NCBI GenBank assembly: GCA_021772435.1
Contig: JAJFLZ010000018.1
Span: 199 to 64,198, forward strand
Origin: Chlamydiota bacterium
Lineage (GTDB): Bacteria; Chlamydiota; Chlamydiia; Chlamydiales; JACKPQ01
Direction of reading: 5' to 3'
Length of the DNA: 64,000 nt
The translations under genes and the position numbers were made by a program. Positions 1 through 64,000 of the stretch are shown here, piece after piece (the first letter of the stretch is position 1; every line of letters begins with the position of its first letter). The notes under the pieces are model-generated. The model had not been told where the DNA came from. It searched no databases and saw nothing but the letters and a program-made list of their open reading frames with translations.

Positions 1-1320
1 TAAAATCCCGTTCTGCGCTTTTTTCGGCAAAATGCGAGCTCTCATCGCGCCAGCTATATCATTTATCTGCTTATTATTAACGGTAGAAGGATTTATTCCA
101 CCAGCCTCACCTATAATACCAGCGGTACTACGCATCTTCTCATTGACGCTTAATGTTAAGAGCCTCTTTGTTTCTTCTGATACATTTAATTTCTCAATGC
201 AGTTAAGTAAATACTTGGTTTTTAGATCAAGGAAGCTAGCTCCTGCAGCAAACATATCTGATGCTCTAGAATTCACAGATTTCTCGCGTTTAATAAATGG
301 ATACCAAACTTCGGGCGGAATAAATCCAGGGCTTCCTGAAGGGCCTGACAGCGTTTCTTCTTTTATCGGCATTGGATCAATGAGTATAGCTCGACCTGCT
401 TTGCTAATTAACACGTTATCAGGTTTAAGATCTCTATGGACAACGTCATGGTCATGGTAAAAATTTAACCCACTTGCAATATCGCTAACAAATTGAAGCA
501 ATTGCTCACTAGACTTAGCTGCAATATGGCAAGCATCTCCCAAGCTTAGCTCAGTCACTGTAAATTCACGATGGTCATTTAACCAACCGTAGGCTAATGG
601 GGAACCTTCGACATTAGAATGCTTAGCATCTTTAAATAGCTCTTGAAACGTTTTAATATCACTAGCATAAGACATCTCTTCAACGGGTTGCTCGCGCTTT
701 AAAGTGCGGTGCATACAAACTTCTTTAACCGCAAATGAATCATCATTCAGCGGTTTAATCAAGATTCCTTTTCTGACTCTACTAAAAGAACTTTTGCTAC
801 CAATCTTCTCACCGTGAATAAGATATTCAAAAATTACGTTTTTATCGTTAGGTATAGGTGTAACAGAAAAGGGCAAGGGGGAATTATTTTTACGTAGCCG
901 CTGATCCTGAATCGTCTCTTTACCATTTAGTTTCTTTCCATAAGTTAGATTAAAATATTCAGAAACTATATCCAAGTCCAGGATTTCTAATTTGTTTTCT
1001 GTTAATTTATTAACTCTCTCTGCAAAAGATTTACCAGATGGTTTTTTAGCGCTATCTGTTAGATCAACAAATGTACTTTTTGCAACCTCATCTACTTTCG
1101 CAGCAGATGCTTGAACAGGTGTTTTTTTAGCGCTATCTGTTAGATCAGTAAATGTATGTGTGCTTAGATAATGAATAAAAAATACAGATCCGATAATCGT
1201 TAAAGACAATAAGCCTAGCGCCACAAGCGCAACTAAGCTTCCTTTTTTTAGTGGTTCTTCAGAGTTAGAATAAGACCCTCTACTTTTCGCATAAGTTAAT
1301 TCCGGATGTAATAACGCCAT
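1..1320 (-). CDS. Membrane-anchored eukaryotic-like Ser/Thr protein kinase domain protein, partial (3' end runs off the window; absent from supplied ORF track)
   Basis: Hand translation of the minus strand from ATG 1320-1318 stays open for all 440 codons down to nt 1 (MALLHPELTYAKSRGS...). It has one TM helix (LVALVALGLLSLTIIGSVFFI), a subdomain-II Lys (FAVKEV), the catalytic loop HRDLKPDN (nt 415-438), and GFIPPE in place of APE. A 27-aa internal repeat TFxDLTDSAKK lies at nt 1041-1075 and 1121-1156. Confidence 0.8.
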   Translation of the reverse strand, partial: MALLHPELTYAKSRGSYSNSEEPLKKGSLVALVALGLLSLTIIGSVFFIHYLSTHTFTDLTDSAKKTPVQASAAKVDEVAKSTFVDLTDSAKKPSGKSFAERVNKLTENKLEILDLDIVSEYFNLTYGKKLNGKETIQDQRLRKNNSPLPFSVTPIPNDKNVIFEYLIHGEKIGSKSSFSRVRKGILIKPLNDDSFAVKEVCMHRTLKREQPVEEMSYASDIKTFQELFKDAKHSNVEGSPLAYGWLNDHREFTVTELSLGDACHIAAKSSEQLLQFVSDIASGLNFYHDHDVVHRDLKPDNVLISKAGRAILIDPMPIKEETLSGPSGSPGFIPPEVWYPFIKREKSVNSRASDMFAAGASFLDLKTKYLLNCIEKLNVSEETKRLLTLSVNEKMRSTAGIIGEAGGINPSTVNNKQINDIAGAMRARILPKKAQNGIL

Positions 1321-1488
1321 ATATATTCCTATTATTTTTTACTAATTATAATATATATTATAACACATTTTATAAAGAATGTAAATAATTATTTAATCAC
1401 TAGTTTTAAGTAACTTACAGGCTCATTTCGATCAGGGCTGGACGTTTAAAATATCCTCTTGTACTCTACGTGAAAAAGGAGCGCTCAG

Positions 1489-3012
1489 ATGGAGCAGACA
1501 CATCCCCTTGACGAGGGTGGAGATAGAAACGTAGACCCTTGTGCCTTAGTGATTTTTGGTGCAACCGGCGATTTGACTGCTCGTAAACTCATGCCCGCCC
1601 TCTACAACTTAGCCAGGGAAGGCCAACTACCCACGAATTTTGCTTGTGTGGGTTTTGCTAGACGTGAGAAAACTGATGAAGCTTTTCGAGAAGAGATGCA
1701 AGGTGCTGTATCTGAGCATTCTAGAGTCAAACCTCTTGACGAATCGGTCTGGAGCGGCTTTAAAGAGCAAATCCACTACCATCAGTCAGACTTTGATAAG
1801 CCTGAAGGCTATGCCGCTTTAAAAACCAAACTCGAAGAGCTAGACCAAAAATGCGGCACCAAGGGCAACCGCGTCTACTATCTCGCCACGCAGCCCGCGC
1901 ACTTTACCCTCATTATCGAGCAACTCAAAGCTCAAGGTCTTATCTACGACGGCAACGATTCGAGCAAATTTTCACGCGTGATCATCGAAAAGCCATTTGG
2001 TCATGATTTGGATTCCGCGCACGCGCTGCAAAAAGACCTTACCCAGCACCTATCTGAGCAGCAAATTTACCGTATCGATCACTATCTCGGCAAAGAAACC
2101 ACGCAAAACATCTTGGTGTTTCGCTTTGCCAACTCGATTTTCGAATCGCTTTGGAACAATCGCTACATCGACCACGTACAAATCACTGTTGCTGAAGACA
2201 TCGGCATCGGTACCCGCGGACACCTGTTTGAAAACCAGGGTCTGATGCGCGATATCGTGCAAAACCACATGATGCAGCTTCTAACGCTCATGGCGATGGA
2301 ACCGCCGGTAGACCTATCTGCAAATGCCATTCGCGATGAAAAAGTCAAAGTGCTAGAAGCCATCCGCCCTTTCCAGCCTGAGGATTTTAAGCGCTCAGTT
2401 GCCCGCGGCCAGTACGGCCCAGGCATTGCTGAGGGCGAAAAAGCCTGCGGTTACCGCGAAGAAAAGGATGTTGATCCAAATTCTCAAGTCGAAACGTATG
2501 CAGCATTGCGCCTTTTCATCGACAACTGGCGCTGGGATGGCGTTCCGTTTTACATTAGAGGTGCCAAACGCATGCCAAAAAAAGTGACTGAAATCGCAGT
2601 CCAATTCAAAGATGCTCCTGGTCACCTCTTTTCAGAGCATCAAGCGATCGATAACAACGTTTTAGCCCTGCGCATTCAACCGAATGAAGGCATTTCGCTA
2701 AAAATCAACTCCAAAGTGCCCGGAACAGCAAGCCCTATCCAGCCTGTCAAAATGGATTTTCTCTACGGCTCATTTTTTGGAATGACACCGCCTGATGCAT
2801 ATGAGCGCTTAATTTGCGATTGCATGGCAGGTGATGCGGCTCTATTTGCCAGAGAGGACGAAGTTTTCCAATCGTGGAAACTCATCACCCCCATTCTCAA
2901 ATACTGGGAACAGGAAAAAATGGAGTTTCCCAACTACGCCGCTGGCAGCTGGGGACCGGCTATTGCTGATCAGATGCTCGCCCAAGATGGCAGGCGTTGG
3001 AGAATCATTTAA
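1489..3012 (+). CDS. zwf: Glucose-6-phosphate 1-dehydrogenase
   Basis: 507-aa ORF with N-terminal dinucleotide motif GATGDLTARKL, signatures EKPFG and RIDHYLGKE, and SD aaaggag upstream of the ATG. Confidence 0.95.
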   Translation: MEQTHPLDEGGDRNVDPCALVIFGATGDLTARKLMPALYNLAREGQLPTNFACVGFARREKTDEAFREEMQGAVSEHSRVKPLDESVWSGFKEQIHYHQSDFDKPEGYAALKTKLEELDQKCGTKGNRVYYLATQPAHFTLIIEQLKAQGLIYDGNDSSKFSRVIIEKPFGHDLDSAHALQKDLTQHLSEQQIYRIDHYLGKETTQNILVFRFANSIFESLWNNRYIDHVQITVAEDIGIGTRGHLFENQGLMRDIVQNHMMQLLTLMAMEPPVDLSANAIRDEKVKVLEAIRPFQPEDFKRSVARGQYGPGIAEGEKACGYREEKDVDPNSQVETYAALRLFIDNWRWDGVPFYIRGAKRMPKKVTEIAVQFKDAPGHLFSEHQAIDNNVLALRIQPNEGISLKINSKVPGTASPIQPVKMDFLYGSFFGMTPPDAYERLICDCMAGDAALFAREDEVFQSWKLITPILKYWEQEKMEFPNYAAGSWGPAIADQMLAQDGRRWRII

Positions 3013-4067
3013 TGGATCCAAAAACGGTTGCTCCAAAAGATATCGAAAAAGAGCTCAAGGCCTTGTGGGAATCCTTAGAAGGCCAGGGCAAGATGCGTTC
3101 TTGTCTCTACAACCTTATTGTCTATACAAAGGCAAGCCCCAGAGTTCCCTATTTGCGCGAAATCGTGCAAAAGACGATCGATAAATTCCCTTCCCGCATC
3201 CTTTTTGTTACTGTTGGCAATACAAACCAAATAGCGTCACAAATTTCTGTTCTTACATCAGAGAAAATCGCCTGTGATCTAATCGATATACAGCTCGATG
3301 AAGCCTCGATTGAGGCTATCCCCTTTTTGGTGCTGCCCCATTTGGTTCCCGATCTGCCGATTTACCTTTTATGGGCAGACGATCCCTGCCAAAAAGACCC
3401 CATCGGTTTAAAATTAGAAGAGCTGACCACTCGCATCATTTTCGATTCTGAATCGAGTGAAAATCTCTCCTGTTTTGCAAAAGCAGCGCTTGAGCACAGA
3501 ACATCCGAAATTGGGGATCTCAACTGGGCTAGAATCGAAGGGTGGCGCGTTTTACTCTCTAGCATTTTTCACTCTCCTAGCAAATTAGAAGAGCTCAAAA
3601 ACACAAAACGCATTCACATTACCTACAACGCTCACAACACTCCCTACTTTGTGCACACGCGCATTCAAGCTCTCTATCTTTTAAGCTGGCTTGCAACACG
3701 TCTTGGCTGGCAATTTACAGACAAACAAATTTCAGATCGCGGCATGACGCTCATCTTCGGCGATATCAACATCACGATTGAGCCTGTCGACTTTGAACAA
3801 ATCGCCCCCGGACGCATTGTAACCATCGAAATGGAAGCAGCAAACGGCGAACACACCCTGCTCCAACGCAGCCCTGAAACTCCGCATCAAATCATCATCC
3901 AGCACTCAACAAAAGAGCTCTGCTCTCTTCCCACCTACTTTATGTTTGCCAAATACGAATCTGGCCAATCACTCGTTAACGAAATCTGCCACCACGGCAG
4001 CAGCTCGCACTACATCGAAGTTTTGCAATTACTTGCCTCCATCAACCACTCAGGACTACCGACATGA
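2997..4067 (+). CDS. opcA: OpcA-like glucose-6-phosphate dehydrogenase assembly protein
   Basis: 356-aa ORF overlapping zwf by 16 nt and pgl by 4 nt. IEKELKALW...CLYNLIVY...FPSRILFV and DLPIYLLWADDP resemble the OpcA family. It sits between zwf and pgl. Confidence 0.65.
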   Translation: MENHLMDPKTVAPKDIEKELKALWESLEGQGKMRSCLYNLIVYTKASPRVPYLREIVQKTIDKFPSRILFVTVGNTNQIASQISVLTSEKIACDLIDIQLDEASIEAIPFLVLPHLVPDLPIYLLWADDPCQKDPIGLKLEELTTRIIFDSESSENLSCFAKAALEHRTSEIGDLNWARIEGWRVLLSSIFHSPSKLEELKNTKRIHITYNAHNTPYFVHTRIQALYLLSWLATRLGWQFTDKQISDRGMTLIFGDINITIEPVDFEQIAPGRIVTIEMEAANGEHTLLQRSPETPHQIIIQHSTKELCSLPTYFMFAKYESGQSLVNEICHHGSSSHYIEVLQLLASINHSGLPT

Positions 4068-4741
4068 AAACAATCATTCCCGGTGACTATCAAGAGACGC
4101 TCAAGTACGCCACAGAGCACTTTGTGCAGCTTGCAAACGCAGCGATTGAAAAACATGGCGCTTTTCACGTTGCGCTATCAGGAGGATCCACACCCAAAGC
4201 CATCTTTAAAATGCTGTCTGGCCCGCCGTATGCTAAACAAGTCGACTGGCAAAAAGTTTGGCTCTACTGGAGCGATGAGCGGTGCGTGCCCCACGACGAT
4301 CCTGAAAGTAACTACAAAATGGCGATGGATGCCGGCCTAAAATCTTTGCCAATTCCAGAAAACCAAATCTTTCGCATGGAAGGCGAGCTAGATCCGGACG
4401 AGGCTGCTACCCGCTACGAATCCATTCTGCCAAAAAAATTTGACCTCATCATGCTCGGCATGGGCGATGATGGACACACGGCCTCGCTCTTTCCAGACAC
4501 GGAAGCCCTAAACGAAAAAAATCGCCTTGTCGCTCCCAACTTTGTACCTCAAAAAGATTCTTGGCGCATCACCTTCACCTTCAAATGCCTTGCCGAAAAC
4601 GACCCCGTGATCTTCTACGTTCTTGGAGCCGGTAAAGCCGAGATCGTCAAAAAAGTTCTTACCGCCAAGGACTATCCTGCCAGCCACGTTCAAAATGCCC
4701 AGTGGATTTTGGATGCCGAAGCTGGTAAACTTATTGAATGA
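4064..4741 (+). CDS. pgl: 6-phosphogluconolactonase
   Basis: 225-aa ORF with motifs ALSGGSTP, WSDERCV and GMGDDGHTASLFP. It is coupled to opcA and tsaD by 4-nt overlaps. Confidence 0.93.
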   Translation: MKTIIPGDYQETLKYATEHFVQLANAAIEKHGAFHVALSGGSTPKAIFKMLSGPPYAKQVDWQKVWLYWSDERCVPHDDPESNYKMAMDAGLKSLPIPENQIFRMEGELDPDEAATRYESILPKKFDLIMLGMGDDGHTASLFPDTEALNEKNRLVAPNFVPQKDSWRITFTFKCLAENDPVIFYVLGAGKAEIVKKVLTAKDYPASHVQNAQWILDAEAGKLIE

Positions 4742-5697
4742 ATGTCCTTGGAATTGAAACAACCTGCGATGAAACAGCGATTGCTATTGTCAAAGATGGC
4801 AAGAAAATTTTATCAAATAAAATTGCCTCGCAAGCGGACCTGCACGCCATCTACGGCGGCGTCTTCCCAGAGCTTGCCTGCCGCCGCCACATTGACGTCA
4901 TCCTGCCCCTCATCGACGATGCCCTCCAAGAAGCCAACCTAACCTCTAACGAGATCGATCTCATCGCCGTGGCCCATGGCCCCGGCCTCATGGGAGCCCT
5001 CCTCATTGGCCTAACCACTGCCAAGACCCTCTCCATGGCCTGGAACAAACCCCTCATCGGCGTCAATCACATCGAAGCTCACCTTTACGCTTCCATGATG
5101 GATCACGATCCCATCCTGCCTGCCATTGGCCTTGTCCTCTCTGGCGGCCACACCACCCTCCTCGAAATCGAGGCTCTTGGCAAATACAAAAAACTCGGCG
5201 CCACAGTCGACGATGCGATCGGCGAGTGCTTTGACAAAGTCGCCCGCATGCTATCACTTCCCTATCCTGGTGGGCCTGAAATTGAAAAACTTGCTCTCTC
5301 TGGCAATCCACACGCCTACAGCCTAAAAGCTGGCCAAGTCAAAGGGCGCCCGCTCGACTTTTCCTTCAGCGGCCTCAAAACCAAAGTCCTCTACACTCTT
5401 AAAGAAGACAACATCAATCATGCTGACCTAGCTGCCAGCTTCCAGCATGCAGCGTTTTCTGACATCGTCAAAAAAACCAAACTAGCAGCAAAGCCAGGTC
5501 AAGCCATTTACCTGGGTGGCGGCGTCACTGCCAGCCGCTACTTACGCAAATTATTTGAAAAAGAAAATGTATACTTTCCAGGTCCAGATCTCTCGACAGA
5601 CAACGCCGCCATGATCGCAGGTCTTGGCTACCACGTTTTTAAGGCCAAAGGCCCCGACCGCTTGGACCTCGAAGCCCTGCCTAGAATTCCTTTCTAA
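4738..5697 (+). CDS. tsaD: tRNA N6-adenosine threonylcarbamoyltransferase
   Basis: 319-aa ORF with GIETTCDETA at the N-terminus, GVNHIEAHLY, and C-terminal STDNAAMIA, typical of the Kae1/TsaD family. Confidence 0.93.
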   Translation: MNVLGIETTCDETAIAIVKDGKKILSNKIASQADLHAIYGGVFPELACRRHIDVILPLIDDALQEANLTSNEIDLIAVAHGPGLMGALLIGLTTAKTLSMAWNKPLIGVNHIEAHLYASMMDHDPILPAIGLVLSGGHTTLLEIEALGKYKKLGATVDDAIGECFDKVARMLSLPYPGGPEIEKLALSGNPHAYSLKAGQVKGRPLDFSFSGLKTKVLYTLKEDNINHADLAASFQHAAFSDIVKKTKLAAKPGQAIYLGGGVTASRYLRKLFEKENVYFPGPDLSTDNAAMIAGLGYHVFKAKGPDRLDLEALPRIPF

Positions 5698-5754
5698 AAG
5701 TATTGAAATATATTCATTAATTGACTAAAATTTTTCTATAAAAGGAGAAATATT

Positions 5755-6528
5755 ATGTCATCTATTTCAAAAATCGCAAGCGCACTGCCTTCAGCAGCAC
5801 CAACTCAAAGCACTATCAACAAAATTGTTGAACTTGCGCGAAATAACATCTTTTTAACGGCTGTGATCACCTTAGGTGCAGGCTGTGCAATAGGTTATGC
5901 AGTGCATAAATATGTAATAACGCAAGAAAAACCAATACACTCATTAGAAAATAGCCCAGACATTCTAAAGCTGATCAAAACTCCAAATTTCAAATTCAAA
6001 GACTTTGCTGAAACCTGTAGGCTCGATGTGTATGAAATATTCCGATGTGTTTCCGAAGAAAAAGACACATTCAATAAAAATATTGATGACGCAGATTTCA
6101 AAAAACTACGAACCGATCCGAAAAGTGTTTTGCGCCAAAGCGCTAACATCGCCTACTTCCTCTTGGCCGATACAGATAATGAGCGATCAAACCGATTAGG
6201 CATAGTTAAAACAAATTTAGGATCTACAAGAGAAGCCATTAATCGACTTGTTAAACATAGCTACTTAGAGGACAAAAAGCATCCGATTTACAAATGGTGC
6301 ATCAATCATATCAAAACATCTATTCAAAAAGACGACATCCCATCTGCAGTTCAAACACTAAAAGCTCTAAAAAACTACCATTCTAATTGTAAATTCTGGT
6401 CTAAAATGTATGCTAGTACCCACGGGCATGAGCCTACATCCAATCTCCCACCCAGTATTTCAGAAATTATGGCTGATCTTTCTGATGATGAAAAAAGCAA
6501 ACTACCTAAGCCACTACCAGTTGATTAG
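5755..6528 (+). CDS. Hypothetical single-pass membrane protein (cassette 1 between tsaD tails)
   Basis: 257-aa ORF, AT-rich, with a strong SD aaggag 7 nt upstream of the ATG. It has one hydrophobic helix (IFLTAVITLGAGCAIGYAV). No motif recognised. Confidence 0.7.
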   Translation: MSSISKIASALPSAAPTQSTINKIVELARNNIFLTAVITLGAGCAIGYAVHKYVITQEKPIHSLENSPDILKLIKTPNFKFKDFAETCRLDVYEIFRCVSEEKDTFNKNIDDADFKKLRTDPKSVLRQSANIAYFLLADTDNERSNRLGIVKTNLGSTREAINRLVKHSYLEDKKHPIYKWCINHIKTSIQKDDIPSAVQTLKALKNYHSNCKFWSKMYASTHGHEPTSNLPPSISEIMADLSDDEKSKLPKPLPVD

Positions 6529-6542
6529 TAAAAACGTCCCTG

Positions 6543-6651
6543 TCTCTCGACAGACAACGCCGCCATGATCGCAGGTCTTGGCTACCACGTTTTTAAGGCC
6601 AAAGGCCCCGACCGCTTGGACCTCGAAGCCCTGCCTAAAATCCCTTTTTGA
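6543..6651 (+). repeat. Direct repeat: second copy of the tsaD 3' tail (copy 1 = 5589-5697)
   Basis: Read by eye, 105 of 109 nt are identical to 5589-5697. The four differences lie in the last 21 nt and keep the peptide EALP(R>K)IPF plus a stop codon (taa>tga). Confidence 0.95.
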
Positions 6652-6695
6652 CTGTATCTAAAACTTTTAGTAAACTTCTGTTAGGAGTTATTTAA

Positions 6696-8288
6696 ATGCC
6701 TAAAAAATTACCTATCGGTGTCCAGTCCATCGAGAAGCTTTTATCCGAAGACTTTATCTATGTTGATAAAACAGACAAAATTAAACAGCTAATTGACAGC
6801 GGAAGCCACTATTTCATAGCGCGTCCAAGGCGATTTGGAAAATCTTTATTTGTAAGCACACTAGAAGCTATTTTAAAAGGGAACAAAGACCTGTTTGCAG
6901 ATTGCAAAATCGCTAAAACAGACTATGACTGGGTAGAGCACCCAGTGATTCACTTCGACTTTGCCCAAATTCCAAATAAATCTACTGATGATCTAGAAAA
7001 TAGTATTAAGCGAAAACTAGAACACGTTGCTAAAGAACACAATATTTCCATCGAAATCCCTACCTTGCAAGAGGGGCTGATCAATCTAGTCAAAAAACTT
7101 GCAGAAAAAAACCAAGTAGCCATTCTGGTCGACGAGTACGACAAACCCAAGGTGGATCATCTAAATAATATCGAGATAGCAGATAGTAACCGCGATTTTT
7201 TACGTCGATTTTTTGGTACACTTAAAGGGTTAGATCAGCATCTAAAATTTGTTTTTTTTACAGGTGTTAGCAAATTCGCTCAGGTTTCTCTTTTCTCCGG
7301 CTTAAATAACTTAGAAGACCTGACAATGGACCCAAGTAGCTCTGAGCTGATGGGGTACACAAAAGACGAGCTCAAGGAAAATTTTAAAGAACACATTGCA
7401 GAATTAACAAAGAAAACAAATTGTGCCCCTGAACAGATTTTGAAGATGGTAAAAGAGTGGTACAATGGCTACTGTTTTTCTCAAAATTGTGTTCCTGTCT
7501 ACAATCCTTTTTCAACGCTTTCCTATTTTAAGCGAGGCATCTTTCACGGATACTGGTTTAGCACTGGCACTCCTGCATTCTTAATCGAACAAATCCGTAA
7601 AATGCCCATGCTGTCTACGCAACTCAGCGGCGCTTTATCTACAAGCTCGGAGCTACTAGATATTCTTTCCATGACAGATGTCGACCTAAACGCTTTGATG
7701 TGGCAAACCGGCTACCTAACCATTACAGCTTACGACCCCCAAACAGATCTATATACCCTTGATTTTCCGAACAAAGAAGTGCGAGGAGCCTTTTTTAATT
7801 CCTTGATTAGAGAATTTGCTAAACTCAATTTATCAGGTGTTACAGGCAATGCAAAAGCAATCTGCTCTCATTTAGCCAAATTAGATTTTGAAACTTTTTT
7901 TAAAACCATCAATGCGTACTACGCCAAAATCCCCTACCACCTGTTCACGCAAGCAAAAGAGGGATTTTATCACGCAGTATTTTTGTGCTTGATGGAAGGA
8001 ATAGGTTTACAAGTGAGGGCTGAAGATCCTACGAATATGGGCCGCCTGGATTTAGTCATCGAAACCGACCAAACCGTCTATATTTTTGAGCTCAAAGTCG
8101 ACAAAAGTGCAACTGTTGCTCTAGACCAAGCTGAACTTAATCGCTATTGTGAAAAGTATTCACACCAAAACCGCAATATTGCCATGATCGGCGTTAACTT
8201 TGCCACAGCGACTCGCAACATCTCCGATTGGGCAGTTAATCTTTATGCTCCGGATGCTAACTTAATCCAAAAATATGCGTTGCTTTAG
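6696..8288 (+). CDS. AAA-ATPase-like / PD-(D/E)XK nuclease family protein (cassette 2)
   Basis: 530-aa ORF. The N-terminus LPIGVQSIEKLLSEDFIYVDKTDKIKQLIDSGSHYFIARPRRFGKSLFVSTLE matches the predicted AAA-ATPase (PF09820-type) family that carries a C-terminal PDDEXK_9 domain (RLDLVIE...IFELKVD). SD aggag lies upstream. Confidence 0.8.
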   Translation: MPKKLPIGVQSIEKLLSEDFIYVDKTDKIKQLIDSGSHYFIARPRRFGKSLFVSTLEAILKGNKDLFADCKIAKTDYDWVEHPVIHFDFAQIPNKSTDDLENSIKRKLEHVAKEHNISIEIPTLQEGLINLVKKLAEKNQVAILVDEYDKPKVDHLNNIEIADSNRDFLRRFFGTLKGLDQHLKFVFFTGVSKFAQVSLFSGLNNLEDLTMDPSSSELMGYTKDELKENFKEHIAELTKKTNCAPEQILKMVKEWYNGYCFSQNCVPVYNPFSTLSYFKRGIFHGYWFSTGTPAFLIEQIRKMPMLSTQLSGALSTSSELLDILSMTDVDLNALMWQTGYLTITAYDPQTDLYTLDFPNKEVRGAFFNSLIREFAKLNLSGVTGNAKAICSHLAKLDFETFFKTINAYYAKIPYHLFTQAKEGFYHAVFLCLMEGIGLQVRAEDPTNMGRLDLVIETDQTVYIFELKVDKSATVALDQAELNRYCEKYSHQNRNIAMIGVNFATATRNISDWAVNLYAPDANLIQKYALL

Positions 8289-8289
8289 C

Positions 8290-8331
8290 AGCCACCTCAG
8301 CCTCGAAGCGCTCCCTAGAATTCCTTTTTGA
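8290..8331 (+). repeat. Direct repeat: third, shorter and more diverged copy of the tsaD 3' tail
   Basis: gaa gcg ctc cct aga att cct ttt tga versus tsaD gaa gcc ctg cct aga att cct ttc taa. All differences are synonymous, and weaker similarity extends about 12 nt further upstream. Confidence 0.8.
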
Positions 8332-9277
8332 GTATAGCAATCTGTTCTTTGATACCTTCTAAGCCTGAATCTGGATACAGATTGACATCGTATGGTTTTT
8401 TCCACTGCTTTTTATTGTTGATATGCTCAAGACGAAGCTCTTTGAGCCTATCAATATCGCCATCCCAAGCTTTTGAGATGCGGTGCGAAGGAGCATCTAA
8501 GCGAAAGAATTTCACATACTCGCCATTGTGTTTCTGAGCGGTTTCTTGATCTTTAAAATGAGTAGAATCTGCTCTAAACTTTTTGCAAGCAAAATAGAAT
8601 TCTTCTTTGAGTTTATCTTCAGCGATTTCAAAGTCATGCATCATCACAACATCAAGCTCACCAAATTTAGCGAAATGCTGAGGTAAACCTGCCTTGATTT
8701 GACCAGCTCTTAGCATCATGTATTCAGGCTTTTCTGTTTTTGAAAAATCGATAACAACCCGCGCTCCACCAATTGTTAAATAACCCTGATCAGTATCGAT
8801 TTGGCAAATGTTTTTATCCCCAAGATCCATTTTTAAACCATCAAGATCAGCGACCCCACTTTTCTCTACTGCTAAGTGGCTAAGAGCTGCCAAGGCGATG
8901 CGGTGAGCAAGTAGTTCTGTGCTTTCAATATTTTCGCCATCGCGGGACTGATCCATGATGCTTAGGGCACCAATATTGAGCAGCTTTTGCCCTGTTTGAA
9001 CCTTAAACAGGATCATACGACCCTTATCGTCCTTTCCAGGACCATCGATAATGGGGTTAATCAGCAAGCTGGTGCCCTCGCAAGGAGGTAATTTCAGCTG
9101 TTTGTCAAAAGTGACTGTGCCTAAGTTTCCTAAGATAACATTGGCTTCATTCAAAGCCTTGGCAACTAGACCACCACATACCTTCTCAAGGCTCATGGCG
9201 TGATCCTGAGCAAATATACGCACCTCCTCAATGGAGGCTGGCACTTTCGGCAAATGAGCTGGTACATCGTAAATCAT
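8315..9277 (-). CDS. Hypothetical protein, no recognisable domain
   Basis: 320-aa ORF with no TM or signal peptide. Its last five codons are antisense to tsaD tail copy 3. It is preceded by a consensus promoter (next feature). Confidence 0.7.
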   Translation of the reverse strand: MIYDVPAHLPKVPASIEEVRIFAQDHAMSLEKVCGGLVAKALNEANVILGNLGTVTFDKQLKLPPCEGTSLLINPIIDGPGKDDKGRMILFKVQTGQKLLNIGALSIMDQSRDGENIESTELLAHRIALAALSHLAVEKSGVADLDGLKMDLGDKNICQIDTDQGYLTIGGARVVIDFSKTEKPEYMMLRAGQIKAGLPQHFAKFGELDVVMMHDFEIAEDKLKEEFYFACKKFRADSTHFKDQETAQKHNGEYVKFFRLDAPSHRISKAWDGDIDRLKELRLEHINNKKQWKKPYDVNLYPDSGLEGIKEQIAILKKEF

Positions 9278-9283
9278 GCCGGT

Positions 9284-9312
9284 ATTATACCAAAAAAGCC
9301 GTATTTCGTCAA
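9284..9312 (-). promoter_or_regulatory. Sigma70-type promoter TTGACG-17-TATAAT predicting a leaderless mRNA for the 320-aa gene
   Basis: The minus strand reads aacTTGACGaaatacggcttttttggTATAATaccggcATG. The spacer is exactly 17 nt, and the ATG (9277) lies 6 nt after the -10 hexamer, where +1 is expected. No SD is present. Confidence 0.6.
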
Positions 9313-9453
9313 GTTAGATTTTGAGCTGAAAATAAATGCTTTCTATAAATTTAGCTAAGCTTGGCTCCTCAAATTTTTCGGCAAAAGCGAGGGGCATTAT
9401 CCATGAGAAACGACGCCGCTAAAAACCGGTATTTTGAATTTACTTCGGTATAC

Positions 9454-10356
9454 CTATTTTGTAGATGATAATAGATGTTTATTTGCATGACTCCAATCTT
9501 TACCAAATTGTATTGCCATCCATCGATTTAAAACTGAAATGATACTTTCTATCGATTCGGGAAGACTCATCAGGTTTTTTTGTGTCCTATTCTTTCTTAA
9601 ATAACTATTCCAATTTTTCTGAAGAGCTTCAAACTCATCATTATTAAATATGACTGGTAATTTACTAAGAAGGGTTTTTCTATGACGAAACACCAACTCA
9701 ACAGCTTTTTTCGCAAGTGGGCCATCTAAAGCAGATAACTGGATAAGTGAATAAATATCATGAAAATCTTTCATTCTCGTATTGCTACTTCCTCGGAACA
9801 CAACTGTTTCTAATTTCTCGGCAAAAATGAACTCTTTAGGATAACACTGCAACGTAATCCTGCTCTCAAAAAGTGGCCCTTTCGATGTTGCTGTTAAATC
9901 TATTGGGTGTTCAACCGATTCTACGCAATCACCAAATCCTAAATCCATGCGCATGGTCGTTCTTGTAGCTCCAAATAGAGCTCTAAGTGTAATTTCGGCC
10001 CCTGTATAAGCTAGTTGGGAATGGTCTAGGATTTTGATTTTAACCAATTCAAAAGCAAAGCTATCTTCCACGCTGATCTCGCAAATGGCTTGTAAAACGA
10101 TCTTCAGAGACTGCTGTGCGTTGGACAATTTACGCACAAAAAAATCAAGATCCATGGTTTCTCTGCCAATATAGATATATTTTGCTAAAAGAGTACCACC
10201 TTTAAGTATAAATTTTTCTTTATACGGAGATTGAGCTAAGCGAATTAAAAATCTCTCGAGAATTAAATTCCTCCAAAGCTCAGCAAAAGTGGTCTCTCTC
10301 TGCTTGGCCAAAGCTTTGATTTTCTCTTTGATTGATTGTTCAATGGCATTTTTCAT
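9454..10356 (-). CDS. abiEii: AbiEii/AbiGii-family nucleotidyltransferase toxin (type IV TA)
   Basis: 300-aa ORF. The N-terminal ERFLIRLAQSPYKEKFILKGGTLLAKYIYIGRETMDLDFF matches the DUF1814/AbiEii NTase signature (KGG...R.T.DLDF). An ATGA overlap couples it to the upstream antitoxin gene. Confidence 0.85.
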   Translation of the reverse strand: MKNAIEQSIKEKIKALAKQRETTFAELWRNLILERFLIRLAQSPYKEKFILKGGTLLAKYIYIGRETMDLDFFVRKLSNAQQSLKIVLQAICEISVEDSFAFELVKIKILDHSQLAYTGAEITLRALFGATRTTMRMDLGFGDCVESVEHPIDLTATSKGPLFESRITLQCYPKEFIFAEKLETVVFRGSSNTRMKDFHDIYSLIQLSALDGPLAKKAVELVFRHRKTLLSKLPVIFNNDEFEALQKNWNSYLRKNRTQKNLMSLPESIESIISVLNRWMAIQFGKDWSHANKHLLSSTK

Positions 10357-10949
10357 AACATGAAGGCCGAAATGTAAGAGGTTATGTCAACTCTAAGCTT
10401 TTTTGAATATCTTAAGAGCTTTTCGATGTCTGGCTTTTTATTTTTGCATTCTTTCAAATAAATTTGTAGTGCTTTTAACGCTGTTTCTTTGTCCAAATAG
10501 CGAAAGGCATCTACTATCGTGCGCTCGCGATCGAAAATTTTGAGTTTTCTATTATCGATTTTAACAGTTGTTTGGCCAAGAGTTATATTTCGCATCCGAA
10601 TGACACGAGTATTTTCCCTAACTGGAGCTGAAGTCGTATGTGCAACAGCAATCCAAAACTGTCGCATGATTTCATCAGTCAAATCGTAATAGCATAAAGC
10701 CGAAACTAGACAGATGACCCCATTGGGAATACTTAACGCAGTAACAGCAAGGTCTTCCCATTCAAATCCTTCGTGAAAATCGAAATTGTTAATTTTATAC
10801 ATCCCTCGGCTAATCCGTTCGATTTGCCCTTTTTCACAAAAATAAGCGAGCATTCTAGAAGGGATTCCTGCTTTTCGTCCTTCTGCGGAAGAGAACACCG
10901 CTTTTTTTGACAGAGCTTTTAGCGCTACTGCATACTTTGATTTTGCCAT
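10353..10949 (-). CDS. abiEi: AbiEi-family antitoxin / transcriptional regulator (type IV TA)
   Basis: 198-aa ORF. The N-terminal wHTH-like segment (AGIPSRMLAYFCEKGQIERISRGMYKI) is typical of AbiEi_4. It lies immediately 5' of abiEii with a 4-nt overlap. Confidence 0.8.
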   Translation of the reverse strand: MAKSKYAVALKALSKKAVFSSAEGRKAGIPSRMLAYFCEKGQIERISRGMYKINNFDFHEGFEWEDLAVTALSIPNGVICLVSALCYYDLTDEIMRQFWIAVAHTTSAPVRENTRVIRMRNITLGQTTVKIDNRKLKIFDRERTIVDAFRYLDKETALKALQIYLKECKNKKPDIEKLLRYSKKLRVDITSYISAFML

Positions 10950-10972
10950 ATTTAATATGTAACACAGAAACC

Positions 10973-11044
10973 CATTTATTACAATTGGGTGCTGCTATTA
11001 CATTTATTGCAAGGCATTTAGTTGTTATACACTTATTGTAAGGG
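10973..11044. promoter_or_regulatory. Three direct repeats CAYTTATTRYAAGG at 28-29 bp spacing upstream of abiEi (candidate operators)
   Basis: catttattacaattggg (10973), catttattgcaaggc (11001) and cacttattgtaaggg (11030) lie 24-95 nt upstream of the abiEi start codon (10949, minus strand). Confidence 0.4.
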
Positions 11045-11162
11045 TCTTATAATATTTAAGCCGTTTCAGTATCGCCATATTTAACGCTTTTGATGTTGAA
11101 AAATTTGAAGTGTACAGGATTATAGGGGTCTGCTATACTGGTCTAAAAATTGGAGTTGTCAC

Positions 11163-11324
11163 ATGGCTAAGAAGAAAACCCGTGAAGCAGTTAAACTTAA
11201 AAGCTCAGAGAGCGATCACATGTATTGGACGCGCAAGAATAAGAAGAAATGCCCAGAGCGCATGGAACGCAATAAGTATGATCCAACTCTTAGACGCCAC
11301 GTGCTTTACAAAGAATCTAAATAA
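11163..11324 (+). CDS. rpmG: 50S ribosomal protein L33 (below the ORF-track length cutoff)
   Basis: Hand translation gives MAKKKTREAVKLKSSESDHMYWTRKNKKKCPERMERNKYDPTLRRHVLYKESK (53 aa), which fits the L33 pattern (Y.T.KNK....R.E..KYDP..R.HV..KE.K). SD ggag lies upstream. Its TAA is followed directly by the lolC ATG. Confidence 0.85.
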   Translation: MAKKKTREAVKLKSSESDHMYWTRKNKKKCPERMERNKYDPTLRRHVLYKESK

Positions 11325-12776
11325 ATGAAATTTGAGCTTGGGCTCGCTAAAAAATATCTTTTGCCCAAACGCAGGCAATTAAGTGTCTCTTTAATTTGCT
11401 TGCTATCTGTTTTTGTCATCACACTTGTGGTGTGGCTACTTTTGACGTTTTTGTCTGTGATGAGCGGCATCGAAAAGGGCTGGCTCGCCAAATTAACATC
11501 ACTCAATGCCCCCTTACGCATTAATCCTACTGAAAAGTATTTTAACTCATATTACTACAAAATCGATTCAGTGTCTGGCGCCTCCCATTATTCTGTAAAG
11601 ACAATTGGTGAAAAGCTGCGCTCAGAATGGGTCGATCCATACGACACAGAAAGCGATATGGAAATCCCCCTCGATTGGCAGCTGCCCGAGAAAAATACTG
11701 AGGGAGAGTCGCTTGATCTGGTTAAGGAAGCTTTTGCAGCAGTCGACAAGGTGTCTCATACGGCAGCTCAAGAGTATGATATGAGCGGCGCCATGCTCAG
11801 GTTAAAACTGGTGCGTGGTGATTTCCACAGTTTTGTTACGCAAGCTGCCTATTTGACAACGTTTGCTGATCAAAGCCCTACAGTAAAAAAACTTCTTTCT
11901 GAGCCGATGGATGAAATTTTACCCAATGATCGGGGCGAACCAGGGATTTTGATCCCGAAAAGCTTTGAAGGTAATGGCGTGAGGCAAGGCGATCGCGGCT
12001 TTTTGTCGTACGGCAGCGGCTCTACAGGACAGGAGCAAAGATTAGGTGTGTACGTAGCCGGTTTTTACGACCCAGGCATTATGTCAATTGGCCCCAAATG
12101 CTTGCTCGTGCCCAAGTCTATCGCTGAGAATTTGCACACAGCCGGTGAAGCCTATACCCTCGATCGCACGCAAGCAACCGGTATTCAGGTTTGGTTTGAC
12201 GATTTGAAAGAGGCCCAGGCGATTAAGGCGAAGCTTCAAGACGAGTTTGAACAAAGGGGCATCGCACCGTATTTTACGATTACAACTTATCACGATTATG
12301 ATTTTGCTAAGGATCTGCTCCAGCAGTTTGAAAGCGATAAGATGCTGTTTACATTGATTGGCGTGATTATTTTGGTCGTGGCTGCTAGCAATATTATTTC
12401 ATCGCTGATTTTGCTTGTGAATAACAAGAAAAAAGAGATCGGTATTTTGCAGTCGATGGGAGCTAGCCGAGCTAGCATCACGATGGTGTTTGCCATTTGC
12501 GGGATCACAATTGGCCTTGTGAGCTCACTCGTTGGCGGCTTAGCTGCCTATTTGACATTGCATAACATTGATCATGTCGTGCAGTTTTTGAGCTGGATGC
12601 AGGGTCACGATATGTTTAATGCGCTCTTTTACGGCGCCAGCCTTCCAAACACTTTAAGCGCTGATAGTGTGAAATTCATTTTGATTGCAACACCGCTGAT
12701 CTCTCTTTTGGCAGGCCTTGTGCCGGCGATTAAAGCCTCCCGCATGCAACCGAGCGATATTTTGAGGTCGTCATGA
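11325..12776 (+). CDS. lolC: LolC/E-family lipoprotein-releasing system permease (FtsX-like)
   Basis: 483-aa ORF with an N-terminal TM, a large periplasmic loop, then the C-terminal FtsX domain (KKKEIGILQSMGASRASI and 3 TM). It lies upstream of lolD with a 4-nt overlap. Confidence 0.8.
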   Translation: MKFELGLAKKYLLPKRRQLSVSLICLLSVFVITLVVWLLLTFLSVMSGIEKGWLAKLTSLNAPLRINPTEKYFNSYYYKIDSVSGASHYSVKTIGEKLRSEWVDPYDTESDMEIPLDWQLPEKNTEGESLDLVKEAFAAVDKVSHTAAQEYDMSGAMLRLKLVRGDFHSFVTQAAYLTTFADQSPTVKKLLSEPMDEILPNDRGEPGILIPKSFEGNGVRQGDRGFLSYGSGSTGQEQRLGVYVAGFYDPGIMSIGPKCLLVPKSIAENLHTAGEAYTLDRTQATGIQVWFDDLKEAQAIKAKLQDEFEQRGIAPYFTITTYHDYDFAKDLLQQFESDKMLFTLIGVIILVVAASNIISSLILLVNNKKKEIGILQSMGASRASITMVFAICGITIGLVSSLVGGLAAYLTLHNIDHVVQFLSWMQGHDMFNALFYGASLPNTLSADSVKFILIATPLISLLAGLVPAIKASRMQPSDILRSS

Positions 12777-13405
12777 GCGTTTTAAAATGTAAAAATTTGA
12801 AAAAAGCTTATCCAGGGCTAGAGCTGCTCAAGGGCATTGATCTAGATATCCATAACGGACAGAGCCTCGCGATCATGGGTCCATCCGGCGTGGGTAAAAG
12901 TACGCTTTTGCATTTGCTCGGCCTTTTGGATGCGCCCGATGCTGGCACGATCGAAATTTTGGGCCAGCCGGTAAAAAAACGAGACTATCCCTTATTTCGC
13001 AATCGCCATATTGGCTTTGTGTTTCAGGCGTTTCATCTGCTTGAAGATGAGTCGGTGCTTACAAATGTTTTGATGCCAGCAAAAATTGGTCGGCTTGATC
13101 GTAAATCCAGAGCCTTAGAGCTGATCGAACGCGTTGGACTCAAGGGACGCGAAAAACAACTCGCTAAGCACCTATCTGGCGGGGAAAAACAACGCGTTGC
13201 AATTGCAAGGGCGCTTTGTAATGACCCTGATTTGATCTTTGCCGATGAGCCTACCGGTAACCTCGATGAGGGCTGCTCAAAAGAGATCCAAGATCTGCTA
13301 TTTCAAACCGCATGGAATAAAGCTCTTGTCATCGTCACACACGATACAAATTTAGCTAGTGCATGCGATAAAACCCTCACATTGAATCACGGCTTGCTAA
13401 AATAA
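12773..13405 (+). CDS. lolD: Lipoprotein-releasing system ATP-binding protein
   Basis: 210-aa ORF with Walker [13 protein letters not shown] signature [15 protein letters not shown], and Walker [13 protein letters not shown]. Confidence 0.88.
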
Positions 13406-13423
13406 TTTTTTCTTGGCATACCA

Positions 13424-15709
13424 ATGTTAATGAAAAAATTAGCCATTCTGTCTCTAGGCACGCTCTCATTATCAGCTGCCATATCGACACCGTCACAATT
13501 TGTTCTCAAACATCGTGAGCATAACGGCATTGGTTACAATACCGGCTACACGACCGCAGAAGCTTTTTTAGCCAGCAGATGGAAAAACGGATTTATGCCA
13601 TATGCCGATTTACGTGGCCATGCGCTCGATGATGGTAGATTTGCAGCAAATGCTGGCCTTGGATTGCGCTACAATTGGGCTGGATATACCGTAGGCGGCA
13701 ATTTTTACTATGACTACCGCGACGCTAAAAACCTTCAACCTCAACAACTCGGCGGTGGCCTAGAGTTTTTAACAAACAGCTACGACATTCGCATCAATGG
13801 CTACGGTCCCATTGCCGATACGACAGTGGAAAAGGCTCCCAAATTTGTTAAATTTCAAGGTAACGGAGCCATTTTTAGACGTCGATTTAAAGCAGCATTG
13901 CCTATGATCGAAGGTGAATATGGAATGCCGTTTGGATTGCGTTGTGGTTTGGCAAATTTTTACGGCGCTATCGGCCCTTACTATCTGTTTGAGAAAAAAA
14001 TCAGCGGCAATAGATTGGGCGATGCAGTTGGCGGACAGGCAAGAGTTATGCTCGATGTCATTCAACGCTTTGGATTTCAGTTTAATTTTTCGTATGACAA
14101 GATTTACAAGTGGGTTTTACAAGGCACAGCAGGGATTTCAATTCCGCTTGGCAATAGAGAGACCATTTTTAAAAGCAAAAGCTTCTTGTGTGAGGCTCGC
14201 AATCAACTCCCCGTACGCAAAGAAATTATTCCAATCGATTGCAAAAGCAAAAGAGCACTGAGCTCATCGCGCATTATTTTTGTCGATAACACCTCTAGCT
14301 CAGATGGAACGTTTGAGAGCCCTTATCCGACAACTGCCTTAGCCATGGCAAATTCAAACTCAGGCGATATTATCTATATCTTCCCAGGCGATGGCACAAC
14401 GACTGGGTACAGTACAGCGATTACAATGCTACCCAATCAAACCATTCAAGGATCTGGCGTCAAGCTAGATTTAGGAGGTGGGCTCGTTGTCCCAGCACAA
14501 ACAAATCTGTTTCCAAAATTAACAAGCCCTGGAAACACGATCACACTCACGCAAAACAACACAGTGAAGGGATTAAATATCACCTCAGCTGGCGCAGCAG
14601 GCGTTATCCAAGGACCAACAATTAGCGGGACAAACCGTATTGAACAAAATTTTATTCACAATTGTCTTAACGGGATCAATGTGGGTTCTAGCACGACTTC
14701 TACAAATTATGTCATTATAAAGAATACGATTCGACAGTGCACACAAGATGGCATCTTACTAAATCTAACTGGAGTTTCAAGCAATCAGGTCAACGCTGTA
14801 ATTGCTCAAAATACGGCATCTGGCATTGGTGCCAATGCTGTTTCCATCGATGCCACTGGAGGAGCCACAGCTGGAGTCGCTGTTATCGATAACCAAATTG
14901 GAACATCAACCAATGGCCTTGTTTTTGACACAACATCTGTAGCCCAGGCCAATGTTTTAGCTAAATATAATCAAGCATCGGGGGCGATGACTAATGGCAT
15001 GCTACTTGCTTCGTCAGACACCTCAACTGGCACCTACACGCTCACTGGCAATATTGTAAACGGCGGGACAAACGCTGTCCAAATTAATACAGCGCTTTCT
15101 GGAACTCTATCAGCAAATTTGGTCCGAAATAGATTAATAGATGGTGGATCTAACTCCGATGGGATTTTAAATATAGTTTCTGGAGGCACGACAACATTAG
15201 CTGTCGATTTAACTGAAAATATCATCACCGGTTTAGGTGTTGGAACATTAATAGATGGAATTACAGCTACAAACTTTTCTCTAACCGCTACAAATAATTT
15301 ATACTACAACACGTCAAATGGTGGTATTTTCAATACCGGAATCATCACTGTAACAGGTGATTATTCGTATCATTTAACAGGCAACCGATTTATAAATATT
15401 ACGACAAGACCTATTCGCCTTGCCTCGCAGTCGGCAACGTTGATGCAAGCTGATCTATTTAATAACGTCTTGCAAGGCACCATCCAAGATGCAACTTTAC
15501 TCGTTGCAGATGGTGGTAACATCTGCGCTACAATTATTGGAAACAGCGCTCCAGGTTTTAATTTAGAACTGAATCAATCGAATCCTGCGATACTGCAAAT
15601 TGAATCTCCCTCACCCGTTTCCTCAGCAAGTGTGCTCGCAATGAATGGTTTTGACGCTATTTCGGAGACAGGAACAATTACATACGTTCCCTTCGGCACT
15701 TGTCCGTAA
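13424..15709 (+). CDS. Outer-membrane protein with N-terminal inverse-autotransporter-like beta-barrel and C-terminal right-handed beta-helix passenger
   Basis: 761-aa ORF with a signal peptide (MLMKKLAILSLGTLSLSAA). Residues ~25-245 carry GLGLRYNWAGYTVGGNFYYDYRDAK...GGGLEFLTNSYDIRINGYGPI, like the intimin/invasin beta-domain. Residues ~285-761 start with a beta-helix cap (IIFVDNTSSSDGTFESPYPT...GDIIYIFPGDG) followed by many ~22-aa N/G/T-rich PbH1-type repeats. Confidence 0.65.
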   Translation: MLMKKLAILSLGTLSLSAAISTPSQFVLKHREHNGIGYNTGYTTAEAFLASRWKNGFMPYADLRGHALDDGRFAANAGLGLRYNWAGYTVGGNFYYDYRDAKNLQPQQLGGGLEFLTNSYDIRINGYGPIADTTVEKAPKFVKFQGNGAIFRRRFKAALPMIEGEYGMPFGLRCGLANFYGAIGPYYLFEKKISGNRLGDAVGGQARVMLDVIQRFGFQFNFSYDKIYKWVLQGTAGISIPLGNRETIFKSKSFLCEARNQLPVRKEIIPIDCKSKRALSSSRIIFVDNTSSSDGTFESPYPTTALAMANSNSGDIIYIFPGDGTTTGYSTAITMLPNQTIQGSGVKLDLGGGLVVPAQTNLFPKLTSPGNTITLTQNNTVKGLNITSAGAAGVIQGPTISGTNRIEQNFIHNCLNGINVGSSTTSTNYVIIKNTIRQCTQDGILLNLTGVSSNQVNAVIAQNTASGIGANAVSIDATGGATAGVAVIDNQIGTSTNGLVFDTTSVAQANVLAKYNQASGAMTNGMLLASSDTSTGTYTLTGNIVNGGTNAVQINTALSGTLSANLVRNRLIDGGSNSDGILNIVSGGTTTLAVDLTENIITGLGVGTLIDGITATNFSLTATNNLYYNTSNGGIFNTGIITVTGDYSYHLTGNRFINITTRPIRLASQSATLMQADLFNNVLQGTIQDATLLVADGGNICATIIGNSAPGFNLELNQSNPAILQIESPSPVSSASVLAMNGFDAISETGTITYVPFGTCP

Positions 15710-15735
15710 AGCCCAAACTCTGGCATACTAACCAC

Positions 15736-17043
15736 ATGAAGATTCTTATTGTTGGAACCGGCTATGTCGGTTTAGTCTCAGGAGCTTGCTTTGCAGAAAT
15801 GGGGCACCATGTCATCTGCTTAGACATCGATCAAAAAAAAATTGACAGGCTGAAAGTAGGAGAAATTCCTATCTATGAGCCAGGATTAGAGGAGCTTGTC
15901 AAGCGCAGCTGCAAAGCTGGTAGGCTAGAGTTCACAAGCAGCTACTCAGATGGAGTTAAAAACTCTAATGTTTGTTTTATTTGTGTTCCTACGCCGCCAG
16001 ATGAGGATGGCTCAGCTGACTTGAGTTATGTTCTAGCAGCCGCTAGATCCATTGCTGAAAATATGGATGGCTACCAACTGATTGTGGACAAGTCGACGGT
16101 GCCAGTCGGCACAGCGGCTGCTGTAAAAGAAGCTATTCAAAAACATACAGATCATCCCTTCGATGTCGTCTCCAATCCCGAATTTTTGAAAGAAGGCTCA
16201 GCCATTTCCGACTGCATGAAGCCAGACCGTGTTGTGATTGGCTGTGATAGTGAAAAAGCAACCCAGCTCATGAAAGAGATTTATGCGCCGTTTATGGTTA
16301 GCCACGATCGTTTAATCGTGATGGATGTGGTCTCAGCTGAGATGACTAAATACGCAGCTAATGCAATGCTAGCAACCCGCATCTCTTTTATGAATGAGCT
16401 CTCACGTATCTGCGAAAAGGTCGGCGCCAATGTGAATAACGTACGCATCGGCATCGGGTCAGATGCCCGCATCGGCTACCACTTTTTATACCCAGGCGTG
16501 GGTTACGGCGGCTCTTGCTTCCCAAAAGATATCCAGGCCCTTCGGGCAACTGCTGAAGAGCTAAATGTAAAAACTCCCCTTCTCGATGCTGTCGATGAGG
16601 TCAATGACACGCAAAAAGAGATCTTACCTCAAAAAATTAAAAAGTATTTTGGAAATGTCAAAGATAAGCAGATCGCGATTTGGGGTCTTGCTTTTAAGCC
16701 CGATACCGATGACATCCGTCAAGCTCCTGCACTCAAATTAATCGAAAAGCTTCAAGCTGCTGGCGCTAAATTGCGACTCTATGACCCTGTTGCAATGGAC
16801 AATGTCAAAAACCATCTTGGGTCTTGCGATAATATTCAGTTTTGCGCATCCGAATATGATTGCGCCAAGGGCGCTGATGCGATTGCTCTTTTGACTGAAT
16901 GGAAGCAATTTCGACTGCTCGATTTTGACAAGGTTCAAAAAGAGATGAAGGGCAAGGCTTTTTTTGATGGTCGCAACCAATACAAGCCATGTGAAATGCG
17001 CAAAAAAGGGTTTGACTACCATGCCATTGGCATCCCAGATTGA
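15736..17043 (+). CDS. ugd: UDP-glucose 6-dehydrogenase
   Basis: The ORF track starts at 15700, but the family-typical N-terminus MKILIVGTGYVGLVSG begins at ATG 15736. GGSCFPKD is the catalytic Cys motif. Confidence 0.9.
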   Translation: MKILIVGTGYVGLVSGACFAEMGHHVICLDIDQKKIDRLKVGEIPIYEPGLEELVKRSCKAGRLEFTSSYSDGVKNSNVCFICVPTPPDEDGSADLSYVLAAARSIAENMDGYQLIVDKSTVPVGTAAAVKEAIQKHTDHPFDVVSNPEFLKEGSAISDCMKPDRVVIGCDSEKATQLMKEIYAPFMVSHDRLIVMDVVSAEMTKYAANAMLATRISFMNELSRICEKVGANVNNVRIGIGSDARIGYHFLYPGVGYGGSCFPKDIQALRATAEELNVKTPLLDAVDEVNDTQKEILPQKIKKYFGNVKDKQIAIWGLAFKPDTDDIRQAPALKLIEKLQAAGAKLRLYDPVAMDNVKNHLGSCDNIQFCASEYDCAKGADAIALLTEWKQFRLLDFDKVQKEMKGKAFFDGRNQYKPCEMRKKGFDYHAIGIPD

Positions 17044-17743
17044 CATTGAGCCTTATCTAGACTCGTGTATTCCAAAATCGGATGAGCTACCATTTAAATT
17101 GGCCCGTTATGCTCTTTTTTCAGGGGGCAAGCGCTTTAGGCCAAAACTTGTGCTTTCTATCTGTAATGAGAAGGGTTTAGCTGCTGCCGCTAGTATCGAA
17201 TGTTTGCATACCTACTCTCTTATTCACGACGATCTACCTTGCATGGATGATGACGACCTTAGGCGTGGCAAACCAACGCTTCACAAAGCCTTTGATGAAG
17301 GACAAGCACTGCTTGCTGGCGACTATCTGCAAACACTTAGCTTTCAACTTTTAGCTAAAAGCCACTACACGCCTGATCAAAAGATCGAGCTGATCCAAAT
17401 TTTAAGCGAAGCTTCCACAGATATGGTCATAGGGCAAGCCCGTGATTTATCAGAGCCGCCTCAAAATTTTGATGAGCTCAAAGCGATGCATGCAGGTAAA
17501 ACTGGCGCTTTGATGCGCGCTAGTCTACTCTTTGGAGCCTGTTTAATCGACCGTGACAGAGAAAAGCTTGCCAAGTGCGGCGCTGCCCTAGGGCTTGCTT
17601 TTCAATTGTTTGATGACGTTGCCGATGGCGATTTCTTTTTGCCAGAAAATGAAATGCTAAGGCTTGCAAACCAATACAAACAAGAATCACTTGATCTAGC
17701 AGCAAATTATCCCCAGTTGCAAGATCTCATTCGTATGCTATGA
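17021..17743 (+). CDS. ispA: Short-chain polyprenyl (farnesyl/geranylgeranyl) diphosphate synthase
   Basis: It has the first aspartate-rich motif LIHDDLPCMDDDDLRRGKPT and the second FQLFDDVAD. The start at ATG 17021 (MPLASQ...) is preferred over the track start 16964, which overlaps ugd by 80 nt. Confidence 0.8.
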   Translation: MPLASQIDIEPYLDSCIPKSDELPFKLARYALFSGGKRFRPKLVLSICNEKGLAAAASIECLHTYSLIHDDLPCMDDDDLRRGKPTLHKAFDEGQALLAGDYLQTLSFQLLAKSHYTPDQKIELIQILSEASTDMVIGQARDLSEPPQNFDELKAMHAGKTGALMRASLLFGACLIDRDREKLAKCGAALGLAFQLFDDVADGDFFLPENEMLRLANQYKQESLDLAANYPQLQDLIRML

Positions 17744-17750
17744 TTAGCAC

Positions 17751-18272
17751 ATGGTCCCAAAGTTAACTGTCGTCTTCTTGCTCTCCTTATTTTGCGCGCT
17801 CGTGGGACCTGTCGTTTTGCCATCGATGCGCCTTCTAGCCTTTGCCCCTTTCTTGGTAATATTGTACACGCGATTACCGCACATTCACTGTCTGTGGTGC
17901 GCCTTTGGGTGTGGTCTTTTGATCGATTTGCTCTCGTCTAATTTACAACTCGGCGCGCATGCACTCAACTACGTGTTGGTTACACTTATTTTATTTCGCA
18001 TTCGCAAATTTTTCTTTGCACATAAACCCGTTGCCCTAGCGCTCTTTACAGCGCTTTTCTCCATTTTATCATGTAGCTTGCAACTGATCATCATGGCCAT
18101 CTACGGCCAGCATATCCCATTTGGACTAGCCAGCTTTTTATCAGACTTTATTCTCATGCCGCTTTGCGACGGCCTCTATGCATTTTTAGGTTACACCTGC
18201 CCCATCTACGCTTACCGGGGCTTGCGCAAATCAATCAAAAAGATCAAAATGGTCTCATATGCCACAAAATAA
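17751..18272 (+). CDS. Polytopic membrane protein, tentatively MreD-like
   Basis: 173-aa ORF with about 5 hydrophobic helices. The central FGCGLLIDLLSSNLQLGAHALNYVLV resembles the MreD G..D....LG..AL pattern. The name is tentative. Confidence 0.35.
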   Translation: MVPKLTVVFLLSLFCALVGPVVLPSMRLLAFAPFLVILYTRLPHIHCLWCAFGCGLLIDLLSSNLQLGAHALNYVLVTLILFRIRKFFFAHKPVALALFTALFSILSCSLQLIIMAIYGQHIPFGLASFLSDFILMPLCDGLYAFLGYTCPIYAYRGLRKSIKKIKMVSYATK

Positions 18273-19110
18273 AAAAATCATCGATGGGAGGGCCGTTGCC
18301 AGCGAAATACGCCTCAAACTCAAAGACAAAATTGCTCAGCTTTCGGGTAGGAGGCCTGGCCTTGCTTTTATTCTCATTGGCAATGATGAAGCCTCCAAAG
18401 CTTACGTACGTATGAAAAAGAAAGGATGCGAGGAAGTTGGCATCACATCGCATGTATTGCACCTATCTGAAAAAATCTCCGAGCGCGAACTTTTAGCGGA
18501 AATCGACCACCTAAATTCAAGTGAAAATATCGACGGTATTTTGGTCCAGCAACCATTGCCAAAGCAAATTCACACAGATAAAATCGTCGAGGCAATCGAT
18601 CCCAAAAAGGATGTCGATGGTTTTCATCCACTCAACATTGGCAAACTCCTACTAGGCCATACCGACGGCCTCGTTCCCTGTACACCGCTTGGCATCATCA
18701 AACTTTTACGCGCCTACAAAATTCAAACAGACGGCAAGGAAGTTGTCATTGTCGGACGCAGTAATATTGTTGGCAAGCCGCTTGCAGCTCTTTTGTGCCA
18801 AAAACAACCCTGGGCAAATAGCACAGTCACACTAGCTCATAGTCATACCGAAAACCTAGCTGAGGTGACAAAAAGAGCCGATATTTTGATCACAGCTCTG
18901 GGCAGCCCAGGTTCTATTACAGCAGGCATGGTCAAAGACGGGGCTGTTGTGATTGATGTCGGCATCAACCGTACCATGAATACGTTAATTGGAGATGTTG
19001 CCTTTGCCGAGGTTATAGAAAAAGCTAGCCTAATTACGCCCGTACCAGGAGGCGTTGGCCCCATGACAATTGCGATGCTGCTATCTAACACACTCAAGGC
19101 CTTTTCATGA
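18259..19110 (+). CDS. folD: Bifunctional methylenetetrahydrofolate dehydrogenase/cyclohydrolase
   Basis: 283-aa ORF with GRSNIVGKPLAALL and TPVPGGVGPMTIAMLL signatures. Confidence 0.93.
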   Translation: MPQNKKIIDGRAVASEIRLKLKDKIAQLSGRRPGLAFILIGNDEASKAYVRMKKKGCEEVGITSHVLHLSEKISERELLAEIDHLNSSENIDGILVQQPLPKQIHTDKIVEAIDPKKDVDGFHPLNIGKLLLGHTDGLVPCTPLGIIKLLRAYKIQTDGKEVVIVGRSNIVGKPLAALLCQKQPWANSTVTLAHSHTENLAEVTKRADILITALGSPGSITAGMVKDGAVVIDVGINRTMNTLIGDVAFAEVIEKASLITPVPGGVGPMTIAMLLSNTLKAFS

Positions 19111-19976
19111 AATGGTTAGCTGCGCTGCTTTTGCTATGCGCCTGCGATAAATCTACACCTCTGAATCATTTTTCAGGTCAGGCGTTCAACATTCCTTATC
19201 ATATCCAAATTGGCCACAAACTTTTAGATTCCGATAAAGAGCAAATTTGCCAAATCATCCAAAACGTCTTTACCCAGATTGACACGCGCTTCAATCACTG
19301 GAACCTCACCTCTGAAATCTCAAAATTTAACCAATGCCAAGCAAATACGCCGTTTAAGGCATCAAGCGAACTCCTACTTTTGCTTGATCTGTCCAAAACA
19401 GTAAGCACGCTTACGCAAAATCGCTTTGACCCAACCTTGGGAACACTTACAACCGCTCTTAAAACTGAAAATCCCCTAACAGGCCCCGCAGGCATTCAAC
19501 ATCTGCACATCGAAGGAAACCTTTTGACTAAAACAGCTGACATTAAGCTCGATTTAGATGGAATCTCAAAAGGATACGCTATCGATTTACTCATTGAAAA
19601 AATCAGCGCATTAAAGCACAAAAATATTTATGTCGAATGGGGAGGTGAAATCCGAGCCACAGGCCTGCATCCGACCAAAAGACCTTGGCGCGCGCTCCTA
19701 TGTGGACAGGAAAAAGTGCAAATTGAGCTGGATGCTTGCGCCATTGCAACAAGCGGAGATGGGGTTCAACACTTTGGCACATACACACACATCATCGATG
19801 CAAAAACGCAAAAACCCCTTCCCATTTTAAATCGCAGCATCACTGTCAAAGCAAAAACAGCAAGCTTAGCAGATGCGCTAGCAACAGCACTCATGCAATG
19901 CACAAATGAAGAAATAAAAGAGCTAAAAAAATCACTACCATGTATAGAGGTATGGAATGAAGACGGTATTCTTTGA
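19107..19976 (+). CDS. apbE: FAD:protein FMN transferase (ApbE family lipoprotein)
   Basis: 289-aa ORF with a lipobox-like LLLLCAC, then FDPTLG and DLDGISKGYAID motifs of the ApbE family. Confidence 0.85.
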   Translation: MKWLAALLLLCACDKSTPLNHFSGQAFNIPYHIQIGHKLLDSDKEQICQIIQNVFTQIDTRFNHWNLTSEISKFNQCQANTPFKASSELLLLLDLSKTVSTLTQNRFDPTLGTLTTALKTENPLTGPAGIQHLHIEGNLLTKTADIKLDLDGISKGYAIDLLIEKISALKHKNIYVEWGGEIRATGLHPTKRPWRALLCGQEKVQIELDACAIATSGDGVQHFGTYTHIIDAKTQKPLPILNRSITVKAKTASLADALATALMQCTNEEIKELKKSLPCIEVWNEDGIL

Positions 19977-20559
19977 CCTGGGCGGGGTCCTCATTGACTT
20001 TAGTCACGACAAAATGTGCGAGCAACTAGCGCGCGTTACTGGACTATCAGCACAAGAGCTCAAAAAATTCTTTTTTGAGACCAATATTAACGAGCTATAC
20101 GAAACGGGGCAAATCGACAGTCAGTATCTACACTTCAAGCTCTCACAAGTAGCCAAAAAACCACTCGAATTTACCGATGTGATGCTAGCGGCATCTAAAA
20201 TTTTCAAACCTATTCCAAAAACGATTGAACTTCTCGACAGCCTAAAAATAAAAGGCATACGCCTAGTCCTTCTCTCAAATACATGCGAGGCGCACTTTGA
20301 CTACGCAAAAAAAACCTATCCATTTTTGCGTAAATTCGATGCCTATCTTCTCTCGTACAAAGTCGCTTTGCGCAAGCCCGATCCCAAAATCTTTTCAATG
20401 GCCCTATCCATGACCAAATCTCGAGCAGACGAATGCCTCTACGTCGACGATGTTGAAAACCACACCATCGCAGCTGAAAAAGTCGGACTTCCCTCTCACC
20501 ACTACACCGGCACCGAAGCACTTACAAAAGAATTAAAGACTAGACAGTTTTTGCAATAG
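19957..20559 (+). CDS. HAD-superfamily hydrolase
   Basis: 200-aa ORF with motif I FFDLGGVL, motif II LLSNT, and motif IV YVDDVENH. Confidence 0.8.
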   Translation: MKTVFFDLGGVLIDFSHDKMCEQLARVTGLSAQELKKFFFETNINELYETGQIDSQYLHFKLSQVAKKPLEFTDVMLAASKIFKPIPKTIELLDSLKIKGIRLVLLSNTCEAHFDYAKKTYPFLRKFDAYLLSYKVALRKPDPKIFSMALSMTKSRADECLYVDDVENHTIAAEKVGLPSHHYTGTEALTKELKTRQFLQ

Positions 20560-21168
20560 TTAAAATCCAGACCCCGGTTTTTGCAAAAAGGCTATTTCCT
20601 CATCTGTAGACGTGCGACCTAAAATGGCATTGCGATGCGGGTACCGTCCAAATCGATCGATGATAACCTTGTGCTGCGCCGCATAAGTATAAAAGCCTTT
20701 TAACGACGGATTCTCGTCGCTCAGGGCTCTGAAAAGATTCACAGAGTGATTTTGTAAGCCCCTATCCTCAGCATGCTCAAGCGGCATGTAGTAAAAAGCC
20801 CTTTGAACGGGCGTAAGTTTTAGATCGCAGCGATTACCTAGCCCCTTGAGCACAATTTGCTGCGCTAGCCGATCATAGGCAAATGCTTTGGGCAAATTGC
20901 GATGAATGTTACGTGAAAATTGATCTAGCAAAATAACAAGTGCCAGCTGCTCTTGTGGATCTTCTGGAATGGACATCTCTGAGGTGTCATCAAAAGATTC
21001 TAGCTGCTCACAAAATAAAGACTTGATTTGCTGATCAAAAGCTTGATTCGACATAAACCATTTTGATCGGACATCTTCCCCCTTAAACCAAAAGTCTAAA
21101 ATTTTGCCACTGTCGATAGCGGAAAACAGGCTAGAAACCCCAAAAACCATTAGTAAAAAATTTAACAT
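20560..21168 (-). CDS. DUF924 family protein
   Basis: 202-aa ORF with LDQFSRNIHR and DRFGRYPHRNAILGR signatures. It is convergent with the HAD gene with zero spacing. Confidence 0.8.
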   Translation of the reverse strand: MLNFLLMVFGVSSLFSAIDSGKILDFWFKGEDVRSKWFMSNQAFDQQIKSLFCEQLESFDDTSEMSIPEDPQEQLALVILLDQFSRNIHRNLPKAFAYDRLAQQIVLKGLGNRCDLKLTPVQRAFYYMPLEHAEDRGLQNHSVNLFRALSDENPSLKGFYTYAAQHKVIIDRFGRYPHRNAILGRTSTDEEIAFLQKPGSGF

Positions 21169-21234
21169 CGCTTTTCTCCACGTTTAAAGCTTTAAGTCTA
21201 GCGGATAGAGTACGCTATCTGCTACAATGATGTT

Positions 21235-23100
21235 ATGAAAATTCTTGGTATCATTCATACCCATCCCAGAGGTTTTGGCTTTGTTACACCTGATGATCCA
21301 GACGAATGTTCTGGTACTGTGTTCGTACCGGCTCAATTTACTGCTGGCGCGGTACAGGGCGATCATGTTGAGGTGGAACTAGCTGACAAGCCCATGAAAC
21401 CCGAGCGCGGCCCCGAAGGTAAAGTGTTGCGTGTTTTAAAGCGCGGTAGAGAACAAATCACTGGCGTGATCGTCGATCAGGCAGGGCGTGATCAATTTAT
21501 CGTCTACTCTCCCATGCTCGGACCTGAAAAAGACATCATTGTCACCGGTACAAACCTTGCCATTGGCCAGCGCGTCACCGTCAAAATCAGCAGCTGGGAA
21601 GACCTAAATGGCAAAGTCATTAAAATATTAGGTACAATGGACGATCCCAAGATCGACGTTTCTTGCGCCATATTAGAATTTGAGCTTGATCCTTCCTTCC
21701 CCAAAAAAGCTATCGAAGAGGCCAAATCCTACGGGACAACTGTCAACGACATCTCAGACCGCCGGGATTTCACATCGTGGGAAATTGTCACCATCGATCC
21801 TGAAACCGCGCGCGATTTCGACGATGCCCTTTCATTAACAATCGATAAAAAAGGCCACTACCACCTCGGCGTGCATATCGCCGATGTATCCACGTACGTG
21901 CGCCCCGGTATGATGCTTGATACCATCGCCTCAAAACGGTGCAATTCCACCTACTTTCCAGGCACATGCCTGCCGATGATCCCCGAAGAGCTCTCCAACG
22001 AGCTCTGCTCGCTTAAAGAAGGTGTCTTGCGACTTACATCGAGCGTACTAATGGAATTTCAGCCTGATGGCAAGCTTGTTAACTACGAAATTGTCAAGGG
22101 AGCGATCAAAAGCCAGAAACGCTTTACCTACGAAGAAGCTAAACGCGTGATCGATGGCCAAGCAAAAAGCAAGCACAAACTCCTTCTTGAAGACATGGTC
22201 AAGCTTTGCTTGCTACTCAAATCAAAAAGACGGGAGCGCGGAAGTGTAGATTTGGCTCTTCCTGAAACGGTTATGCACGTTGATAAAACCGGCAAACCAA
22301 CTGGATTTAAAGTTGTAGAATACGATATCACGCACCAACTCGTTGAAGAATTTATGCTCAAGGCCAATGAGATGGTCGCAACGCACCTATCTAAAACTGT
22401 ACCAGCATCTGTTTACCGCGTGCACCAAGCGCCCACATTAGAAGACCAACAAAGCTTTTTTGACTTAGCCAGATTGCTTGGCTTCAAGCTCCCCAAAGAG
22501 CCCACGACCCAAGAGATCCAAGAGCTTTTTAACAAAGCTAAAAAAACGCCGCACGCCCAGCAGCTATCCATCAGCTTTATCAAAACCATGAAACTTGCCA
22601 TGTACTCGCCTAATAACGTCGGCCACTACGGCCTAAGTTTAGAGCACTACACCCACTTCACAAGCCCCATCCGCAGATACCCAGACCTCATCATCCACCG
22701 CTTGCTGTTTGAGGAGCCAGGCAAACATACATCTCTTGAAAAAATCTGCTTAACCTGCTCAGATGCCGAGCGAGCAAGCTCCAAAGCTGAAAATCGCGTT
22801 CTTACCCTCAAAAAATTACGTTACCTGCTCGACCTAGAAGAATCTGCAAAAGAAGAGCCCACCTATGAGGCCACCGTCACCACAATCTTGCATTTTGGAT
22901 TCACATTTGATTTGACCGATTTTGGCATGGAGGGCTTAATTCGGCTCGCCGAACTACCTCACTACTACAATTACGATGCCAAGCGCCAGCTCTTGCAAAC
23001 AGACTCTGGTCACAAACGCATCCGCTTGGGCGATAAAATCGTGGTCAAAGTCGAAGGCATTAACTTGCCAGCAGCAGAAGTTTTCTGGAAATTAGTCTAA
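21235..23100 (+). CDS. rnr: Ribonuclease R (RNB family 3'-5' exoribonuclease)
   Basis: 621-aa ORF with TIDPETARDFDDALS and HYGLSLEHYTHFTSPIRRYPDLIIHR (RNB domain), plus a C-terminal S1-like segment. Confidence 0.92.
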   Translation: MKILGIIHTHPRGFGFVTPDDPDECSGTVFVPAQFTAGAVQGDHVEVELADKPMKPERGPEGKVLRVLKRGREQITGVIVDQAGRDQFIVYSPMLGPEKDIIVTGTNLAIGQRVTVKISSWEDLNGKVIKILGTMDDPKIDVSCAILEFELDPSFPKKAIEEAKSYGTTVNDISDRRDFTSWEIVTIDPETARDFDDALSLTIDKKGHYHLGVHIADVSTYVRPGMMLDTIASKRCNSTYFPGTCLPMIPEELSNELCSLKEGVLRLTSSVLMEFQPDGKLVNYEIVKGAIKSQKRFTYEEAKRVIDGQAKSKHKLLLEDMVKLCLLLKSKRRERGSVDLALPETVMHVDKTGKPTGFKVVEYDITHQLVEEFMLKANEMVATHLSKTVPASVYRVHQAPTLEDQQSFFDLARLLGFKLPKEPTTQEIQELFNKAKKTPHAQQLSISFIKTMKLAMYSPNNVGHYGLSLEHYTHFTSPIRRYPDLIIHRLLFEEPGKHTSLEKICLTCSDAERASSKAENRVLTLKKLRYLLDLEESAKEEPTYEATVTTILHFGFTFDLTDFGMEGLIRLAELPHYYNYDAKRQLLQTDSGHKRIRLGDKIVVKVEGINLPAAEVFWKLV

Positions 23101-23173
23101 CGTATCCCATCAATGCTATGATTTCTGTGAATCGCGACTGGACAACACATCACAAATCCAGTACTCTAGGGAG

Positions 23174-23821
23174 ATGAAAAAGTACTTTATTACAGGTCTT
23201 GTCATTCTCTTGCCGCTCGTTTTGACAGTGGCAATCTTTGCCTTTGTCGTGAATCTATTGACAAAGCCATTTGTGCACGCTGTAGAAGTTTTTTTGAGCA
23301 GGTTTCAGATCATCAACAAAGGCTTTTTGTTTTTAAGCCCTGAACAAGTGTTGCACTATGGCGCGCAGCTACTTATTTTGATCGGCATATTTTTTGCCTT
23401 AGTGCTTATCGGCATGCTCGCCAGATGGTTCTTTTTAAAATCAGTAATTAACCTCAGCGATAAAATCTTACACAAAATTCCTATCATCAACAAGGTTTAC
23501 AAAACAACACAGGAAATTATCAAAACACTGTTTGCCTCGGACAAAAACTCGTTTCGTCAAGTTGTCATGGTGCCCTTTCCTCATTCGAACTCGTGGGCCA
23601 TTGGCTTGGTATCGAAAGAATCGCCTAAAGTGTGCTCAGATGGCGTAGGTGAAGAAATGAGTTCTGTGCTCATACCCACAACACCCAACCCCACGACCGG
23701 TTTTTTGCTGATGTATCGCAAATCTGACTTAATTTTACTCGATATGAAAGTGGAAGATGCAGTCAAATATGTCGTCTCCTGTGGCGTAATCACACCTGAG
23801 CACGAGGAGGTTAAAAAGTGA
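23174..23821 (+). CDS. DUF502 family membrane protein (paralogue 1)
   Basis: 215-aa ORF. N-terminal MKKYFITGLVILLPLVLT, two TM helices, and IPTTPNPTTGFL are typical of DUF502/COG2928. Confidence 0.8.
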   Translation: MKKYFITGLVILLPLVLTVAIFAFVVNLLTKPFVHAVEVFLSRFQIINKGFLFLSPEQVLHYGAQLLILIGIFFALVLIGMLARWFFLKSVINLSDKILHKIPIINKVYKTTQEIIKTLFASDKNSFRQVVMVPFPHSNSWAIGLVSKESPKVCSDGVGEEMSSVLIPTTPNPTTGFLLMYRKSDLILLDMKVEDAVKYVVSCGVITPEHEEVKK

Positions 23822-24495
23822 AAAAATACTTTTTTACAGGTCTAGTCCTCATTTTACCTTTGACTGTAACCATCATTATTTTAGTTTTTGTGCTCGACTT
23901 ATTAACCGAGCCGTTTGTCGGTTTTGTCAAAGATTTATTTTTGGCATTTAGCGACCAGCTGGGCCCTCTGACTAAACACCCCAAATTGCTGCTATTTATA
24001 GGACGTGTGACAGTCTTACTATTGATGCTCCTTACGATCTTTATTTTGGGCTTTTTAGGCAGGCGTTTTTTCTTCAAATACCTGCATGAGAAGATGAGTA
24101 GCATTTTAGAGCGCATCCCGATCGTTAGAAGGGTCTATCGCATCACACGTGAGATCACAAAGTCTGTGCTATCTGGCGAAAAAAAACCGTTTAGCAACCC
24201 TGTCTACATCCCCTTTCCCCACTCTCGTTCGGTTGCAATCGGCTTCGAGACAGGCCCTGTACCAAAAAAAGCTGAAATTGAAGGCATCGACTTGCAATCA
24301 GTTTTTGTGCCGACAGCACCTCACCCAATTTCCGGTTTTGTTTTACTCACGCGGAAAGACGATATCAATCCGCTTGATATCCGCGCTGAAGAGATTTTAA
24401 AATTCTTGGTCTCCTGTGGGACCTATCACTTTGAGGAAAAAAATGCCGAGGGTCATGTTGATTCAAGTGCAGACAGATCCCCAAAAGCTGACTAA
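23818..24495 (+). CDS. DUF502 family membrane protein (paralogue 2)
   Basis: 225-aa ORF with a GTG start overlapping the upstream stop (GTGA). MKKYFFTGLVLILPLTVT and VPTAPHPISGFV parallel paralogue 1. Confidence 0.8.
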   Translation: MKKYFFTGLVLILPLTVTIIILVFVLDLLTEPFVGFVKDLFLAFSDQLGPLTKHPKLLLFIGRVTVLLLMLLTIFILGFLGRRFFFKYLHEKMSSILERIPIVRRVYRITREITKSVLSGEKKPFSNPVYIPFPHSRSVAIGFETGPVPKKAEIEGIDLQSVFVPTAPHPISGFVLLTRKDDINPLDIRAEEILKFLVSCGTYHFEEKNAEGHVDSSADRSPKAD

Positions 24496-24826
24496 AATTG
24501 TCACCTTAGCAACCGAGCACTTTAAACGGGGTGAGAGTCTGCAAATTTTAGTCGAAAACGATCTATCACGTGAATATATCGACAAATTGCTCTGGACCCA
24601 TCCCCCTGACAGCTTTTTGCCTCACGGCGGTGAACTCATCTCTATCGGACAAAAGCTTGACCCTGATGCAACTCATTATTTTAACTTAACAGCAGATGCC
24701 CTCATCCAGATAGACGCAGGTGCCATTTACGAATTCGATGACCAAAGCTCACCACACAAGCAAGAAGCCTTCAAGCGCCGCTACCACGCCTACAAACGCT
24801 CAGGTTTTGCCATCATCTCACTTTAA
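24443..24826 (+). CDS. holC: DNA polymerase III chi-subunit-like protein (tentative)
   Basis: From ATG 24443 it reads MPRVMLIQVQTDPQKLTKIVTLATEHFKRGESLQILVENDLSREYIDKLLWTHPPDSFLPHG. The LW....SFLPH pattern and the ~130-aa size fit HolC. It overlaps the 3' end of the DUF502 gene. Confidence 0.45.
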   Translation: MPRVMLIQVQTDPQKLTKIVTLATEHFKRGESLQILVENDLSREYIDKLLWTHPPDSFLPHGGELISIGQKLDPDATHYFNLTADALIQIDAGAIYEFDDQSSPHKQEAFKRRYHAYKRSGFAIISL

Positions 24827-24846
24827 CCTTCTGCCATAGATAGTCA

Positions 24847-24856
24847 CCCCCCCCCC
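24847..24856. repeat. Homopolymeric C10 tract in an intergenic region
   Basis: tagtca + cccccccccc + gttt, counted directly. It lies 20 nt after the holC-like stop and 143 nt before the small-ORF pair. Confidence 0.95.
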
Positions 24857-24998
24857 GTTTAAAATAAATTTTTGACTCACATCGATGCATCTTTTGACTC
24901 CAGCTATCATAAGAAGGAAGAATAGTAGCACGCATCTAATTTTTTTTGCGTTTTTATCACCAAGATGCTATATTGACACTTTAAAAAGAGGTTTAGTT

Positions 24999-25172
24999 AT
25001 GACCAGAATGAGTAAGCAGGGCGAGCGCCGCAACAAAAGCCCACGCAAAAGTAAGTTCCCTAGCCCTAAAACTGGTGCTAAAAAAGACAATTTACCCAAG
25101 GGCTACAGAGAGCATACAAATGCTTTGACAAGTCAAAATAGTTTTATCAGCAAGGAAATTTCGAATGTCTAG
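24999..25172 (+). CDS. Small lysine/arginine-rich hypothetical protein
   Basis: 57 aa from ATG 24999 (MTRMSKQGERRNKSPRKSKFPSPKTGAKKDNLPKGY...), with SD agagg 9 nt upstream. The track ORF starting at 24885 is probably over-extended. Its stop overlaps the next start (ATGTCTAG). Confidence 0.45.
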   Translation: MTRMSKQGERRNKSPRKSKFPSPKTGAKKDNLPKGYREHTNALTSQNSFISKEISNV

Positions 25173-25326
25173 ACATCCAAGTTACGGAAAATCAAGTAAA
25201 GGTGGCAAAAAGCGCAACGTTCTAAAGCGTTTTGAGCGTATTGATGTGCTGCGCGAGCTAGGCCGCTGGGTAGATGGCGAAAACAAACGCGTTACCAACT
25301 TGCCTAAAACCCCTGTGCAAAAATAG
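25165..25326 (+). CDS. Small basic protein family member (below ORF-track cutoff)
   Basis: Hand translation gives MSRHPSYGKSSKGGKKRNVLKRFERIDVLRELGRWVDGENKRVTNLPKTPVQK (53 aa). It matches my recollection of the 'small basic protein' family of Planctomycetes, Chlamydiae and Leptospira (KRNVLKRFERI...LPKT). Confidence 0.55.
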   Translation: MSRHPSYGKSSKGGKKRNVLKRFERIDVLRELGRWVDGENKRVTNLPKTPVQK

Positions 25327-25412
25327 TTTCGATTTATAATGATCAAAGCGATTTAGCTCTCAATGAGTCTCAAGTTGAGGCTATAGTAGAAGCTGTCTTA
25401 GAACCCTACGAG

Positions 25413-25766
25413 GTGCGTGATGTCGTCTTGCATTTTGTTACCGAAGCTAAAATCTGCGAGCTCCACGGTGAGCATTTTGATGATCCAAGTTTAACCGACT
25501 GCATCACCTTCCCAATAGATCTACCAGGACCCGATTGCGACGTCCTGGGCGAAGTCTTTGTTTGTCCCACCGCAGCTCTTCTTTACGCTAAAGAAAACAA
25601 TTCTCAACCCTACCGCGAATGCACCCTTTACATCGTACACGGTCTCTTGCATCTGCTTGGATACGATGACATCGATGAGATCGATCAAAAAAAGATGCGT
25701 GCTATGGAAGACAAATGCATGGCCTATCTAGAGCAGCGCAGCTTGATCTTAACTCCTCCTAAGTGA
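25413..25766 (+). CDS. ybeY: rRNA maturation endoribonuclease YbeY (start uncertain; homology extends upstream to about 25326)
   Basis: It has the zinc motif HGLLHLLGYDD. The track ORF starts at GTG 25413 (117 aa), but the in-frame upstream sequence IVSIYNDQSDLALNESQVEAIVEAVLEPYE looks like the normal YbeY N-terminus and has no ATG, GTG or TTG. Confidence 0.8.
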   Translation: MRDVVLHFVTEAKICELHGEHFDDPSLTDCITFPIDLPGPDCDVLGEVFVCPTAALLYAKENNSQPYRECTLYIVHGLLHLLGYDDIDEIDQKKMRAMEDKCMAYLEQRSLILTPPK

Positions 25767-25779
25767 TAAAATAATAAAT

Positions 25780-27105
25780 ATGAACCTCTACGCTTTTGTG
25801 ATTCCCCTTGTCCTTCTTCTTGCTACTGGCTTGCTCACGATGGTTCTAGCAGCCCTTCGAAAACTTGGCCCTATTCGATCCAAACGTATGTTCAGAACCT
25901 TTCCAAAAACCTTCTTTCTCTACAGACTGCTCCGTAAAATCCACCGCAAATTTGACTGGAACGAGCTGTTTTTCGTCCTCAATTTTGCAAAAAACACCCT
26001 GCTTTTAGCTTTTGCGATTACTGGCTGTTTCTTCTTTCTAACCGAAGTATTTGGCGCTGACACCCTATCTGAAACACCGCTTGCTCTTCTGATTTTATCT
26101 GCTGGCATCACCATGCTAATAGCTCTAATCGTGGATGCACTGACAAGACTTATCAGCGTCGTCTGGCCTGGTGCGGCATTACAAACCGCTTTTTTTCCCT
26201 CCAGCCTCATCAATCTCATCTTGCTTCCCATCACAAGCATATTACTTGTTCTTTTAAAATCGATCTTTCCATCTCAAGAGCCCAAAGAAGGCATCAGCGC
26301 ACCGCGCCTTGCTCAAGATAAAATCATGGAACTTATTCACGACCATGATCTCAGCAGCTATCTAGAACCTATGCAGCGAAAGCTACTAACTAGTATCGCA
26401 ACATTTCAAGAACGCATTGCACGCGAGATCATGGTTCCAAGAATTGATGTGGCCACTCTCGATATCAAAGCCACTATCAAAGAGGCTTCTGATCTCTTTC
26501 AACAAGAGCAATACTCACGCATTCCTGTCTACCAAGACAATGTCGACCAAATTTGCGGCGTTTTGCGCTACAAAGACATCATCGAGCTCTACATGAATAA
26601 CGCTGAAAAAAACGGCGACTTTCTAAACACTCCTATCGAGTCACTCATCAAGCCCTGTCTCTATGCGCCTGAAACAAAAAAAATCTCCAAACTCCTCCAA
26701 GAATTTAGAAAAGAGCAAAATCACATGGCGGTGATCGTCGATGAATACGGCGGCACAGAAGGCATTGTGACCATTGAAGACATTTTAGAAGAGCTTGTTG
26801 GCGAGATTGAAGATGAATACGACACAGAAGATGAGACGCTATTTAAGCCGCACGAGAGCGGCGAGTGGATCGTTGATGCCAAGATGTCAATTAACGATAT
26901 TGAAAAAGAGCTAGGCGTTAACATTCCTCACAGCCCCGAATATGACACCATCGGCGGCTACATCTTCCACCGCGCTGGCACCATCCCAGCCAAAGGCTGG
27001 CGCATCCACCACGAGAATTTTGAACTTGAGATCCTATCTTCGACAGAGCGCACCATCGACAAAATCCGCATCATTCCCCTCAGCGCACCAAAGCCTGTAG
27101 AATAA
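25780..27105 (+). CDS. CNNM/DUF21-CBS-CorC_HlyC family protein (TlyC/CorC-like)
   Basis: 441-aa ORF with N-terminal TM helices, a CBS pair, and EYGGTEGIVTIEDILEELVGEIEDEYD followed by the CorC_HlyC C-terminal domain. Confidence 0.85.
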   Translation: MNLYAFVIPLVLLLATGLLTMVLAALRKLGPIRSKRMFRTFPKTFFLYRLLRKIHRKFDWNELFFVLNFAKNTLLLAFAITGCFFFLTEVFGADTLSETPLALLILSAGITMLIALIVDALTRLISVVWPGAALQTAFFPSSLINLILLPITSILLVLLKSIFPSQEPKEGISAPRLAQDKIMELIHDHDLSSYLEPMQRKLLTSIATFQERIAREIMVPRIDVATLDIKATIKEASDLFQQEQYSRIPVYQDNVDQICGVLRYKDIIELYMNNAEKNGDFLNTPIESLIKPCLYAPETKKISKLLQEFRKEQNHMAVIVDEYGGTEGIVTIEDILEELVGEIEDEYDTEDETLFKPHESGEWIVDAKMSINDIEKELGVNIPHSPEYDTIGGYIFHRAGTIPAKGWRIHHENFELEILSSTERTIDKIRIIPLSAPKPVE

Positions 27106-27187
27106 ATTCACTGAAGCCAAATTTATCTAGACATTTTTCACTTATATACCCTAATCTCCCTTCAAAATCTTAACCAATGGATATATT

Positions 27188-28165
27188 ATGACAACAATAT
27201 CAAATGATCTAACCACCCCGCCAATCACTCAGGACACTTCACCCCAAACACTTTCAGACAAATTGGACAGCCTCATGGGTCTTGTAAAAAAGCAAAATGA
27301 GACAATGGCTACTATGCAGACTCAGATACAGTTTCTAGTAGAAAAACAAACAGAAGACTATGCTGTTAAGCAAAAATGCTTAAAAATTATACAGACTCTA
27401 TGCCCAGAAGCAAAAATTGAAAACATCTCTGATGGCATTGTTCTATTCGCTGGAGATTTTAAGCAGCTACTTGAATTTTCTGGAAAAGTCACCCGAAATA
27501 ATAATCTTGGAAACATGGCATTGCAAGAAGATAATTACGAAAAAGCTAAAAGCCATTTCGAAATAGCTAAAATGGGTCTAGAACAGATACTCCCCAAAGC
27601 CAATTCAAACGTTCCCTTTTCACCGCTAGCTTCTTTTGATCCTATCTTAATATCTACGTATGAATCCTTAATGCAAAACCTGACAAAATGCGACACAAAA
27701 CTTTTATTAAAAAATAAAATCCAAGCTCAAGATGCTATAGCTAATATTAAAAAACTTCAAGTTTTCTATGAAGAACAAATGATCAGCGGAAAAATTGTCA
27801 TTGATGTAAAAAAACACAAGGCCTTAGATCATACGTTAGGCCTATACCTTTTTTTAAATAAAGATTACACAGCAGCTCTAACCATCCTTGAAGATGATCA
27901 TAAAATAAATCCTGACAATCTTTACACTCTTTATTGCATAGGGAATTGCCAAGATCAGCTAGGAAACACTGAAGTAGCAAAAGAAAACTACGAGAAACTA
28001 AACGAAAAGATCGATGCTGTTGAAACATACAAATTCTTTTCTGAATACTGCTTGGAATTTGAATTTGAACTCTTGATTGCTAAGCCTGTTGATTCTGCGG
28101 ACCAGAACAAAAAAGCAATGCAAGATAAAGTGAATACCCACTTAGAAAATCTGAATCTAGAGTAA
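27188..28165 (+). CDS. AT-rich hypothetical protein with TPR-like repeats
   Basis: 325-aa ORF with TPR-like segments (LGNMALQEDNYEKAKSHFEIA; LGLYLFLNKDYTAALTILE; LYCIGNCQDQLGNTEVAKENYEKL). There is no signal peptide. Confidence 0.6.
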   Translation: MTTISNDLTTPPITQDTSPQTLSDKLDSLMGLVKKQNETMATMQTQIQFLVEKQTEDYAVKQKCLKIIQTLCPEAKIENISDGIVLFAGDFKQLLEFSGKVTRNNNLGNMALQEDNYEKAKSHFEIAKMGLEQILPKANSNVPFSPLASFDPILISTYESLMQNLTKCDTKLLLKNKIQAQDAIANIKKLQVFYEEQMISGKIVIDVKKHKALDHTLGLYLFLNKDYTAALTILEDDHKINPDNLYTLYCIGNCQDQLGNTEVAKENYEKLNEKIDAVETYKFFSEYCLEFEFELLIAKPVDSADQNKKAMQDKVNTHLENLNLE

Positions 28166-28175
28166 TTAAATCAAC

Positions 28176-28273
28176 GGCACAACCTGTGACCTAATCTGTT
28201 CCGAATCTAAAACGTCAAAACGGTTACTAACGGCTGCATTTGCTATGGATTTTTATATCTAGATTAGGTCACA
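28176..28273. repeat. Inverted repeat pair (13-bp perfect arms tgtgacctaatct / agattaggtcaca, 63-nt spacer); member of a dispersed repeat family
   Basis: The arms lie at 28185-28197 and 28261-28273. The reverse complement of 28176-28213 matches 54254-54290 at about 33 of 38 positions. Confidence 0.7.
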
Positions 28274-28373
28274 ACTTGGGTTCAATTTACTTCGGCATAC
28301 ACAATGAAAAAATCCTCACTGGTATTTTAGTTTTAGATGTGATAGGATAGGTTATCAATTTACGTAAAATGGG

Positions 28374-30287
28374 ATGTCAAAGATGCGCAGATCAATCGCT
28401 TATATTGAACCAGCTAGCGCCACCGCCGGAGAGCGTGGCACGTGGAAATTTATCTATACGACAGCTTCGAATCTACCTAAGGGCACCAAGTGTAAATTTG
28501 ACTTGATGACTAAAGGGCGCGATATCGAATGGGAAGTGCCCGAGACTAGCCTGAAAAAGAAATCCAATGTGATCTGGATGGAGCTTCCTAATGGTAAGAG
28601 CGTGACTGCTGAGGCGATGACACCTAAGGACGCCTACACACCTTATTTTGAATTTACTCTGCCAGCAGAAGTTAAAGGCGGCGAGAGTATCGCTATTTTT
28701 ATGGGCAGCCCTGGCGGTGATCCTGTCAAAAATGGTTCCTTAGCTCAGCAATATGTCTATAGACGTAGGCCTTTTAACCTATACATCGATCCGAAGGGCA
28801 AGGGCAATTACAAAGAGCCCGAAGTTTTTGCAATGGATGTTAAAGGTGGCCCTTTGCATTCATTAAGAGTTATCGCCCCATCTATGGTTTCTAAAAATCA
28901 GCGTTTTGACATTATTGTGCGTTTTGAAGATTGCTACGGCAACCTCACATCCAACGCTCCTGAAGGCACGCTGATTGAACTAAGCTATAATAATCTACGT
29001 GAAAATTTGAATTGGAAGCTGTTTGTTCCAGAGACAGGTTTTATCGCCCTTCCGAATTTATACTTTAATGAATCTGGCCTATATCGCTTAAAGCTTGTAA
29101 ACATGATGGATAAGCAAGAGTTTCTCTCCGCGCCAATTAAGTGTTTTGATGAGGATGTTCCAGGTTTGTTCTGGGGCACGTTCCACGGTGAGTCCACACG
29201 CGTAGATTCAGCTGAAAATATCGAAACTGCTCTGCGCCATTTCCGCGATGACCAAGCAATGCAATTTTACGGCACGTCTTGCTTTGATACTGATCAAGAA
29301 ACACCGAATGAGATCTGGAAACTTATTTCTGTTCACGTGGCTGAATTTAACGAAGAAGACAGGTTCGCCACTTATCCAGGCTTTCAGTGGCAGGGGTCAC
29401 CTGGAACAGAAGGGATCCGCCAAATCATCCATCTCAAAGACAACAAGCCCTTGCTTCGAAGCAAAGATGTGAAAAGCAATCAGTTAAAGAAAATATACAA
29501 GTCATATTCTCCGAAGGATTTGCTCTCAATCCCTTCTTTTACAATGGCAAAAGGATACCACTACAACTTTAAAGAGCATGACACTGAAAGAGAACCCGTC
29601 GTAGAAATTTATAACAGCTGGGGCTGCTCTGAATGCACAGCCAAGGAAGGGAATCCCCGTCCGATTAAATCGCTTGGAAAAAAAGGTCTCTCTGAAGTTT
29701 CTGACGGCTCAATCAGAGCAGCATTGAATAGCGGCTGTCGATTTGGTTTTGTTGCTGGTGGCTTAGATGACCGCGGCATTTACACAGATTTATTTAAGAG
29801 CGATCAGGTTCAGTACAGCCCCGGATTAACAGCTGTGATGGCCGGATCACACGCACGCGATAGCTTAGCCGCCGCACTAAACCGCAAAGCTTGCTACGCA
29901 ACTACAGGGGCCCGCATGATCTTAGTCTCTAAAATTGCTGGTAAGGGCGTTGGCAGTGAACTATCCACTGAGATAAAACCCGGACTTTTGTACAACAGGC
30001 ATATCACAGGCCATGTCGCTGGTACAGCCCCGATTCAAGAGATTATGATTGTGCGTAACGGTGAGGTCTTCCACACCTACCATCCACATGAGATGGCGTT
30101 TGATTTTGAACTTGATGATAACGAACCTCTGGAAAATGTTGCCGTCTCAGCACCCGATGGTCGCCCCTCGTTTGTCTACTACTACATGCGTGTGATTCAA
30201 GAAGATGGCCATGTGGGTTGGGCCTCGCCTATTTGGGTCGATTTAGTCCCCCCAGCACCTTCAGCTAAAAAATCGAAGAAAAAATGA
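28374..30287 (+). CDS. Large hypothetical protein, tentatively DUF3604/PHP-like metallohydrolase fold with a degenerate metal motif
   Basis: 637-aa ORF. LFWGTFHGESTRVDS sits where related families have WGDLHxHS. ACYATTGARMIL and the C-terminal YYYMRVIQEDGHVGWASPIWV resemble DUF3604 ends. The family name is tentative. Confidence 0.4.
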   Translation: MSKMRRSIAYIEPASATAGERGTWKFIYTTASNLPKGTKCKFDLMTKGRDIEWEVPETSLKKKSNVIWMELPNGKSVTAEAMTPKDAYTPYFEFTLPAEVKGGESIAIFMGSPGGDPVKNGSLAQQYVYRRRPFNLYIDPKGKGNYKEPEVFAMDVKGGPLHSLRVIAPSMVSKNQRFDIIVRFEDCYGNLTSNAPEGTLIELSYNNLRENLNWKLFVPETGFIALPNLYFNESGLYRLKLVNMMDKQEFLSAPIKCFDEDVPGLFWGTFHGESTRVDSAENIETALRHFRDDQAMQFYGTSCFDTDQETPNEIWKLISVHVAEFNEEDRFATYPGFQWQGSPGTEGIRQIIHLKDNKPLLRSKDVKSNQLKKIYKSYSPKDLLSIPSFTMAKGYHYNFKEHDTEREPVVEIYNSWGCSECTAKEGNPRPIKSLGKKGLSEVSDGSIRAALNSGCRFGFVAGGLDDRGIYTDLFKSDQVQYSPGLTAVMAGSHARDSLAAALNRKACYATTGARMILVSKIAGKGVGSELSTEIKPGLLYNRHITGHVAGTAPIQEIMIVRNGEVFHTYHPHEMAFDFELDDNEPLENVAVSAPDGRPSFVYYYMRVIQEDGHVGWASPIWVDLVPPAPSAKKSKKK

Positions 30288-30433
30288 CGTTTTTGATTGC
30301 CTTTGGGCTAATTGCGCTGTGCGTAGTTGGCCTATCGATTGGCAAGCTGATCACAGGTAAGTCCAAATTCCATTGCAAACGCTGCTCAAAGCCAGATGAA
30401 GATTGCCCCAGATGCGGCAAGAAAAAAGATTAA
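30284..30433 (+). CDS. Single-TM Cys4 mini-protein, NqrM (DUF539)-like (below ORF-track cutoff)
   Basis: Hand translation gives MTFLIAFGLIALCVVGLSIGKLITGKSKFHCKRCSKPDEDCPRCGKKKD (49 aa). An ATGA overlap couples it to the upstream gene. It has an N-terminal TM followed by CxxC...CxxC. Confidence 0.45.
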   Translation: MTFLIAFGLIALCVVGLSIGKLITGKSKFHCKRCSKPDEDCPRCGKKKD

Positions 30434-31171
30434 CTATTTTGAATATGTCTGCAGGAATTGCTCTATCGTGAAGTGTCGTTCGTTTTCTGGTAACATCGTG
30501 GCTTTATGCACATCAAAACTGCGTTTTTTAAACTCTTTGCAATCGCTTGGATTATCAATTTTAATTTTGAGGATTTGTAGCAGCATTTGAGGGGTTTGGC
30601 CTTTTTGGACTAATTCTTCTTTTTGGGCATAGGCTTTAGCGTAATCAGCTGCCCGCACCATCAAGGCAGCGTCTTGTTTAACTTGCTCAAATGTCTTGCT
30701 AGAATTGACATCTAGCCATTGCTTAAAGTCTTCCGATTTGATTTCTTTTACTACCTCATCGTATTGCGCTTTTGTCTCTGTATGATCTCGGTACAGTTGC
30801 GCCACTGTTTTTAAGCTGCTAAATCGATTTGCTTTTTTCTTTTGTCCCTTAAAATTTATTACTTCTCTTTTTGCCACCGCCACATAATCGATTTTCTTTT
30901 TTTGACAACAGCAAAAGATGCGTTTAAGGCATAGACAAATTGATCGAAAGCACCCGCTGATGCAGTTGCAGATTTTTGTGCAACACGAGGGTCCTTTTTT
31001 TGGCTTTGGTTTTGGCTTTGGTTTAGAGATTGTGTCTTTGATCGGAATTTCAGTTGGACCTGTGGGCTTATTACATGGTGTATTTAGGATTGACGCTGTT
31101 AAATCTTGCTTGGGCGGTACTACCCGAAATTTGGCCCTAGGCGTGTACGGCGTTTGTGTGATTCTGGCCAT
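30434..31171 (-). CDS. Hypothetical protein with (KP)n repeat and a 10-cysteine hydrophobic cluster
   Basis: 245-aa ORF. It has KPKPKPKPKK (nt 30995-31024) followed by SCCTKICNCISGCFRSICLCLKRIFCCCQ (nt 30902-30988), then a helical C-terminal half. No motif recognised. Confidence 0.65.
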   Translation of the reverse strand: MARITQTPYTPRAKFRVVPPKQDLTASILNTPCNKPTGPTEIPIKDTISKPKPKPKPKKGPSCCTKICNCISGCFRSICLCLKRIFCCCQKKKIDYVAVAKREVINFKGQKKKANRFSSLKTVAQLYRDHTETKAQYDEVVKEIKSEDFKQWLDVNSSKTFEQVKQDAALMVRAADYAKAYAQKEELVQKGQTPQMLLQILKIKIDNPSDCKEFKKRSFDVHKATMLPENERHFTIEQFLQTYSK

Positions 31172-31232
31172 GATTTACCTATTTTTAACAAGGTTATACT
31201 ATTTTACGTCTTAAAACCCAAGCACAGAAAAG

Positions 31233-31850
31233 GTGGCATACGCTAAAATACGGAATATGCTGATATTAGGTTCAAGCTCGCCCAGACGCAGAGAAATTTT
31301 AAGCCACTATAACATCCCTTTTTCGGTTGCAACGCCTCCTTATGATGAGAAGAGTTTTGTCTTTGATGGAGAACCGAAAAATTATGTGCAAAAACTAGCT
31401 CGCGAAAAAAGCTTGTCCATCGCCGGGGAGTTTGAATCAGAGGATGCCCTACTTACAGCTGACACTGTCGTTGTTAAAGATGGCCAAATTTTTTCAAAGC
31501 CTGAGACACTAGAAGAAGCATTCGAAATGCTTTTGGATTTGGCTGGAAAAACCCATGTTGTCCATAGCGGTGTCTGTATCAGGTGTGGTGTGCAGGAATT
31601 TTGCGCTGTGGAATCAACAGAGGTCACTTTTTGCCCGCTCACAGAGCATCAAATCCGCAAATTTCACTCAGCTGTCAACCCACTTGACAAGGCCGGCGCT
31701 TATGCCATACAGGGTAGCGGCGGGCTCTTGATCGAGAAAATTGTGGGCAACTACGACAACGTCATGGGCCTCCCCATGCAAACTGTCTCTAAACTTTTAA
31801 GCAAAGTGGATATTCATTTATGGGATTACGTCTCACCCTCTTCACTTTAG
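31233..31850 (+). CDS. maf: Maf-like nucleoside triphosphate pyrophosphatase
   Basis: 205-aa ORF with LILGSSSPRRREIL, DTVV and DKAGAYAIQG motifs. The start is GTG 31233 or ATG 31257. Confidence 0.88.
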   Translation: MAYAKIRNMLILGSSSPRRREILSHYNIPFSVATPPYDEKSFVFDGEPKNYVQKLAREKSLSIAGEFESEDALLTADTVVVKDGQIFSKPETLEEAFEMLLDLAGKTHVVHSGVCIRCGVQEFCAVESTEVTFCPLTEHQIRKFHSAVNPLDKAGAYAIQGSGGLLIEKIVGNYDNVMGLPMQTVSKLLSKVDIHLWDYVSPSSL

Positions 31851-33478
31851 CATCTCTTTCTCTATTTGCCTCTGAGCAGATGCTGTACCTCGTGCAATCT
31901 GGCGATGTGCAAAAAGGGATCGACATGTATTTGGACGGGAAAAAAAAGGATGAGCATCACGATTTTGAAATTTTGCAGCAAATGGGCCATATTTTGCTTG
32001 AGCAAGGAGCAAATTCTAGCGATCCTGAAATCCAATTGCTCAGTATCTACGGCTGCGGCATCGCAGGCAAATCAGATACTCTCTCGATTTTTGAAAAAGC
32101 CATCACAAGCCCCAATCCCCTATCGCAAATGGCTGCTATCCAATTTTTGGGATCTCTTGATGACGATCGCAGTAGCCAAATATTGACTTTAGCTTTTAAT
32201 AGCCAGTATTTAGGCGTTAGATTAGAAGCTGCTTATCGCTTAGCGCAAAGAAAAAATCCACTTGCCACCCAGCAGTTAGAAGCCCTGATGCTTAAGTTGC
32301 CGCCACCGCTGCGTGTTTATTTCCCCGAGTTTTATGCCTTGATCGGATCGCCTAAGGCGATTAGTTTGCTCAAAAGTTTGATGAACGATCAAGAGTTGAA
32401 TGTGCGCAGTGCAGCCCTATTGTCTGCTGCTGATTACGGTAGAGATGATCTTTTGGGCTATATGCGCGCTGCAGCTACGCATAAAAATCCAGCTGAGCTA
32501 GAGGTTAGCGCGGTCGCTCTGGGTAGACTTGGCGATACGCATTCGCGTGATACGATCAAAAAGATGCTCAAATCGCCTTATGATAGTGTTAAACTAGCTG
32601 CTTTACGCAGCTTAAGCATGCTTGGAGAAACAACATGTGCAAGCGCAATCGAAGAGCTAGCAAAAAAGGGCGATCTGTTTGCTATCTTGGCATTAGGTGC
32701 ATTTCCCGAGAGCATTGAGGTGCTCAAGTTATTTCTACATTCAGATAATCAAGACCAAAAACTCAATGCCTGCTTAGCTCTTTTGCAGCTCAAAGACCCC
32801 GACTGCACGCTTCCTGTTGCTGAGCTCTTGACAGCACGCCCACTCGAATGCGCGTGCCAACCCATTTTTTCGACGGGAAGAGCGCAATCGGCTTGGCGCT
32901 TTGCCCCAGCATCGGAGCGCTACGCAAAACTCACGCAAACCGATGTGATCTCCATTACACTCGATCTCAAAGAGCGCATGTTAATCGGAGCTCTTGAACT
33001 TCCAGAGGAAAACTTCTTAGATATTGCGGACCTCATTTTGCACCATCGCGTGATTCCACTCATTCCAACACTTGCCCACTTGCTTGAAAATAAAAAAACA
33101 GAAGGCGCCATCGCTCTTTTAAAAAAACACACGAATGCAATCGGATCTCCACTGGTGCGTGGCTATTGCAACCTAGCCCTCTTTCGCCTAGGAGAAGAAG
33201 GGCCGTACGAAACAGCTGTCATTACAGAGACAATGCGCTTAAAAGATTCTGAAATCATTCGCTTTCGCCCGGCAGCTCCCAAGCAAGAAAAAGGAATGAG
33301 TTTTTCTCCATTTGCACTAACTCCAGAAGAAACATCGCGCTTGCTTATCGATTCATATCAAACGCTAGCAGAGCGTCACGACACCAAAAGTATCGATATT
33401 TTACTGCGCTCGATCGGCGATGGTCATCCAAAAAATCGCTATGCGTTAGCTGGACTCTTGCTCAAGGCCCTCCAGTAG
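31820..33478 (+). CDS. Secreted HEAT/PBS-lyase-type repeat protein
   Basis: 552-aa ORF with a signal peptide (LTLFTLASLSLFASE). It has repeated helical units with V/IR..AA..L spacing (GVRLEAAYRLAQ, NVRSAALLSAADYG, SVKLAALRSLSMLG). Confidence 0.6.
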   Translation: MGLRLTLFTLASLSLFASEQMLYLVQSGDVQKGIDMYLDGKKKDEHHDFEILQQMGHILLEQGANSSDPEIQLLSIYGCGIAGKSDTLSIFEKAITSPNPLSQMAAIQFLGSLDDDRSSQILTLAFNSQYLGVRLEAAYRLAQRKNPLATQQLEALMLKLPPPLRVYFPEFYALIGSPKAISLLKSLMNDQELNVRSAALLSAADYGRDDLLGYMRAAATHKNPAELEVSAVALGRLGDTHSRDTIKKMLKSPYDSVKLAALRSLSMLGETTCASAIEELAKKGDLFAILALGAFPESIEVLKLFLHSDNQDQKLNACLALLQLKDPDCTLPVAELLTARPLECACQPIFSTGRAQSAWRFAPASERYAKLTQTDVISITLDLKERMLIGALELPEENFLDIADLILHHRVIPLIPTLAHLLENKKTEGAIALLKKHTNAIGSPLVRGYCNLALFRLGEEGPYETAVITETMRLKDSEIIRFRPAAPKQEKGMSFSPFALTPEETSRLLIDSYQTLAERHDTKSIDILLRSIGDGHPKNRYALAGLLLKALQ

Positions 33479-33494
33479 TGTTATATTAGATGGC

Positions 33495-35555
33495 ATGCGC
33501 GTATTTGCCCTTCTAGCTCTTTGCTCCTCTGTTTTTGCAAAAGAAGCAACCGTTGATCTTTTAAACCCCGTTTATCAAGACGGTGTCATGACAACAGAAA
33601 GCGGAGGCGTCATCTCTGGGAAAAACCTGAGAATTCAAGCTAAGCACATTCACTACGACACTCTAAAACGCTCAATTTTAGCAGAAGGTGATTTACTCGT
33701 TGAGCACGAAAACCACTTTTTTGTAGGGAAAAAATTCACATACAATTTTTTGACGAAATCAGGAACTGTTTACGATGGAACAACGTTTGAAGATTTGTGG
33801 TTTTTAGGTGGCAAAAAAATCACCCTAATGCCCGATGGCAGCTACCGCATTCAAGGAGCATTTATCACCACCAGCGACAATAAAGATCGCACTTGGGATA
33901 TTTATTCTCACAGCACAAGTGTAACACCTGACTCTTATCTGGTTGCTCAAACTCCTAAATTTCGCGTCCTTGGCGCGCCCGTTCTTATCCTGCCATCGCT
34001 TAAAAGCGATCTAAAATGGCAGCCCAAAAGTCCTGTGAGCTACCAAGCGGGCTGGATAAAAGGGCAAGGACCGCGCATTTCTGCTGAATACCGCGTCTAC
34101 TCATGGGAAGACGTTAACATCTTCTCTAGGCTTGAGGTGCGACCCGATTTTCAAAAACTGGGCATTACAGGCGCCCTAGAAACATCCTATCTACCCAAAA
34201 ATAGCCAAACGCGTTTTGTATCAAAAAACTTCATCCAAAAAGACACCTTTTTTAATGACAACGATCCAGGCAAAGAAAGCTTTAGATTTCGCGCTCAAGG
34301 CTTAATCAATTCCGAAAACAAAGAAAAAACAAATACTTTTCACACGAGTTGGGACTGGTACGACGACAAAAACCTGCCGCTCACGTTTCAAGGCGATAAT
34401 TTTGCTCATAATAAAGCGCAAGAAACTGAAATGCTCATTCGGCGTATTGGTGATAAAACAATCTCAGGCTTTTATTTCAGGCCAAGAATTAACAGCTTTC
34501 AGGGCTTTAACCAGCAGCTTCCGGCGCTAAATCTTTCCTTGCACCCGATCGAAATTGGGAAATCTGGCGTGATCATGGAAAACAACACGCGCGCTGCTTA
34601 CCTCAATTACGTCTACTCTGATGATGTCGATGGCCTTATCCCTGATTTTCGCTCCGGGCGCCTAGAGATGGAACACAACCTCTACCGAGCCTTTAGAACA
34701 AAAGCCTTCACCTTCACCCCGCTTGCAGGCTTTTCGGGTATTTTTTACACAAATAGCCCCAACAAAGGAGAAGCCTCCCAAGCTATCTTTCACTACGAGG
34801 GGATGTTAGATACAAAGCTCTACCGCACCTACTCGCGCTACAAACACCAACTAGAGCCCTATTTGCACTACTACGGACTCACCTTCCCCACCATCCGCGT
34901 CGATGACTACTTCATCTACAGCATTGCCGATGGCTATAACCGGCTCAATACGCTCAAGCCTGGCATCAAAAATGCGCTCTACCTGCCAGGTGAGCTCATG
35001 CCAACGCTGTCTGCAGATCTATATTCTTACGCATTTTTTGGAGACCAAACCTACAAGCTGCTCATGCCCAAAACCTATCTCGATCTTTTATGGAATATTT
35101 CTAACGTCACATTTGGCGCTCATGGAGCCTGGAACTTTGAAGAATCTGTACTTGATACGGGCAATCTTTCGCTTCTCTGGACACTAAACGCAAACTTTGC
35201 GACCTATTTTGAATTTCGACACCGCAGCCGTTTTGATTGGCGCAAAGACCAGCGCTACAACTTCGTGCTCGATGTCACCCGCTCCATCGATGAGCTGTTA
35301 GATTCGCCCATTTCAGATGGTCGAAATACACTGCTGGCCAGATTTCAAATTAAGCTCCACCCTGAATGGATCCTTCGCGTTAGAACACACATGGGTTGGG
35401 GCCGCAGTGACGAACCATCCTACAGCGAAGGTACAATCGATTTACTCCATATGGTCACATCGTCATGGAAGCTGCGCACATCTTTAAGTTGGCTCGTTCC
35501 CACCAAAGGATTCACCGCCTTTAACGGTGCTCTCAACCTAACCAATCATTTCTAA
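33495..35555 (+). CDS. lptD: LptD/OstA-like outer-membrane LPS-assembly protein (tentative)
   Basis: 686-aa ORF with a signal peptide and an OstA-like N-terminal beta-jellyroll segment (GGVISGKNLRIQAKHIHYD...AEGDLLVEH). A long Tyr/aromatic-rich beta-strand region ends in an aromatic C-terminus (LNLTNHF). Confidence 0.55.
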   Translation: MRVFALLALCSSVFAKEATVDLLNPVYQDGVMTTESGGVISGKNLRIQAKHIHYDTLKRSILAEGDLLVEHENHFFVGKKFTYNFLTKSGTVYDGTTFEDLWFLGGKKITLMPDGSYRIQGAFITTSDNKDRTWDIYSHSTSVTPDSYLVAQTPKFRVLGAPVLILPSLKSDLKWQPKSPVSYQAGWIKGQGPRISAEYRVYSWEDVNIFSRLEVRPDFQKLGITGALETSYLPKNSQTRFVSKNFIQKDTFFNDNDPGKESFRFRAQGLINSENKEKTNTFHTSWDWYDDKNLPLTFQGDNFAHNKAQETEMLIRRIGDKTISGFYFRPRINSFQGFNQQLPALNLSLHPIEIGKSGVIMENNTRAAYLNYVYSDDVDGLIPDFRSGRLEMEHNLYRAFRTKAFTFTPLAGFSGIFYTNSPNKGEASQAIFHYEGMLDTKLYRTYSRYKHQLEPYLHYYGLTFPTIRVDDYFIYSIADGYNRLNTLKPGIKNALYLPGELMPTLSADLYSYAFFGDQTYKLLMPKTYLDLLWNISNVTFGAHGAWNFEESVLDTGNLSLLWTLNANFATYFEFRHRSRFDWRKDQRYNFVLDVTRSIDELLDSPISDGRNTLLARFQIKLHPEWILRVRTHMGWGRSDEPSYSEGTIDLLHMVTSSWKLRTSLSWLVPTKGFTAFNGALNLTNHF

Positions 35556-35646
35556 CCTATTTTTTATAAGTAGCTTGTGATAATTGCGACCTAAGGTTGC
35601 AAATATCCTTGTTTTTTGCTATGCTAGGTAGCAGATAGGAGAATAT

Positions 35647-36804
35647 ATGCATAAGCGATTTTTTGAACCTCCCGAAGGCAGCTATTTTTTATTCGGTCCC
35701 AGAGGCACAGGTAAATCTACTTGGCTCAAACGTCAATATCCAAAAGCCCTTTGGATCGATTTACTCGACCCGGAAACACTGCGCTTTTATGCAGCAGGCC
35801 CTGAAAGACTGCGCAGTATAATCGAAGAAAATCCAGCCACAAAGACAATCGTTATCGACGAAGTCCAAAAAGCACCCGATATTCTCAACGTCGTCCACAG
35901 TCTCATCGAAGAAAAACGTGGGTTCCAATTTGTTTTGACAGGATCTAGCTCTAGAAAACTGAAAAAACATGGTGTCAATCTGCTCGGTGGACGTGCTCTT
36001 TTACGTCACATGCCCACATTCTATGCAGCAGAACTAGGCGCGGATTTTGCGCTAGCAAAGAATTTAAAAATCGGGATGCTCCCTATTGTCAACGATTCGC
36101 CCCACCCTGCTGATGTTCTCAAAGCATATGCCGGCATCTATTTAAAAGAAGAAATTCAAGCTGAAGGGATTGTGCGCAATGTAGGCGACTTTGCTAGATT
36201 TTTAGAAACGATGAGTTTTTCTCATGCCAACCTTCTCAACGTTTCCAATATTTCTCGTGAATGCCATATCTCACGCAACACCGTGAACAGCTATCTACTC
36301 ATTTTGGAAGATCTACTCCTTTCTTTTCAGCTTTCTGTCTTTACCCGTAAAGCAAAAAGAGAACTTACACATCAGACCAAATTTTATTTTTTTGACTCTG
36401 GCGTTTATTACTCTATTCGTCCAAAAAATATTTACGATGTCGAAACTGAGCAAGAAGGTTTAGCCTTAGAAGGACTAGTAGCTCAGCATCTCAAAGCCTG
36501 GACCGATAGCCAACTAGAAAAACATCAATTGCATTTTTGGCGCACCAAAACACAAGTGGAAGTAGATTTTATCGTTTCAGGTCCTAGTTGTTTTCTGGCC
36601 ATTGAAGTTAAAAACAGTAAAACTGTGCACCCACAAGACACTCGCTCTTTGCAAATCTTCCTCGAGGACTATCCCCAAGCAACGCCCGTTTTACTCTATC
36701 GCGGTAATAAGCGGTACAAAGAAAAAAACGTTTTATGCTGCCCTGTGGATGATTTTTTAAAGTCCATTCATCCGGATAAAGCTATTGGCGGTGTTTTTTC
36801 TTGA
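35647..36804 (+). CDS. Orphan AAA+ ATPase (AAA_14 + DUF4143 type)
   Basis: 385-aa ORF with Walker A GPRGTGKST, Walker B VIDEVQ, and a C-terminal EVDFIV...IEVK nuclease-like motif. SD aggag lies upstream. Its 3' end overlaps convergent def by 23 nt. Confidence 0.8.
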   Translation: MHKRFFEPPEGSYFLFGPRGTGKSTWLKRQYPKALWIDLLDPETLRFYAAGPERLRSIIEENPATKTIVIDEVQKAPDILNVVHSLIEEKRGFQFVLTGSSSRKLKKHGVNLLGGRALLRHMPTFYAAELGADFALAKNLKIGMLPIVNDSPHPADVLKAYAGIYLKEEIQAEGIVRNVGDFARFLETMSFSHANLLNVSNISRECHISRNTVNSYLLILEDLLLSFQLSVFTRKAKRELTHQTKFYFFDSGVYYSIRPKNIYDVETEQEGLALEGLVAQHLKAWTDSQLEKHQLHFWRTKTQVEVDFIVSGPSCFLAIEVKNSKTVHPQDTRSLQIFLEDYPQATPVLLYRGNKRYKEKNVLCCPVDDFLKSIHPDKAIGGVFS

Positions 36805-37312
36805 TGCGCTTAAGAGCCGGATCAAGCTCTTTGCGCTCGCGTTTAGAGATTCTGTCGATATGTAAAACGCCGTTGAGGTGGTCATTTTCGTGCAACAGAG
36901 GTCTTGCCATCCAGCCCTCATGCTCCTCGACAAAGGTTTTGCCATCGATATCTTGCGCTTCAATGCGAATCTTCCATGGACGCTCAACCTCTGGATAGAC
37001 GCCTGGGACAGAAAGGCAGCCCTCGCTGTGCAACCATAGCTTATCATCTAAAACAGTGATCTTTGGATTGATATAAACTTTTGGATTCGCTGTCCCATTT
37101 GGGTAACCATCATCACTAATCGAGTCATAGGTAACGACAAATACGCGCAGTGGCACGCCAACTTGCGGCGCTGCAATGCCATAACTCGAATGTGTATTGG
37201 TGACATCGATAAGATCTTGCACAAGCTGCTTTAATTCGCCGCCAAAATCTGTAACCTCTTTGCACCGAGTGCGCAAAATCGGGTTACCGTAATAGCAAAG
37301 CTCTTTACTCAT
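36782..37312 (-). CDS. def: Peptide deformylase
   Basis: 176-aa ORF with the three canonical motifs GIAAPQVG, EGCLSVPG and HENDHLNG. Confidence 0.95.
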   Translation of the reverse strand: MSKELCYYGNPILRTRCKEVTDFGGELKQLVQDLIDVTNTHSSYGIAAPQVGVPLRVFVVTYDSISDDGYPNGTANPKVYINPKITVLDDKLWLHSEGCLSVPGVYPEVERPWKIRIEAQDIDGKTFVEEHEGWMARPLLHENDHLNGVLHIDRISKRERKELDPALKRIKKKHRQ

Positions 37313-37610
37313 GGCCGATTGGCTGGGCTTCTTCTACAGTCGGTGTTGGAATCACGATGTTGCGCTTGCGCTGGACAGCAGATGTCCAAAGTGATAATAC
37401 AACGCACAAAATCATGAATGTGGCCGCTAAAACGCTTGTAATTTTTTTAAGCACGTCTGCTGTCGAGGTACCAAATAGCGACTCGCCACTATCTCCTCCA
37501 AACGAAGCTCCTAAGCCCATGCTTTTGCTCTCTTGGACCAAAATCACCATGCATAAGACCACAGCAACTAAAATAAAAACAATCAGAGAAAACCCAAATA
37601 AAAATCCCAT
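37305..37610 (-). CDS. secG: Preprotein translocase subunit SecG
   Basis: 101-aa ORF with two TM helices flanking LVQESKSMGLGASFGGDSGESLFG, the typical SecG glycine-rich loop. Confidence 0.8.
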   Translation of the reverse strand: MGFLFGFSLIVFILVAVVLCMVILVQESKSMGLGASFGGDSGESLFGTSTADVLKKITSVLAATFMILCVVLSLWTSAVQRKRNIVIPTPTVEEAQPIGHE

Positions 37611-37613
37611 TCT

Positions 37614-38327
37614 TCAACCTTCAATAATTTGATAAAAACTTTTTACATCCAATGACGCACCTCCAACTAAGGCACCGTCGATACGATCCATCGCCATCAG
37701 CTCTTTAATTGTCGTTGGCTTAACCGATCCCCCGTACAAAATCAGTGGATCGATTCTCATCGCCTCCAGCTGATTTCGAATCACGCTATGAGTCTCATCG
37801 GCAAGCTGTGGCGTTGCGCTCTTGCCTGTTCCAATCGCCCATACAGGCTCATAGGCCACAACCAATGCTTCTAGCTCTTTTGGCTCAAAACCATTTAATC
37901 CTTCAGCAATTTGCGTTTTCAAAACAGCGGCTGTATCGCCTTGTTCCCGCTCAGCTAGCGTCTCACCAATGCACATCACAGGTGTTAAACCGCACTTGAT
38001 GGCCCGCTCTACTTTAGCCCTAACGCTGCCATTTGTTTCGCCGTAGTACTGGCGCCTCTCCGAATGCCCAATAAGCGTAAATGTCGCGCCGCTCTCAAAA
38101 ATCATCTTACCAGAGATCTCGCCTGTATATGCGCCTTCACCATGCTCGCTTAAATTTTGAGCGCCCACACTAATGCCCGTGCCTTTAGCTGCATCAGCAG
38201 CTGTCACAAGCGCTGTGTACGGCACAGCCAGATACGCCTTTTTATCCCCCAGCAAAGGAGCCAATTCCTCAATGAAAGCCTTGGCCTCCATCGGGGTTTT
38301 GTACATTTTCCAATTTCCGATAATCAC
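37614..38327 (-). CDS. tpiA: Triosephosphate isomerase
   Basis: 237-aa ORF with IIGNWKM, GHSERR and AYEPVWAIGTG motifs. Confidence 0.95.
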   Translation of the reverse strand: MIIGNWKMYKTPMEAKAFIEELAPLLGDKKAYLAVPYTALVTAADAAKGTGISVGAQNLSEHGEGAYTGEISGKMIFESGATFTLIGHSERRQYYGETNGSVRAKVERAIKCGLTPVMCIGETLAEREQGDTAAVLKTQIAEGLNGFEPKELEALVVAYEPVWAIGTGKSATPQLADETHSVIRNQLEAMRIDPLILYGGSVKPTTIKELMAMDRIDGALVGGASLDVKSFYQIIEG

Positions 38328-38575
38328 AATCTGAACTCTGGGTTAAAATTGCTAATATTTAAAAAGGATTCGATTTCAAAATGAGTCATTAGCCCAAATG
38401 CCTATTTTTGAACTCTAAGGATCTCATTATGGAGCCTTAGACTCCTAAAGATGAGTGAAATGAACTCAGAGCTCGGGTTAACAAGAATTTATTCTAACAA
38501 ATGCAGGTCAAAACAACAAGCCGAAAGAAAAATTGAGATTGACAGAGGCGTTGAATTACTATAAATTTTTCGATT

Positions 38576-39832
38576 ATGACGCAAAGCATTTTAACGGTAT
38601 CTCAGCTGACTCAATCAATCAAATCGCAGCTTGAGCAAAAGTTTTCTTACGTCCAGGTCAAGGGCGAGATCTCGAATTTGAAGATGCAAGCTTCCGGGCA
38701 TATTTACTTTACATTGAAGGATGCCGGCTCGCAAGTGTCCAGTGTGCTATTTCGAGGCAACGCGTCAAGGCTGTCCAGAGCACCACGCGATGGCGATGAG
38801 GTCATTTGCAAGGGTGAGGTCAGCGTTTATCTGCCACGCGGCCAGTACCAGATGATCGTACGTGAGATGAAATACAGCGGCGTCGGCGATCTGCTTGTTA
38901 AATTCCATGAATTAAAAGAAAAACTAGTTAGAGAAGGCCTTTTTGAAATCAAGCGTCCCCTACCAGCTTTTCCCAAGGTGATCGGAGTGATCACAAGTCC
39001 AACTGGCGCTGTGATCCAAGATATTTTGAATGTTTTAAAACGTCGCAGCCCCAATTTTCAGCTGATTTTAAATCCTGTGAAGGTGCAAGGGGCTGGAGCA
39101 GCTGAAGAGATTGCTAGCGCCATTGATTTTTTCAACCAGCATAAGCTTGCTGATCTGCTCATCGTAGGCAGAGGTGGCGGCAGCTTAGAGGATTTGTGGC
39201 CATTTAACGAAGAATGCGTACCAAGGGCTGTTGCTAGAAGCCAAATTCCCATTATTTCGGCTGTCGGACATGAGACCGATGTGTCCCTCTGCGATTTTGC
39301 AGCAGATGTTAGAGCGCCCACACCATCTGCTGCAGCTGAAATCGCAGTGCAAGAGCAAGGCACCCTCATACAAAACCTAACCGCTGCAAAACAAATGCTA
39401 ACGCGCCACTTGAGCACCTGCATCCAGCACCACAGATTGAGGCTGCAAACGATCACGCGCCAGCCAGCTATTTGCGACCCGTATGCTTTAATCGGGCAGC
39501 TTATGCAGCGCATGGATGAATTAGGCCCTCGTCTAGATGAATCACTCCAAAATAAACTCACGCGCAGCGCCCAAACCCTGCAAATGACAAGCAAACAATT
39601 GGCAGCAAAACTGACCTCAAAGATGGAAGTACGGCAAAGGCAAGAAAAACTCAAAGGCCTCGTCTCTCACCTTAAAGCTATCGACCCCAAAAATTTACTT
39701 CAAAAAGGCTACGCCATTGTCTTTAGCGAAAAAGACAATTCCGTTATGATGTCCTCTAAAGGGCTTAACCCCACAACCAAGGTCCGTTTGCAATTTGCCG
39801 ATGGATCGCGAAAAGCAACCGTTTATGAATAA
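38576..39832 (+). CDS. xseA: Exodeoxyribonuclease VII large subunit
   Basis: 418-aa ORF with an N-terminal OB fold (VSQLTQSIKSQLE...VQVKGEISN), VITSPTGAVIQDIL, GRGGGSLEDLWPFN and SAVGHETD. Confidence 0.92.
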   Translation: MTQSILTVSQLTQSIKSQLEQKFSYVQVKGEISNLKMQASGHIYFTLKDAGSQVSSVLFRGNASRLSRAPRDGDEVICKGEVSVYLPRGQYQMIVREMKYSGVGDLLVKFHELKEKLVREGLFEIKRPLPAFPKVIGVITSPTGAVIQDILNVLKRRSPNFQLILNPVKVQGAGAAEEIASAIDFFNQHKLADLLIVGRGGGSLEDLWPFNEECVPRAVARSQIPIISAVGHETDVSLCDFAADVRAPTPSAAAEIAVQEQGTLIQNLTAAKQMLTRHLSTCIQHHRLRLQTITRQPAICDPYALIGQLMQRMDELGPRLDESLQNKLTRSAQTLQMTSKQLAAKLTSKMEVRQRQEKLKGLVSHLKAIDPKNLLQKGYAIVFSEKDNSVMMSSKGLNPTTKVRLQFADGSRKATVYE

Positions 39833-40070
39833 AGAATTATCTTTTGAGCAGGCATACGCTAGGCTAGAAAAAATTTTAGGCCAGCTCAACTCAGGAGAAG
39901 TTTCACTTGAAGACTCTCTGAAATACTACGAAGAAGCAGATAAACTTATCCAGCAGTGCAATAGCCTGCTTGTATCAGCCGAGCAAAAAGTGCAAATGCT
40001 CATCAAAAATCGAGAAGGCAATGTGCAACTAAGCCCAGATGGCGTGCCACAACTCGAGCCCTTTGGATGA
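39825..40070 (+). CDS. xseB: Exodeoxyribonuclease VII small subunit
   Basis: MNKELSFEQAYARLEKILGQLNSGEVSLEDSLKYYEEADKLIQQC is the typical XseB N-terminus. The start at ATG 39825 is preferred over the track start 39795 and overlaps the xseA stop. Confidence 0.88.
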   Translation: MNKELSFEQAYARLEKILGQLNSGEVSLEDSLKYYEEADKLIQQCNSLLVSAEQKVQMLIKNREGNVQLSPDGVPQLEPFG

Positions 40071-41890
40071 TTGAACTTGCAAAGCAGATTCGCAAACGCA
40101 TCATCGATGTGATGGCCAAAAATGGTGGCCATCTAGCGTCCAACTTAGGTGTAGTGGAACTCACCATTGCCCTGCACGAAGTTTTTGACTCGCCCAAAGA
40201 CAAACTCATTTTCGATACGAGTCACCAAACGTACGCACATAAGCTGCTCACAGGAAGATCCGATCGTTTTGATAAAATCCGTAAAGCAGGTGGCCTGTAT
40301 GGTTTTGCAGCACCGCACGAATCGCCTCACGACCATTTTTATGCTGGCCACGGAGCTACATCACTCTCGCTTGCTCTTGGGTGCGCCAAAGCCAGGGACT
40401 TAACAGAGGGTGACGAATACGTCGTACCCATCATTGGCGATGCCATGTTAACATGTGGGCTTGCCTACGAGGCTCTTGATAATATTCCCAAAGACCTAAA
40501 ACGCTTTATCATCATCTTAAATGACAACGAAATGTCTATTTCCAATAACGTGGGCGCTATTTCTGAGGTTTTAAGCCAACTACTCAACCGGCCACAATCG
40601 AACAAGTTTTACCATGAGGCAGCAAACTTTTTGCGCAAAATCCCCACAGTCGGCGACAAGCTCGCACTTAAAGGAAAAAAACTCAAAGAATCACTCAAGA
40701 CACTTTCTGGATCAGACGCGCCGTTTTTTGAGCACTTTAACTTAGCCTATGTTGGGCCAATCGATGGGCATGATATCGAAGAGATGATCAAAGTCTTCAC
40801 TGCTGTTAAAGATCTCGATAAACCCGTCATCATCCATGTCAAAACCATCAAAGGCTGCGGTTTAGCAAAAGCTGAAAACGAGCCCATCACCTACCACGGA
40901 GCAAAACCTTTTGATCCGGACACAGGTGAATTCATCCCAGCCAAAAGCCAGCTTACTTTTCCAAAAGCGTTTGGCAAATACTTGCTTCAAATGGGTGAGA
41001 AGCATAAAAACATCGTAGCTATCTCCCCTGCAACACCTGTTGGAACAGCGCTTGTTCCATTCATGGAAAAATACCCTGAGCGTTCTCTCGATGTGGGAAT
41101 TGCCGAAGGCCACGCTGTCACCTATGCTGGAGGACTGGCCTACCAAAACAAAACCAAGCCCATTCTCTCTGTCTACTCAACATTTTTGCAGCGCGGTTTT
41201 GATAACATCTTCCACGACGTCTGCATTCAAGATCTCCCCGTCATTTTTGCAATCGATAGAGCAGGCATTTCCAGCGGCGATGGGATCACGCACCACGGCA
41301 TCTACGACATCAGCTTCCTCTCTAGCTTGCCTAACATGGTTATTTGTCAACCGCGCGATGGCCACGTGCTAAAAGAGCTCATGGAAAGCGCCCTAGATTT
41401 TAAGCATCCCACAGCGATTCGCTACCCCAATCTGCCAACGACAGATACAACTGGAATGATCAAAAAACGGCTTCTTGGCAAAGGAGAAGTTCTCGCTGAA
41501 GGAAAAGACATCGCCATCATCGCCCTTGGTCACATGTGCACTACTGCCTTGACAGTGCGCGATATTTTAAGTGAGCATGCTCTTAACATCACCGTTGTCG
41601 ATCCCATCTTTGTCAAACCGCTTGATACCGACCTCATTGACCACCTACTCCTTTCGCATTCCATGCTCATCACCCTAGAAGAACACGTTTTAACAGGCGG
41701 CCTCGGCAGCCTCATTAACACATACGTCATGAAAAACGGCTGCACTAAAACTGCTGTTTTCAACCTTGCCCTTCCAGAAACACCTATCCACCCTGGCAGC
41801 TACAGCTCCATCATGGAAAACCTCGGCTTAGATGCTGACACTATCGCCAAAACCATCCTAGAAAACACCTCTCTCGAGGTCACAGTATGA
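40067..41890 (+). CDS. dxs: 1-deoxy-D-xylulose-5-phosphate synthase
   Basis: 607-aa ORF with GGHLASNLGVVELTIALH, the TPP motif IGDAMLTCGLAYEALDN...LNDNEMSIS, and a transketolase-like C-terminus. Confidence 0.93.
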   Translation: MIELAKQIRKRIIDVMAKNGGHLASNLGVVELTIALHEVFDSPKDKLIFDTSHQTYAHKLLTGRSDRFDKIRKAGGLYGFAAPHESPHDHFYAGHGATSLSLALGCAKARDLTEGDEYVVPIIGDAMLTCGLAYEALDNIPKDLKRFIIILNDNEMSISNNVGAISEVLSQLLNRPQSNKFYHEAANFLRKIPTVGDKLALKGKKLKESLKTLSGSDAPFFEHFNLAYVGPIDGHDIEEMIKVFTAVKDLDKPVIIHVKTIKGCGLAKAENEPITYHGAKPFDPDTGEFIPAKSQLTFPKAFGKYLLQMGEKHKNIVAISPATPVGTALVPFMEKYPERSLDVGIAEGHAVTYAGGLAYQNKTKPILSVYSTFLQRGFDNIFHDVCIQDLPVIFAIDRAGISSGDGITHHGIYDISFLSSLPNMVICQPRDGHVLKELMESALDFKHPTAIRYPNLPTTDTTGMIKKRLLGKGEVLAEGKDIAIIALGHMCTTALTVRDILSEHALNITVVDPIFVKPLDTDLIDHLLLSHSMLITLEEHVLTGGLGSLINTYVMKNGCTKTAVFNLALPETPIHPGSYSSIMENLGLDADTIAKTILENTSLEVTV

Positions 41891-42726
41891 TCGTCGCCAT
41901 CTTTCCCAACACCGCCAAATCCCAATCCAAAAAGCTCGCCCTTGGCATCGTCGACTTCTTCCAATCCAAAAAAATCACCGTTGTCTCAGATGATAAAGAT
42001 GCAAAACTCATCGGTGCGGATCCCATCTCCAAAGTCAAAACAAGCAAAATCGATTTCATCATCTCGATGGGCGGCGACGGCACCATTTTGCGCCTAGCTC
42101 ACCGCTTCTCCGATGCGCAGATTCCTATCCTCGGCATCAATCTCGGCCACCTAGGCTTCATGGCAGACATTCCTCTCGACGATGTCTATCCCAGTTTGCA
42201 AGATCTCATCGACAAAGCCTACACTCTAGAAAAAAGAGTCATCATCGAGGGCGAATCGCTAGACGGCGACAAAGCCATTGCCGTTAACGATTTTGTCATT
42301 CACCGTGCGCGCAATCCGAGCCTTGTCGAAATTGCAATCCATATTAACGGCACCTACCTGAATACATTTGAAGCTGACGGCGTCATCTTAGCCACCCCAT
42401 CTGGCTCTACAGCCTACTCCCTAGCCGCTGGCGGACCTATCTTGCATCCCGCACTCCCAGCATTTGTCCTTACCCCTATCAGCCCGCACACCATCTCCAA
42501 TCGCCCCCTCGTCCTGCCCACCGACATCGAACTCCAAATCCAATACCTCTCTGATTACGGCCCGGTCGAAGTCATCGCCGACGGCCTAGAAACATTCAAA
42601 CTCAAAACAGGCGGCGGCTTCCGCTTGCGCAAATCCAACAAAACCTTCAACTTAATCAATCTCCACCGCCGCGACTACTTCACAACCCTACGCACCAAAC
42701 TCGGCTGGTCCGGCAAACTCAGATAG
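41887..42726 (+). CDS. nadK: NAD kinase
   Basis: 279-aa ORF with GGDGT, NLGHLGF and ATPSGSTAYSLAAGGPI motifs. Confidence 0.93.
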   Translation: MIVAIFPNTAKSQSKKLALGIVDFFQSKKITVVSDDKDAKLIGADPISKVKTSKIDFIISMGGDGTILRLAHRFSDAQIPILGINLGHLGFMADIPLDDVYPSLQDLIDKAYTLEKRVIIEGESLDGDKAIAVNDFVIHRARNPSLVEIAIHINGTYLNTFEADGVILATPSGSTAYSLAAGGPILHPALPAFVLTPISPHTISNRPLVLPTDIELQIQYLSDYGPVEVIADGLETFKLKTGGGFRLRKSNKTFNLINLHRRDYFTTLRTKLGWSGKLR

Positions 42727-42727
42727 C

Positions 42728-43447
42728 ATGGATTTTTCCAAGCTAGAGAAAAAGAAACAACTTACCGCACTGAAATCACTACCTCCTTCACTTGCAAAAT
42801 GGTTTGATATCGAACTTACCTATACCAGCAATGCCATTGAAGGAAATTCCTTATCGAGAGAAGAAACTCGCCTCATCGTGGAAGAAGGTGCCATCATCGA
42901 AGGCAAATCTCTAGTTGAACACTTAGAAGCGACGAATCACACGAGGGCTTTAGATTTCATCAAAGGTTTAGTCAATCTCAAACCTCTTGAAATTACCGAA
43001 AACCACATCCTAGGAATTCATCATTCGATTTTACGTGGCATTGACGATGATAATGCGGGGAGATATCGACAAGTCATTGTTCGCATCTCAGGTTCTACAG
43101 TTGTTTTCCCCAACCCGATTAAAGTACCAGATCTCATTAGTGACTTCATGCAATGGCTTCACTCTTGCAAAGACCATCCCCTCCTACTAGCCGCCATGGC
43201 ACACTACAAATTGGTTACAATTCATCCCTTCATTGATGGAAACGGTCGCACAGCCCGCTTACTGATGAATTTGCTGGCTATGTCTGCGGGTTATCCCCCT
43301 GCTATCATCTCGCCAGAAAACCGCCTAGAGTACATCAACGCTTTAGAAAAAGCTCAACTTGGTGGATCGCTTGATGATTTCCTGCAGATCGTCTACACAG
43401 CCATTGACCGGTCCCTCGATATCTACTTAGAAGCAGCAGAAAACTAA
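42728..43447 (+). CDS. fic: Fic-domain protein (class II type with N-terminal inhibitory motif)
   Basis: 239-aa ORF with the canonical Fic motif HPFIDGNGRTARLLMN and an N-terminal TSNAIEGN, which fits the (S/T)xxxE(G/N) auto-inhibition motif. The ATG lies 1 nt after the nadK stop. It is visibly lower in GC than nadK. Confidence 0.9.
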   Translation: MDFSKLEKKKQLTALKSLPPSLAKWFDIELTYTSNAIEGNSLSREETRLIVEEGAIIEGKSLVEHLEATNHTRALDFIKGLVNLKPLEITENHILGIHHSILRGIDDDNAGRYRQVIVRISGSTVVFPNPIKVPDLISDFMQWLHSCKDHPLLLAAMAHYKLVTIHPFIDGNGRTARLLMNLLAMSAGYPPAIISPENRLEYINALEKAQLGGSLDDFLQIVYTAIDRSLDIYLEAAEN

Positions 43448-43476
43448 TAACTAATATTCAGCATCTTACAAAAATA

Positions 43477-43560
43477 ATGCGTTGACAACGCCGTGTTTTA
43501 CTCTAAACCATGCGCTACCAACGCATGAAAACAGCCCAAACCATGCGTTGACAACGCATG
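43477..43560. promoter_or_regulatory. Three palindromic sites phased at exactly 33 bp (candidate operator array)
   Basis: atgcgttgacaacgc (43477-43491) is a partial palindrome. catgcgctaccaacgcatg (43509-43527) has 6-bp arms. catgcgttgacaacgcatg (43542-43560) is a perfect 9+1+9 palindrome. Copies 2 and 3 share the prefix aaacc. Confidence 0.7.
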
Positions 43561-43576
43561 ATTTTCATGGTATTAT
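43548..43576 (+). promoter_or_regulatory. Sigma70-type promoter TTGACA-17-TATTAT embedded in the perfect palindrome
   Basis: TTGACA (43548-43553) forms the centre of palindrome 3. After a 17-nt spacer, tattat lies at 43571-43576. The ATG at 43594 follows, with aagg 6 nt upstream. Confidence 0.55.
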
Positions 43577-43593
43577 TTGAAAAAAGGCCAAAG

Positions 43594-44850
43594 ATGGATA
43601 AAGAACTATTAAAACAAGTCATTGCAGATCAAAGAGAGTACAGTCCTCCACGCACGTTTTTTGATCGAACTCAAGCACATGCAATCAGAAGTTATATCCA
43701 TGACCCTAATATTCTGATTATCACCGGAATCAGGCGTTCAGGAAAATCGACGATCCAACGGAAATTGCAGCGGGAGATGCCTGAATCGGACTATTACTTC
43801 AATTTCGACGATGATCGCTTAGTCCGGTTTACAATTGAAGACTTCCAACTCCTCTTTGAAACATTTATTGAGCTGTATGGCAAACAAGCCACTTTTTATT
43901 TCGACGAAATACAAAACATTGAGGGCTGGGAGCGGTTCATTCGCAGGCTTTATGAACAAGGCTACAAAATCTTTATCACGGGTTCAAATGCCAAGTTGCT
44001 TAGCAAGGAGCTAGGCACTCACCTAACAGGCCGATGTATTCAAATCGAGATCTACCCTCTTTCATTCAAAGAGATCGTTTTGCACGAATATCCCACAGCG
44101 TTAAATAAACAAGCCATCTCCTCTACGGATAAAGGCATGCTTTTGCGCCTTTTTAACGATTACCTTCAGCATGGAGGCATTCCAGAATATTACAAGTTTC
44201 GCAAACCTGAATATTTGAAAGAACTCTACGAAGGAATTATTTACCGCGATATTGTAGCTAGATATAATATTGCAAACGAAAAGCCCCTTCGAGAACTCGC
44301 CTATTACTTTGCTAGCAATATTGGGAAAGAATTTAGTTATGCAAAGCTTACAAAAACTGTTGGTCTTAGTAGCCCTCACACAATTTCAAACTACTGCGAC
44401 TACTTAGAAAAATGCTATCTCTGTTTTTTTGTTAACCGCTATAGCCATTCTCTGAAAAAGCAAATCAAAAATAACAAAAAATGTTACATGATTGATCCTG
44501 CTCTTATCCGCACAGTAGGATTTCGAGTCAGCGAAGATAAAGGTCGATTGCTTGAAAACATCGTTTTTTTGCATTTAAAAATGCAGGGGTCTGAAATCTA
44601 TTTTCACAAAGGCCAAAGAGAATGTGACTTTGTCATCAGACAAGATAATCGCATTACTCAAGCTATCCAAGTCGCTACAAATCTTTCTAACGAAGATACA
44701 AGAGATCGTGAAATCAGCGGTCTGCTTGAAGCTATGGAAACTTACAACCTACAAAAAGGCCTGATCATCACCGAGAATGAGCCAGATAGCCTTAAAATAG
44801 GCAAGTCTCAAATCGAAATGATCCCCATCTGGAAATGGCTGCTGAATTAA
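43594..44850 (+). CDS. Orphan AAA+ ATPase (AAA_14 + DUF4143 type)
   Basis: It has Walker A GIRRSGKST, Walker B YFDEIQ, and a C-terminal ECDFVI nuclease-like motif. The start at ATG 43594 (MDKELLKQV) is preferred over the track start 43558, which lies inside the palindrome and promoter. Its stop overlaps the convergent cydB stop (4 nt). Confidence 0.8.
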   Translation: MDKELLKQVIADQREYSPPRTFFDRTQAHAIRSYIHDPNILIITGIRRSGKSTIQRKLQREMPESDYYFNFDDDRLVRFTIEDFQLLFETFIELYGKQATFYFDEIQNIEGWERFIRRLYEQGYKIFITGSNAKLLSKELGTHLTGRCIQIEIYPLSFKEIVLHEYPTALNKQAISSTDKGMLLRLFNDYLQHGGIPEYYKFRKPEYLKELYEGIIYRDIVARYNIANEKPLRELAYYFASNIGKEFSYAKLTKTVGLSSPHTISNYCDYLEKCYLCFFVNRYSHSLKKQIKNNKKCYMIDPALIRTVGFRVSEDKGRLLENIVFLHLKMQGSEIYFHKGQRECDFVIRQDNRITQAIQVATNLSNEDTRDREISGLLEAMETYNLQKGLIITENEPDSLKIGKSQIEMIPIWKWLLN

Positions 44851-45866
44851 TAGCTAGTCTCATCTAGGCGGACCTTGCCGCGGAAAATACGATAGACGTA
44901 GGTGCCGTAAGCTAAAACGAGCGGCACGCCGATGGCAACAATGATCGCTAAAACTCGCAGAGTTAGCTCAGAGGAATGTGAATTAAAAACTGTGAGGTTG
45001 CGATTTAGCGGATCGATGGTCGAGCGCACCATGATCGGATAGGTCCCAATGCCAAAGAGCAAAAAGAGCATCATGATGGCAACGCACGACGAGATAAAGG
45101 CCGAGCCATCAAAGCCTTTGCGGATGAAAAACGGTACGGCTAGAATCGCTGCGATGGTCAAGACGGGAACGACAAACAGAACTGGGTAATTCAGCATGGT
45201 GTCTAGCATGTAGGGAAATTTGTAAAGCGTATGGATTGTGAGCATGAAATAGAAACAAATAAAGACGCCGATTGTCCATTTTACCCACGAGCGCATATGG
45301 TCGTGGAGGCTGCCTTCTGTTTTCATCAAAAGATAAACATTGCCGTGCATGGCAAAAAGCGCACAGGCAGTCATGCCAACTAAAATGGTAAAGGGCGAGA
45401 CAAAGTCGCTAAATGTTCCGGTAAAATTGCCATCTGGATCAAGCGGGATGCCTTGCACAAGTGAGCCTAAAATCCCTCCAACAATAAACGCAATGGTGAG
45501 CGATGAGATAGCAAAAATCCAGTCCCATATGTGACGCCAGCTCGTGGATTCGACTTTTGAGCGAAATTCAATGGCTACAGCGCGCAAGATAAGGCCTGCT
45601 AGCAGCGCCATCAAGGGCGTGTAGTAAGCAGAAAACACCGTTGCATAAACATCTGTAAACCCAGCAAAAAGAGCGCCGCCCACAATCACAAGCCACACCT
45701 CATTCCCATCCCACACAGGACCAATCGCATTCAAGAAAATCCGCCGCTCAGTATCATCCCTGGCAAAGGGATGTAACATCCCGACACCCAAATCAAACCC
45801 ATCGAGCACGGCGTAAAAAACAAGGGCAATGCCCACAATCAAAAACCAAAAGTTTGGTAAAATCAT
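44847..45866 (-). CDS. cydB: Cytochrome bd ubiquinol oxidase subunit II
   Basis: 339-aa polytopic ORF with N-terminal FWFLIVGIALVFYAVLDGFDLGVGML, typical of CydB. It has a 4-nt overlap with cydA. Confidence 0.92.
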   Translation of the reverse strand: MILPNFWFLIVGIALVFYAVLDGFDLGVGMLHPFARDDTERRIFLNAIGPVWDGNEVWLVIVGGALFAGFTDVYATVFSAYYTPLMALLAGLILRAVAIEFRSKVESTSWRHIWDWIFAISSLTIAFIVGGILGSLVQGIPLDPDGNFTGTFSDFVSPFTILVGMTACALFAMHGNVYLLMKTEGSLHDHMRSWVKWTIGVFICFYFMLTIHTLYKFPYMLDTMLNYPVLFVVPVLTIAAILAVPFFIRKGFDGSAFISSCVAIMMLFLLFGIGTYPIMVRSTIDPLNRNLTVFNSHSSELTLRVLAIIVAIGVPLVLAYGTYVYRIFRGKVRLDETSY

Positions 45867-47245
45867 GCTTTTTCCCCTTTGTTTAATGCGTACGGATCGC
45901 GGTAAATGGCATCGCTAGGTTGCGTCTCATCAGGTCCATGTTTGATTTTGCGAGTGAGCAAAAATAAAAATAGCGCTAAAAGTAGTGTATACAAGCATGT
46001 GAACATCGTCAGAGAGCCGATCACCTGGTGTGCTACAATCGATTTAGAAACGCCATCAGCTGTTCTGAGCAAATGGTAGACCACCCACGGCTGGCGGCCC
46101 ATCTCAGCTGTAAACCACCCGGTCATGTTAGCAACCATGGGAAATGCAACGCTTGCAACAAGGAGCCTGAGTGTCCACTTCGCTGTGTCAATAGTTCCCC
46201 TTATCCAAAAAATCCAGGCCATGAGAGCTGCAGCTGCCATGGCAAACCACATGTAGATCATGATGTGATACGTTTGAAAAACAACGGCGGTATTGGGCCA
46301 ATCTGTTTTCGGAAATTGTTTAAGCCCTGTCACCGGCTTTTTAAAATTATGAAAACACAAGAAGCTAAGCAATCCCGGCACCTTAATCCCCTTCACCTGT
46401 TCTGTCTTGGTATCGACATAACCAACAAGTGTCATGGGAGTGTATTCTTCAGTAGCGTAAACCCCTTCAATTGCAGCGAGTTTTTCTGGCTGGTGCTGCG
46501 CCACACCTCTTGCTGTGCTATCTGCTGAAACAAGCTGCAAGATAAGTGCTGCTCCTGCTATCCACAAGCCGATTTTCAGCGTTTTTTTTGCAAACCAAGT
46601 ATGACGCTGTTTGAGTAAATAATAAGCCGCGACACTGAGCACTAAAAATGTACCCGTGAGCCAACAGCCAATCAGCACATGCGAGAGCCTTTGCATGGCG
46701 CTCGGATTAAAAATCATGGCCCAAAAGTCCGTGACAACAGCTTTTGCCTGCGCGCCCTCGCCAACAATTTTATACCCTTGAGGTGTTTGCATCCACGAAT
46801 TGGCAATCACAATCCACACCGCGCTAAAATGCGCGCCAGCCGCCACACAAATCGTGGAGAAATAGTGCACCTTCGGTTTGACACGCTCCCAGCCAAACAG
46901 CATCAGCCCGATAAATCCCGCTTCCAAAAAAAAGGCAAAGATCCCCTCTGCACCCAGCGCGCTACCAAAAACATCACCGACAAACCGCGAGTACCTAGCC
47001 CAATTATTACCAAACGCAAACAGCTGCACCAGTCCCGTAGCAACACCCAACGCAAATGTCAGCGCGAAGATCTTGGTCCAAAATTGAGCTATGCGCTTGT
47101 ATTCCAAATTTTTGGTTTTGATGTAGATACCCTCTGTGATGACAAGCATCAGTCCAATCCCAATACTTAATGGGGGATAGAGATAGTGAAAGGCACTATT
47201 TAAGCCAAACTGAATACGCGACAGCGTGAGAACATCCATAGACAC
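45863..47245 (-). CDS. cydA: Cytochrome bd ubiquinol oxidase subunit I
   Basis: 460-aa polytopic ORF with [22 protein letters not shown] and the [14 protein letters not shown] signature. Confidence 0.93.
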
Positions 47246-47289
47246 TCCTAAAATGAATTATCTAGATCCTACAGTAAAATTGAATTTTG

Positions 47290-48135
47290 TCAATCTAGCT
47301 TTGCCCCAAGAGCGTACTGCGTCATGTACAAATTTTTATTTTTAGCAAGTGTACGATCCCCTTTTTTCGCCCCTTTATAAATTGCGATAAAATAAGCAGT
47401 AGAATCGCATCCCCTATCGATTGCATATTGCAATGCGGTTTTAGAATTGTGCTCTTTCAGCATGGGATAATTGGCTTTTGCAAGCCACTTGATCACTCTG
47501 ACATCGTCTTGCTTAGCCGCGTAGTGCAATGGGCATTGATACGTCCATTCTGCAAAGAAGTTTTCCCACATTTGTTCTGTGATTTGAATATTGTGATTAA
47601 AAAGGTTTGGCAAGGCTCCGATGTCATAATCGGAAAGGACGTGAAACGGGCTTTTGCCATCAGGCAACTTTTGAGCCTTGCAAGCTTCCCAATCAGTAAA
47701 CGATTGAACAGCTAACTTTAAGAACGCCTCTTGCATCTCAGCGCGTTTAGGATGCACGATAAGGTAAAAAAGCGGTGTTACTCCATATCGGTCTTTTTGC
47801 ATCAGCCATTTTTTGCAATCTGATGACTTACATATTACCTCAAGTTGCTCTACATCATTTGCCAGAATGGCTTTATGAAGAGGATAAGCACCATAGTTGT
47901 CAACTTTTAGTACGTCATGTGGGGCAGTATGAATTTTTTTTAGCAATGCATCATGGTCAGAAAAGGCGGGCTTATTCGCGATTACCAATTTTGGCGCTTC
48001 GGACCGGCAAAGGCAAAACAGCCCAAGCAGTGCTACCAAACCAAAGACTGCCAAAGCAATCATGAGTGTACGATCTCTGGGTTTGGCTATCTTTTGCTGA
48101 ACTGATTGGGCAATACGCGAAATGGGCTTTGGCAT
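47290..48135 (-). CDS. N-terminally membrane-anchored ankyrin-like repeat protein (paralogue A)
   Basis: 281-aa ORF with a TM helix (LMIALAVFGLVALLGLFCLC) and ANK-like units (YGAYPLHKAILANDVEQLEVI; YGVTPLFYLI; DGKSPFHVLS; CPLHYAAKQDDVRVIKWLAKA..KTALQYAIDRG). Confidence 0.7.
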   Translation of the reverse strand: MPKPISRIAQSVQQKIAKPRDRTLMIALAVFGLVALLGLFCLCRSEAPKLVIANKPAFSDHDALLKKIHTAPHDVLKVDNYGAYPLHKAILANDVEQLEVICKSSDCKKWLMQKDRYGVTPLFYLIVHPKRAEMQEAFLKLAVQSFTDWEACKAQKLPDGKSPFHVLSDYDIGALPNLFNHNIQITEQMWENFFAEWTYQCPLHYAAKQDDVRVIKWLAKANYPMLKEHNSKTALQYAIDRGCDSTAYFIAIYKGAKKGDRTLAKNKNLYMTQYALGAKLD

Positions 48136-49049
48136 TAAAAATGTTTAAGAGCGTCGATTATAGCCTGGTTATTCCCAGCAAAAGCTAATGCTGATTTCCC
48201 GTCAGACGTTACAGATGATGGGCATCCCATTTTCCTGAGCCACTTAATGACATCTATTCTCTCTTTTTTGATTGCATAGTGTAGTGGATGTGGATGATTT
48301 GGCCAGCGCGCGCGCATCGCCTGCCATTGTAAGCGTTCGTATTCCTCGTCATCTCTCATGAAAAATTGTGACATATCAGGCAGCTCGACACCTTCTAAAT
48401 CAGAAACAAAATGAAGTGGGCTACGTCCATCTGAAAGGCGTTGCGCTAAAAGGCACTCTGTCCAAGTGAGTGTGTTTTGACATATTTCGATAAATGCACC
48501 ATCTGTTGTTTTACGGTGAGGACTTGCCATGTGATAAAATAGAGGGGGCGTACCAAAACGATCAGCATGTTGCATAAGCGCAATCAAGAGATTTTTCTCA
48601 CAGCTTTCTTGGAACTTGAGAAGCTGAGTTAAAGCATTGCTATTCCCTGCTAAAACAGCACAGTGTAAAATTGTTAGGCCGTAGTTTGGACTGACCTTCG
48701 TGATCTCATCGAGATCATTTAGCTCAAAAGATTTTCCTTCAATAATGGCTTTGTGGATGGGCAGACTAGAAAAATCTTCTGAATCAAGAATAAATTGAGG
48801 GTCTTTTTGCAGTTTCACTAGATAGTCGTCGAACTCAACAGGAGCAGTCTGGATAGCTGTGATTGGACTTGGGTTTTGCATACGCCAATAACAAATCCCT
48901 GCAGCGACAAGCGCAGCAAAAACTAAAAGAGCAAGAACATAAACGCGCCGACTTGAGTCTTGAGACTCCGTGAATGGCTTTATCTGAGCAGTCTGTATTT
49001 TCGTAACCATATGGTGCACTAAGATAATACAATCTTTTGATGATAGCAA
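48135..49049 (-). CDS. N-terminally membrane-anchored ankyrin-like repeat protein (paralogue B)
   Basis: 304-aa ORF with the same architecture (TM VYVLALLVFAALVAAGICYW; SLPIHKAIIEG; GLTILHCAVLAGNSNALTQLL; DGRSPLHFVS; HPLHYAIKKERIDVIKWLRKMG..KSALAFA). The stop overlaps the paralogue A start (TAATG). An alternative start is ATG 49010. Confidence 0.7.
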   Translation of the reverse strand: MLSSKDCIILVHHMVTKIQTAQIKPFTESQDSSRRVYVLALLVFAALVAAGICYWRMQNPSPITAIQTAPVEFDDYLVKLQKDPQFILDSEDFSSLPIHKAIIEGKSFELNDLDEITKVSPNYGLTILHCAVLAGNSNALTQLLKFQESCEKNLLIALMQHADRFGTPPLFYHMASPHRKTTDGAFIEICQNTLTWTECLLAQRLSDGRSPLHFVSDLEGVELPDMSQFFMRDDEEYERLQWQAMRARWPNHPHPLHYAIKKERIDVIKWLRKMGCPSSVTSDGKSALAFAGNNQAIIDALKHF

Positions 49050-49130
49050 TAGATGAAATTATCCAAAACAGGTAGGCAAAAATTGACTATTGCTTTCGGC
49101 GTTTAGGAAGAGTACAATGCCTACTAGGGA

Positions 49131-49937
49131 GTGCCACACGTGGATTTTTTGTCTTACTTCATACCTGTGTTTGAGCTGATCATCATTACCGTGATGATTA
49201 ATTACCTCCTGTCTTTTTTCTGGAATACGCGTTCGATGGATCTGGTGCTGGGTGTTTTTGCCTTTTTGCTCATTTTCGCAGCCTCTGGATGGCTTCATTT
49301 ACCTGTGTTGCACAAATTGATGCTAAGTATCTCAAATGTCGCCGTGATTGCCGTTTTGATTATCTTTCAGCCAGAGCTCCGAGTGGCTCTTTCTAGGTTA
49401 AGCCTTAAGGGTAAGCGGTATAAAGAGATTACCGAATTCGATAAGTTTTTGGATCAGCTTGCTAATTCTGTCTACAAGATGGCAGATAAGCGCACAGGAG
49501 CCTTAATCGTACTCGAAAACGAAGATATCCTCGATGAGTACTCGCGCAAGGGCATTGCATTAGGTGCTAATTTTTCGTCGGAGCTCCTAGAGTCGATTTT
49601 TACAATAACGACACCGCTACACGATGGAGCTGTGATCATTCGTGATTTGACGATTGTAGCAGCCGTTGTGATTTTGCCACTTGCAGAGGATGTCTCTCAG
49701 CTGACAAAAGCGATGGGAACGCGCCATAGGGCTGGTCTTGGTGTCAGCCAAATGACCGATAGCTTGGTGATTGTGGTGTCTGAGGAGACGGGCAAGGTCT
49801 CCATTGCAAGAGATGGAATCATGACAAGAGGCGTTAAAATCGATCGCTTTAAAGGTGTGCTTCGAAGTATTTTTAATCCTCCAACTAAAAAACAATTTCC
49901 GACTAAATTTAATCTTATGGAGTGGATCAAACGATGA
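49131..49937 (+). CDS. dacA: Diadenylate cyclase (membrane CdaA/DacA type)
   Basis: 268-aa ORF with three N-terminal TM helices and the DAC domain motifs PLHDGAVII and GTRHRAGLGVS. Confidence 0.92.
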   Translation: MPHVDFLSYFIPVFELIIITVMINYLLSFFWNTRSMDLVLGVFAFLLIFAASGWLHLPVLHKLMLSISNVAVIAVLIIFQPELRVALSRLSLKGKRYKEITEFDKFLDQLANSVYKMADKRTGALIVLENEDILDEYSRKGIALGANFSSELLESIFTITTPLHDGAVIIRDLTIVAAVVILPLAEDVSQLTKAMGTRHRAGLGVSQMTDSLVIVVSEETGKVSIARDGIMTRGVKIDRFKGVLRSIFNPPTKKQFPTKFNLMEWIKR

Positions 49938-51193
49938 AAACACTACTCCACCGCATTTTTGTCGAAAATTGGCCCCGTAAGGCCATTGCAATCGTTTTGG
50001 CTATCATTGTGTGGATTGCCTTGGCCCAATCGCTAACTGCTACAAAGGTGATAGGCAATGTCAGCGTTCGCGTTGTCAATATTCCCAAAGGCATGACCGT
50101 TGAAGGGATGCAAAGTAATGGTCTACTGTCGAAAAAAATCACGCTGACAGTGACTGGAAATAAAAATACACTGGACAAACTCACGTCGCATGATTTTGAG
50201 ATAGTGGTCAGCGCTGAAGGTCAACAGGGCGAATGGGTCGCTTCGATTAGCAGAGCAAATCTTGCCAGTCTCAACTCCGAAATCAATATCTCTCAAGGCA
50301 TTAGTCGTATTCAAACCAAAAATTTTATCATTAGGCTCACTCAACTTGTATCGGAACAAATCCCGATCATTGTTGCAAAACCCATCGGAGAGGCTCCCAA
50401 AGGATACCTTTACCTCGACACCTGGCCCTACAGGCTCTATACGACTATTGAAGGCCCTAAAAACACTGTAGCCAAGCTTAAAAAACAGGGCCTGAAACTC
50501 ACTTTTAATTTAAACGACATCTCAAAAGCGGACTTAAATTCTCTGGAAGGCTCTTCTAAAGTGGGTAACAGTGATGTGGTATCCTATTTTGTACCAAATC
50601 ACTGGAAAGAAGTAAGCATTCCCGAGCTCTCTAACACTCCGGTTCCAATCAACGACCCCAATATCAAGTATTTACGAATCGACTTTGTTCGCATTGACAT
50701 GCTCTCCATCTCAACGCCCTTGCCTGTCGATTTGTTTTTCTTACCGAAAACCTCCAGCGTGCTCAATCCAGGCAAAGCAAAGCTTGCCACAAACGACACT
50801 GTTAAACTACAAAACGGTATCAAGGTCTTTGCAAAACCAATCTATGCTAAGGGTGTCAGTAAACTCTTTTTGGATATTGTTCAGGATTATATGCAGATTG
50901 AAATTATCGCAACACCTGTGCAAGAAGGGCAATCGATGCAGTGGAGCGTTCAATTTGTCAATCCGAGTAATTTAGAAAATCGTTACGTTGATATTTTGAT
51001 GGCCGATGTATCCAATCAAGAACTCTCCGACTTAAATCCCCAAGTGCGTGAAGAGTATTTGCGTAACCGTTTTAGAAGCTACATGAATCGCTTTGCCCTT
51101 TATGATGAAAATAACCGACCGCTCAAACTTTTTATCACTAAAAAAGGCAGCCAAATCACCGTTATTGAAGAACATGAAAATAGCACTCCTTAA
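49922..51193 (+). CDS. ybbR: YbbR-domain protein (CdaR-like cyclase partner)
   Basis: 423-aa ORF with an N-terminal TM (AIAIVLAIIVWIAL) followed by repeated beta-rich YbbR-like units. It overlaps dacA by 16 nt. Confidence 0.7.
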   Translation: MDQTMKTLLHRIFVENWPRKAIAIVLAIIVWIALAQSLTATKVIGNVSVRVVNIPKGMTVEGMQSNGLLSKKITLTVTGNKNTLDKLTSHDFEIVVSAEGQQGEWVASISRANLASLNSEINISQGISRIQTKNFIIRLTQLVSEQIPIIVAKPIGEAPKGYLYLDTWPYRLYTTIEGPKNTVAKLKKQGLKLTFNLNDISKADLNSLEGSSKVGNSDVVSYFVPNHWKEVSIPELSNTPVPINDPNIKYLRIDFVRIDMLSISTPLPVDLFFLPKTSSVLNPGKAKLATNDTVKLQNGIKVFAKPIYAKGVSKLFLDIVQDYMQIEIIATPVQEGQSMQWSVQFVNPSNLENRYVDILMADVSNQELSDLNPQVREEYLRNRFRSYMNRFALYDENNRPLKLFITKKGSQITVIEEHENSTP

Positions 51194-52172
51194 GCGTCAA
51201 TTACGCGGCATTGGGGGGCTTGAAAAGCAAACGCATAGGCTCGCAAAAGCGTTTGCAGATCGCGGTTGCTCTGTCACATTGATTTCTCAAGATGAGCCGC
51301 AAAACTACGATTACAGGCCGTTATCTAGCTTTGATAAAAAAAGCATCAAGAGCTTTGATGTTGTTTTGGGGATGGATCGCTTGCCGCATCAAACGCATAT
51401 CCGCGCTGGCAATGGCGTGCACGCTGCTTATCTCAAAACAAAAGGGTGGGCATCACAATTTTTACCGAAACATCAAAGAGAACTAGCATTAGAAAAACAA
51501 GCTTTGTCTGAACCTACTCTGCGCCATATTATCACTAATTCCAATATGGTCAGAGAGCAATATATCGATTTTTACGGCATAGATGAAAATAAAGTGACCG
51601 CAATTCACAACGGCGTTGAATGGAAATCTCTTGAAAAAGCCTATCAAGACCACCTTCAAAAGCCAGATGGCCCCTACCATTTTCTATTTGTCGGCAACGA
51701 TCTAAAACGCAAAGGGCTGTTGCCTCTAATGCATATGCTATCTCAACTTAAGTCTCCCGACTGGAAACTCACGGTCGTCGGAGCGGATAAACGTCTCAAT
51801 GCTTTTATAACTTTAAGCAAGGGTTTAGGAATTGCAAACCAAGTGCATTTTGCAGGAAAACAAGCTGATCCAATTCCCTATTATGTCAATGCCGACTGCC
51901 TTGTTTTGCCAAGTAGATACGATCCATTTGCCAACGTCACCATCGAGGCGCTCGCCATTGGCCTGCGTGTGATAACAACACATACCAACGGAGGATCAGA
52001 AATCCTTTTAGATGAGGTTGGTCAGATCATCTCAAATACAAATGAACTATTGCTTGCTCTAGAGCAAGAGATGATACAACCTAAAAACCCCGACATTTGC
52101 AGAGCCTCTGTGCAACATTTAGATTTTGATATTCAACTCAACAAATTTGTCGATTTATGCTTATCAACCTGA
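51174..52172 (+). CDS. Glycosyltransferase family 4 (GT-B) protein
   Basis: The family-typical N-terminus MKIALLKRQLRGIGGLEKQ starts at ATG 51174 (track start 51093). It also has the C-terminal E-x7-E region PSRYDPFANVTIEALAIGLRVITT. Confidence 0.8.
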   Translation: MKIALLKRQLRGIGGLEKQTHRLAKAFADRGCSVTLISQDEPQNYDYRPLSSFDKKSIKSFDVVLGMDRLPHQTHIRAGNGVHAAYLKTKGWASQFLPKHQRELALEKQALSEPTLRHIITNSNMVREQYIDFYGIDENKVTAIHNGVEWKSLEKAYQDHLQKPDGPYHFLFVGNDLKRKGLLPLMHMLSQLKSPDWKLTVVGADKRLNAFITLSKGLGIANQVHFAGKQADPIPYYVNADCLVLPSRYDPFANVTIEALAIGLRVITTHTNGGSEILLDEVGQIISNTNELLLALEQEMIQPKNPDICRASVQHLDFDIQLNKFVDLCLST

Positions 52173-53374
52173 TCACCTGGCCAATCAAGTTTTTGTCTTA
52201 TAGTGCATTGCACGCATTGGGACACGTTTTAGGGCCCATTTTGTACTACATCATCCCCCACTTTCGCAAACGTACGCTTTCCAACTTAGCGCTCGCGCTG
52301 AAACTTCCCAATCCAGAGCTCAGGTGTTTAGCTAAAGCCTCTTTTTCTAATCTAGCTATCACCTGCTTAGAATACCTAAAGCTGTCCCACGAAACCGATA
52401 TGAAAAATGTCGCATCTTGCAAAAATCCCGAAAAAGCCAAGGAGCTCATCGATGCTGGGCAAGGAGTCGTCTTTTTCGTTGCCCACCAAGCCAACTGGGA
52501 AATATTATTTATGGAAGCTGGGCGCAGGATGCCTGGAATCGCCATTGGCCGGCCGATCAAAAACAAATGGCTCTATCGCTGGCTAATCTCCGTGCGTGAG
52601 CGATTTGGCGGCCGCATCGTGGAGCCTAAAAACGCGATCAAAGAAGGTTTAAGAGCCCTGCGTGCTGGAAAATTCGTCGGCATCGTCGGCGATCAGGGCA
52701 TGCCTGAGAGCTCTTTTTCATTTCCGTTTTTTGGAGTGAGGGCTTGGACCACACCAGTCCCTGCCATTTTAGCTCACCGCACAGGTTGTCCCATGATTGT
52801 CGCCACCTGCAAGCGCCTGCCCTCTGCTCGCTACGAGATCCATTATTCCGATCCCATCTGGCCCGATCAAACTAGGTCCATGGAACACGAAATCAACCGT
52901 ATGATGGGAGAAGGACTCAAAATTTTAGAAGAAAGTATCGCCGAAAATCCCGACCAGTGGCTTTGGCAACACAACCGCTGGAAGCAGGAAACCCCTAAAA
53001 ACGTCTACTATCGCTTTCGAAAAGATCCGATTTTAGTCATCATCGATAATGAAGAGCAGCTCAAGCACCTGCAAACATTTCGCGAAATCTATCCCAGAGT
53101 TTTGTTAACACTTTTAGCTCCCAAACACCTAGCAAAACAAATCGATTTAAAAGACGCAGAAATCATTACCTACCGCAATCCTAAAGAGACACTGCTTGCT
53201 GACTACCGCTTCAAGCTCGTTTACGATTTGACAGACTCCTCTGCCATTGACAGGCACTATAATAAGTTTGCAGCTTTTGAAGTGCTAAACATTCCTAAAC
53301 TTAAAAAACTTGCTGGAGAGCCGACACGCGATCTATCTGAACTCCTCAAAAAGGCGGTGTGCCGTGCCCCATGA
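52157..53374 (+). CDS. lpxL: Lipid A biosynthesis late acyltransferase (LpxL/HtrB family) with ~120-aa C-terminal extension
   Basis: 405-aa ORF with the acyltransferase HX4(D/E) motif FVAHQANWE and a family-typical end PDQWLWQHNRWK near aa 266-276. About 120 extra residues follow. Confidence 0.75.
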   Translation: MLINLITWPIKFLSYSALHALGHVLGPILYYIIPHFRKRTLSNLALALKLPNPELRCLAKASFSNLAITCLEYLKLSHETDMKNVASCKNPEKAKELIDAGQGVVFFVAHQANWEILFMEAGRRMPGIAIGRPIKNKWLYRWLISVRERFGGRIVEPKNAIKEGLRALRAGKFVGIVGDQGMPESSFSFPFFGVRAWTTPVPAILAHRTGCPMIVATCKRLPSARYEIHYSDPIWPDQTRSMEHEINRMMGEGLKILEESIAENPDQWLWQHNRWKQETPKNVYYRFRKDPILVIIDNEEQLKHLQTFREIYPRVLLTLLAPKHLAKQIDLKDAEIITYRNPKETLLADYRFKLVYDLTDSSAIDRHYNKFAAFEVLNIPKLKKLAGEPTRDLSELLKKAVCRAP

Positions 53375-54023
53375 CCGCTTTTACCATCCAGGCCCCCTCA
53401 AAGGGTCCATCGTACTTGAGGGAGATGAGCAGCATCATCTTTTCAAAGTCATGCGTGCCCACGCCGGCACCCAAATCGAGCTCATCGATGGCAAAGGCAT
53501 GCTTGCGCAAGCAACTGTTGTGAAAATCGATCGCAAAACAGCCGAGCTCAGTATCACGCATTCAGAATTCTGTGAGCCAACCTTGCAGCGAGTGCTGGGC
53601 ATGAGCTTGATTAAGCAACCCAAGCTAGAACTTGTGATTGAAAAATGCACAGAGCTTGGTATCACCGACTTCCACCTCTTCCCAGCGGCTCATTCAGAGC
53701 GCGATCACCTCTCTCTTAACCACCAAAACCGCCTGCACGCCATCACCATTTCAGCTAGCAAACAATGCGGCCGGCTTTATCTCCCGACCATTCACCTGCA
53801 CACTGAAATCCATATCCCGGAATCTAGCGCCTATGCCACTTTGGCTGGCAATCCAACCCAGTTAAGAGACACGAAAACAAAAAGTATTTTGATCGGACCT
53901 GAAAAGGGATGGTCTCAAGCAGAAGAAGCCTTATTGATAGCCAAGGCAAAGCCTGTATCGCTACACGACAACATCTTGCGCGCTGAAACAGCTGCCATTG
54001 TCGCAGCAGCCATTCTTTCATGA
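53364..54023 (+). CDS. rsmE: 16S rRNA (uracil1498-N3)-methyltransferase
   Basis: From GTG 53364 it reads VPHDRFYHPGPL...LEGDEQHHLFKVMRAHAGTQIELIDGKG, the typical RsmE N-terminus. GPEKGWS is the C-terminal SPOUT motif. The track start 53310 is probably over-extended. Confidence 0.88.
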   Translation: MPHDRFYHPGPLKGSIVLEGDEQHHLFKVMRAHAGTQIELIDGKGMLAQATVVKIDRKTAELSITHSEFCEPTLQRVLGMSLIKQPKLELVIEKCTELGITDFHLFPAAHSERDHLSLNHQNRLHAITISASKQCGRLYLPTIHLHTEIHIPESSAYATLAGNPTQLRDTKTKSILIGPEKGWSQAEEALLIAKAKPVSLHDNILRAETAAIVAAAILS

Positions 54024-54253
54024 GCTAGCGTTATTTAACGCGAGCCTTGGATCAACTTAAGAGCTGACGTTACGCGAAAGAGGTGGGTTCAGATGCGCTG
54101 GCGAAGGTGCCAAGATACAAAGATGACGACGAAGCAAACTCCAAAGAGTTTGGTGAGGAGGAAGATGCCGTAGATTGGTGCCTGCTAGCTCTGCAGATGA
54201 ATTCAGATATGTGCGCAGGCGTCAGTAATAACCTGAACTCTTTCGTTTTGATT

Positions 54254-54290
54254 GTTTAGATTCAGAGCAGATTAGGTGACAGATTGTGCC
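54254..54290. repeat. Dispersed repeat copy (gtttagattcagagcagattaggtgacagattgtgcc)
   Basis: It matches the reverse complement of 28176-28213 at about 33 of 38 positions. It lies within a 400-bp ORF-free stretch (54024-54425). Confidence 0.65.
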
Positions 54291-54425
54291 ATTTTTTGCG
54301 ATTTGATAGCCAAGGCGCTATAGATGAGCACAAAAAGGGTGCAAGATGGCGACTAAGATGCTCTGAAGATGAATGATATAAACCCGAAATTTTGACGGAT
54401 ATTGGAGATTTTAAGACAGCAGTAC

Positions 54426-55949
54426 TCAAGAAATCGCCTTAAACAAATCGTCTAATGTAGCATCACTTGCAATTATTTCTTCTGAATACATGGTTGGTTT
54501 CAGCCCGAATGCTGTGATCATAGAAAGCAGTATATTCTTTTTTGTTCTGGTCTGGCTGCGGAAAATCTCAACTTTTTTCATCAAAGATTTAGCATAGGAC
54601 TTATCAATGGCAAACTCAGTATTGTGACATTTAATCTCACAAATTGTGACGGTGTTATCGAATCTGTCAAATAGCAAATCTATTTGTATGCCTTCATCTG
54701 CCTTAGTTCTTGGAGCATACCGGTAAGTACCTACATCAGCTCCAGGATCTATTGATAAAGCCTGCCTTATTTGGTCAATATGCTTATAACAAACTGTCTC
54801 GAAAGCATAACCGCTCCAAATTTTCCAAGCGGGCTGGCTTGATTTTGATAGCCAAAAACCTTTTCCGATTGTTTTTTTCCTTATCGTTCTCATATTGGGT
54901 TCAATCCAAGTAAGGTAAAATAGGCTGTATTCATCGTCGATTAAGTAATATAGTCCTTTTTCTTTATGCCCGTAAGGAACTAGGCTCAAGATAAATCCAG
55001 CGTCTTCAAGTTGCCGAAGCTTTTTTATTGTTGAGCCACCACTTGGAAGTTTTGCTTCTTTGATTAAAGCAGATTGCCCTATGCCAGAGTGATGCTTTGC
55101 AATCACTCTTATTAGGTCTTTATAAGGTTCAGGGTCTTCAAATAAAGATGCAAATAGCCTATCAAATTCTGTACATAATGGGCTATCACCTTGAAAGCAC
55201 AGCTTTTCGATACACTGACTTGAAGATAGTCCTTTTGCCAAGTAAGTCCAATACAGAGGAACACCCCCTAAAACCGTATAGAGTTCTAATATCTGCCTAT
55301 TATTGAAGCTAAGTTGGGCTTTTTTGAGAAACTTCTTGGTCTCCAAAAGAGTAAATGGTTGCAATTTTATAGTTCTAGTGACTCTATTATGAAGCCCTCC
55401 CCTATTGTTGATAATATTATCTATGATCCAGGATGTTGCGGAACCGCATATTATCAACTTGATTCTGGGATCGAATGACCAATACCTATTCCAATATAAC
55501 TCTAATGACATTAACAATTTTGATCTCGGAGTAGCCATCCAAGGAAGTTCGTCGAAAAACAATATAATTTTGGCATTTTCTGGGAGCTTCTCAAGCGCTT
55601 GATGTAAATCGTTAAAAGCATCTTTCCAGTTCTTTCTTGCAATGACCGGAGCTCCTTTATAAAAAGCGTGCCCGAGTTGCAAGGCAAACTCTTTCAGTTG
55701 ATCATTTGTGGTGCCCTTTTGAATACCCGTGACATGAAAGAATACGTTTGACATCCTACTTACAAAAGTTTTTACAAGGTATGTTTTCCCAACTCTTCGT
55801 CTGCCATAAATTGCTATAAACTCAGCCTTATCTGAATCGACTAGATCCCTTAAGGTTTCTTTTTCATTCTCTCGACCTATTAAGCTATTTCTAGGCATTC
55901 TAGTTTTCTTGTAGGATTTTACCATTTTTAGACCTTTATATTTAAACAC
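54426..55949 (-). CDS. Orphan ATPase (archaeal-ATPase/PF01637-like with DUF234-like C-terminus)
   Basis: 507-aa AT-rich ORF. GRENEKETLRDLVDSDKAEFIAIYGRRRVGKTYLV is the Walker A region and ILFFDELPW is Walker B. A likelier start is ATG 55925 (MVKSYKK), preceded by aaagg. Confidence 0.8.
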   Translation of the reverse strand: MFKYKGLKMVKSYKKTRMPRNSLIGRENEKETLRDLVDSDKAEFIAIYGRRRVGKTYLVKTFVSRMSNVFFHVTGIQKGTTNDQLKEFALQLGHAFYKGAPVIARKNWKDAFNDLHQALEKLPENAKIILFFDELPWMATPRSKLLMSLELYWNRYWSFDPRIKLIICGSATSWIIDNIINNRGGLHNRVTRTIKLQPFTLLETKKFLKKAQLSFNNRQILELYTVLGGVPLYWTYLAKGLSSSQCIEKLCFQGDSPLCTEFDRLFASLFEDPEPYKDLIRVIAKHHSGIGQSALIKEAKLPSGGSTIKKLRQLEDAGFILSLVPYGHKEKGLYYLIDDEYSLFYLTWIEPNMRTIRKKTIGKGFWLSKSSQPAWKIWSGYAFETVCYKHIDQIRQALSIDPGADVGTYRYAPRTKADEGIQIDLLFDRFDNTVTICEIKCHNTEFAIDKSYAKSLMKKVEIFRSQTRTKKNILLSMITAFGLKPTMYSEEIIASDATLDDLFKAIS

Positions 55950-55961
55950 TTATGACGTTTT

Positions 55962-56063
55962 GTGCTAACGCGCTGGTTTTGCAGTTTCGAAAGTCGGCGC
56001 GTTAAACAAATACTCTGTGTTAACACGCTGGTTTAAAGAGTAACAAAGCCAGCGCGTTAACAC
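55962..56063. promoter_or_regulatory. Four alternating-orientation copies of a TTAACGCGCTGG-like site upstream of the ATPase gene
   Basis: gtgctaacgcgctggtttt (55962-55980, forward); gtcggcgcgttaaaca (55993-56008, reverse); gtgttaacacgctggttta (56017-56035, forward); aaagccagcgcgttaacac (56045-56063, reverse). The third and fourth form a 15-bp inverted repeat with 1 mismatch. Confidence 0.6.
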
Positions 56064-56189
56064 AAGGATTTTAAATGACGATTTAAAACTTTTTGTATTT
56101 TAGGGGTATTTGCACAATACGTGTAAAATCATGCCACTTTGGCAATAATATAACGCAAGTTGCGGATCAACTCTGAAGCAACCAGGTTA

Positions 56190-57980
56190 TTAACTTTTTG
56201 GACAGACAAGGCCGATGATTTCTTCTTCAGACGGAATGCGTCCCCTGAAAACCAAACCACGGTGCGGATCCAGCGTAACCTCTGGCTCATCGGTAAGAAG
56301 ACTCATTGCACCATCCGCCCGCGTGATGAACGGAATGTGCCGCTCTTTGGCAAATTCGCGCACCCGTTTTTCCGACTCAGTGTCATCGTGGTTGTTTTGT
56401 AAAATAATACCCGCTGCGTCTTTTAAACGGCTTAAGGTTTCATCGTCCCAACGTGTTGTCACAACGATGTGATCCTTTGGATCAATTGAATTCGATAACA
56501 ACAACACAGCCTTTGCAAATACTTGATGGCCCTCACCTGGCTTGCCGCGCACGATCACATCGCCAATATGGCGCACGATCATGGTGTTGGTTGTTCCTGA
56601 AATACCAAACGAAGATCCAGCTGTGACAACGACTAGATCGCCATATTTGGCAATTTTATGGGAAATTGCAAAACAGCTAGCGTTCACAAACGCTTCTTTA
56701 ACATCTTTTGCTTCTTTAGTAAGCGCTGGCACAACACCCCAGCTGATCGCGAGCTGTTGATAAGTTTTGCTGCTCGATGTGAGGGCTACGATCGGAATTT
56801 GTGGGCGAAACCTAGCCATCACCCGAGCTGTAAAGCCTGTGCTTGTAAAAGTAAATAGCGCTTTAGCTTGAGCGCTATACGATGTCTTGACACCTGCTAG
56901 CGCCACTGAAGACGAAATATCGTTATATTGGTGCTCTAAATCGCGATTGAAAAAGGCGCGATAATCAAAATCTGCCTCGGCCTCTTCAATCACACCGCGC
57001 ATCAGCTTGCAGCATTCGATTGGGTATTTGCCAACAGCTGTCTCACCAGATAGCATGACAGCTGATGTGCTGTCGTAGATGGCGTTAGCCACATCGGAAA
57101 CCTCAGCCCTTGTAGGACGGGGATTATGGATCATCGACTCGAGCATTTGGGTAGCTGTGACACAAATTTTTGCTGAGGAGTAACATTTTTTGATCATCAT
57201 CTTCTGGAGCTTTGGCACAGTAGAAAGCGGCACCTCAACACCCAAATCCCCTCTTGCAACCATGATGCCATCTGCAACTTGCAAAATGGTGTCAAAATTA
57301 TTTACACCTAAGGCGTTTTCAATTTTAGCGATCACAAGCGTATTGGCGCAGTTACTTTCCAGTAAAAGACGCTTTATCTCCAAGATATCATCGGCTGATC
57401 GAATAAAAGAAGCAGCAATGATATCGACTTCATTTTTGCACCCAAAGCGAATATCCTCGATGTCTTTTTCTGTGAGAGACGGCAAGCTCAAATCCGCACC
57501 CGGAATATTGATTCCCTTCTGGCTAGAAATGCGTCCGTCATTTTTAATCTCAATGAGTACGCCATCTGCTGTTTTCTCTACAACTGTCGACTCGATGTAG
57601 CCATCATCGATCAGCACTTCCTGTCCCGGGAGCAGCTCATCGACAATATGCATCGGAGTCACTGAAAACTTTTTGCTATCTCCTACACAGGGCTTTTTGC
57701 AAATCAGGACTAGATCACCTGTTTGAACGGTGACGCCCCCTTCCGGCATTTGACCTACGCGAACTTCTGGCCCCTTATTATCGAGCATAATAGCCAAAGG
57801 AACATTCTTGATCTCACGTGCTTTTTTTAAATTATCAATACTTTTTTGATGATCTGCGTGGGTGCCATGGCTAAAATTGATCCTAGCAACATTCATGCCA
57901 GCATCAATCAGTGCTAACATTTTTTCTAAGGTTGCAACCGCCGGACCAATCGTGCAAATAATTTTTGTACGTACTCTCAT
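56190..57980 (-). CDS. pyk: Pyruvate kinase with C-terminal PEP-utiliser (mobile) domain
   Basis: MRVRTKIICTIGPA is the canonical PK N-terminus, starting at ATG 57980. It also has NFSHG and MVARGDLGVE, and about 110 extra C-terminal residues resembling the swivelling phosphohistidine domain of Bacillus-type PK. The track ORF extends 80 spurious codons further. Confidence 0.92.
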   Translation of the reverse strand: MRVRTKIICTIGPAVATLEKMLALIDAGMNVARINFSHGTHADHQKSIDNLKKAREIKNVPLAIMLDNKGPEVRVGQMPEGGVTVQTGDLVLICKKPCVGDSKKFSVTPMHIVDELLPGQEVLIDDGYIESTVVEKTADGVLIEIKNDGRISSQKGINIPGADLSLPSLTEKDIEDIRFGCKNEVDIIAASFIRSADDILEIKRLLLESNCANTLVIAKIENALGVNNFDTILQVADGIMVARGDLGVEVPLSTVPKLQKMMIKKCYSSAKICVTATQMLESMIHNPRPTRAEVSDVANAIYDSTSAVMLSGETAVGKYPIECCKLMRGVIEEAEADFDYRAFFNRDLEHQYNDISSSVALAGVKTSYSAQAKALFTFTSTGFTARVMARFRPQIPIVALTSSSKTYQQLAISWGVVPALTKEAKDVKEAFVNASCFAISHKIAKYGDLVVVTAGSSFGISGTTNTMIVRHIGDVIVRGKPGEGHQVFAKAVLLLSNSIDPKDHIVVTTRWDDETLSRLKDAAGIILQNNHDDTESEKRVREFAKERHIPFITRADGAMSLLTDEPEVTLDPHRGLVFRGRIPSEEEIIGLVCPKS

Positions 57981-58046
57981 ATCTTTTACAATACTGAGTA
58001 AAAGAGTTATTTGCCAGCTAACCTGCGATCTGTTAAAATCGGCGTT

Positions 58047-59057
58047 ATGGAAAAGAATACTCCCCTCACTATTTGTAATACTCAAATTCATCCTGGCGAG
58101 CGCATTACAATCGCTGTACCAACACCTGAAATCTACACATGCGCGCCCATGCATATGCCGATACATATCATCCACGGCAAGTATGCCGGACCCAAATTGC
58201 TCATTTGCGCAGCGATTCACGGTGATGAAATTAACGGCATCTCAATTATTGAACGCTTGTTAAATCTGCGCCTTTTAAAAAAATTAAGAGGCACATTGAT
58301 CGCTGTTCCCGTCATCAATATTTTTGGCTTGATCAACCAATCCCGTTTATTGCCCGATATGTACGATTTAACAACGAGTTTTGGCAAAAATGAGCATGGC
58401 TCTTTTGTCGGAAGACTAGCCCACCTGCTAGAGACAGAAATTTTAAACCAAGCCACTCATTGTGTTGACTTACATACAGGCGAGCCGCATAGGCACAGTC
58501 TACCACAGATTCAAACAAACCTTGACCATCCAGAATGTCAAACCATGGCCGAATGTTTTGGTGCTCCGCTAGCTATCCACACCGAATCGAAAAGAGGTTT
58601 ACTCTGGCAGCTTTATCAAGACTCCCCCATACCTACTGTCATTTACGAAGGAGGAGAGGCCTTAAGGCTTGATGAGCTCACGATCCGTACAGGTGTCAAG
58701 GGAATCACACGTATGATGCGCCATCTTGGCATGCTAAAAGAGACTGTAGCATCAGAGGTCAAACCGTTAACAGTAAGAGGAACATCTTCTTGCTGGGCAC
58801 CCACCAGTGGCCTTTGCAAACTTAAACAGCGCGTCGGAGCTTATGTTAAAAAAGGGACCGTTATAGCAGATATCTCCGATCCGTTTGGCTCAGTTCAAAC
58901 AACGCAAATCACATCTCCAACTGACGGCTTAATCATCTCCCATAACAACCTACCCCTTGTCAACGAAGGTGAAGCCGTATTTGAAATCGCTGAATACCAC
59001 ACAAGTGAAAAAATGATCGAACACATGGAAAGTTGGCAACACCAAGAGCACTCATGA
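58047..59057 (+). CDS. Succinylglutamate desuccinylase/aspartoacylase (AstE-AspA, M14-like) family protein
   Basis: It has the zinc motif AAIHGDEINGI and the later DLHTGE. The start at ATG 58047 (MEKNTPLTI) is preferred over the TTG at 58011. Confidence 0.75.
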   Translation: MEKNTPLTICNTQIHPGERITIAVPTPEIYTCAPMHMPIHIIHGKYAGPKLLICAAIHGDEINGISIIERLLNLRLLKKLRGTLIAVPVINIFGLINQSRLLPDMYDLTTSFGKNEHGSFVGRLAHLLETEILNQATHCVDLHTGEPHRHSLPQIQTNLDHPECQTMAECFGAPLAIHTESKRGLLWQLYQDSPIPTVIYEGGEALRLDELTIRTGVKGITRMMRHLGMLKETVASEVKPLTVRGTSSCWAPTSGLCKLKQRVGAYVKKGTVIADISDPFGSVQTTQITSPTDGLIISHNNLPLVNEGEAVFEIAEYHTSEKMIEHMESWQHQEHS

Positions 59058-60301
59058 AGAAACTAGGCCTTTTCATGTGGTTTCTAGCGGTTCTCTTCTT
59101 CTTCTACGAGTATTTTTTGCGCGCCTTTGTTGGAACCCTAGCAACCCAAATCATTCCCGATCTTAGCATTTCACCAGAGCAGCTTGCATGGATTGGTTCA
59201 GGCTACTACATCGCCTACGCCATTATGCAATTGCCAGTTGGCATTTTAGTCGATCGATTCGGCAGTCGTCTACTGCTTACTCTCGCATGCTTTATTTGTG
59301 CAGTTGCTGCATTTTGGTTTGGTTTTGTGCAAGGCTTCCTCGGCGCTTTTGCCTCCAGATTTTTAATGGGACTTGGCTCAGCCTTTGGTTTTATCGGTCT
59401 TTTGGCCATTGCGCTCAACTGGTTTCCAAAAAAACACTTCGCCTTTATGACGGGATTATCCCAATTTTTAGGTGTCATCGGCCCGATGTGTGCAGGAGCA
59501 CCTCTTGTCTTACTCATGCAAATTTATGACAATAACTGGCGACTGTTGCTGATGGGAACGGGAGTCATTGGGCTTGTCATTGCTGTATTGCTTGGTATTT
59601 TTTTACGCAACAAGCCCAAACGCACAAGACGCTCTGTTATTTACGTTGAAAACCCGCAACCTCTAAAACAAAAGCTACGCCTACTCATCAAAACGCCACA
59701 AGCTTGGGCTACCATGTTGTTTGCCTCCACAAACTACGCTTCCGTGCCTTTGCTTGGCGCTTTTTGGGGAACCTCCTACATGCAAGAGCGCGGCTACACT
59801 CAATCTGAAGCGGCTCTTATCGCCTCCATGGTCTGGCTTGGTTTAGCAATTGGGTGCCCCATGGCTGGGCGCATCTCAGACAGAATCAAGCGGCGAAAAA
59901 CCTGCTTATGTGTCCTATCCGCAATAGGTTTATTTGCAAGTATTGCCGTCATCTACCTTCCAATCGACTCTAAGACTCTTTTGTGCGCTTTATTTTTTCT
60001 AATCGGCTTAGCTGGCGCAGGACAAAGTGTATCCTTTGCCACCATCTCAGAGCAAGTTTCCTCCAAACTAAAAGTCACAGTGTTGGGATTTAACAATCTG
60101 GGAATTATTACCTTTGCTGCCGTTATCCCGCCAATTGTCAGTACCTTCATCCATTCTGGCGGTCAAAAATCAATCCAAAGCTTCCAAACTGGCTTAAGCA
60201 TCATCCCTATTCTCTTTTTGATCTCCTTTATCATTGGCAACTTTATTGTGCGTGAAACCTTCTGCCGCCATCAAAAAGAACCCTTTCACGTCTCACTATG
60301 A
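59054..60301 (+). CDS. Major facilitator superfamily transporter
   Basis: About 415 aa with 12 predicted hydrophobic segments and the MFS loop motif GILVDRFGSR. ATGA overlaps occur at both ends. Confidence 0.85.
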   Translation: MKKLGLFMWFLAVLFFFYEYFLRAFVGTLATQIIPDLSISPEQLAWIGSGYYIAYAIMQLPVGILVDRFGSRLLLTLACFICAVAAFWFGFVQGFLGAFASRFLMGLGSAFGFIGLLAIALNWFPKKHFAFMTGLSQFLGVIGPMCAGAPLVLLMQIYDNNWRLLLMGTGVIGLVIAVLLGIFLRNKPKRTRRSVIYVENPQPLKQKLRLLIKTPQAWATMLFASTNYASVPLLGAFWGTSYMQERGYTQSEAALIASMVWLGLAIGCPMAGRISDRIKRRKTCLCVLSAIGLFASIAVIYLPIDSKTLLCALFFLIGLAGAGQSVSFATISEQVSSKLKVTVLGFNNLGIITFAAVIPPIVSTFIHSGGQKSIQSFQTGLSIIPILFLISFIIGNFIVRETFCRHQKEPFHVSL

Positions 60302-63300
60302 AACAAGATAAAATTGTACTCAAAAATGTACGAGTCCACAACCTCAAGGGTGTGGATTTAGTACTGGAGCCGCATCAGCTGATTGTCTTTACTGGCGTGT
60401 CGGGATCTGGCAAATCATCGCTAGCTTTCGATACGATCTATGTAGAAGGACAGAGGCGTTATGTCGAATCGCTATCCACGCAGGCGAGAAGATCGCTTGG
60501 CGATCAGCTGGGAAAACCTGACGCGGAGGTCATCACAGGCATATCCCCAACAATTGCCATCGAGCAGAAAACCGTTGGCCACAATCCCAGATCGACTGTC
60601 GGCACAATGACTGGTATCCACGATTTTATGCGCGTGCTCTTTGCAAGAGCTGGCGTGGCTCATTGCCCAGAGAGTGGCGAACGTGTCACGCCGCAGAGCA
60701 CTCAGCAAATTCTCTCTGTCATTGAAGGATTCAAAAAGGGCAGCAAAATCATTTTCTTAGCTCCTCATACGCGGGGGAAAAAAGGGGAATTCAAGGAGAC
60801 CTTCGATGAGCTATTGCGCAAAGGATTTATGCGCATTCGCCTTGATGGCAAGATTGTGGATCTAAACGAAGAGATCGCTGTGGATTCAAAGACAGCTCAT
60901 GATATCGACCTCGTGATTGACCGCATCGTTTTTGACGATATGGACAGAGTCCGCGATGCCACCTCGCAGGCCTTGGAACTCGGCCAGGGTGTGATGAGTG
61001 TGGTAGTTAACGGCGAAGAGACACTCTTTTCTCAGCACGCCTATTCAAAAAAGTCGGGCATATCTTATCCGGCGCTTGAGCCGCACGATTTTTCTTTCAA
61101 TCACCCTAGCGGCATGTGCCTAACGTGTCAGGGACTGGGACGCACGCTTGACTTTGATTTGGACAAAGTCATCGATGAAGATAAAACCATCGCTGAAGAT
61201 TGCTGCAGCCTCGCTGGCTCTTACCAAACAGTGCGCTGGGGCAACATCTACGACAATTTAGCCAAACTCTACAACTTTGATGTGCATACAAAGTGGAAAA
61301 AGCTCTCAAATAGTGCTCAGAAAGTCTTTTTGCACGGCGTTAGAAAAAAATGGCTACGGATGCAATTTGTGCATCCTGACACCGGCAAAACCTGGACTGA
61401 CTACATCTCGTGGAAAGGCGTATTTCACGAAGCTAAAAAACGGTACCAAGAAGCAAAATCAGACAAATATCGCGCTAAAATGCAAGAGCTGATGACCGAC
61501 AGCCTGTGCCCAGATTGTGCTGGCGTGCGAATCCGCCCCTACCCGGCTGCGACCAAACTTGGAAACAAACGGATTTTTGAGCTATCGGCGATGCCAATTT
61601 GCGATGTTTTGTCCTACATCGAAAAACTGCCACAAACAGCGATTAGCAAAGATCTAATCCAGGAAATCGAGCGCCGCCTGCGCTATCTCGTCAACGTAGG
61701 CCTTGGCTATCTCAGCTTAGAGCGCACAGCACCGACGCTATCTGGCGGCGAAGGACAACGCGTGCGCCTCGCCTCGCAAATTGGCTCAGGCCTTGTAGGA
61801 GCAACGTACGTGCTTGATGAGCCCTCCATTGGCCTGCATCCCTCAGATCACCAAAAGCTGCTCAAAACCTTATGTGATCTGCGCGATAGAGGCAACACCG
61901 TCATCGTCGTCGAGCACGACGAAGATACCATTCGCGCAGCAGATACCATCGTCGATGTCGGTCCTGGCGCTGGCTCGATGGGCGGTGAAATTATTGCGAC
62001 CGGCACATTGAGCGCCATCATCAAAGCCAAACGCTCTTTAACTGGCCAGTACCTCTCCAGATCCAAATCCATTCCCATTCCCAAAAAACGCAAAATCAAA
62101 AAAACAAACATCACGATTAAAGGCGCTAGCCACAACAATTTGCAAAATATCGATCTCAGCATACCCCTCGAGTGTTTTATCGCTGTCACAGGCGTCTCAG
62201 GTGCTGGAAAATCATCTCTAATCACCGATACGCTATACCCAGCGCTCTCAAACAAGCTGATGCGCTCAGAGCTCAAAGTGGGCAAACACACATCCATCAC
62301 CGGAATCGAAAGCGTCGACAAAATCATCGCTATCGACCAAACACCGATCGGTCGCACACCCAGATCCAACGCCGGCACCTACATCAAATTATTTGACGAC
62401 ATCCGCGATTTATTTGCCAAATTGCCCGAAAGTAAAGCTCAAGGATTTACAGCCGGCAGATTTAGCTTCAACGTCAAAGAAGGCTCATGCCCCTACTGCA
62501 AGGGCATCGGTATGATCAAAATCGACATGGATTTCATGGAAGACATCTGGAAAAAATGCGAAACCTGCGATGGGCAGCGCTTTGATCACGAAACGCTATC
62601 TGTCACCTATAAGAGCAAAAACATCTTTCAGGTGCTTGAGATGACAGTTGAAGATGCCCAAAGTTTTTTTGAATCTATTCCCAATATCCACCACAAGCTC
62701 ACGATGCTGCGCCGGGTCGGTCTCGATTACCTAACTCTTGGCCAGCCCTCAACAACACTATCTGGCGGCGAAGCTCAGCGCATCAAGCTAGCAAAAGAGC
62801 TGGTGCGGCCGGCTACTGGCAAAACATTTTACATCCTAGATGAACCCACAACAGGCCTGCACTTTGAAGACTGCCGCAGGCTAATTGAGGTGCTTCATAC
62901 ACTAGTCGATCAAGGCAACACCGTACTCGTCATCGAGCACAACATGGAACTTGTTAAAACAGCTGACTGGGTACTCGACATCAGCGGTGGAAAACTCATC
63001 GAATCTGGCCCACCTGAAAAACTCAAAAACTCTCTCACGGCAACCGCTCTCAAAAGTGCCTTTAATCCCAAACCCATCAAAACCCAAAAAGTAAAAAGCA
63101 CAGCAAAACCCATCACAGAAATTTCTGTTGAGGGCGCGTCCATGCACAACCTCAAATACATCACCACCACATTTCCCAGAGGTCAAATCTCTGTTTGTAC
63201 AGGGCCATCCGGCTCTGGTAAAACATCACTTGTTTTCGATACGATCTACGCAGAAGGCCAGCGCCGCTACGTCGACAGCCTCTCCCCCTACGCGCGCACA

Positions 63301-64000
63301 TTTGTCAAGCAAATGCCCAAGCCCAAAGTGGAACACATCGAAGGTCTCTCTCCTGCTATTGCCATCGAACAAAAACACCATGCCGGCAATCCCAGATCGA
63401 CTGTCGGTACCATGACAGAAATTTACGACTACCTGCGCGTTCTCTACACCTACCTTGGCATTGCCTACTGTCCAGAGACTGGCGATGAGATCAAATCCAT
63501 CAGCAAAGACTTTGTGGTAGACAAACTTCTAAAACTTCCCGAAAACACCAAACTCCAAATACTAGCTCCCCTTGAGCTAAAGGCCAGCACAGACTTTACT
63601 GTCCTTTGCGAAAAACTCCAAAAGCAAGGTTTTTTGCGCATCCGCTTTAATGGGACATTTTACGAGCTTGGCGACCAAGTCCCCTTCGAATCTGGCCGCA
63701 AAAACTCTCTAGAACTCGTCATCGATCGCCTAATTATCAAACCCTCGATCAAAAACCGCCTTTTTGAAGCTGTATCAACAGCAACTGCCATCAGCGGCGG
63801 GCAGCTACTTGCTGCTGAAGACAAAAAAGACCACTTCTTCAACCTGGCCTTTGCCGTCCTGAAAACCGGTCGCTCCTACCCGCCAATCACCCCGCACACG
63901 TTTTCCTTCAATACAGAAACAGGTGCTTGCCCCGACTGCACAGGTCTCGGTTTTCAGTGGGGAGCAAATCTGGAGGACTATCCTCAGCTACTTGAGCTAA
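60298..64000 (+). CDS. uvrA: Excinuclease ABC subunit A, tandem-duplicated (fused double UvrA); 3' end beyond window; absent from ORF track
   Basis: Hand translation from ATG 60298 is open to the window end (1234 codons). Module 1 has [49 protein letters not shown], the zinc modules CPDCAG / CPYCKG..CETCDG, and LSGGE twice. After a short linker, a second UvrA N-terminus starts at ~63121 ([42 protein letters not shown]). Confidence 0.9.
   Translation, partial: [1234 protein letters not shown]

Follow-up and report, generated by a model that had tools for sequence, protein, structure and literature searches.

Sequence comparisons support serial insertion of accessory DNA at the 3′ end of tsaD in this Chlamydiota genome, in at least three layers, with two further copies of the tsaD tail left among the added genes. 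The interval between tsaD and rpmG (positions 5698–11098, 5.4 kb; positions are those of the window, the whole 64-kb stretch analyzed) contains accessory genes of low G+C content. Because it is low in G+C and absent from relatives, we interpret this interval as inserted DNA, and comparison with the empty sites of those relatives shows it to be an insertion at this position.

The original prediction stated that the last 109 nt of tsaD recur at 6543–6651, and on recomputation we obtained the same count of identical positions (105/109). The two copies are offset by 954 nt, and their differences are sharply clustered: the first 95 nt are identical (95/95), and all four differences fall in the last 14 nt (5684 G/A, 5688 T/C, 5694 C/T, and 5696 A/G, copy 1/copy 2; 0/95 against 4/14, Fisher p = 1.8e-4). 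The third, shorter and more diverged tail that had been noticed at about 8290–8331 was recovered as well. It is 31/42 identical to copy 1, with 27/31 in its core (8301–8331), was found by tblastn in the 9 kb of downstream DNA (E 9e-4), and ranks third among ungapped matches to the tail on both strands of the whole window, where all remaining matches stay below 26/42. Farther upstream of copy 3 no homology was found (score 10, versus 8.0 ± 1.3 in shuffles). A degenerate 31-nt pattern, CCTCGAAGCNCTNCCTANAATNCCTTTNTNA, searched with up to 3 mismatches, matches only the three tails (0 expected; 0/100 shuffles gave a match), and a 9-nt block, CCTCGAAGC, is common to all three at −31. Unrelated AT-rich DNA lies between the copies (845 nt and 1638 nt), the sequences that follow their stop codons are essentially unrelated, and the left edges of the two relics lie at different distances from the stop (−109 nt for copy 2, −42 nt for copy 3). 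The length and C-terminus of the intact tsaD equal those of two relatives, L082 and L083 (Table 1).

Translation of the three tails agrees with the predicted in-frame stop and the encoded EALP(R/K)IPF in each. Six sites vary in the last 9 codons, comprising four synonymous sites, one R/K exchange and one TAA/TGA exchange. The synonymous bias (4/5 sense-codon differences) is unlikely under neutral decay, with P about 0.02 as a binomial estimate from a synonymous fraction of 19/72, which the 2/9 chance of retaining a stop lowers further. On the 5′ side of copy 3 there are three non-synonymous differences within five codons. Since the differences at the ends are mostly synonymous and the stops are kept, each tail probably once served as a working tsaD end, as had been proposed; the ends show the signature of selection expected of such former gene ends.

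Table 1. Coordinates of tsaD, its tail copies, the inserted genes and the flanking genes in the window.
Feature	Positions	Strand	Description
tsaD	4738–5697	+	Intact, 319 aa, C-terminus ...LEALPRIPF as in relatives; Pfam PF00814 (TsaD), E 5e-87
Tail copy 1 (T1), working tsaD 3′ end	5589–5697	+	5589–5683 is the 95-nt block matching copy 2; 5684–5697 diverged
AT-rich spacer	5698–5754	+	15.8% G+C; promoter-like site 5703–5731 (TTGAAA-17-TAAAAT, consensus match only); AGGAG 5743–5747 before ORF A
ORF A, 257 aa, ORFan	5755–6528	+	One N-terminal-proximal hydrophobic stretch (by eye)
14-nt junction, ORF A stop to copy 2	6529–6542	+	With the first bases of the copy forms CTGTC-TCTC-GACAG
Tail copy 2 (T2), displaced or passenger tsaD end	6543–6651	+	6543–6637 identical to 5589–5683; end AAA ATC CCT TTT TGA
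Spacer	6652–6695	+	AGGAG 6683–6687 before ORF B; promoter-like site 6648–6676 (TTGACT-17-TAAACT, consensus match only) starts inside the end of T2
ORF B, 530 aa, full-length DUF1703-type	6696–8288	+	Pfam PF09820 (AAA-ATPase_like) E 8e-58; PF08011 (PD-(D/E)XK nuclease PDDEXK_9) E 1e-16
Tail copy 3 (T3), 42-nt relic	8290–8331	+	Encodes SHLSLEALPRIPF followed by a stop; core 8301–8331
ORF C, 320 aa, no assigned family	8315–9277	−	Last five codons and stop antisense to T3
AbiEii toxin (9454–10356) and AbiEi antitoxin (10353–10949)	9454–10949	−	Type IV toxin-antitoxin/abortive-infection pair; Pfam PF08843, PF13338; PADLOC 2e-72, 2e-78
Right end of inserted stretch	10950–11098		Similarity to L082 returns at 11099; without tsaD tail
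Conserved right flank	11163–13405	+	rpmG 11163–11324, FtsX-type permease 11325–12776, ABC ATPase 12773–13405; Pfam, and same order after tsaD in chlamydial relatives

The source is apparently a metagenome-derived contig of 66 kb, and the 95-nt repeat exceeds common k-mers, with the path across it resting on read evidence. It is nevertheless hardly credible that reads of co-occurring strains were collapsed or chained into one contig during assembly or binning. In Logan unitigs of the SRR155055xx runs the breaks fall precisely on the edges of the repeat, and all four junction types as well as copy 3 are represented. Across five runs, each junction is found without a mismatch (100% identity): tsaD–repeat–ORF A in L081, ORF A–repeat in L170 and L171, and repeat–ORF B through copy 3 to beyond rpmG in L166 and L167. 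Copy 3 is internal to two long contigs. Because no two tail copies have the same sequence, a simple collapse does not account for them. These observations argue against an artefact of a single assembler.

Comparison of tsaD loci for the presence or absence of cargo, which the original prediction had proposed, yielded, among the nearer relatives, four empty sites and one site with a different cargo. The insert is lacking in L082, L083, L085, and L177 (TsaD 92, 79, 71, and 68% identical, respectively), where a gap of 44–274 nt separates tsaD from rpmG-FtsX-ABC; L168 and L169 match the post-stop sequence of L082 over the 54 nt available. In L084 (TsaD 89%) the gap holds a different gene, whose product has a U-box-like motif, and unrelated lineage-specific ORFs without tails occupy the gap in L001, L003, L006, L014, and L084. 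As no tails surround this other cargo, gene turnover at the site usually leaves none. The search for recurrence of the pattern gave a negative answer, with cargo bracketed by tails in 0/152 other tsaD loci, and so did the search for free copies of the tail, none being present on PLSDB plasmids or IMG/VR contigs. No donor genome with a tsaD-ORF A or tsaD-ORF B arrangement was found.

The G+C content is 39% for the island, 44% for the window, and 46–53% for the flanking genes (ORF A 37.7%, ORF B 39.8%, tsaD 52.6%), and the drop ends at 11099, where similarity to L082 returns. ORF A has no family in Pfam, NCBIfam or PADLOC, a marginal PHROGs match only (phrog_7208, unknown function, E 0.0095), and no homologue but itself among 5.8 billion proteins; its AlphaFold model is unusable (pLDDT 41). 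The C-terminus of ORF B lies inside the length range of its family. The Logan assemblies of these SRR155055xx runs also contain two ORF B paralogues (58% and 55% identical), neither of which is flanked by repeats, and a gene on a Simkania plasmid shares 67% DNA identity with ORF B. ORF C gave no match in family searches; its one distant homologue, P0246 (E 8e-9), is found in a different genomic context and extends 4 residues beyond the end of ORF C in the alignment. A relationship of ORF C to the Criblamydia integrase was considered and rejected, as there is no similarity. The AbiE pair is 72.5% identical over 1.5 kb of DNA to a plasmid of Criblamydia sequanensis, on which this closest DNA relative lies approximately 0.65 kb from a site-specific integrase. 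With AbiE and ORF B relatives on Criblamydia, Protochlamydia and Simkania plasmids, and the DUF1703 family reported as horizontally spread (PMC6387759), the cargo is by its sequence relationships part of a chlamydial mobile gene pool.

The compact layout that had been described, with one AT-rich ORF and its own Shine-Dalgarno sequence in each inter-tail interval, ending at most 15 nt before the next tail, was borne out: the stops of ORF A (6528) and ORF B (8288) lie 14 nt and 1 nt ahead of the following tail, and AGGAG precedes both ORFs. Promoter-like hexamers, as consensus matches only, directly follow copies 1 and 2. The CTGTC-TCTC-GACAG sequence at the junction of ORF A and the edge of copy 2 was scored as a terminator-like hairpin on the minus strand. 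The third layer (ORF C and AbiE) abuts the stop codon without a tail of its own, and this join cuts the 3′ end of ORF C.

The 95-nt block of copy 2, identical to copy 1 throughout, matches the nearest relatives at 78–80/95 positions, and on this comparison it is the resident allele of the genome. Copy 2 is therefore not simply an old or foreign tail. The abrupt switch from 0/95 to 4/14 differences, together with the resident-allele block, points to a putative crossover or gene conversion. Identity to the tail of L168 is 38/42 for copy 1, 36 for copy 2, and 33 for copy 3. The working tail is the one most like the tails of relatives, and the proposal that an inserting element supplied a replacement tail and pushed the old one downstream finds no support here.

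In the explanation that we favor, the interval was built up from no fewer than three pieces of DNA, each acquired on its own: one with ORF A, one with ORF B, and one with ORF C and AbiE. We propose that the extra tsaD ends arose as by-products when the chromosome recombined, within the tsaD tail, with incoming DNA; this DNA would have brought a tsaD end along, as it may have come from the corresponding locus of another strain. Joining could proceed by a single crossover with a circularized fragment or, alternatively, by one homologous and one illegitimate join; every such event would leave tsaD whole and one extra tail beside the new gene, and would not require a dedicated recombinase. The 95-nt block in copies 1 and 2 would then be a crossover mark or a later gene-conversion tract, and older relics may have been worn by deletion, such as copy 3 down to 42 nt. 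How the recombination proceeded and in which order the pieces arrived is inferred. Irregular joins of this kind would fit the differing relic starts and the tail-less third layer better than one fixed site. As a whole, we give this explanation somewhat less than an even chance of being correct. Several points tell against it. Joins so close to the upstream ORF stops would be rare for random illegitimate joins without trimming. The 95-nt block of the donor would be identical to that of the recipient, yet the last 14 nt differ by 29%, so that one has to assume either that the donor was conspecific and had a mosaic tail or that gene conversion followed later. In addition, the donor searches gave no candidate, ORF A is without relatives, and an insert bracketed by duplicated 3′ gene ends is classically the sign of integrase-mediated integration.

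This last point leads to tandem accretion by a site-specific recombinase, in which elements with replacement tsaD ends would have inserted serially, the recombinase being encoded elsewhere or lost and the elements decayed to one gene each, like cis-mobilizable remnants. The locus has direct repeats of the target-gene 3′ end, an intact tsaD, and empty sites in relatives, which together form the classical footprint of such arrays; the nearest copy is the most similar and the farthest the most eroded, CCTCGAAGC is a possible crossover core, and the closest DNA relative of AbiE neighbors an integrase. Yet a Pfam scan of the sizeable ORFs in the 64-kb window detected no integrase, transposase or other recombinase, in agreement with the original prediction, and int, xis or mob remnants are absent as well, the spacers being only 1–57 nt long. 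Nor is there an inverted-repeat or folded site: the single-strand DNA folds of the three tails (z = −0.95, −2.15, and +2.27) share no conserved hairpin, and the tails match no Rfam family. The unequal left edges of the relics are compatible with one common core only if the ORF A unit brought a 78-nt arm identical to the host, and the 95 nt of copy 2 represent the host allele, not an element-borne arm. As the relic starts differ and the third layer has no tail, a single fixed crossover site is not supported. The 0/152 loci with tail-bracketed cargo and the plasmids and viral contigs without tails also weigh against accretion, which we consider doubtful. Tn7-like features are likewise lacking, with no transposase families in the window and repeats that consist of 42–109 nt of coding sequence. 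Several of these sequence features speak against an integron-like system and against one with a fixed-site integrase.

The tsaD tail is able to duplicate without an element, because L013, a distant metagenome-assembled chlamydial genome, has three tandem copies of its own tail (112-nt unit, 89% matches) and no cargo. The tsaD end could thus have been copied in place, in tandem as in L013 or by templated break repair, with genes captured during or after the duplication, the core kept by gene conversion and the edges free to drift. The resident-allele core of copy 2, with similarity declining at both edges, would agree with this, as would the TTT TGA ending common to copies 2 and 3, where copy 1 and L168 have TTC TAA. 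A plain head-to-tail duplication of the L013 type was rejected, given the foreign DNA that parts the copies. The broader version is improbable: the three changes that outgroup comparison places in copy 2 (R to K, one synonymous, and TAA to TGA) appear constrained, even though in this scenario copy 2 was at no time a working end, the post-stop sequences are essentially unrelated, and foreign genes would have had to land exactly between copies, twice.

A further possibility is an active cassette system, in which units of 1–2 kb (tail, promoter, and ORF) circularize between tails and re-insert into tsaD, with the gene end replacing attC. Such a system would agree with the compact layout, in which every interval has a single ORF preceded by promoter-like and AGGAG (Shine-Dalgarno-like) sites. 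In SRR15505517 the ORF A unit forms a 984-nt unitig (L170) of 954 + 30 nt that begins and ends with the same 30 nt, as in a cycle of a k = 31 graph. However, this unitig begins at the first base of the repeat, and a chromosomal branch with low coverage would give the same result. The tsaD allele without ORF A (...LPKIPF) is absent from 15 billion proteins, ORF A occurs nowhere else, and the ORF B paralogues are tail-less. The term integron-like holds for the compact layout only, as there is no attC-like fold, no Rfam match, and no IntI-type tyrosine recombinase next to the array in the window; the pattern was also not seen in the other genomes compared. We therefore judge an active cassette system highly improbable. 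It is likewise very unlikely that the tail of tsaD serves again and again as a docking site, with units that loop out as circles and re-enter tsaD in the same or another cell through host recombination or a recombinase encoded elsewhere; if true, cassettes would here be exchanged in an integron-like way in which neither attC nor IntI takes part, and the 954 + 30-nt unitig would be the trace of this. The locus resembles class 1-type integrons in its head-to-tail single-gene units parted by a repeated element and differs from them in the lack of IntI, attI or an attC-like fold and in units that apparently have their own predicted promoters.

Integration hot spots between core genes are filled by homologous recombination in their flanks. 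The tsaD-rpmG gap is similar to these, with different lineage-specific genes across chlamydial genomes and none in others, but ordinary flank-mediated exchange does not duplicate a gene end, and the two relics are the unusual part of the locus. In staphylococci, SCC elements insert at the 3′ end of rlmH (orfX) and form composite arrays with short repeats that contain the last codons of the gene, some members lacking a recombinase. What they share with the tsaD locus is repeated insertion at the tail of a conserved gene; SCC elements differ in their Ccr serine recombinases, repeats of 15–18 nt, one fixed position, and a size of many kb. A comparable case in E. coli is the integration of e14 and phage 21 into the 3′ end of the housekeeping gene icd, where a second copy of this end, before or after the inserted DNA, keeps icd working and an icdC pseudo-end is present. 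The ends differ there mainly synonymously or conservatively, and the displaced end stays as a downstream fragment (PMC13626634, citing Hill et al. 1989). Unlike the tsaD units, which are 0.95 and 1.7 kb long with one gene each, the prophage e14 measures 15 kb, encodes an integrase and has one defined attachment core; the tsaD locus has three copies, differing junctions, and 64 kb free of an integrase. Tandem accretion and decay to cis-mobilizable elements is described for islands such as those related to ICESt1/ICESt3, which lie at the fda 3′ end of Streptococcus thermophilus. These arrays are similar in that elements are stacked at one gene end, with gene-end repeats between them and decayed members without integration genes (review PMC5704250, citing Pavlovic et al. 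2004). They differ in recognizable att cores at a fixed position and in a functional element or integrase that is usually present in the array or genome.

tsaD has not previously been reported as an insertion site of this kind. The relic tsaD ends in this chlamydia-like genome indicate that foreign DNA arrived at the locus several times and left an ordinary genomic-island footprint.

In chlamydiae, tsaD is usually followed by rpmG, an FtsX-type permease gene and an ABC ATPase gene, and alignment of related loci, a check proposed with the original prediction, did reveal empty sites (L082, L083, L085 and L177 in the table below), but none of 152 other tsaD loci had cargo bracketed by tails. In the window, where zwf, opcA and pgl lie upstream and pgl overlaps the adjacent tsaD, the stop codon of tsaD and rpmG are 5465 nt apart, and the G + C content of this gap is 39% versus 46–53% in the flanking genes. 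Similarity to the empty site of L082 restarts only at 11099, just ahead of rpmG (11163–11324). The right end of the island carries no fourth tsaD tail, and the first ∼155 nt of the L082 intergenic region are unmatched in the window. The nearest relatives of the TsaD protein are without exception sequences of Chlamydiia or Parachlamydiales. Serial acquisition at the tsaD–rpmG site is well supported.

Features of the tsaD–rpmG region and of the loci and unitigs compared with it (positions refer to the window unless a locus is named)
Feature or locus	Position	Strand	Remarks
tsaD	4738-5697	+	Pfam TsaD, E = 5e-87
Tail copy 1	5589-5697	+	last 109 nt of tsaD
ORF A	5755-6528	+	257 aa; stop 14 nt ahead of copy 2
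Tail copy 2	6543-6651	+	repeats copy 1 at an offset of 954 nt
ORF B	6696-8288	+	530 aa; stop 1 nt ahead of copy 3
Tail copy 3	8290-8331	+	31/42 to copy 1; core 8301-8331 at 27/31
ORF C	8315-9277	-	320 aa; one distant homologue (P0246), other genomic context
AbiEii/AbiEi toxin-antitoxin pair	9454-10949	-	
L082 (related locus)			TsaD 92%; rpmG 227 nt after tsaD
L083 (related locus)			TsaD 79%; rpmG 83 nt after tsaD
L085 (related locus)			TsaD 71%; rpmG 273 nt after tsaD
L177 (related locus)			TsaD 68%; rpmG 43 nt after tsaD
L084 (related locus)			TsaD 89%; different gene, for a U-box-like motif protein, 143 nt past stop
Gap ORFs without tails	L001:2845-4509; L003:5086-6906; L006:11020-11992; L014:11041-11832		94-238 aa, some on minus strand
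L081 (comparison sequence)			tsaD, copy 1, ORF A
L170, L171 (comparison sequences)			end of copy 1, ORF A, start of copy 2
L166, L167 (comparison sequences)			end of copy 2, ORF B, copy 3, ORF C, AbiE, rpmG, then 11 kb more

A degenerate 31-nt pattern of the tsaD tail (search sequence for the tail: CCTCGAAGCNCTNCCTANAATNCCTTT) occurred at exactly three sites in the window and in none of 100 shuffles. The original prediction, three copies of the tail with 105/109 identity between the first two and in-frame stops, is confirmed. Copy 3 ranks as the third-best tail match over the whole window and both strands. Each of the copies closes with an in-frame stop and encodes EALP(R/K)IPF. Within the last nine codons six sites vary among the three copies, four of them synonymous, one an R/K exchange and one a TAA/TGA exchange; by expectation, a single-base change here would be synonymous in approximately 26% of cases, and two of the nine possible changes to TAA retain a stop. 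These synonymous-biased, stop-keeping differences indicate that the tail ends diverged while working as gene ends, as had been proposed from the sequence alone. In copy 3, which is only 42 nt long in total, the five codons at the 5′ side contain three non-synonymous differences.

Copies 1 and 2 are identical over 95 of 95 nt at their 5′ side and differ at 4 of the 14 nt at their 3′ end (0/95 versus 4/14, Fisher p = 1.8e-4), and the sequences after their stop codons are essentially unrelated. The 95-nt block of copy 2, identical to copy 1, matches the closest relatives at only 78–80 of 95 positions, and is neither an old nor a foreign allele; copy 2 is thus a mosaic of resident sequence and a different end, with the switch at 5683/5684. 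This switch marks either the site of a crossover or the limit of a tract of gene conversion. Compared with the tail of L168 (another comparison locus) over 42 nt, copy 1 matches at 38 positions and the others at 36 and 33, making copy 1 the most relative-like, and only 1–3 of 14 nt separate the relatives from the tail ends, too few to polarize the native end. The idea that old tails were displaced by ones supplied by an element is supported as to the formerly functional ends but not as to the resident block of copy 2, and there is no sign that an element delivered copy 1. The starts of the relics also differ within the gene (-109 versus -42), and upstream of copy 3, where ORF B ends, no tsaD homology was found (score 10 versus 8.0 ± 1.3, equalled by 51 of 500 shuffles). 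The join ahead of copy 2 (6539–6554) makes an inverted repeat, CTGTC-TCTC-GACAG, followed by a T-rich run on the minus strand; a scan scored it as terminator-like, and its left arm is missing from copy 1.

The third layer, that of ORF C, adjoins the stop codon of copy 3 itself. The last five codons and stop of ORF C (LKKEF, 8315–8332) are antisense to copy 3, and ORF C stops four residues before the end of its sole homologue, P0246; the joining of the ORF C segment to copy 3 therefore cut into the 3′ end of the gene. In L172 (7985–11244), P0246 lies directly upstream of an AstE/AspA-like gene and an MFS transporter gene; this pair is also present in the window (58011–60301), without an ORF C-like neighbor.

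ORF A and ORF B are both AT-rich, and each is preceded by AGGAG and promoter-like hexamers. They share no similarity, so that they are not diverged duplicates of each other. In the search for a donor, no homologue of ORF A was found among 5.8 billion proteins and that of ORF C only in another context, and a tsaD allele lacking ORF A was absent from the protein collection. ORF B encodes a full-length DUF1703 protein with AAA-ATPase_like and PDDEXK_9 nuclease domains, a family that has expanded and spread horizontally among intracellular bacteria, with plasmid copies in Simkania (PMC6387759). Its DNA identity to a Simkania plasmid gene is 67%, and at least two more paralogues are present in Logan assemblies of the same runs. 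The AbiE pair has 72.5% DNA identity to a plasmid segment of Criblamydia sequanensis (L181, NZ_LK031773.1, 21620–23079), where it lies ∼0.65 kb from a site-specific integrase gene, with phage-like genes (terL, DNA methylase) on the other side. Given these plasmid relatives, some of the cargo is part of the chlamydial mobile gene pool. The island itself showed no phage similarity, and no match to the tsaD tail was found in IMG/VR contigs or PLSDB plasmids, chlamydial ones included.

A family search of the ORFs of the 64-kb window yielded no integrase, transposase or other recombinase, in line with the earlier reading. ORF C was considered as a cryptic integrase and rejected, as it has no family match and no similarity to the Criblamydia plasmid integrase; the AlphaFold models of ORF C (pLDDT 44) and ORF A (pLDDT 41) were too poor for a fold search. 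The likeness to an integron drawn from the compact layout could not be upheld: unlike an integron, the locus has neither IntI nor attC, and an attC-like structured site was rejected, as the tails gave no significant single-strand fold and no Rfam match.

Insertion of SCC at rlmH takes place at the 3′ end of a gene and leaves a second copy of that end, and the tsaD locus likewise has a duplicated gene end beside the insert. It also resembles icd/icdC with e14 and fda with ICESt-type elements, housekeeping genes whose 3′ end is present twice after the insertion; parallels are e14 at icd (PMC13626634) and cis-mobilizable elements that have accreted and decayed (PMC5704250). Gene-end repeats and empty sites in relatives, both features of site-specific accretion, are found here. 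If integrase-driven elements had accreted in tandem and then decayed, the duplicated gene 3′ end, a hallmark of such accretion, would be explained, and integrases are present on chlamydial plasmids. This origin requires a recombinase from outside the window, two elements shrunk to one gene each with no debris, and cores that differ or else a long arm identical to the host; we consider it plausible, though less likely than recombination inside the tsaD tail. We found no published report of tsaD as such an integration target, the only related record being from Macrococcus, in which prophages occupy an intergenic att site 'between TsaD and ABC transporter' (PMC6008420).

The arrangement is highly improbable as an assembly artifact. 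Logan unitigs of runs SRR15505513-18 are 100% identical to the window and cover each junction, and their breaks coincide exactly with the borders of the 95-nt repeat; therefore, all four junction types and copy 3 exist in other assemblies, which may share the sample series of the source contig. One unitig (L170, SRR15505517_444027) corresponds to 5589–6572, and its 984 nt equal the 954-nt repeat period plus 30 nt, the first 30 nt being identical to the last 30 nt, as a cycle in a k = 31 graph would look. The cause could be an ORF A unit that is circular or repeated in tandem, or simply low coverage of the exit branch. An active system of cassettes docking at the tail, whose sole basis is this unitig together with the compact layout, is less likely and indeed very doubtful.

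Each of the 152 other tsaD loci, drawn from genomes and metagenomes, was screened over the 10 kb downstream for a repeat of its tsaD tail, and only one was positive. In this locus (L013:10889-11219, JBEIFH010000002.1, a distant Chlamydiia metagenome assembly) the last ∼112 nt of tsaD are tandemly triplicated with 89% matches and no cargo between the copies; the stop arises at the first repeat junction (TCA followed across the junction by TGA), and the gene ends earlier than the frame of the third copy would. With this tandem, cargo-free case as the lone positive, tsaD as a widespread serial target was rejected, and tail-bracketed cargo appears so far unique to this genome. L013 does lend support to local duplication followed by conversion. 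This less likely origin, which we hold to be improbable, is weakened by the constraint evident in the changes of copy 2 and by the lack of relation between the sequences past the stops. In five other loci (L001, L003, L006, L014 and L084) the tsaD–rpmG gap contains unrelated, lineage-specific ORFs and no tail copy, for L084 as far as the contig reaches; the gap is therefore a recurrent variable site in the phylum. The U-box-like motif of L084 (868–1290, ENA ERZ25038558), ICPITRQLMLHPVIAADGETYE, was recognized by eye in a gene within which the contig ends, and L177 (1862–5549, a TARA metagenome contig) has five minus-strand ORFs between pgl and tsaD, one of them weakly F-box-like.

Tail duplication as a general habit of DUF1703 or other accessory genes was rejected, as two ORF B paralogues of the same runs and six other accessory loci of the window are without flanking repeats. 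Further stand-alone genes of accessory type, at 35647–36804, 43558–44850, 54426–55949 and 42728–43447, lie amid housekeeping genes of the window. They encode two AAA_14 + DUF4143 ATPases, an ATPase_2 protein and a protein with a Fic domain, and repeats of neighboring genes flank none of them. Two adjoining ankyrin-repeat genes, of a type characteristic of effector-like families among intracellular bacteria, are located at 47290–49049 on the minus strand, and an 81-nt tandem direct repeat with 72% identity (989–1150) lies within a minus-strand protein-kinase ORF (1–1338) that runs off the start of the window.

We tentatively favor, at slightly less than even confidence, recombination inside the tsaD tail, in which the chromosome would have met incoming DNA that stemmed from this site in another strain and so brought its own tsaD end. 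The join could have been a single crossover with a circularized fragment, or one homologous and one illegitimate join, and gene conversion and deletion would have followed. Such recombination would account for the signature of selection, the mosaic nature of copy 2, the irregular junctions, the third junction that cuts into a gene, the missing recombinase and the tail-less turnover in other genomes. Its weak points are that both joins lie near upstream stop codons, and that the donor would need an identical 95-nt block, or conversion would have to have occurred later.

The locus shows, in datable layers, how an environmental chlamydia gained genes: three acquisitions lie at one site, and the relic gene ends preserve a trace of the way in which they were joined. 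To our knowledge, few such footprints are known in the phylum, in which the routes of horizontal transfer are little understood. Should there be a recombinase that acts on the tsaD tail, tsaD would become a further docking gene beside icd, fda, rlmH and tRNA genes; if not, the locus would illustrate cleanly, in nature, how insertion driven by homology can duplicate the end of a gene. In both cases, the tsaD–rpmG gap is marked as a variable site for chlamydial pangenomes.

What the first reader, a model, noticed from the sequence alone, without database searches (positions are those of the whole stretch)
5698..10949. AT-rich accessory island with defence-island character containing two unrecognisable genes
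Five AT-rich genes sit between the GC-rich core genes tsaD and rpmG. They are a 257-aa single-TM protein, an AAA-ATPase/PD-(D/E)XK protein, a 320-aa protein with no motif I can recognise, and an AbiEi/AbiEii type IV toxin-antitoxin (abortive-infection) pair. Defence genes are known to cluster, so the two unknown genes (5755-6528, 8315-9277) are candidates for new defence or addiction components by guilt-by-association. An Abi-type module is also noteworthy in what appears to be an obligate intracellular lineage.
Basis: inference. Interest (0 to 1): 0.65.

Follow-up and report, generated by a model that had tools for sequence, protein, structure and literature searches.

The report
Patchwork gene islet beside chlamydial tsaD
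A 5.4-kb stretch of foreign-looking DNA in an environmental chlamydia is real, but it was built by several separate insertions at one hotspot, so the two unknown genes sit next to the one real toxin-antitoxin/abortive-infection module by accident of location and not because they work with it.

Summary
The stretch is the lowest-GC 5.25 kb of the window (39.2% against 44.6%, z = -4.2). In 13 of 18 chlamydial relatives tsaD and rpmG are adjacent. The AbiEi/AbiEii and AAA-ATPase/PD-(D/E)XK calls are correct.

The "defence island" reading is only partly supported. The islet is a mosaic of at least three insertions of different ages. The tsaD 3' end occurs three times (5589-5693, 6543-6647, 8301-8336) and brackets the 257-aa and ATPase-nuclease modules. 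The AbiE pair is a separate ~1.8-kb insertion, absent from the only close relative. That relative still has the 320-aa gene beside rpmG.

AbiE is closest to copies on Criblamydia and Protochlamydia plasmids (76% and 50% identity). The ATPase-nuclease is closest to one on the Simkania plasmid (50%). The 320-aa protein has only two relatives among ~15 billion proteins, neither near known defence genes, and it evolves 6-9 times faster than its neighbours. The 257-aa protein is a strict orphan. Structure prediction failed for both, so their functions remain unknown.

This is a new member of known kinds, of modest interest.

The parts
4738..5697 (+). tsaD, the core gene whose 3' end is the insertion target
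   Evidence: 60% aa identity to Chlamydiia TsaD. GC 52.6%.
5589..5693 (+). Copy 1 of the tsaD 3'-end repeat (the functional end of tsaD). The looser repeat limits are 5582-5708.
   Evidence: perfect 95-nt identity block 5589-5683 shared with copy 2. Reads ...PRIPF, ending TTC TAA.
5755..6528 (+). u257: orphan 257-aa protein with one N-terminal transmembrane segment. It is the cargo of the newest module, a 954-bp unit.
   Evidence: only self-matches in 5.8 billion clusters; no plasmid or viral hit. TM segment at residues 32-50. AAGGAG ribosome-binding site upstream of the ATG; promoter-like site at 5703-5731. GC3 0.32.
6543..6647 (+). Copy 2 of the tsaD 3'-end repeat, a non-functional duplicate of the last 36 codons plus stop. 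The looser limits are 6536-6662.
   Evidence: 98% identity over 105 nt; translates LSTDNAAMIAGLGYHVFKAKGPDRLDLEALPKIPF*; ends TTT TGA, like copy 3.
6696..8288 (+). DUF1703-family protein: AAA-ATPase_like N-terminal domain plus PDDEXK_9 nuclease C-terminal domain
   Evidence: PF09820 8e-58 and PF08011 1e-16; 50% identity to a protein on Simkania plasmid pSn. P-loop RRFGKS and D...ELK nuclease motif intact; family described in PMC6387759.
8301..8336 (+). Copy 3 of the tsaD 3'-end repeat, decayed. Read in antisense, it overlaps the last codons and stop codon of u320.
   Evidence: 36 nt at 83% identity; 27 nt at 92.6%, E = 3.5e-5 against the 64-kb window; still reads PRIPF*, ending TTT TGA.
8315..9277 (-). 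u320: 320-aa soluble protein from a three-member family. It is fast-evolving and an older resident of the locus.
   Evidence: only P0002 (53%) and P0004 (29%) are related; dN 0.37 against 0.04-0.06 for rpmG and lolE, dN/dS about 0.22; core-like codon usage; the N-terminus is conserved from M1, so the 293-aa public annotation is probably too short.
9284..9312 (-). Promoter-like site for u320 (TTGACG, 17 nt, TG-n-TATAAT). It ends 6 nt before the ATG.
   Evidence: 11 of 12 consensus matches with an extended -10; the -35 element lies in sequence conserved with L001.
9314..9332 (+). Left junction of the AbiE insertion; a degenerate direct repeat of the target spacer
   Evidence: L001 homology stops at about 9313-9324 and resumes at about 11098. 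TTAGATTTTGAGCTG here corresponds to AAAATTTGAAGTG at the right junction.
9454..10356 (-). abiEii, the DUF1814 nucleotidyltransferase toxin
   Evidence: Pfam and PADLOC matches; motifs G53-G54, R65, D69-x-D71, K181...R188 and K196-D197-xx-D200 are all present; 76% identity to the Criblamydia plasmid copy.
10353..10949 (-). abiEi, the antitoxin/repressor. It overlaps abiEii by 4 nt.
   Evidence: PADLOC AbiEi 2e-78 over the full length. AbiEi_4 wHTH domain; 76% identity to the Criblamydia copy.
10956..11004 (-). Operator-like inverted repeat upstream of abiEi (two 19-nt arms separated by 11 nt, with an ACCCA-N11-TGGGT core)
   Evidence: 12 of 19 positions complementary here, against 18/19 on the Criblamydia plasmid and 18/20 on the Protochlamydia plasmid, with the same spacing.
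11099..11121 (+). Right junction of the AbiE insertion, where homology with L001 resumes
11163..11324 (+). rpmG (L33), the core gene that is the ancestral neighbour of tsaD

Best explanation
The region is a mosaic accessory islet. It was built by at least three separate insertions into one hotspot, the 3' end of tsaD and the short tsaD-rpmG spacer, in an environmental chlamydia.

Shown:
- The ancestral state is tsaD directly followed by rpmG.
- The tsaD terminus is present three times. The copies bracket single-gene modules, each with its own promoter-like site.
- The AbiE pair is a discrete ~1.8-kb insertion into the u320-rpmG spacer and is absent from the sister lineage.
- The recognisable cargo is most similar to genes on chlamydial plasmids.

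Inferred:
- Each module entered by Campbell-type (single-crossover) integration of a small circular DNA that carried a copy of the target sequence. The crossover was made either by a recombinase supplied in trans or by homologous recombination across the ~100-nt identity.
- New arrivals land next to tsaD. The order of age is therefore u320 and the DUF1703 gene (oldest, with ameliorated composition), then AbiE, then u257 (newest, with a 95-nt perfect repeat).

Function:
- AbiEi/AbiEii most likely works as a self-contained, autoregulated type IV toxin-antitoxin. AbiEii is a growth-arresting nucleotidyltransferase, and AbiEi is both antitoxin and repressor. The pair was inherited from a plasmid addiction/abortive-infection module.
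- The DUF1703 protein is a stand-alone ATPase-nuclease of unknown role, typical of the mobilome of intracellular bacteria.
- u320 and u257 are not parts of the AbiE system. Their role is unknown. My best guess is lineage-specific accessory proteins, u320 soluble and fast-evolving and u257 membrane-anchored, possibly involved in host interaction.
For: Hotspot and insertion: 13 of 18 chlamydial loci have tsaD and rpmG about 50-320 bp apart, and 5 carry 0.45-1.8 kb of unrelated sequence.

Triplicated tsaD end. All three copies still read P[R/K]IPF-stop. Copies 2 and 3 share the TTT TGA ending. Copy 1 has TTC TAA, as expected if the newest element supplied the present gene end.

Independent recurrence: the Chlamydiia MAG L016 has a 112-nt tsaD-3' unit repeated 3.0 times in tandem, starting within 6 codons of the same position.

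AbiE as a separate insertion: L001 shares 92% RpmG and 91% LolE identity and has the u320 homologue 106 bp from rpmG with no AbiE. The junctions map to about 9314-9332 and 11099-11121.

Age layering from three independent lines: repeat decay (98% against 83%), presence or absence in L001, and composition (GC3 0.31-0.34 with deviant codon usage for u257 and AbiE, against 0.40 with core-like usage for DUF1703 and u320).

Plasmid pool: AbiEii is 76% identical to the Criblamydia plasmid copy and 50% to the Protochlamydia plasmid copy, with the next best about 32%. DNA identity to the Criblamydia plasmid is 72.5% over 1,492 bp, including the promoter. DUF1703 is 50% identical to the Simkania pSn copy.

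AbiE integrity: 4-nt gene overlap, all mutagenesis-defined residues present, and a conserved operator architecture.

u320 is a real gene with dN/dS about 0.22.

Precedent for serial islands bounded by repeats of a gene's 3' end, including integrase-less units: PMC3146451.
Against: - No integrase, transposase or tRNA lies in or near the islet. No plasmid carries a tsaD-3' fragment that could serve as attP. The integration mechanism is therefore inferred, not shown.
- Copy 3 is short (27-36 nt), and part of it is conserved coding sequence of u320. L001 lacks the 14 nt upstream of it.
- No repeat flanks u320 itself, and four of the five relatives with extra sequence at this junction show no tsaD-end repeats.
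- L001 is only 1,645 bp long. The tsaD side of that locus is unseen, and the DUF1703-like reading of its last 75 bp rests on a short RNIS motif.
- The window's AbiE operator is degenerate (12 of 19), so regulation may be altered.
- dS is saturated, so dN/dS is approximate.
- No function was established for u257 or u320. Both AlphaFold models have low confidence (pLDDT 41 and 46).
Confidence: 0.7

Rival explanations
1. One reading: a defence island in which the 257-aa and 320-aa genes are new defence or addiction components acting with or alongside AbiE and the ATPase-nuclease.
For: A genuine AbiE pair is present. Integration hotspots are where defence genes tend to accumulate. The PF09820 ATPase domain is listed among domains seen in some defence systems. 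u320 evolves fast, as arms-race genes do. u257 shares the foreign composition of AbiE. Three other low-GC singletons in the window match PADLOC's unvalidated candidate ATPase families, so this genome may hold unrecognised defence genes.
Against: No PADLOC hit for u257 or u320. u320 predates the arrival of AbiE and persists without it in L001. Its distant homologue has no defence neighbours. The modules are separately bounded insertions, with u320 convergent to one neighbour and carrying its own promoter, so they do not form an operon. Other chlamydiae carry non-defence cargo at this junction, such as a PAP2 phosphatase and low-complexity secreted proteins. AbiE is a complete two-gene system by the published criteria.
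Confidence: 0.1
2. u320 and/or u257 are chlamydial host-interaction proteins. u320 would be a secreted (for example type III) effector and u257 a membrane-anchored, inclusion-membrane-like protein. They simply reside at a variable locus.
For: Both are lineage-restricted. u320 has 6-9 times the amino-acid substitution rate of its neighbours while still under purifying selection, and no signal peptide or TM segment. u257 has an N-terminal TM anchor. The window also encodes ankyrin- and TPR-repeat proteins of the kind found in amoeba symbionts. C34, H201 and D215 are invariant in the three u320 sequences, and C34 lies near the start of a predicted helix. That pattern is compatible with a Cys-His-Asp hydrolase; this is my inference only.
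Against: No secretion signal can be tested with these tools. u257's hydrophobic segment is single, not the bilobed type of Inc proteins (sequence). There is no Pfam or PDB similarity to any effector or protease family even at E <= 10. The structure models are unreliable and Foldseek returned nothing. The organism carrying P0004 was not identified.
Confidence: 0.25
3. The tsaD-end copies come from local tandem duplication or replication slippage of an unstable gene end. Cargo was later inserted between the copies by illegitimate recombination, and no att-type integration was involved.
For: L016 shows a pure tandem triplication of the same tsaD segment with no cargo. There is no integrase in the window and no plasmid-borne tsaD fragment. 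The modules (0.95 and 1.7 kb) are far smaller than usual integrative elements.
Against: In the window each interval between copies holds exactly one complete gene with its own promoter-like site and ribosome-binding site. The cargo abuts the repeats tightly: the u257 stop codon is 7-14 nt from copy 2. The sequence just to the right of the identity block differs between copies in the way an attL/attR exchange predicts. The AbiE insertion at a different point of the locus is also flanked by duplicated target sequence.
Confidence: 0.2
4. The islet, or its repeat structure, is an assembly or binning artefact of a metagenome-assembled genome.
For: The source is a MAG. The Logan assemblies of the same samples break at the repeats, and one contig (L002, 984 nt) overlaps itself by 30 nt with a 954-nt period.
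Against: Copies 1 and 2 differ at their ends and have distinct flanks, so they are separate loci. An independent Logan contig, L085, covers rpmG, AbiE, u320 and DUF1703 contiguously. L002 and L003 link the tsaD end to u257 and to copy 2. Breaks at a 95-nt exact repeat are expected for a k = 31 assembly graph. L001, from a different sample, confirms the u320-rpmG linkage.
Confidence: 0.03

Closest known systems
AbiE (AbiEi/AbiEii) type IV toxin-antitoxin / abortive-infection system of Streptococcus agalactiae and Lactococcus (Dy et al. 2014, PMC3985639)
   Same: Bicistronic, with the same 4-nt overlap. The toxin is a DUF1814 nucleotidyltransferase with motifs I-IV, including every residue whose mutation abolished toxicity. 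The antitoxin has two domains, with an N-terminal wHTH. An inverted repeat spans the promoter.
   Different: Only about 30% identity to non-chlamydial AbiEii. The operator is a single pair of 19-nt arms spaced by 11 nt, not 23-nt arms spaced by 3 nt, and is degenerate in this copy. The module is chromosomal in an obligate intracellular lineage. No functional data exist.
AbiE pairs annotated on the Criblamydia sequanensis CRIB-18 plasmid and on Protochlamydia naegleriophila pPNK
   Same: 76% and 50% amino-acid identity for both genes. The same operator architecture. 72.5% DNA identity over 1.49 kb, promoter included.
   Different: Those copies are on plasmids, next to terL and an integrase in one case and IS elements in the other. 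This copy is a bare 1.8-kb chromosomal insertion with no mobility gene and a longer AbiEii C-terminal tail.
DUF1703 family (AAA-ATPase_like + PDDEXK_9) expanded in Cardinium, Rickettsia and Simkania (Siozios et al. 2019, PMC6387759)
   Same: The same two-domain architecture with intact P-loop and D...ExK motifs. Closest to the Simkania pSn paralogue. Found in the mobilome of intracellular bacteria.
   Different: Single copy in this window. The family's function is unknown, so nothing can be transferred by homology. It is not a PADLOC family member.
Tandem genomic islands bounded by direct repeats of a gene's 3' end, including integrase-less cis-mobilizable elements formed by accretion (Dehalococcoides ssrA islands, PMC3146451)
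   Same: Serial low-GC modules downstream of a single-copy essential gene, each bounded by a repeat of that gene's 3' end. Older units farther from the gene are more ameliorated. Some units lack an integration module.
   Different: The target is a protein-coding gene (tsaD), which I did not find reported as an att site. The modules are tiny single genes of 0.95-1.7 kb. The repeats are long (95-105 nt). No integrase is present anywhere in the 64 kb.
Defence islands (clusters of several anti-phage systems)
   Same: A variable, horizontally acquired locus containing one Abi/TA system.
   Different: Only one recognised system is present, with no second known defence gene, and the neighbours were acquired at different times.

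Membership tests
AbiE type IV TA/Abi | Bicistronic abiEi-abiEii operon with antitoxin first and the genes overlapping | tested here: met
   abiEi (10353-10949) and abiEii (9454-10356) lie on the same strand with a 4-nt overlap, as in S. agalactiae.
AbiE type IV TA/Abi | Toxin is a DUF1814/PF08843 nucleotidyltransferase with motifs I-II (hG[GS]...R...DhD), III (K...R) and IV (+DxxD) | tested here: met
   PF08843 5e-36 and PADLOC AbiEii 2e-72 over the full length. G53-G54, R65, D69, D71, K181, R188 and K196-D197..D200 are present and invariant in three chlamydial copies. The criteria come from PMC3985639.
AbiE type IV TA/Abi | Antitoxin with an N-terminal winged-HTH domain and a C-terminal neutralising domain | tested here: met
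   AbiEi_4 domain at residues 14-51. The full-length PADLOC AbiEi model covers residues 3-194 of 198, E = 2e-78.
AbiE type IV TA/Abi | Inverted repeats in the promoter that serve as the AbiEi operator | tested here: inconclusive
   An inverted repeat with 19-nt arms spaced by 11 nt lies at 10956-11004, but only 12 of 19 positions are complementary. The homologous plasmid sites score 18/19 and 18/20, with arm sequences that differ between lineages yet stay complementary. Binding was not tested.
AbiE type IV TA/Abi | Toxicity of AbiEii, neutralisation by AbiEi, and phage resistance or plasmid stabilisation | not testable with these tools
   These require expression and phage assays.
DUF1703 (AAA-ATPase_like + PDDEXK_9) | N-terminal PF09820 domain and C-terminal PF08011 domain in one protein | tested here: met
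   PF09820 at residues 6-200 (8e-58) and PF08011 at residues 421-512 (1e-16). The architecture is as defined in PMC6387759.
DUF1703 (AAA-ATPase_like + PDDEXK_9) | Intact P-loop and PD-(D/E)XK catalytic residues | tested here: met
   RRFGKS at residues 45-50. GRLD...FELK at about residues 450-469 is conserved with the Simkania homologue.
Defence island | Several distinct known defence systems clustered together | tested here: not met
   PADLOC recognises only AbiE among the five proteins. The ATPase-nuclease gives only a 32-residue match to candidate family PDC-S26 (7.6e-5).
Defence island | Homologues of the unknown genes recurrently located next to defence genes in other genomes | tested here: not met
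   u320 has two homologues. One neighbours rpmG (L001), and the other neighbours LysM, AstE/AspA, MFS and pheT genes (L084), with no PADLOC hits. u257 has no homologue at all.
Site-specific integrative elements / cis-mobilizable elements in tandem (accretion) | Each unit is bounded by direct repeats of the target gene's 3' end (attL/attR) | tested here: met
   Three copies of the tsaD end at 5589-5693, 6543-6647 and 8301-8336 bound the u257 and DUF1703 modules.
Site-specific integrative elements / cis-mobilizable elements in tandem (accretion) | An integrase or recombinase encoded in at least one unit or nearby | tested here: not met
   Gaps between the genes of the islet are at most 213 bp, leaving no room for a further gene. 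No homologue of the Criblamydia plasmid integrase exists in the 64-kb window (best E = 0.33). There are no tRNA genes.
Site-specific integrative elements / cis-mobilizable elements in tandem (accretion) | Excision to a circular form and an empty attB site | not testable with these tools
   The Logan contig L002 has a 30-nt self-overlap with a 954-nt period. That fits either a circle or the integrated repeat. Read-level analysis is needed.

The most novel reading that the evidence does not exclude
The tsaD 3' end could be a cassette-capture site in Chlamydiia. Integrase-less single-gene modules, each with its own promoter and a ~100-nt copy of the tsaD terminus, would be inserted serially next to tsaD by a recombinase supplied in trans, for example from the chlamydial plasmids that carry the nearest AbiE and DUF1703 relatives. 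They might still excise as mini-circles, such as the 954-bp u257 unit. The independent tandem triplication of the same tsaD segment in L016 would then be an empty array of the same system. u257 and u320 would be previously unknown cargo functions, either defence/addiction or host-interaction.
Probability: 0.12. Interest if true: 0.6.

Novelty: new member of a known kind. Interest (0 to 1): 0.3.

Why it matters
Known anti-phage systems are reported as nearly absent from Chlamydiae, and TA modules as rare in obligate intracellular bacteria. A sequence-intact AbiE module that has moved from the chlamydial plasmid pool into a chromosome therefore adds a data point on gene flow and addiction or defence modules in this phylum.

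The more useful result is methodological. Guilt by association is unsafe at integration hotspots, because neighbours can be separate arrivals of very different ages. Here that could be shown from repeat boundaries, a sister-lineage comparison and compositional amelioration.

The recurrent duplication of the tsaD 3' end in two independent chlamydial lineages flags a possible, previously unreported insertion site that could be looked for in complete chlamydial genomes.

The two unknown proteins remain uncharacterised. They are too rare (three family members and one, respectively) to be of broad importance unless a function is found.

Tried and rejected
- Profile searches of u257 and u320 against Pfam (also at E <= 10 on all three u320 family members), NCBIfam, PADLOC, PHROGs and PDB sequences gave nothing credible. 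The weak u257 hits (Rgg_C E = 0.006; phrog_7208 E = 0.0095) are below threshold, and I rejected them.
- Word-indexed and exhaustive HMMER searches of about 15 billion proteins found only two u320 relatives and no u257 relative.
- tblastn against plasmids and pattern scans of metagenome and viral contigs found no further relatives.
- AlphaFold2 gave pLDDT 45.6 for u320 and 41.2 for u257, so both models are unusable. A Foldseek search of the PDB with the u320 model, run for completeness, gave a best E of 0.44 and TM about 0.1, which is meaningless.
- The LolE scan for close relatives of this genome found only 45-56% relatives. The window's own species is absent from the genome collection.
- A plasmid-borne tsaD-3' fragment that could act as attP was not found.
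- An integrase in the window was not found.
- A second AbiEi-like gene near 62.2 kb was rejected. The hit is 25% identity at E = 0.022 and lies in no credible ORF.
- tRNA genes and Rfam families in the window: none.
- A literature search for tsaD as an att site found nothing relevant.
- I considered a Cys-His-Asp protease reading of u320 from its invariant residues. I kept it only as speculation because no profile or structural support exists.

Full report
**1. What is there**

They are u257 (5755-6528, +), a 530-aa protein (6696-8288, +), u320 (8315-9277, -), a 300-aa protein (9454-10356, -) and a 198-aa protein (10353-10949, -). They lie between tsaD (4738-5697) and rpmG (11163-11324).

The family searches confirm three of them:
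- The 530-aa protein has AAA-ATPase_like (PF09820, 8e-58) plus PDDEXK_9 (PF08011, 1e-16).
- The 300-aa protein is AbiEii (PF08843, 5e-36; PADLOC 2e-72).
- The 198-aa protein is AbiEi (PADLOC 2e-78).

u257 and u320 have no credible hit in Pfam, NCBIfam, PADLOC, PHROGs or PDB sequences. u257 has one strongly hydrophobic segment at residues 32-50. The window's TsaD is closest (50-60%) to Chlamydiia MAGs, and the zwf-opcA-pgl...tsaD-rpmG-lolE-lolD synteny is shared with them. The organism is therefore an environmental member of the Chlamydiota. Its own species is not in the genome collection.

**2. Is it compositionally distinct?**

Yes, but unevenly. The stretch is 39.2% GC against 44.9% for the rest of the window. 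It is the lowest-GC 5.25-kb window, at z = -4.2. u257, abiEii and abiEi have GC3 of 0.31-0.34 (z about -2 to -2.4), and their codon-usage distance from the core ranks among the five most deviant against the 42 core genes. The DUF1703-type gene and u320 have GC3 of 0.40 and codon usage indistinguishable from the core.

**3. It is an insertion at a hotspot**

In 13 of 18 chlamydial loci, tsaD is followed by rpmG-lolE-lolD after only about 50-320 bp. Five others carry 0.45-1.8 kb of extra sequence at the same junction. In four of them this is unrelated cargo: a PAP2 phosphatase, low-complexity secreted-looking proteins and unknowns, none with a credible PADLOC hit. In the fifth, L016, it is a tandem array of the tsaD 3' end (section 4). 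The window's 5.4 kb is the largest load seen at this junction.

**4. Internal anatomy: three copies of the tsaD terminus**

The last ~105 nt of tsaD (5589-5693) recur at 6543-6647. Identity is 98%, with a perfect 95-nt block, and the copy still reads as the last 36 TsaD codons plus stop. A decayed third copy lies at 8301-8336 (36 nt at 83%; 27 nt at 92.6%, E = 3.5e-5).

The copies bracket the u257 module (a 954-bp unit) and the ATPase-nuclease module (a 1,680-bp unit). Each module has its own promoter-like site and ribosome-binding site just inside the repeat. All three copies encode P[R/K]IPF-stop. Copies 2 and 3 end TTT TGA, whereas the functional copy 1 ends TTC TAA. That is what Campbell-type integration predicts if the incoming DNA carries its own version of the target gene's end.

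Copy 3, read in antisense, forms the last codons and the stop codon of u320. An independent Chlamydiia MAG (L016, TsaD 53% identical) has a 112-nt tsaD-3' unit repeated 3.0 times in tandem with no cargo. That array starts within six codons of the same position. The other 17 relatives have no extra copy.

No integrase homologue, tRNA gene or Rfam family is present in the window. No plasmid in PLSDB carries a tsaD-3' fragment. The Logan assemblies of the source samples break exactly at the 95-nt repeat, as expected for k = 31. One contig (L002) overlaps itself by 30 nt with a 954-nt period, which does not distinguish an integrated unit from a circle.

**5. AbiE is a separate, plasmid-type insertion**

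The only close relative is L001 (RpmG 92%, LolE 91% amino-acid identity). It has the u320 homologue 106 bp from rpmG, divergently oriented, with no AbiE between them. Alignment places the AbiE-bearing insertion between about 9314-9332 and 11099-11121. Degenerate duplicated target sequence is visible at both ends.

AbiEii is 76% identical to the copy on the Criblamydia sequanensis plasmid and 50% to the copy on Protochlamydia naegleriophila pPNK. Both plasmid copies have an adjacent AbiEi, and the next best hit is about 32%. DNA identity to the Criblamydia plasmid is 72.5% over 1,492 bp, including ~57 bp upstream of abiEi.

Measured against the criteria of Dy et al. 2014, the module is intact:
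- The genes overlap by 4 nt.
- G53-G54, R65, D69-x-D71, K181...R188 and K196-D197-xx-D200 are all present.
- The antitoxin has both domains.
- An inverted repeat with an ACCCA-N11-TGGGT core lies upstream of abiEi in all three chlamydial copies.

The arm sequences of that repeat differ in Protochlamydia but remain complementary (18/20, and 18/19 in Criblamydia). In the window only 12 of 19 positions pair.

**6. The ATPase-nuclease**

This protein belongs to the described DUF1703 family. That family is expanded in Cardinium and Rickettsia, is present in Simkania including plasmid pSn, spreads horizontally and has no known function. The nearest relative is on pSn at 50% identity. The P-loop and D...ExK motifs are intact. 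It is not a PADLOC family member. The last 75 bp of L001 translate on the reverse strand to ...SVRNISYKV..., which resembles the family's C-terminal RNI(S/N)DW motif. The relative probably has this gene too, but that evidence is weak.

**7. The two unknowns**

u320 belongs to a family of three sequences among about 15 billion proteins: itself, P0002 (53%, in L001) and P0004 (29%, in L084). P0004 lies among pheT, LysM, AstE/AspA, MFS and transposase genes with no defence hits.

u320 is a real gene under purifying selection (dN/dS about 0.22, with dS saturated). Its dN is 0.37, against 0.04-0.06 for rpmG and lolE in the same genome pair. It has a near-consensus promoter-like site ending 6 nt before the ATG, which suggests a leaderless or nearly leaderless mRNA. 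Its N-terminus is conserved from M1, so the public 293-aa annotation is probably 27 codons short.

u257 matches nothing but itself.

AlphaFold2 models were of low confidence (pLDDT 45.6 and 41.2), and Foldseek returned nothing. C34, H201 and D215 are invariant in the u320 family. A hydrolase triad is conceivable but untested.

**8. Interpretation**

Three independent lines agree on a layered history: repeat decay, presence or absence in L001, and compositional amelioration. u320 and the DUF1703 gene are old residents. AbiE arrived later in the u320-rpmG spacer. u257 arrived most recently, next to tsaD.

The neighbours are therefore together because the site is a hotspot, not because they function together. 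This undercuts guilt by association for u320 and gives no support to it for u257. AbiE is best read as a self-contained plasmid-derived addiction/Abi module. That AbiE can both protect against phage and stabilise mobile elements is established for the family.

Serial islands bounded by repeats of a gene's 3' end, including integrase-less units, are a known kind of structure. tsaD as the target, the tiny single-gene modules and the long repeats are the unusual aspects here.

**9. Context in the literature**

Known anti-phage systems are reported as nearly absent from Chlamydiae in RefSeq-based surveys. TA modules are reported in Chlamydia-related species but not in Chlamydiaceae. AbiE pairs are nevertheless already annotated on two chlamydial plasmids, so the module is not new to the phylum.

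**10. Verdict**

This is a new member of known kinds: an AbiE module, a DUF1703 gene and a hotspot islet bounded by repeats of a gene's end. It also contains two rare proteins of unknown function. Interest is modest (0.3). The most novel reading that remains open is a tsaD-end cassette-capture site in Chlamydiia, with a probability of about 0.12.

Noticed in passing
window 54426-55925 (-): A low-GC (37.7%) singleton gene encodes a 499-aa ATPase_2/AAA_16 protein. It matches PADLOC's unvalidated candidate family PDC-S27 over its full length (8e-172).
   Followed up: no
window 43558-44850 (+) and 35647-36804 (+): Two AAA_14 + DUF4143 proteins match PADLOC candidate family PDC-S01 (2e-119 and 1e-48). 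Together with the DUF1703 gene, this 64-kb window holds four scattered stand-alone ATPase genes of defence-candidate or unknown type. They are interspersed among core genes and do not form one island.
   Followed up: no
L016 10889-11219 (JBEIFH010000002.1, Chlamydiia MAG): The last 112 nt of tsaD are repeated 3.0 times head-to-tail (89% matches) with no cargo between the copies. This is an independent occurrence of tsaD-end multiplication at the tsaD-rpmG junction.
   Followed up: yes
window 9196-9277 (-), the start of u320: The public annotation (P0001, 293 aa) starts at M28. However, residues 1-27 are conserved in P0002 (MIYDVP invariant) and partly in P0004. The promoter-like -10 element ends 6 nt before the upstream ATG, with no Shine-Dalgarno sequence, which suggests a leaderless mRNA.
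   Followed up: partly
L002 (984 nt) and L003 (919 nt), Logan contigs of SRR15505517/18, equivalent to window 5589/5654-6572: The u257 module was assembled as a separate short contig in both runs. L002 starts and ends with the same 30 nt, giving a 954-nt period. That is compatible with a repeat-flanked integrated unit, but also with a co-existing circular form.
   Followed up: partly
L086 5955-10499 (Criblamydia sequanensis plasmid): The closest AbiE pair sits between a phage terminase large-subunit gene and a site-specific integrase, near a DNA methylase. This looks like a phage-like or integrative segment embedded in the plasmid.
   Followed up: no
window 461-1488: About 1 kb of AT-rich sequence (33-40% GC) upstream of zwf has no ORF of 60 aa or more and no Rfam hit. 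It may be a decayed gene or a long regulatory region.
   Followed up: no
window 27188-28165 (+) and 48135-49010 (-): These are a very low-GC (34.9%) TPR-repeat protein and an ankyrin-repeat protein. Both are eukaryote-like repeat proteins of the kind often expanded in amoeba-associated chlamydiae.
   Followed up: no
L005, L007, L008, L010, L011, L013-L015, L017-L019 and L092 compared with window 11325-12776: In many relatives the LolE-like permease aligns as two blocks separated by ~550-650 bp that are absent from the window's 483-aa protein. The variable segment is probably the periplasmic domain.
   Followed up: no
window 52940-53155 (+), inside ORF 52157-53374: There is weak similarity to an IS1-family transposase from pPNK (30% over 81 aa, E = 3e-4). 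It was not examined further.
   Followed up: no
window 60300-64000: There is no convincing complete ORF of 70 aa or more, and the listed ORFs look like off-frame translations. A long gene may run off the end of the window. The weak AbiEi-like tblastn hit at 62179-62439 (E = 0.022) lies here and is probably chance.
   Followed up: partly

What the first reader, a model, noticed from the sequence alone, without database searches (positions are those of the whole stretch)
13424..15709. Inverse-autotransporter-type barrel fused to a pectin-lyase-like beta-helix passenger (topological mirror image of Pmp adhesins)
After a signal peptide, the first ~220 residues look like the intimin/invasin (type Ve) beta-domain (GLGLRYNW..GGNFYYDYRDAK..GGGLEFLTNSYDIRINGYGPI). 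The C-terminal ~470 residues are a right-handed beta-helix, with a cap IIFVDNTSSSDGTFESPYPT..GDIIYIFPGDG followed by a long run of PbH1-like turns. Known inverse autotransporters mostly export Ig-like or lectin passengers. Chlamydial Pmp adhesins have a beta-helix passenger but in the classical type Va order (passenger N-terminal, barrel C-terminal). A beta-helix exported through an N-terminal barrel would be an unusual combination. The gene sits directly behind lolCD.
Basis: partly seen in the sequence, partly recalled or inferred. Interest (0 to 1): 0.7.

Follow-up and report, generated by a model that had tools for sequence, protein, structure and literature searches.

The report
Inverse autotransporter with β-helix passenger
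This gene from an environmental chlamydia-like bacterium encodes an outer-membrane protein whose N-terminal intimin/invasin-type barrel most likely pushes a long C-terminal β-helix rod onto the cell surface; the design is real and unusual among studied examples, but it was noted in 2016, is very common in this group, and has never been tested experimentally.

Summary
An AlphaFold2 model (pLDDT 93.9) has an N-terminal β-barrel whose best solved matches are the invasin and intimin β-domains (TM 0.72-0.74, E about 1e-9 to 1e-10). Pfam IAT_beta passes its cutoff. Residues 271-755 form a right-handed parallel β-helix that matches PL6 lyases, AlgE epimerases, Pel9A and phage tailspikes. It has an Asn ladder with rungs of about 27 residues. 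It is not a Pmp homologue: there are no GGA[ILV] repeats and no C-terminal barrel.

The architecture is not new. Heinz et al. 2016 reported invasin_beta + "pectin lyase" proteins, and NCBI already names relatives this way. An exhaustive search finds 564 clusters at 50% identity with E ≤ 1e-30. Nearly all named ones come from Chlamydiota MAGs, often with several copies per genome.

The lolCD adjacency is shared only with the closest genome, so it is not a family trait. The barrel and the membrane-proximal helix cap are conserved, while the distal helix varies. No catalytic residues are conserved, which favours an adhesin or surface fibre over an enzyme.

Verdict: a new member of a kind known from sequence analysis but never characterised experimentally. 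Interest is moderate to low.

The parts
13424..15709 (+). Complete gene for a 761-aa inverse (type Ve) autotransporter with a β-helix passenger
   Evidence: ORF. Identical protein P0001 in public data. AF2 model pLDDT 93.9, pTM 0.85.
13424..13480 (+). Sec-type signal peptide (residues 1-19; the true start may be Met3, as homologues begin MKKL)
   Evidence: Sequence MLMKKLAILSLGTLSLSAA|IS. Modelled as a helix at 4-17 with low pLDDT. Read by eye; no predictor was run.
13493..14149 (+). Intimin/invasin-type outer-membrane β-barrel (residues about 24-242)
   Evidence: Pfam IAT_beta 30 bits, above the 22.3 cutoff. Foldseek top hits 4e1t, 5g26 and 4e1s with TM 0.72-0.74. The family profile hits invasin at E 4e-7. 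Majority-residue fraction 0.56 across 87 homologues.
14150..14233 (+). Linker (residues 243-270): short helical turns carrying the conserved Cys256, then the conserved extended segment RNQLPVRKEIIP, inferred to cross the barrel lumen
   Evidence: pLDDT 62-70 for 241-260 and 91 for 261-270. E267 is invariant; R265, I268 and I269 are ≥90% conserved. C256 is present in 79 of 87 sequences. Passage through the lumen is inferred from the intimin/invasin structures and was not measured.
14234..14593 (+). Membrane-proximal N-terminal cap and first rungs of the β-helix (residues 271-390), the most conserved part of the passenger
   Evidence: Majority-residue fraction 0.61 overall and 0.68-0.79 for residues 281-340. 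Invariant residues N289, G295, P300, A307, G322, P364 and G383. Some homologues hit DUF1565 here.
14594..15523 (+). Variable β-helix body (residues 391-700) with an Asn ladder and rungs of about 27 residues
   Evidence: Asn at 409, 434, 463, 490, 516, 543, 569, 599, 625, 654 and 681, spaced 25-30 residues apart. Majority-residue fraction 0.29 with many indels. Only Asn and Gly are conserved. Foldseek matches β-helix proteins.
15524..15706 (+). Distal C-terminal cap (residues 701-761) with the conserved cysteine pair C701/C760 (…GTCP end)
   Evidence: C701 in 77 of 87 sequences and C760 in 74 of 87; 12 of the rest are gaps. Short helix at 734-740 and a terminal hairpin. The disulfide is inferred.
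11325..13405 (+). Neighbouring lolC/E-like permease (11325-12776) and lolD-like ATPase (12773-13405). They are same-strand context and possibly co-transcribed, but are not part of the system.
   Evidence: Pfam FtsX and ABC_tran. Best NCBIfam matches are TIGR02212 lolCE (172 bits, cutoff 362) and TIGR02211 LolD (215 bits, cutoff 308). The adjacency to the IAT gene is seen only in L003 among 79 related loci.

Best explanation
The gene encodes a type Ve (inverse) autotransporter of an environmental member of the Chlamydiota. Inferred pathway: the Sec signal peptide takes the protein to the periplasm. The BAM complex inserts the N-terminal intimin/invasin-type barrel (residues about 24-242) into the outer membrane. 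The conserved linker (RNQLPVRKEIIP, about 259-270) occupies the barrel lumen. The C-terminal passenger is then threaded out as a hairpin in the N-to-C direction. The first part to emerge is the highly conserved membrane-proximal cap (residues about 281-390). I propose that it folds first and templates rung-by-rung stacking of the β-helix (rungs of about 27 residues, Asn ladder), and that this folding drives export. This would mirror the C-terminal autochaperone or stable core of classical β-helical autotransporters. The finished product would be a rod anchored in the outer membrane; a length of roughly 8 nm is my estimate from about 17 rungs. Its variable distal surface mediates adhesion to host cells or other surfaces. 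A conserved Cys701-Cys760 pair probably staples the distal cap. Shown here: the gene, the barrel fold and its family assignment, the β-helix fold, the conservation gradient, and the family size and taxonomy. Inferred: export, surface exposure, folding order, the disulfide and the adhesin role.
For: Barrel: Pfam IAT_beta is above its cutoff and hits 51 of 53 homologues. The AF2 model has pLDDT 93.9. Foldseek's top three matches are invasin and intimin β-domains with TM 0.72-0.74 and E about 1e-9 to 1e-10, against ≥5e-5 for all other barrels. The family profile hits invasin 4e1t at 4e-7. Passenger: the isolated model has pLDDT 94.4 and pTM 0.92. All its significant PDB matches are right-handed β-helices. 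The profile hits AlgE4 and GH87. Pfam Beta_helix hits 25 of 53 relatives. The Asn ladder is documented. Conservation gradient: barrel 0.56, proximal cap 0.61, body 0.29. This fits a conserved export and folding module plus a variable exposed surface. No conserved acidic or basic residues occur in the helix body, even among the 17 closest relatives. The gene diverges faster than its neighbours: about 58% identity against 76-88% versus L003. Several genomes carry multiple copies. N-to-C hairpin secretion for type Ve, and the statement that no autochaperone is known in type Ve, come from reviews PMC6555100 and PMC8151025.
Against: There is no experimental evidence of export or surface exposure for any member of this architecture; none was found in five literature searches. 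Model coordinates could not be inspected, so the linker's position in the lumen, the exact strand count (12-14 DSSP segments) and the C701-C760 distance are unverified. The query's own Pfam barrel hit is partial (residues 66-133), and the query has no Beta_helix Pfam hit of its own. The structural neighbours of the passenger are mostly carbohydrate-active enzymes and tailspikes, not known adhesin passengers. A disulfide spanning 59 residues, if formed in the periplasm, could hinder passage through a narrow barrel. From my own knowledge, intimin and invasin tolerate a comparable C-terminal disulfide.
Confidence: 0.8

Rival explanations
1. A surface-displayed carbohydrate-active enzyme. The inverse autotransporter barrel exports a β-helix that cleaves or modifies a host or environmental polysaccharide, rather than acting as an adhesin.
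For: The best structural neighbours of the passenger are PL6 alginate lyases, GH136 and GH87 hydrolases, AlgE epimerases, Pel9A and phage depolymerase tailspikes. A UDP-glucose 6-dehydrogenase gene lies immediately downstream.
Against: In the helix body the only residues conserved across 87 relatives, or across the 17 closest, are Asn, Gly and two Cys. There is no conserved Asp, Glu, Lys, Arg or His set, as a shared catalytic site would require. TM-scores to the enzymes are low (0.2-0.5) with 9-17% identity, which is typical of generic β-helix similarity. The ugd neighbour is syntenic only in the closest genome.
Confidence: 0.12
2. The β-helix stays in the periplasm. The barrel would be only a membrane anchor or pore, and the C-terminal domain a NosD-like periplasmic β-helix.
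For: Some relatives hit the Pfam NosD model, which describes a periplasmic copper-binding β-helix. No export experiment exists. Environmental chlamydiae have unusual, disulfide-cross-linked envelopes (my own knowledge).
Against: The barrel is specifically of the intimin/invasin type, not a generic one. A highly conserved linker segment (E267 invariant; pLDDT 91 for 261-270) sits between the barrel and the helix, as in type Ve proteins. The variable, fast-diverging helix body fits an exposed surface better than a periplasmic one. NosD hits occur in only 5 of 53 relatives and reflect generic PbH1 repeats.
Confidence: 0.05
3. A ZirT-like translocase. The barrel would mainly secrete separately encoded partner proteins, in a two-partner-like manner, as Heinz et al. 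proposed for ZirT and SinH.
For: Heinz et al. 2016 proposed this for some inverse-autotransporter barrels. The weak NCBIfam hit is to SinH.
Against: This protein carries its own 490-residue passenger fused in cis. No conserved co-encoded partner appears next to family members, and contexts differ between loci. The SinH hit is 17.6 bits against a cutoff of 999 and covers only the shared barrel core.
Confidence: 0.03

Closest known systems
Intimin (EHEC/EPEC Eae) and invasin (Yersinia InvA): type Ve inverse autotransporters, Pfam IAT_beta PF11924
   Same: Same order of signal peptide, N-terminal barrel, linker and C-terminal passenger. The barrel is the closest structural match (TM 0.72-0.74) and passes the Pfam cutoff. 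There is a conserved cysteine pair at the extreme C-terminus, as in the terminal lectin-like domains of intimin and invasin (my own knowledge).
   Different: The passenger is one continuous right-handed β-helix instead of a chain of Ig-like (Big) domains capped by a lectin-like domain. There is no periplasmic LysM domain; the barrel starts right after the signal peptide. Sequence identity to the solved barrels is only 13-14%.
The 'invasin_beta + pectin lyase (IPR011050)' group described in silico by Heinz et al. 2016 (Genome Biol Evol 8:1690, PMC4943183)
   Same: Exactly this domain architecture. The paper also notes inverse-autotransporter barrels in Chlamydiae and argues that the barrel is functionally equivalent to the classical one.
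   Different: That report is a network-figure observation with no structure, family analysis or experiment. Added here: a confident 3D model, the conservation gradient, the family size (564 clusters at E ≤ 1e-30), the Chlamydiota multi-copy distribution and the absence of conserved catalytic residues.
Chlamydial polymorphic membrane proteins (Pmps) and other classical type Va β-helical autotransporters (pertactin, Hbp)
   Same: A β-helical passenger attached to a 12-stranded-type outer-membrane barrel. They form multi-copy, fast-diverging families in chlamydiae, and the passenger region next to the barrel is conserved, as with the autochaperone or stable core.
   Different: The domain order is opposite, so the export and folding direction is presumably opposite too (N-to-C). 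There are no GGA[ILV] repeats (0 in the query, family median 0). There is no Autotransporter (PF03797) barrel. No Va passenger appears among the top 50 structural matches. The resemblance is analogy, not homology.
Pectate-lyase-superfamily β-helix proteins (PL6 alginate lyases, AlgE4/AlgE6 epimerases, Pel9A, phage tailspikes)
   Same: The same right-handed parallel β-helix fold with PbH1-type rungs and an Asn ladder. The N-terminal cap motif resembles DUF1565.
   Different: No conserved catalytic residues. The domain is fused to an outer-membrane barrel. Structural and sequence similarity is low (TM 0.2-0.5, 9-17% identity).

Membership tests
Type Ve inverse autotransporter (intimin/invasin family) | Matches the IAT_beta (PF11924) barrel model above its curated threshold | tested here: met
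   30 bits against a gathering cutoff of 22.3, E 5e-7, aligned only over residues 66-133. 51 of 53 homologues also hit it, best E 1.7e-13. The family profile hits invasin 4e1t at E 4e-7.
Type Ve inverse autotransporter (intimin/invasin family) | N-terminal domain folds as an intimin/invasin-like (12-stranded) β-barrel | tested here: met
   The AF2 model has pLDDT above 90 over residues 24-242. The Foldseek top three are 4e1t, 5g26 and 4e1s, with TM 0.72-0.74 on target and 260-267 aligned columns. The exact strand count was not verified (12-14 DSSP segments; no coordinates were available).
Type Ve inverse autotransporter (intimin/invasin family) | Domain order: signal peptide, then barrel, then linker, then C-terminal passenger | tested here: met
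   Sequence and model: signal peptide 1-19, barrel 24-242, linker 243-270, passenger 271-761.
Type Ve inverse autotransporter (intimin/invasin family) | Linker occupies the barrel lumen | tested here: inconclusive
   There is a conserved extended segment at 261-270 (pLDDT 91, E267 invariant). The alignments span the full crystal constructs, which include the linker. Model coordinates could not be inspected.
Type Ve inverse autotransporter (intimin/invasin family) | Passenger exposed on the cell surface and exported N-to-C via a hairpin | not testable with these tools
   This needs protease shaving, immunofluorescence or stalled-intermediate experiments.
Type Ve inverse autotransporter (intimin/invasin family) | Passenger built of Ig-like (Big) domains with a lectin-like tip, and a periplasmic LysM domain (typical, not obligatory) | tested here: not met
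   No Big or LysM Pfam hits at E ≤ 10. The passenger is a β-helix. The barrel follows the signal peptide directly. Reviews describe these features as typical, not defining.
Pectin-lyase-like right-handed parallel β-helix superfamily | Right-handed parallel β-helix fold | tested here: met
   The isolated model has pLDDT 94.4. All matches at E ≤ 1e-3 are β-helix proteins: 7dmk, 5gqc, 7c7d, with 5lw3 and 1ru4 just beyond.
Pectin-lyase-like right-handed parallel β-helix superfamily | Sequence match to the Beta_helix / PbH1 / NosD models | tested here: inconclusive
   The query itself has no hit. 25 of 53 aligned homologues hit PF13229 (best E 2.9e-23) and 5 hit NosD. The family profile hits AlgE4 at 2e-5.
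Pectin-lyase-like right-handed parallel β-helix superfamily | Conserved catalytic residues of a lyase, hydrolase or epimerase | tested here: not met
   Only Asn, Gly and Cys are conserved in residues 380-761, both family-wide and in the 17 closest relatives.
Chlamydial Pmp / classical type Va autotransporter | Repeated GGA(I/L/V) and FxxN motifs in the passenger, and a C-terminal Autotransporter barrel | tested here: not met
   0 GGA[ILV] in the query and a family median of 0. No PF03797 or Pmp Pfam hit. The barrel is N-terminal.

The most novel reading that the evidence does not exclude
This large, multi-copy, fast-diverging family may be the functional counterpart in environmental chlamydiae of the Pmp adhesins of the Chlamydiaceae. 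Its strongly conserved membrane-proximal cap (residues about 281-390) may be the first autochaperone or stable-core element in a type Ve system, nucleating N-to-C vectorial folding of a β-helix. That would be a natural mirror-image experiment for the folding-driven secretion model of classical autotransporters. The conserved linker Cys256 may additionally tether the protein into the disulfide-cross-linked chlamydial envelope, in place of intimin's peptidoglycan-binding LysM domain.
Probability: 0.3. Interest if true: 0.6.

Novelty: new member of a known kind. Interest (0 to 1): 0.35.

Why it matters
Current type V secretion reviews still describe inverse-autotransporter passengers as Ig-like or lectin domains that fold one by one, and state that no autochaperone or stable core is known in this class (PMC6555100, PMC8151025). 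A β-helix is a single contiguous fold, so exporting it N-to-C through an intimin-type barrel is a natural reciprocal test. It asks whether vectorial β-helix folding, and a barrel-proximal folding nucleus, are general to type V secretion. For chlamydial biology, the family is a good candidate for the host-attachment proteins of environmental chlamydiae. It comprises hundreds of clusters, often several copies per genome, and combines a conserved export module with a variable surface. These benefits require experiments. On the sequence side the architecture is already recorded in the literature and in database annotation, so the finding is a well-supported annotation, not a discovery.

Tried and rejected
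1. A sequence search of the single protein against PDB found nothing meaningful. Only the family profile reached invasin and the β-helix enzymes.
3. Functional link to lolCD: rejected. A tblastn of the window's LolC, LolD, Ugd and IspA proteins against 79 related loci finds this neighbourhood only in L003, the closest genome. Paralogues L004, L008, L082 and L084 lie in unrelated contexts.
4. Paralogues in the window: none (phmmer against all six-frame ORFs of at least 100 aa).
5. Pmp homology: rejected (no GGA[ILV] motifs).
6. Enzyme hypothesis: disfavoured, because no polar catalytic residues are conserved.
7. Organism identification from RNA genes failed: Rfam found no hits in the 64 kb. The cluster look-up returned no names. 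Taxonomy therefore rests on the titles of the related MAGs.
8. Five literature searches found no paper on chlamydial inverse autotransporters with β-helix passengers beyond Heinz et al. 2016. The supplements of that paper were not held.
9. The promoter and terminator scans were uninformative. There is one weak promoter-like site inside the lolD 3' end, and no + strand terminator-like site between lolD and the gene or just downstream of it.
Full report
**1. The observation**

The window holds one long ORF at 13424..15709 on the + strand, 761 aa. The N-terminus MLMKKLAILSLGTLSLSAA|IS reads as a Sec signal peptide without a lipobox cysteine. This was judged by eye, and the model shows a low-confidence helix at 4-17. 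Homologues begin MKKL, so Met3 may be the true start.

The gene is not a chance ORF. An identical protein (P0001) is present in public data on three contigs. There are 269 homologues in the word-indexed search. There are 1895 representatives in the exhaustive search: 1284 at E ≤ 1e-10 and 564 at E ≤ 1e-30. The window has no paralogue.

**2. The N-terminal domain**

- Pfam IAT_beta (PF11924) scores 30 bits against a gathering cutoff of 22.3, but aligns only residues 66-133.
- The only NCBIfam hit is a weak match to the inverse autotransporter SinH over the same core.
- Fifty-one of 53 aligned homologues hit IAT_beta on their own.
- A profile of the family hits the invasin β-domain 4e1t at E 4e-7.
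- An AlphaFold2 model built on an 87-sequence alignment is very confident: mean pLDDT 93.9, pTM 0.85. It gives an all-β domain over residues 24-242.
- Foldseek against PDB ranks invasin 4e1t (E 3.8e-10, TM 0.72 on target) and intimin 5g26/4e1s (TM 0.74) first. The next barrels are NalP, EspP, OmpG and BrkA at E ≥ 5e-5 with TM 0.35-0.43.

That criterion is not met, so the barrel is of the inverse-autotransporter type. I could not inspect coordinates. The exact strand count (12-14 DSSP segments) and the lumenal position of the linker therefore remain inferred.

**3. The linker**

Residues 243-260 form short helical turns of lower confidence (pLDDT 62-70). They carry Cys256, which is conserved in 79 of 87 sequences. 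Residues 261-270 (QLPVRKEIIP) are extended and confident (pLDDT 91). E267 is invariant, and R265, I268 and I269 are at least 90% conserved. Ten extended residues are about the length needed to cross a barrel. This matches the intimin/invasin arrangement and is an inference.

**4. The C-terminal domain**

- The query itself has no Beta_helix Pfam hit. However, 25 of 53 homologues hit PF13229 (best E 2.9e-23), 5 hit NosD and 1 hits DUF1565.
- The family profile hits the AlgE4 mannuronan epimerase (2e-5), a GH87 α-1,3-glucanase and other β-helix proteins in PDB.
- Modelled alone, residues 266-761 give pLDDT 94.4 and pTM 0.92.
- All significant Foldseek matches are right-handed parallel β-helices: PL6 alginate lyases, GH136 lacto-N-biosidase, GH87 glucanases, AlgE6, Pel9A pectate lyase and phage tailspikes.
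- TM-scores are modest (0.2-0.5), as expected for repetitive folds aligned in different registers.
- A ladder of asparagines at 409, 434, 463, 490, 516, 543, 569, 599, 625, 654, 681, 707 and 741 is spaced 25-34 residues apart. It marks rungs of about 27 residues and is conserved across the family.
- No classical autotransporter passenger appears in the top 50 matches.

**5. Conservation pattern and what it implies**

Across 87 homologues the majority-residue fraction by region is:

| Region | Residues | Majority-residue fraction |
|---|---|---|
| Barrel | 23-245 | 0.56 |
| Membrane-proximal cap | 273-390 | 0.61 (0.68-0.79 for 281-340) |
| Helix body | 391-700 | 0.29, with many indels |
| Distal cap | 701-761 | 0.38 |

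Family members in that alignment range from 632 to 1046 aa, and some representatives are longer. Some have long N-terminal extensions before the barrel.

In the helix body only Asn, Gly and two Cys (C701, C760) are conserved. This holds even among the 17 closest relatives, and there is no acidic or basic set that could be a shared active site. The passenger is rich in Thr, Gly, Asn, Ile and Ser and poor in charged residues. Compared with the closest genome (L003), the flanking LolC, LolD, Ugd and IspA proteins are 76-88% identical, while this protein is about 58% identical.

Together these features describe a conserved export-and-folding module plus a rapidly diverging exposed surface. That favours an adhesin or surface fibre over an enzyme.

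**6. Mechanism proposed**

The proposed steps are Sec export, BAM insertion of the barrel, and hairpin export of the passenger through the barrel in the N-to-C direction. This is the direction established for intimin and invasin (reviews PMC6555100; PMC8151025).

A β-helix is one contiguous fold, so the first-emerging, most conserved cap (about 281-390) is the natural folding nucleus. It would be the mirror image of the C-terminal autochaperone or stable core of type Va β-helical passengers. The 2021 review states that no such element has been identified in inverted autotransporters, and that intimin's Ig domains fold independently. This is therefore a testable new hypothesis, not a shown fact.

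The conserved C701/C760 pair probably staples the distal cap. From my own knowledge, intimin and invasin have a comparable C-terminal disulfide. Cys256 in the periplasmic part of the linker might cross-link into the disulfide-bonded chlamydial envelope. That is speculation.

**7. Context**

The gene lies 18 nt downstream of an ABC ATPase, which is preceded by an FtsX-type permease. Their best NCBIfam matches are LolD and LolC/E, both below the curated cutoffs. No + strand terminator-like site lies between lolD and the gene, so co-transcription is possible.

This order (lolC-lolD-IAT-ugd-ispA) recurs only in L003 among 79 related loci. Paralogues and more distant relatives sit in unrelated neighbourhoods. 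The adjacency is lineage-local synteny and not a functional module.

**8. Distribution**

Of the 79 genomic loci recovered, nearly all carry titles of Chlamydiales, Chlamydiia, Parachlamydiales, Rhabdochlamydiaceae or Simkaniaceae MAGs. A minority are labelled Verrucomicrobia or other phyla, and I did not verify that binning.

Several assemblies have multiple copies: at least 5 in JACKPQ, at least 4 in JAUILX and JAJFMD, and at least 3 in CAVTNO, JAPLSW and DATAHB. These are lower bounds, because only one peptide pattern was scanned and only the best 80 hits were kept.

The window's organism is therefore an uncultured member of the Chlamydiota. Its nearest relative in the species-representative set is "Chlamydiales bacterium HK-STAS-VERR_A-4".

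**9. Comparison with what is known, and novelty**

The protein meets the tested defining features of type Ve autotransporters: the barrel model, the barrel fold and the domain order. It lacks the typical but non-defining Ig-like, lectin and LysM domains. It is not a Pmp, having no GGA[ILV] motifs and no C-terminal barrel. "Mirror image of Pmp" is a fair analogy only.

The architecture itself was already reported. Heinz et al. 2016 describe "a defined group ... [quoted passage not shown] They also mention Chlamydiae among the phyla carrying such barrels (PMC4943183). NCBI already names relatives "inverse autotransporter beta domain-containing protein" or "right-handed parallel beta-helix repeat-containing protein".

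I found no experimental or dedicated study of these proteins. Mainstream reviews still describe type Ve passengers as Ig-like or lectin.

**10. Verdict**

The protein is a new member of a kind known from sequence analysis and never characterised experimentally. It is not a new architecture, and the lolCD link does not hold. Interest is moderate to low (0.35). The remaining value lies in the N-to-C β-helix folding question and in the possible role of the family as the adhesins of environmental chlamydiae.

Noticed in passing
window 9454-10949 (-), with 6696-8288 (+) and 8315-9277 (-): An AbiEi antitoxin / AbiEii nucleotidyltransferase toxin pair (type IV TA / abortive-infection module) lies just upstream of rpmG-lolC. 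Next to it are an AAA-ATPase_like + PDDEXK_9 nuclease protein and a 320-aa ORF with no Pfam hit. In the closest genome (L003) this position holds a 1022-aa ORF instead, which suggests a mobile or defence insertion.
   Followed up: partly
window 33495-35555 (+) and 28374-30287 (+): Two large ORFs have essentially no family assignment. The 686-aa ORF has no Pfam hit at all. The 637-aa ORF has only a short, weak DUF3604 match.
   Followed up: no
window 1-64000: No Rfam family reaches its gathering score anywhere in the 64 kb, so no tRNA, rRNA or riboswitch was detected. This is a long RNA-gene-free stretch. The higher GC at 2-6 kb corresponds to the zwf/opcA/tsaD protein genes, not to rRNA.
   Followed up: partly
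residue 256 of the protein (window 14189-14191); family-wide: A single cysteine in the periplasm-side part of the linker is conserved in 79 of 87 family members, with no conserved partner cysteine in the barrel (C174 is present in only 20 of 87). It may form an intermolecular disulfide in the cross-linked chlamydial envelope. This is untested.
   Followed up: partly
related proteins P0023, P0145, P0162, P0175, P0195: Some family members carry N-terminal extensions of 360-575 residues before the barrel. These are possible periplasmic domains analogous to intimin's LysM region. Their nature was not examined.
   Followed up: no
loci L015, L018, L020, L031, L036, L042, L051, L070, L076: Some family members sit on MAGs labelled Verrucomicrobia, Acidobacteria, Gammaproteobacteria or Pseudomonadota. 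These are either mis-binned chlamydial contigs or evidence of wider spread or horizontal transfer, as Heinz et al. suggested. This was not resolved.
   Followed up: no
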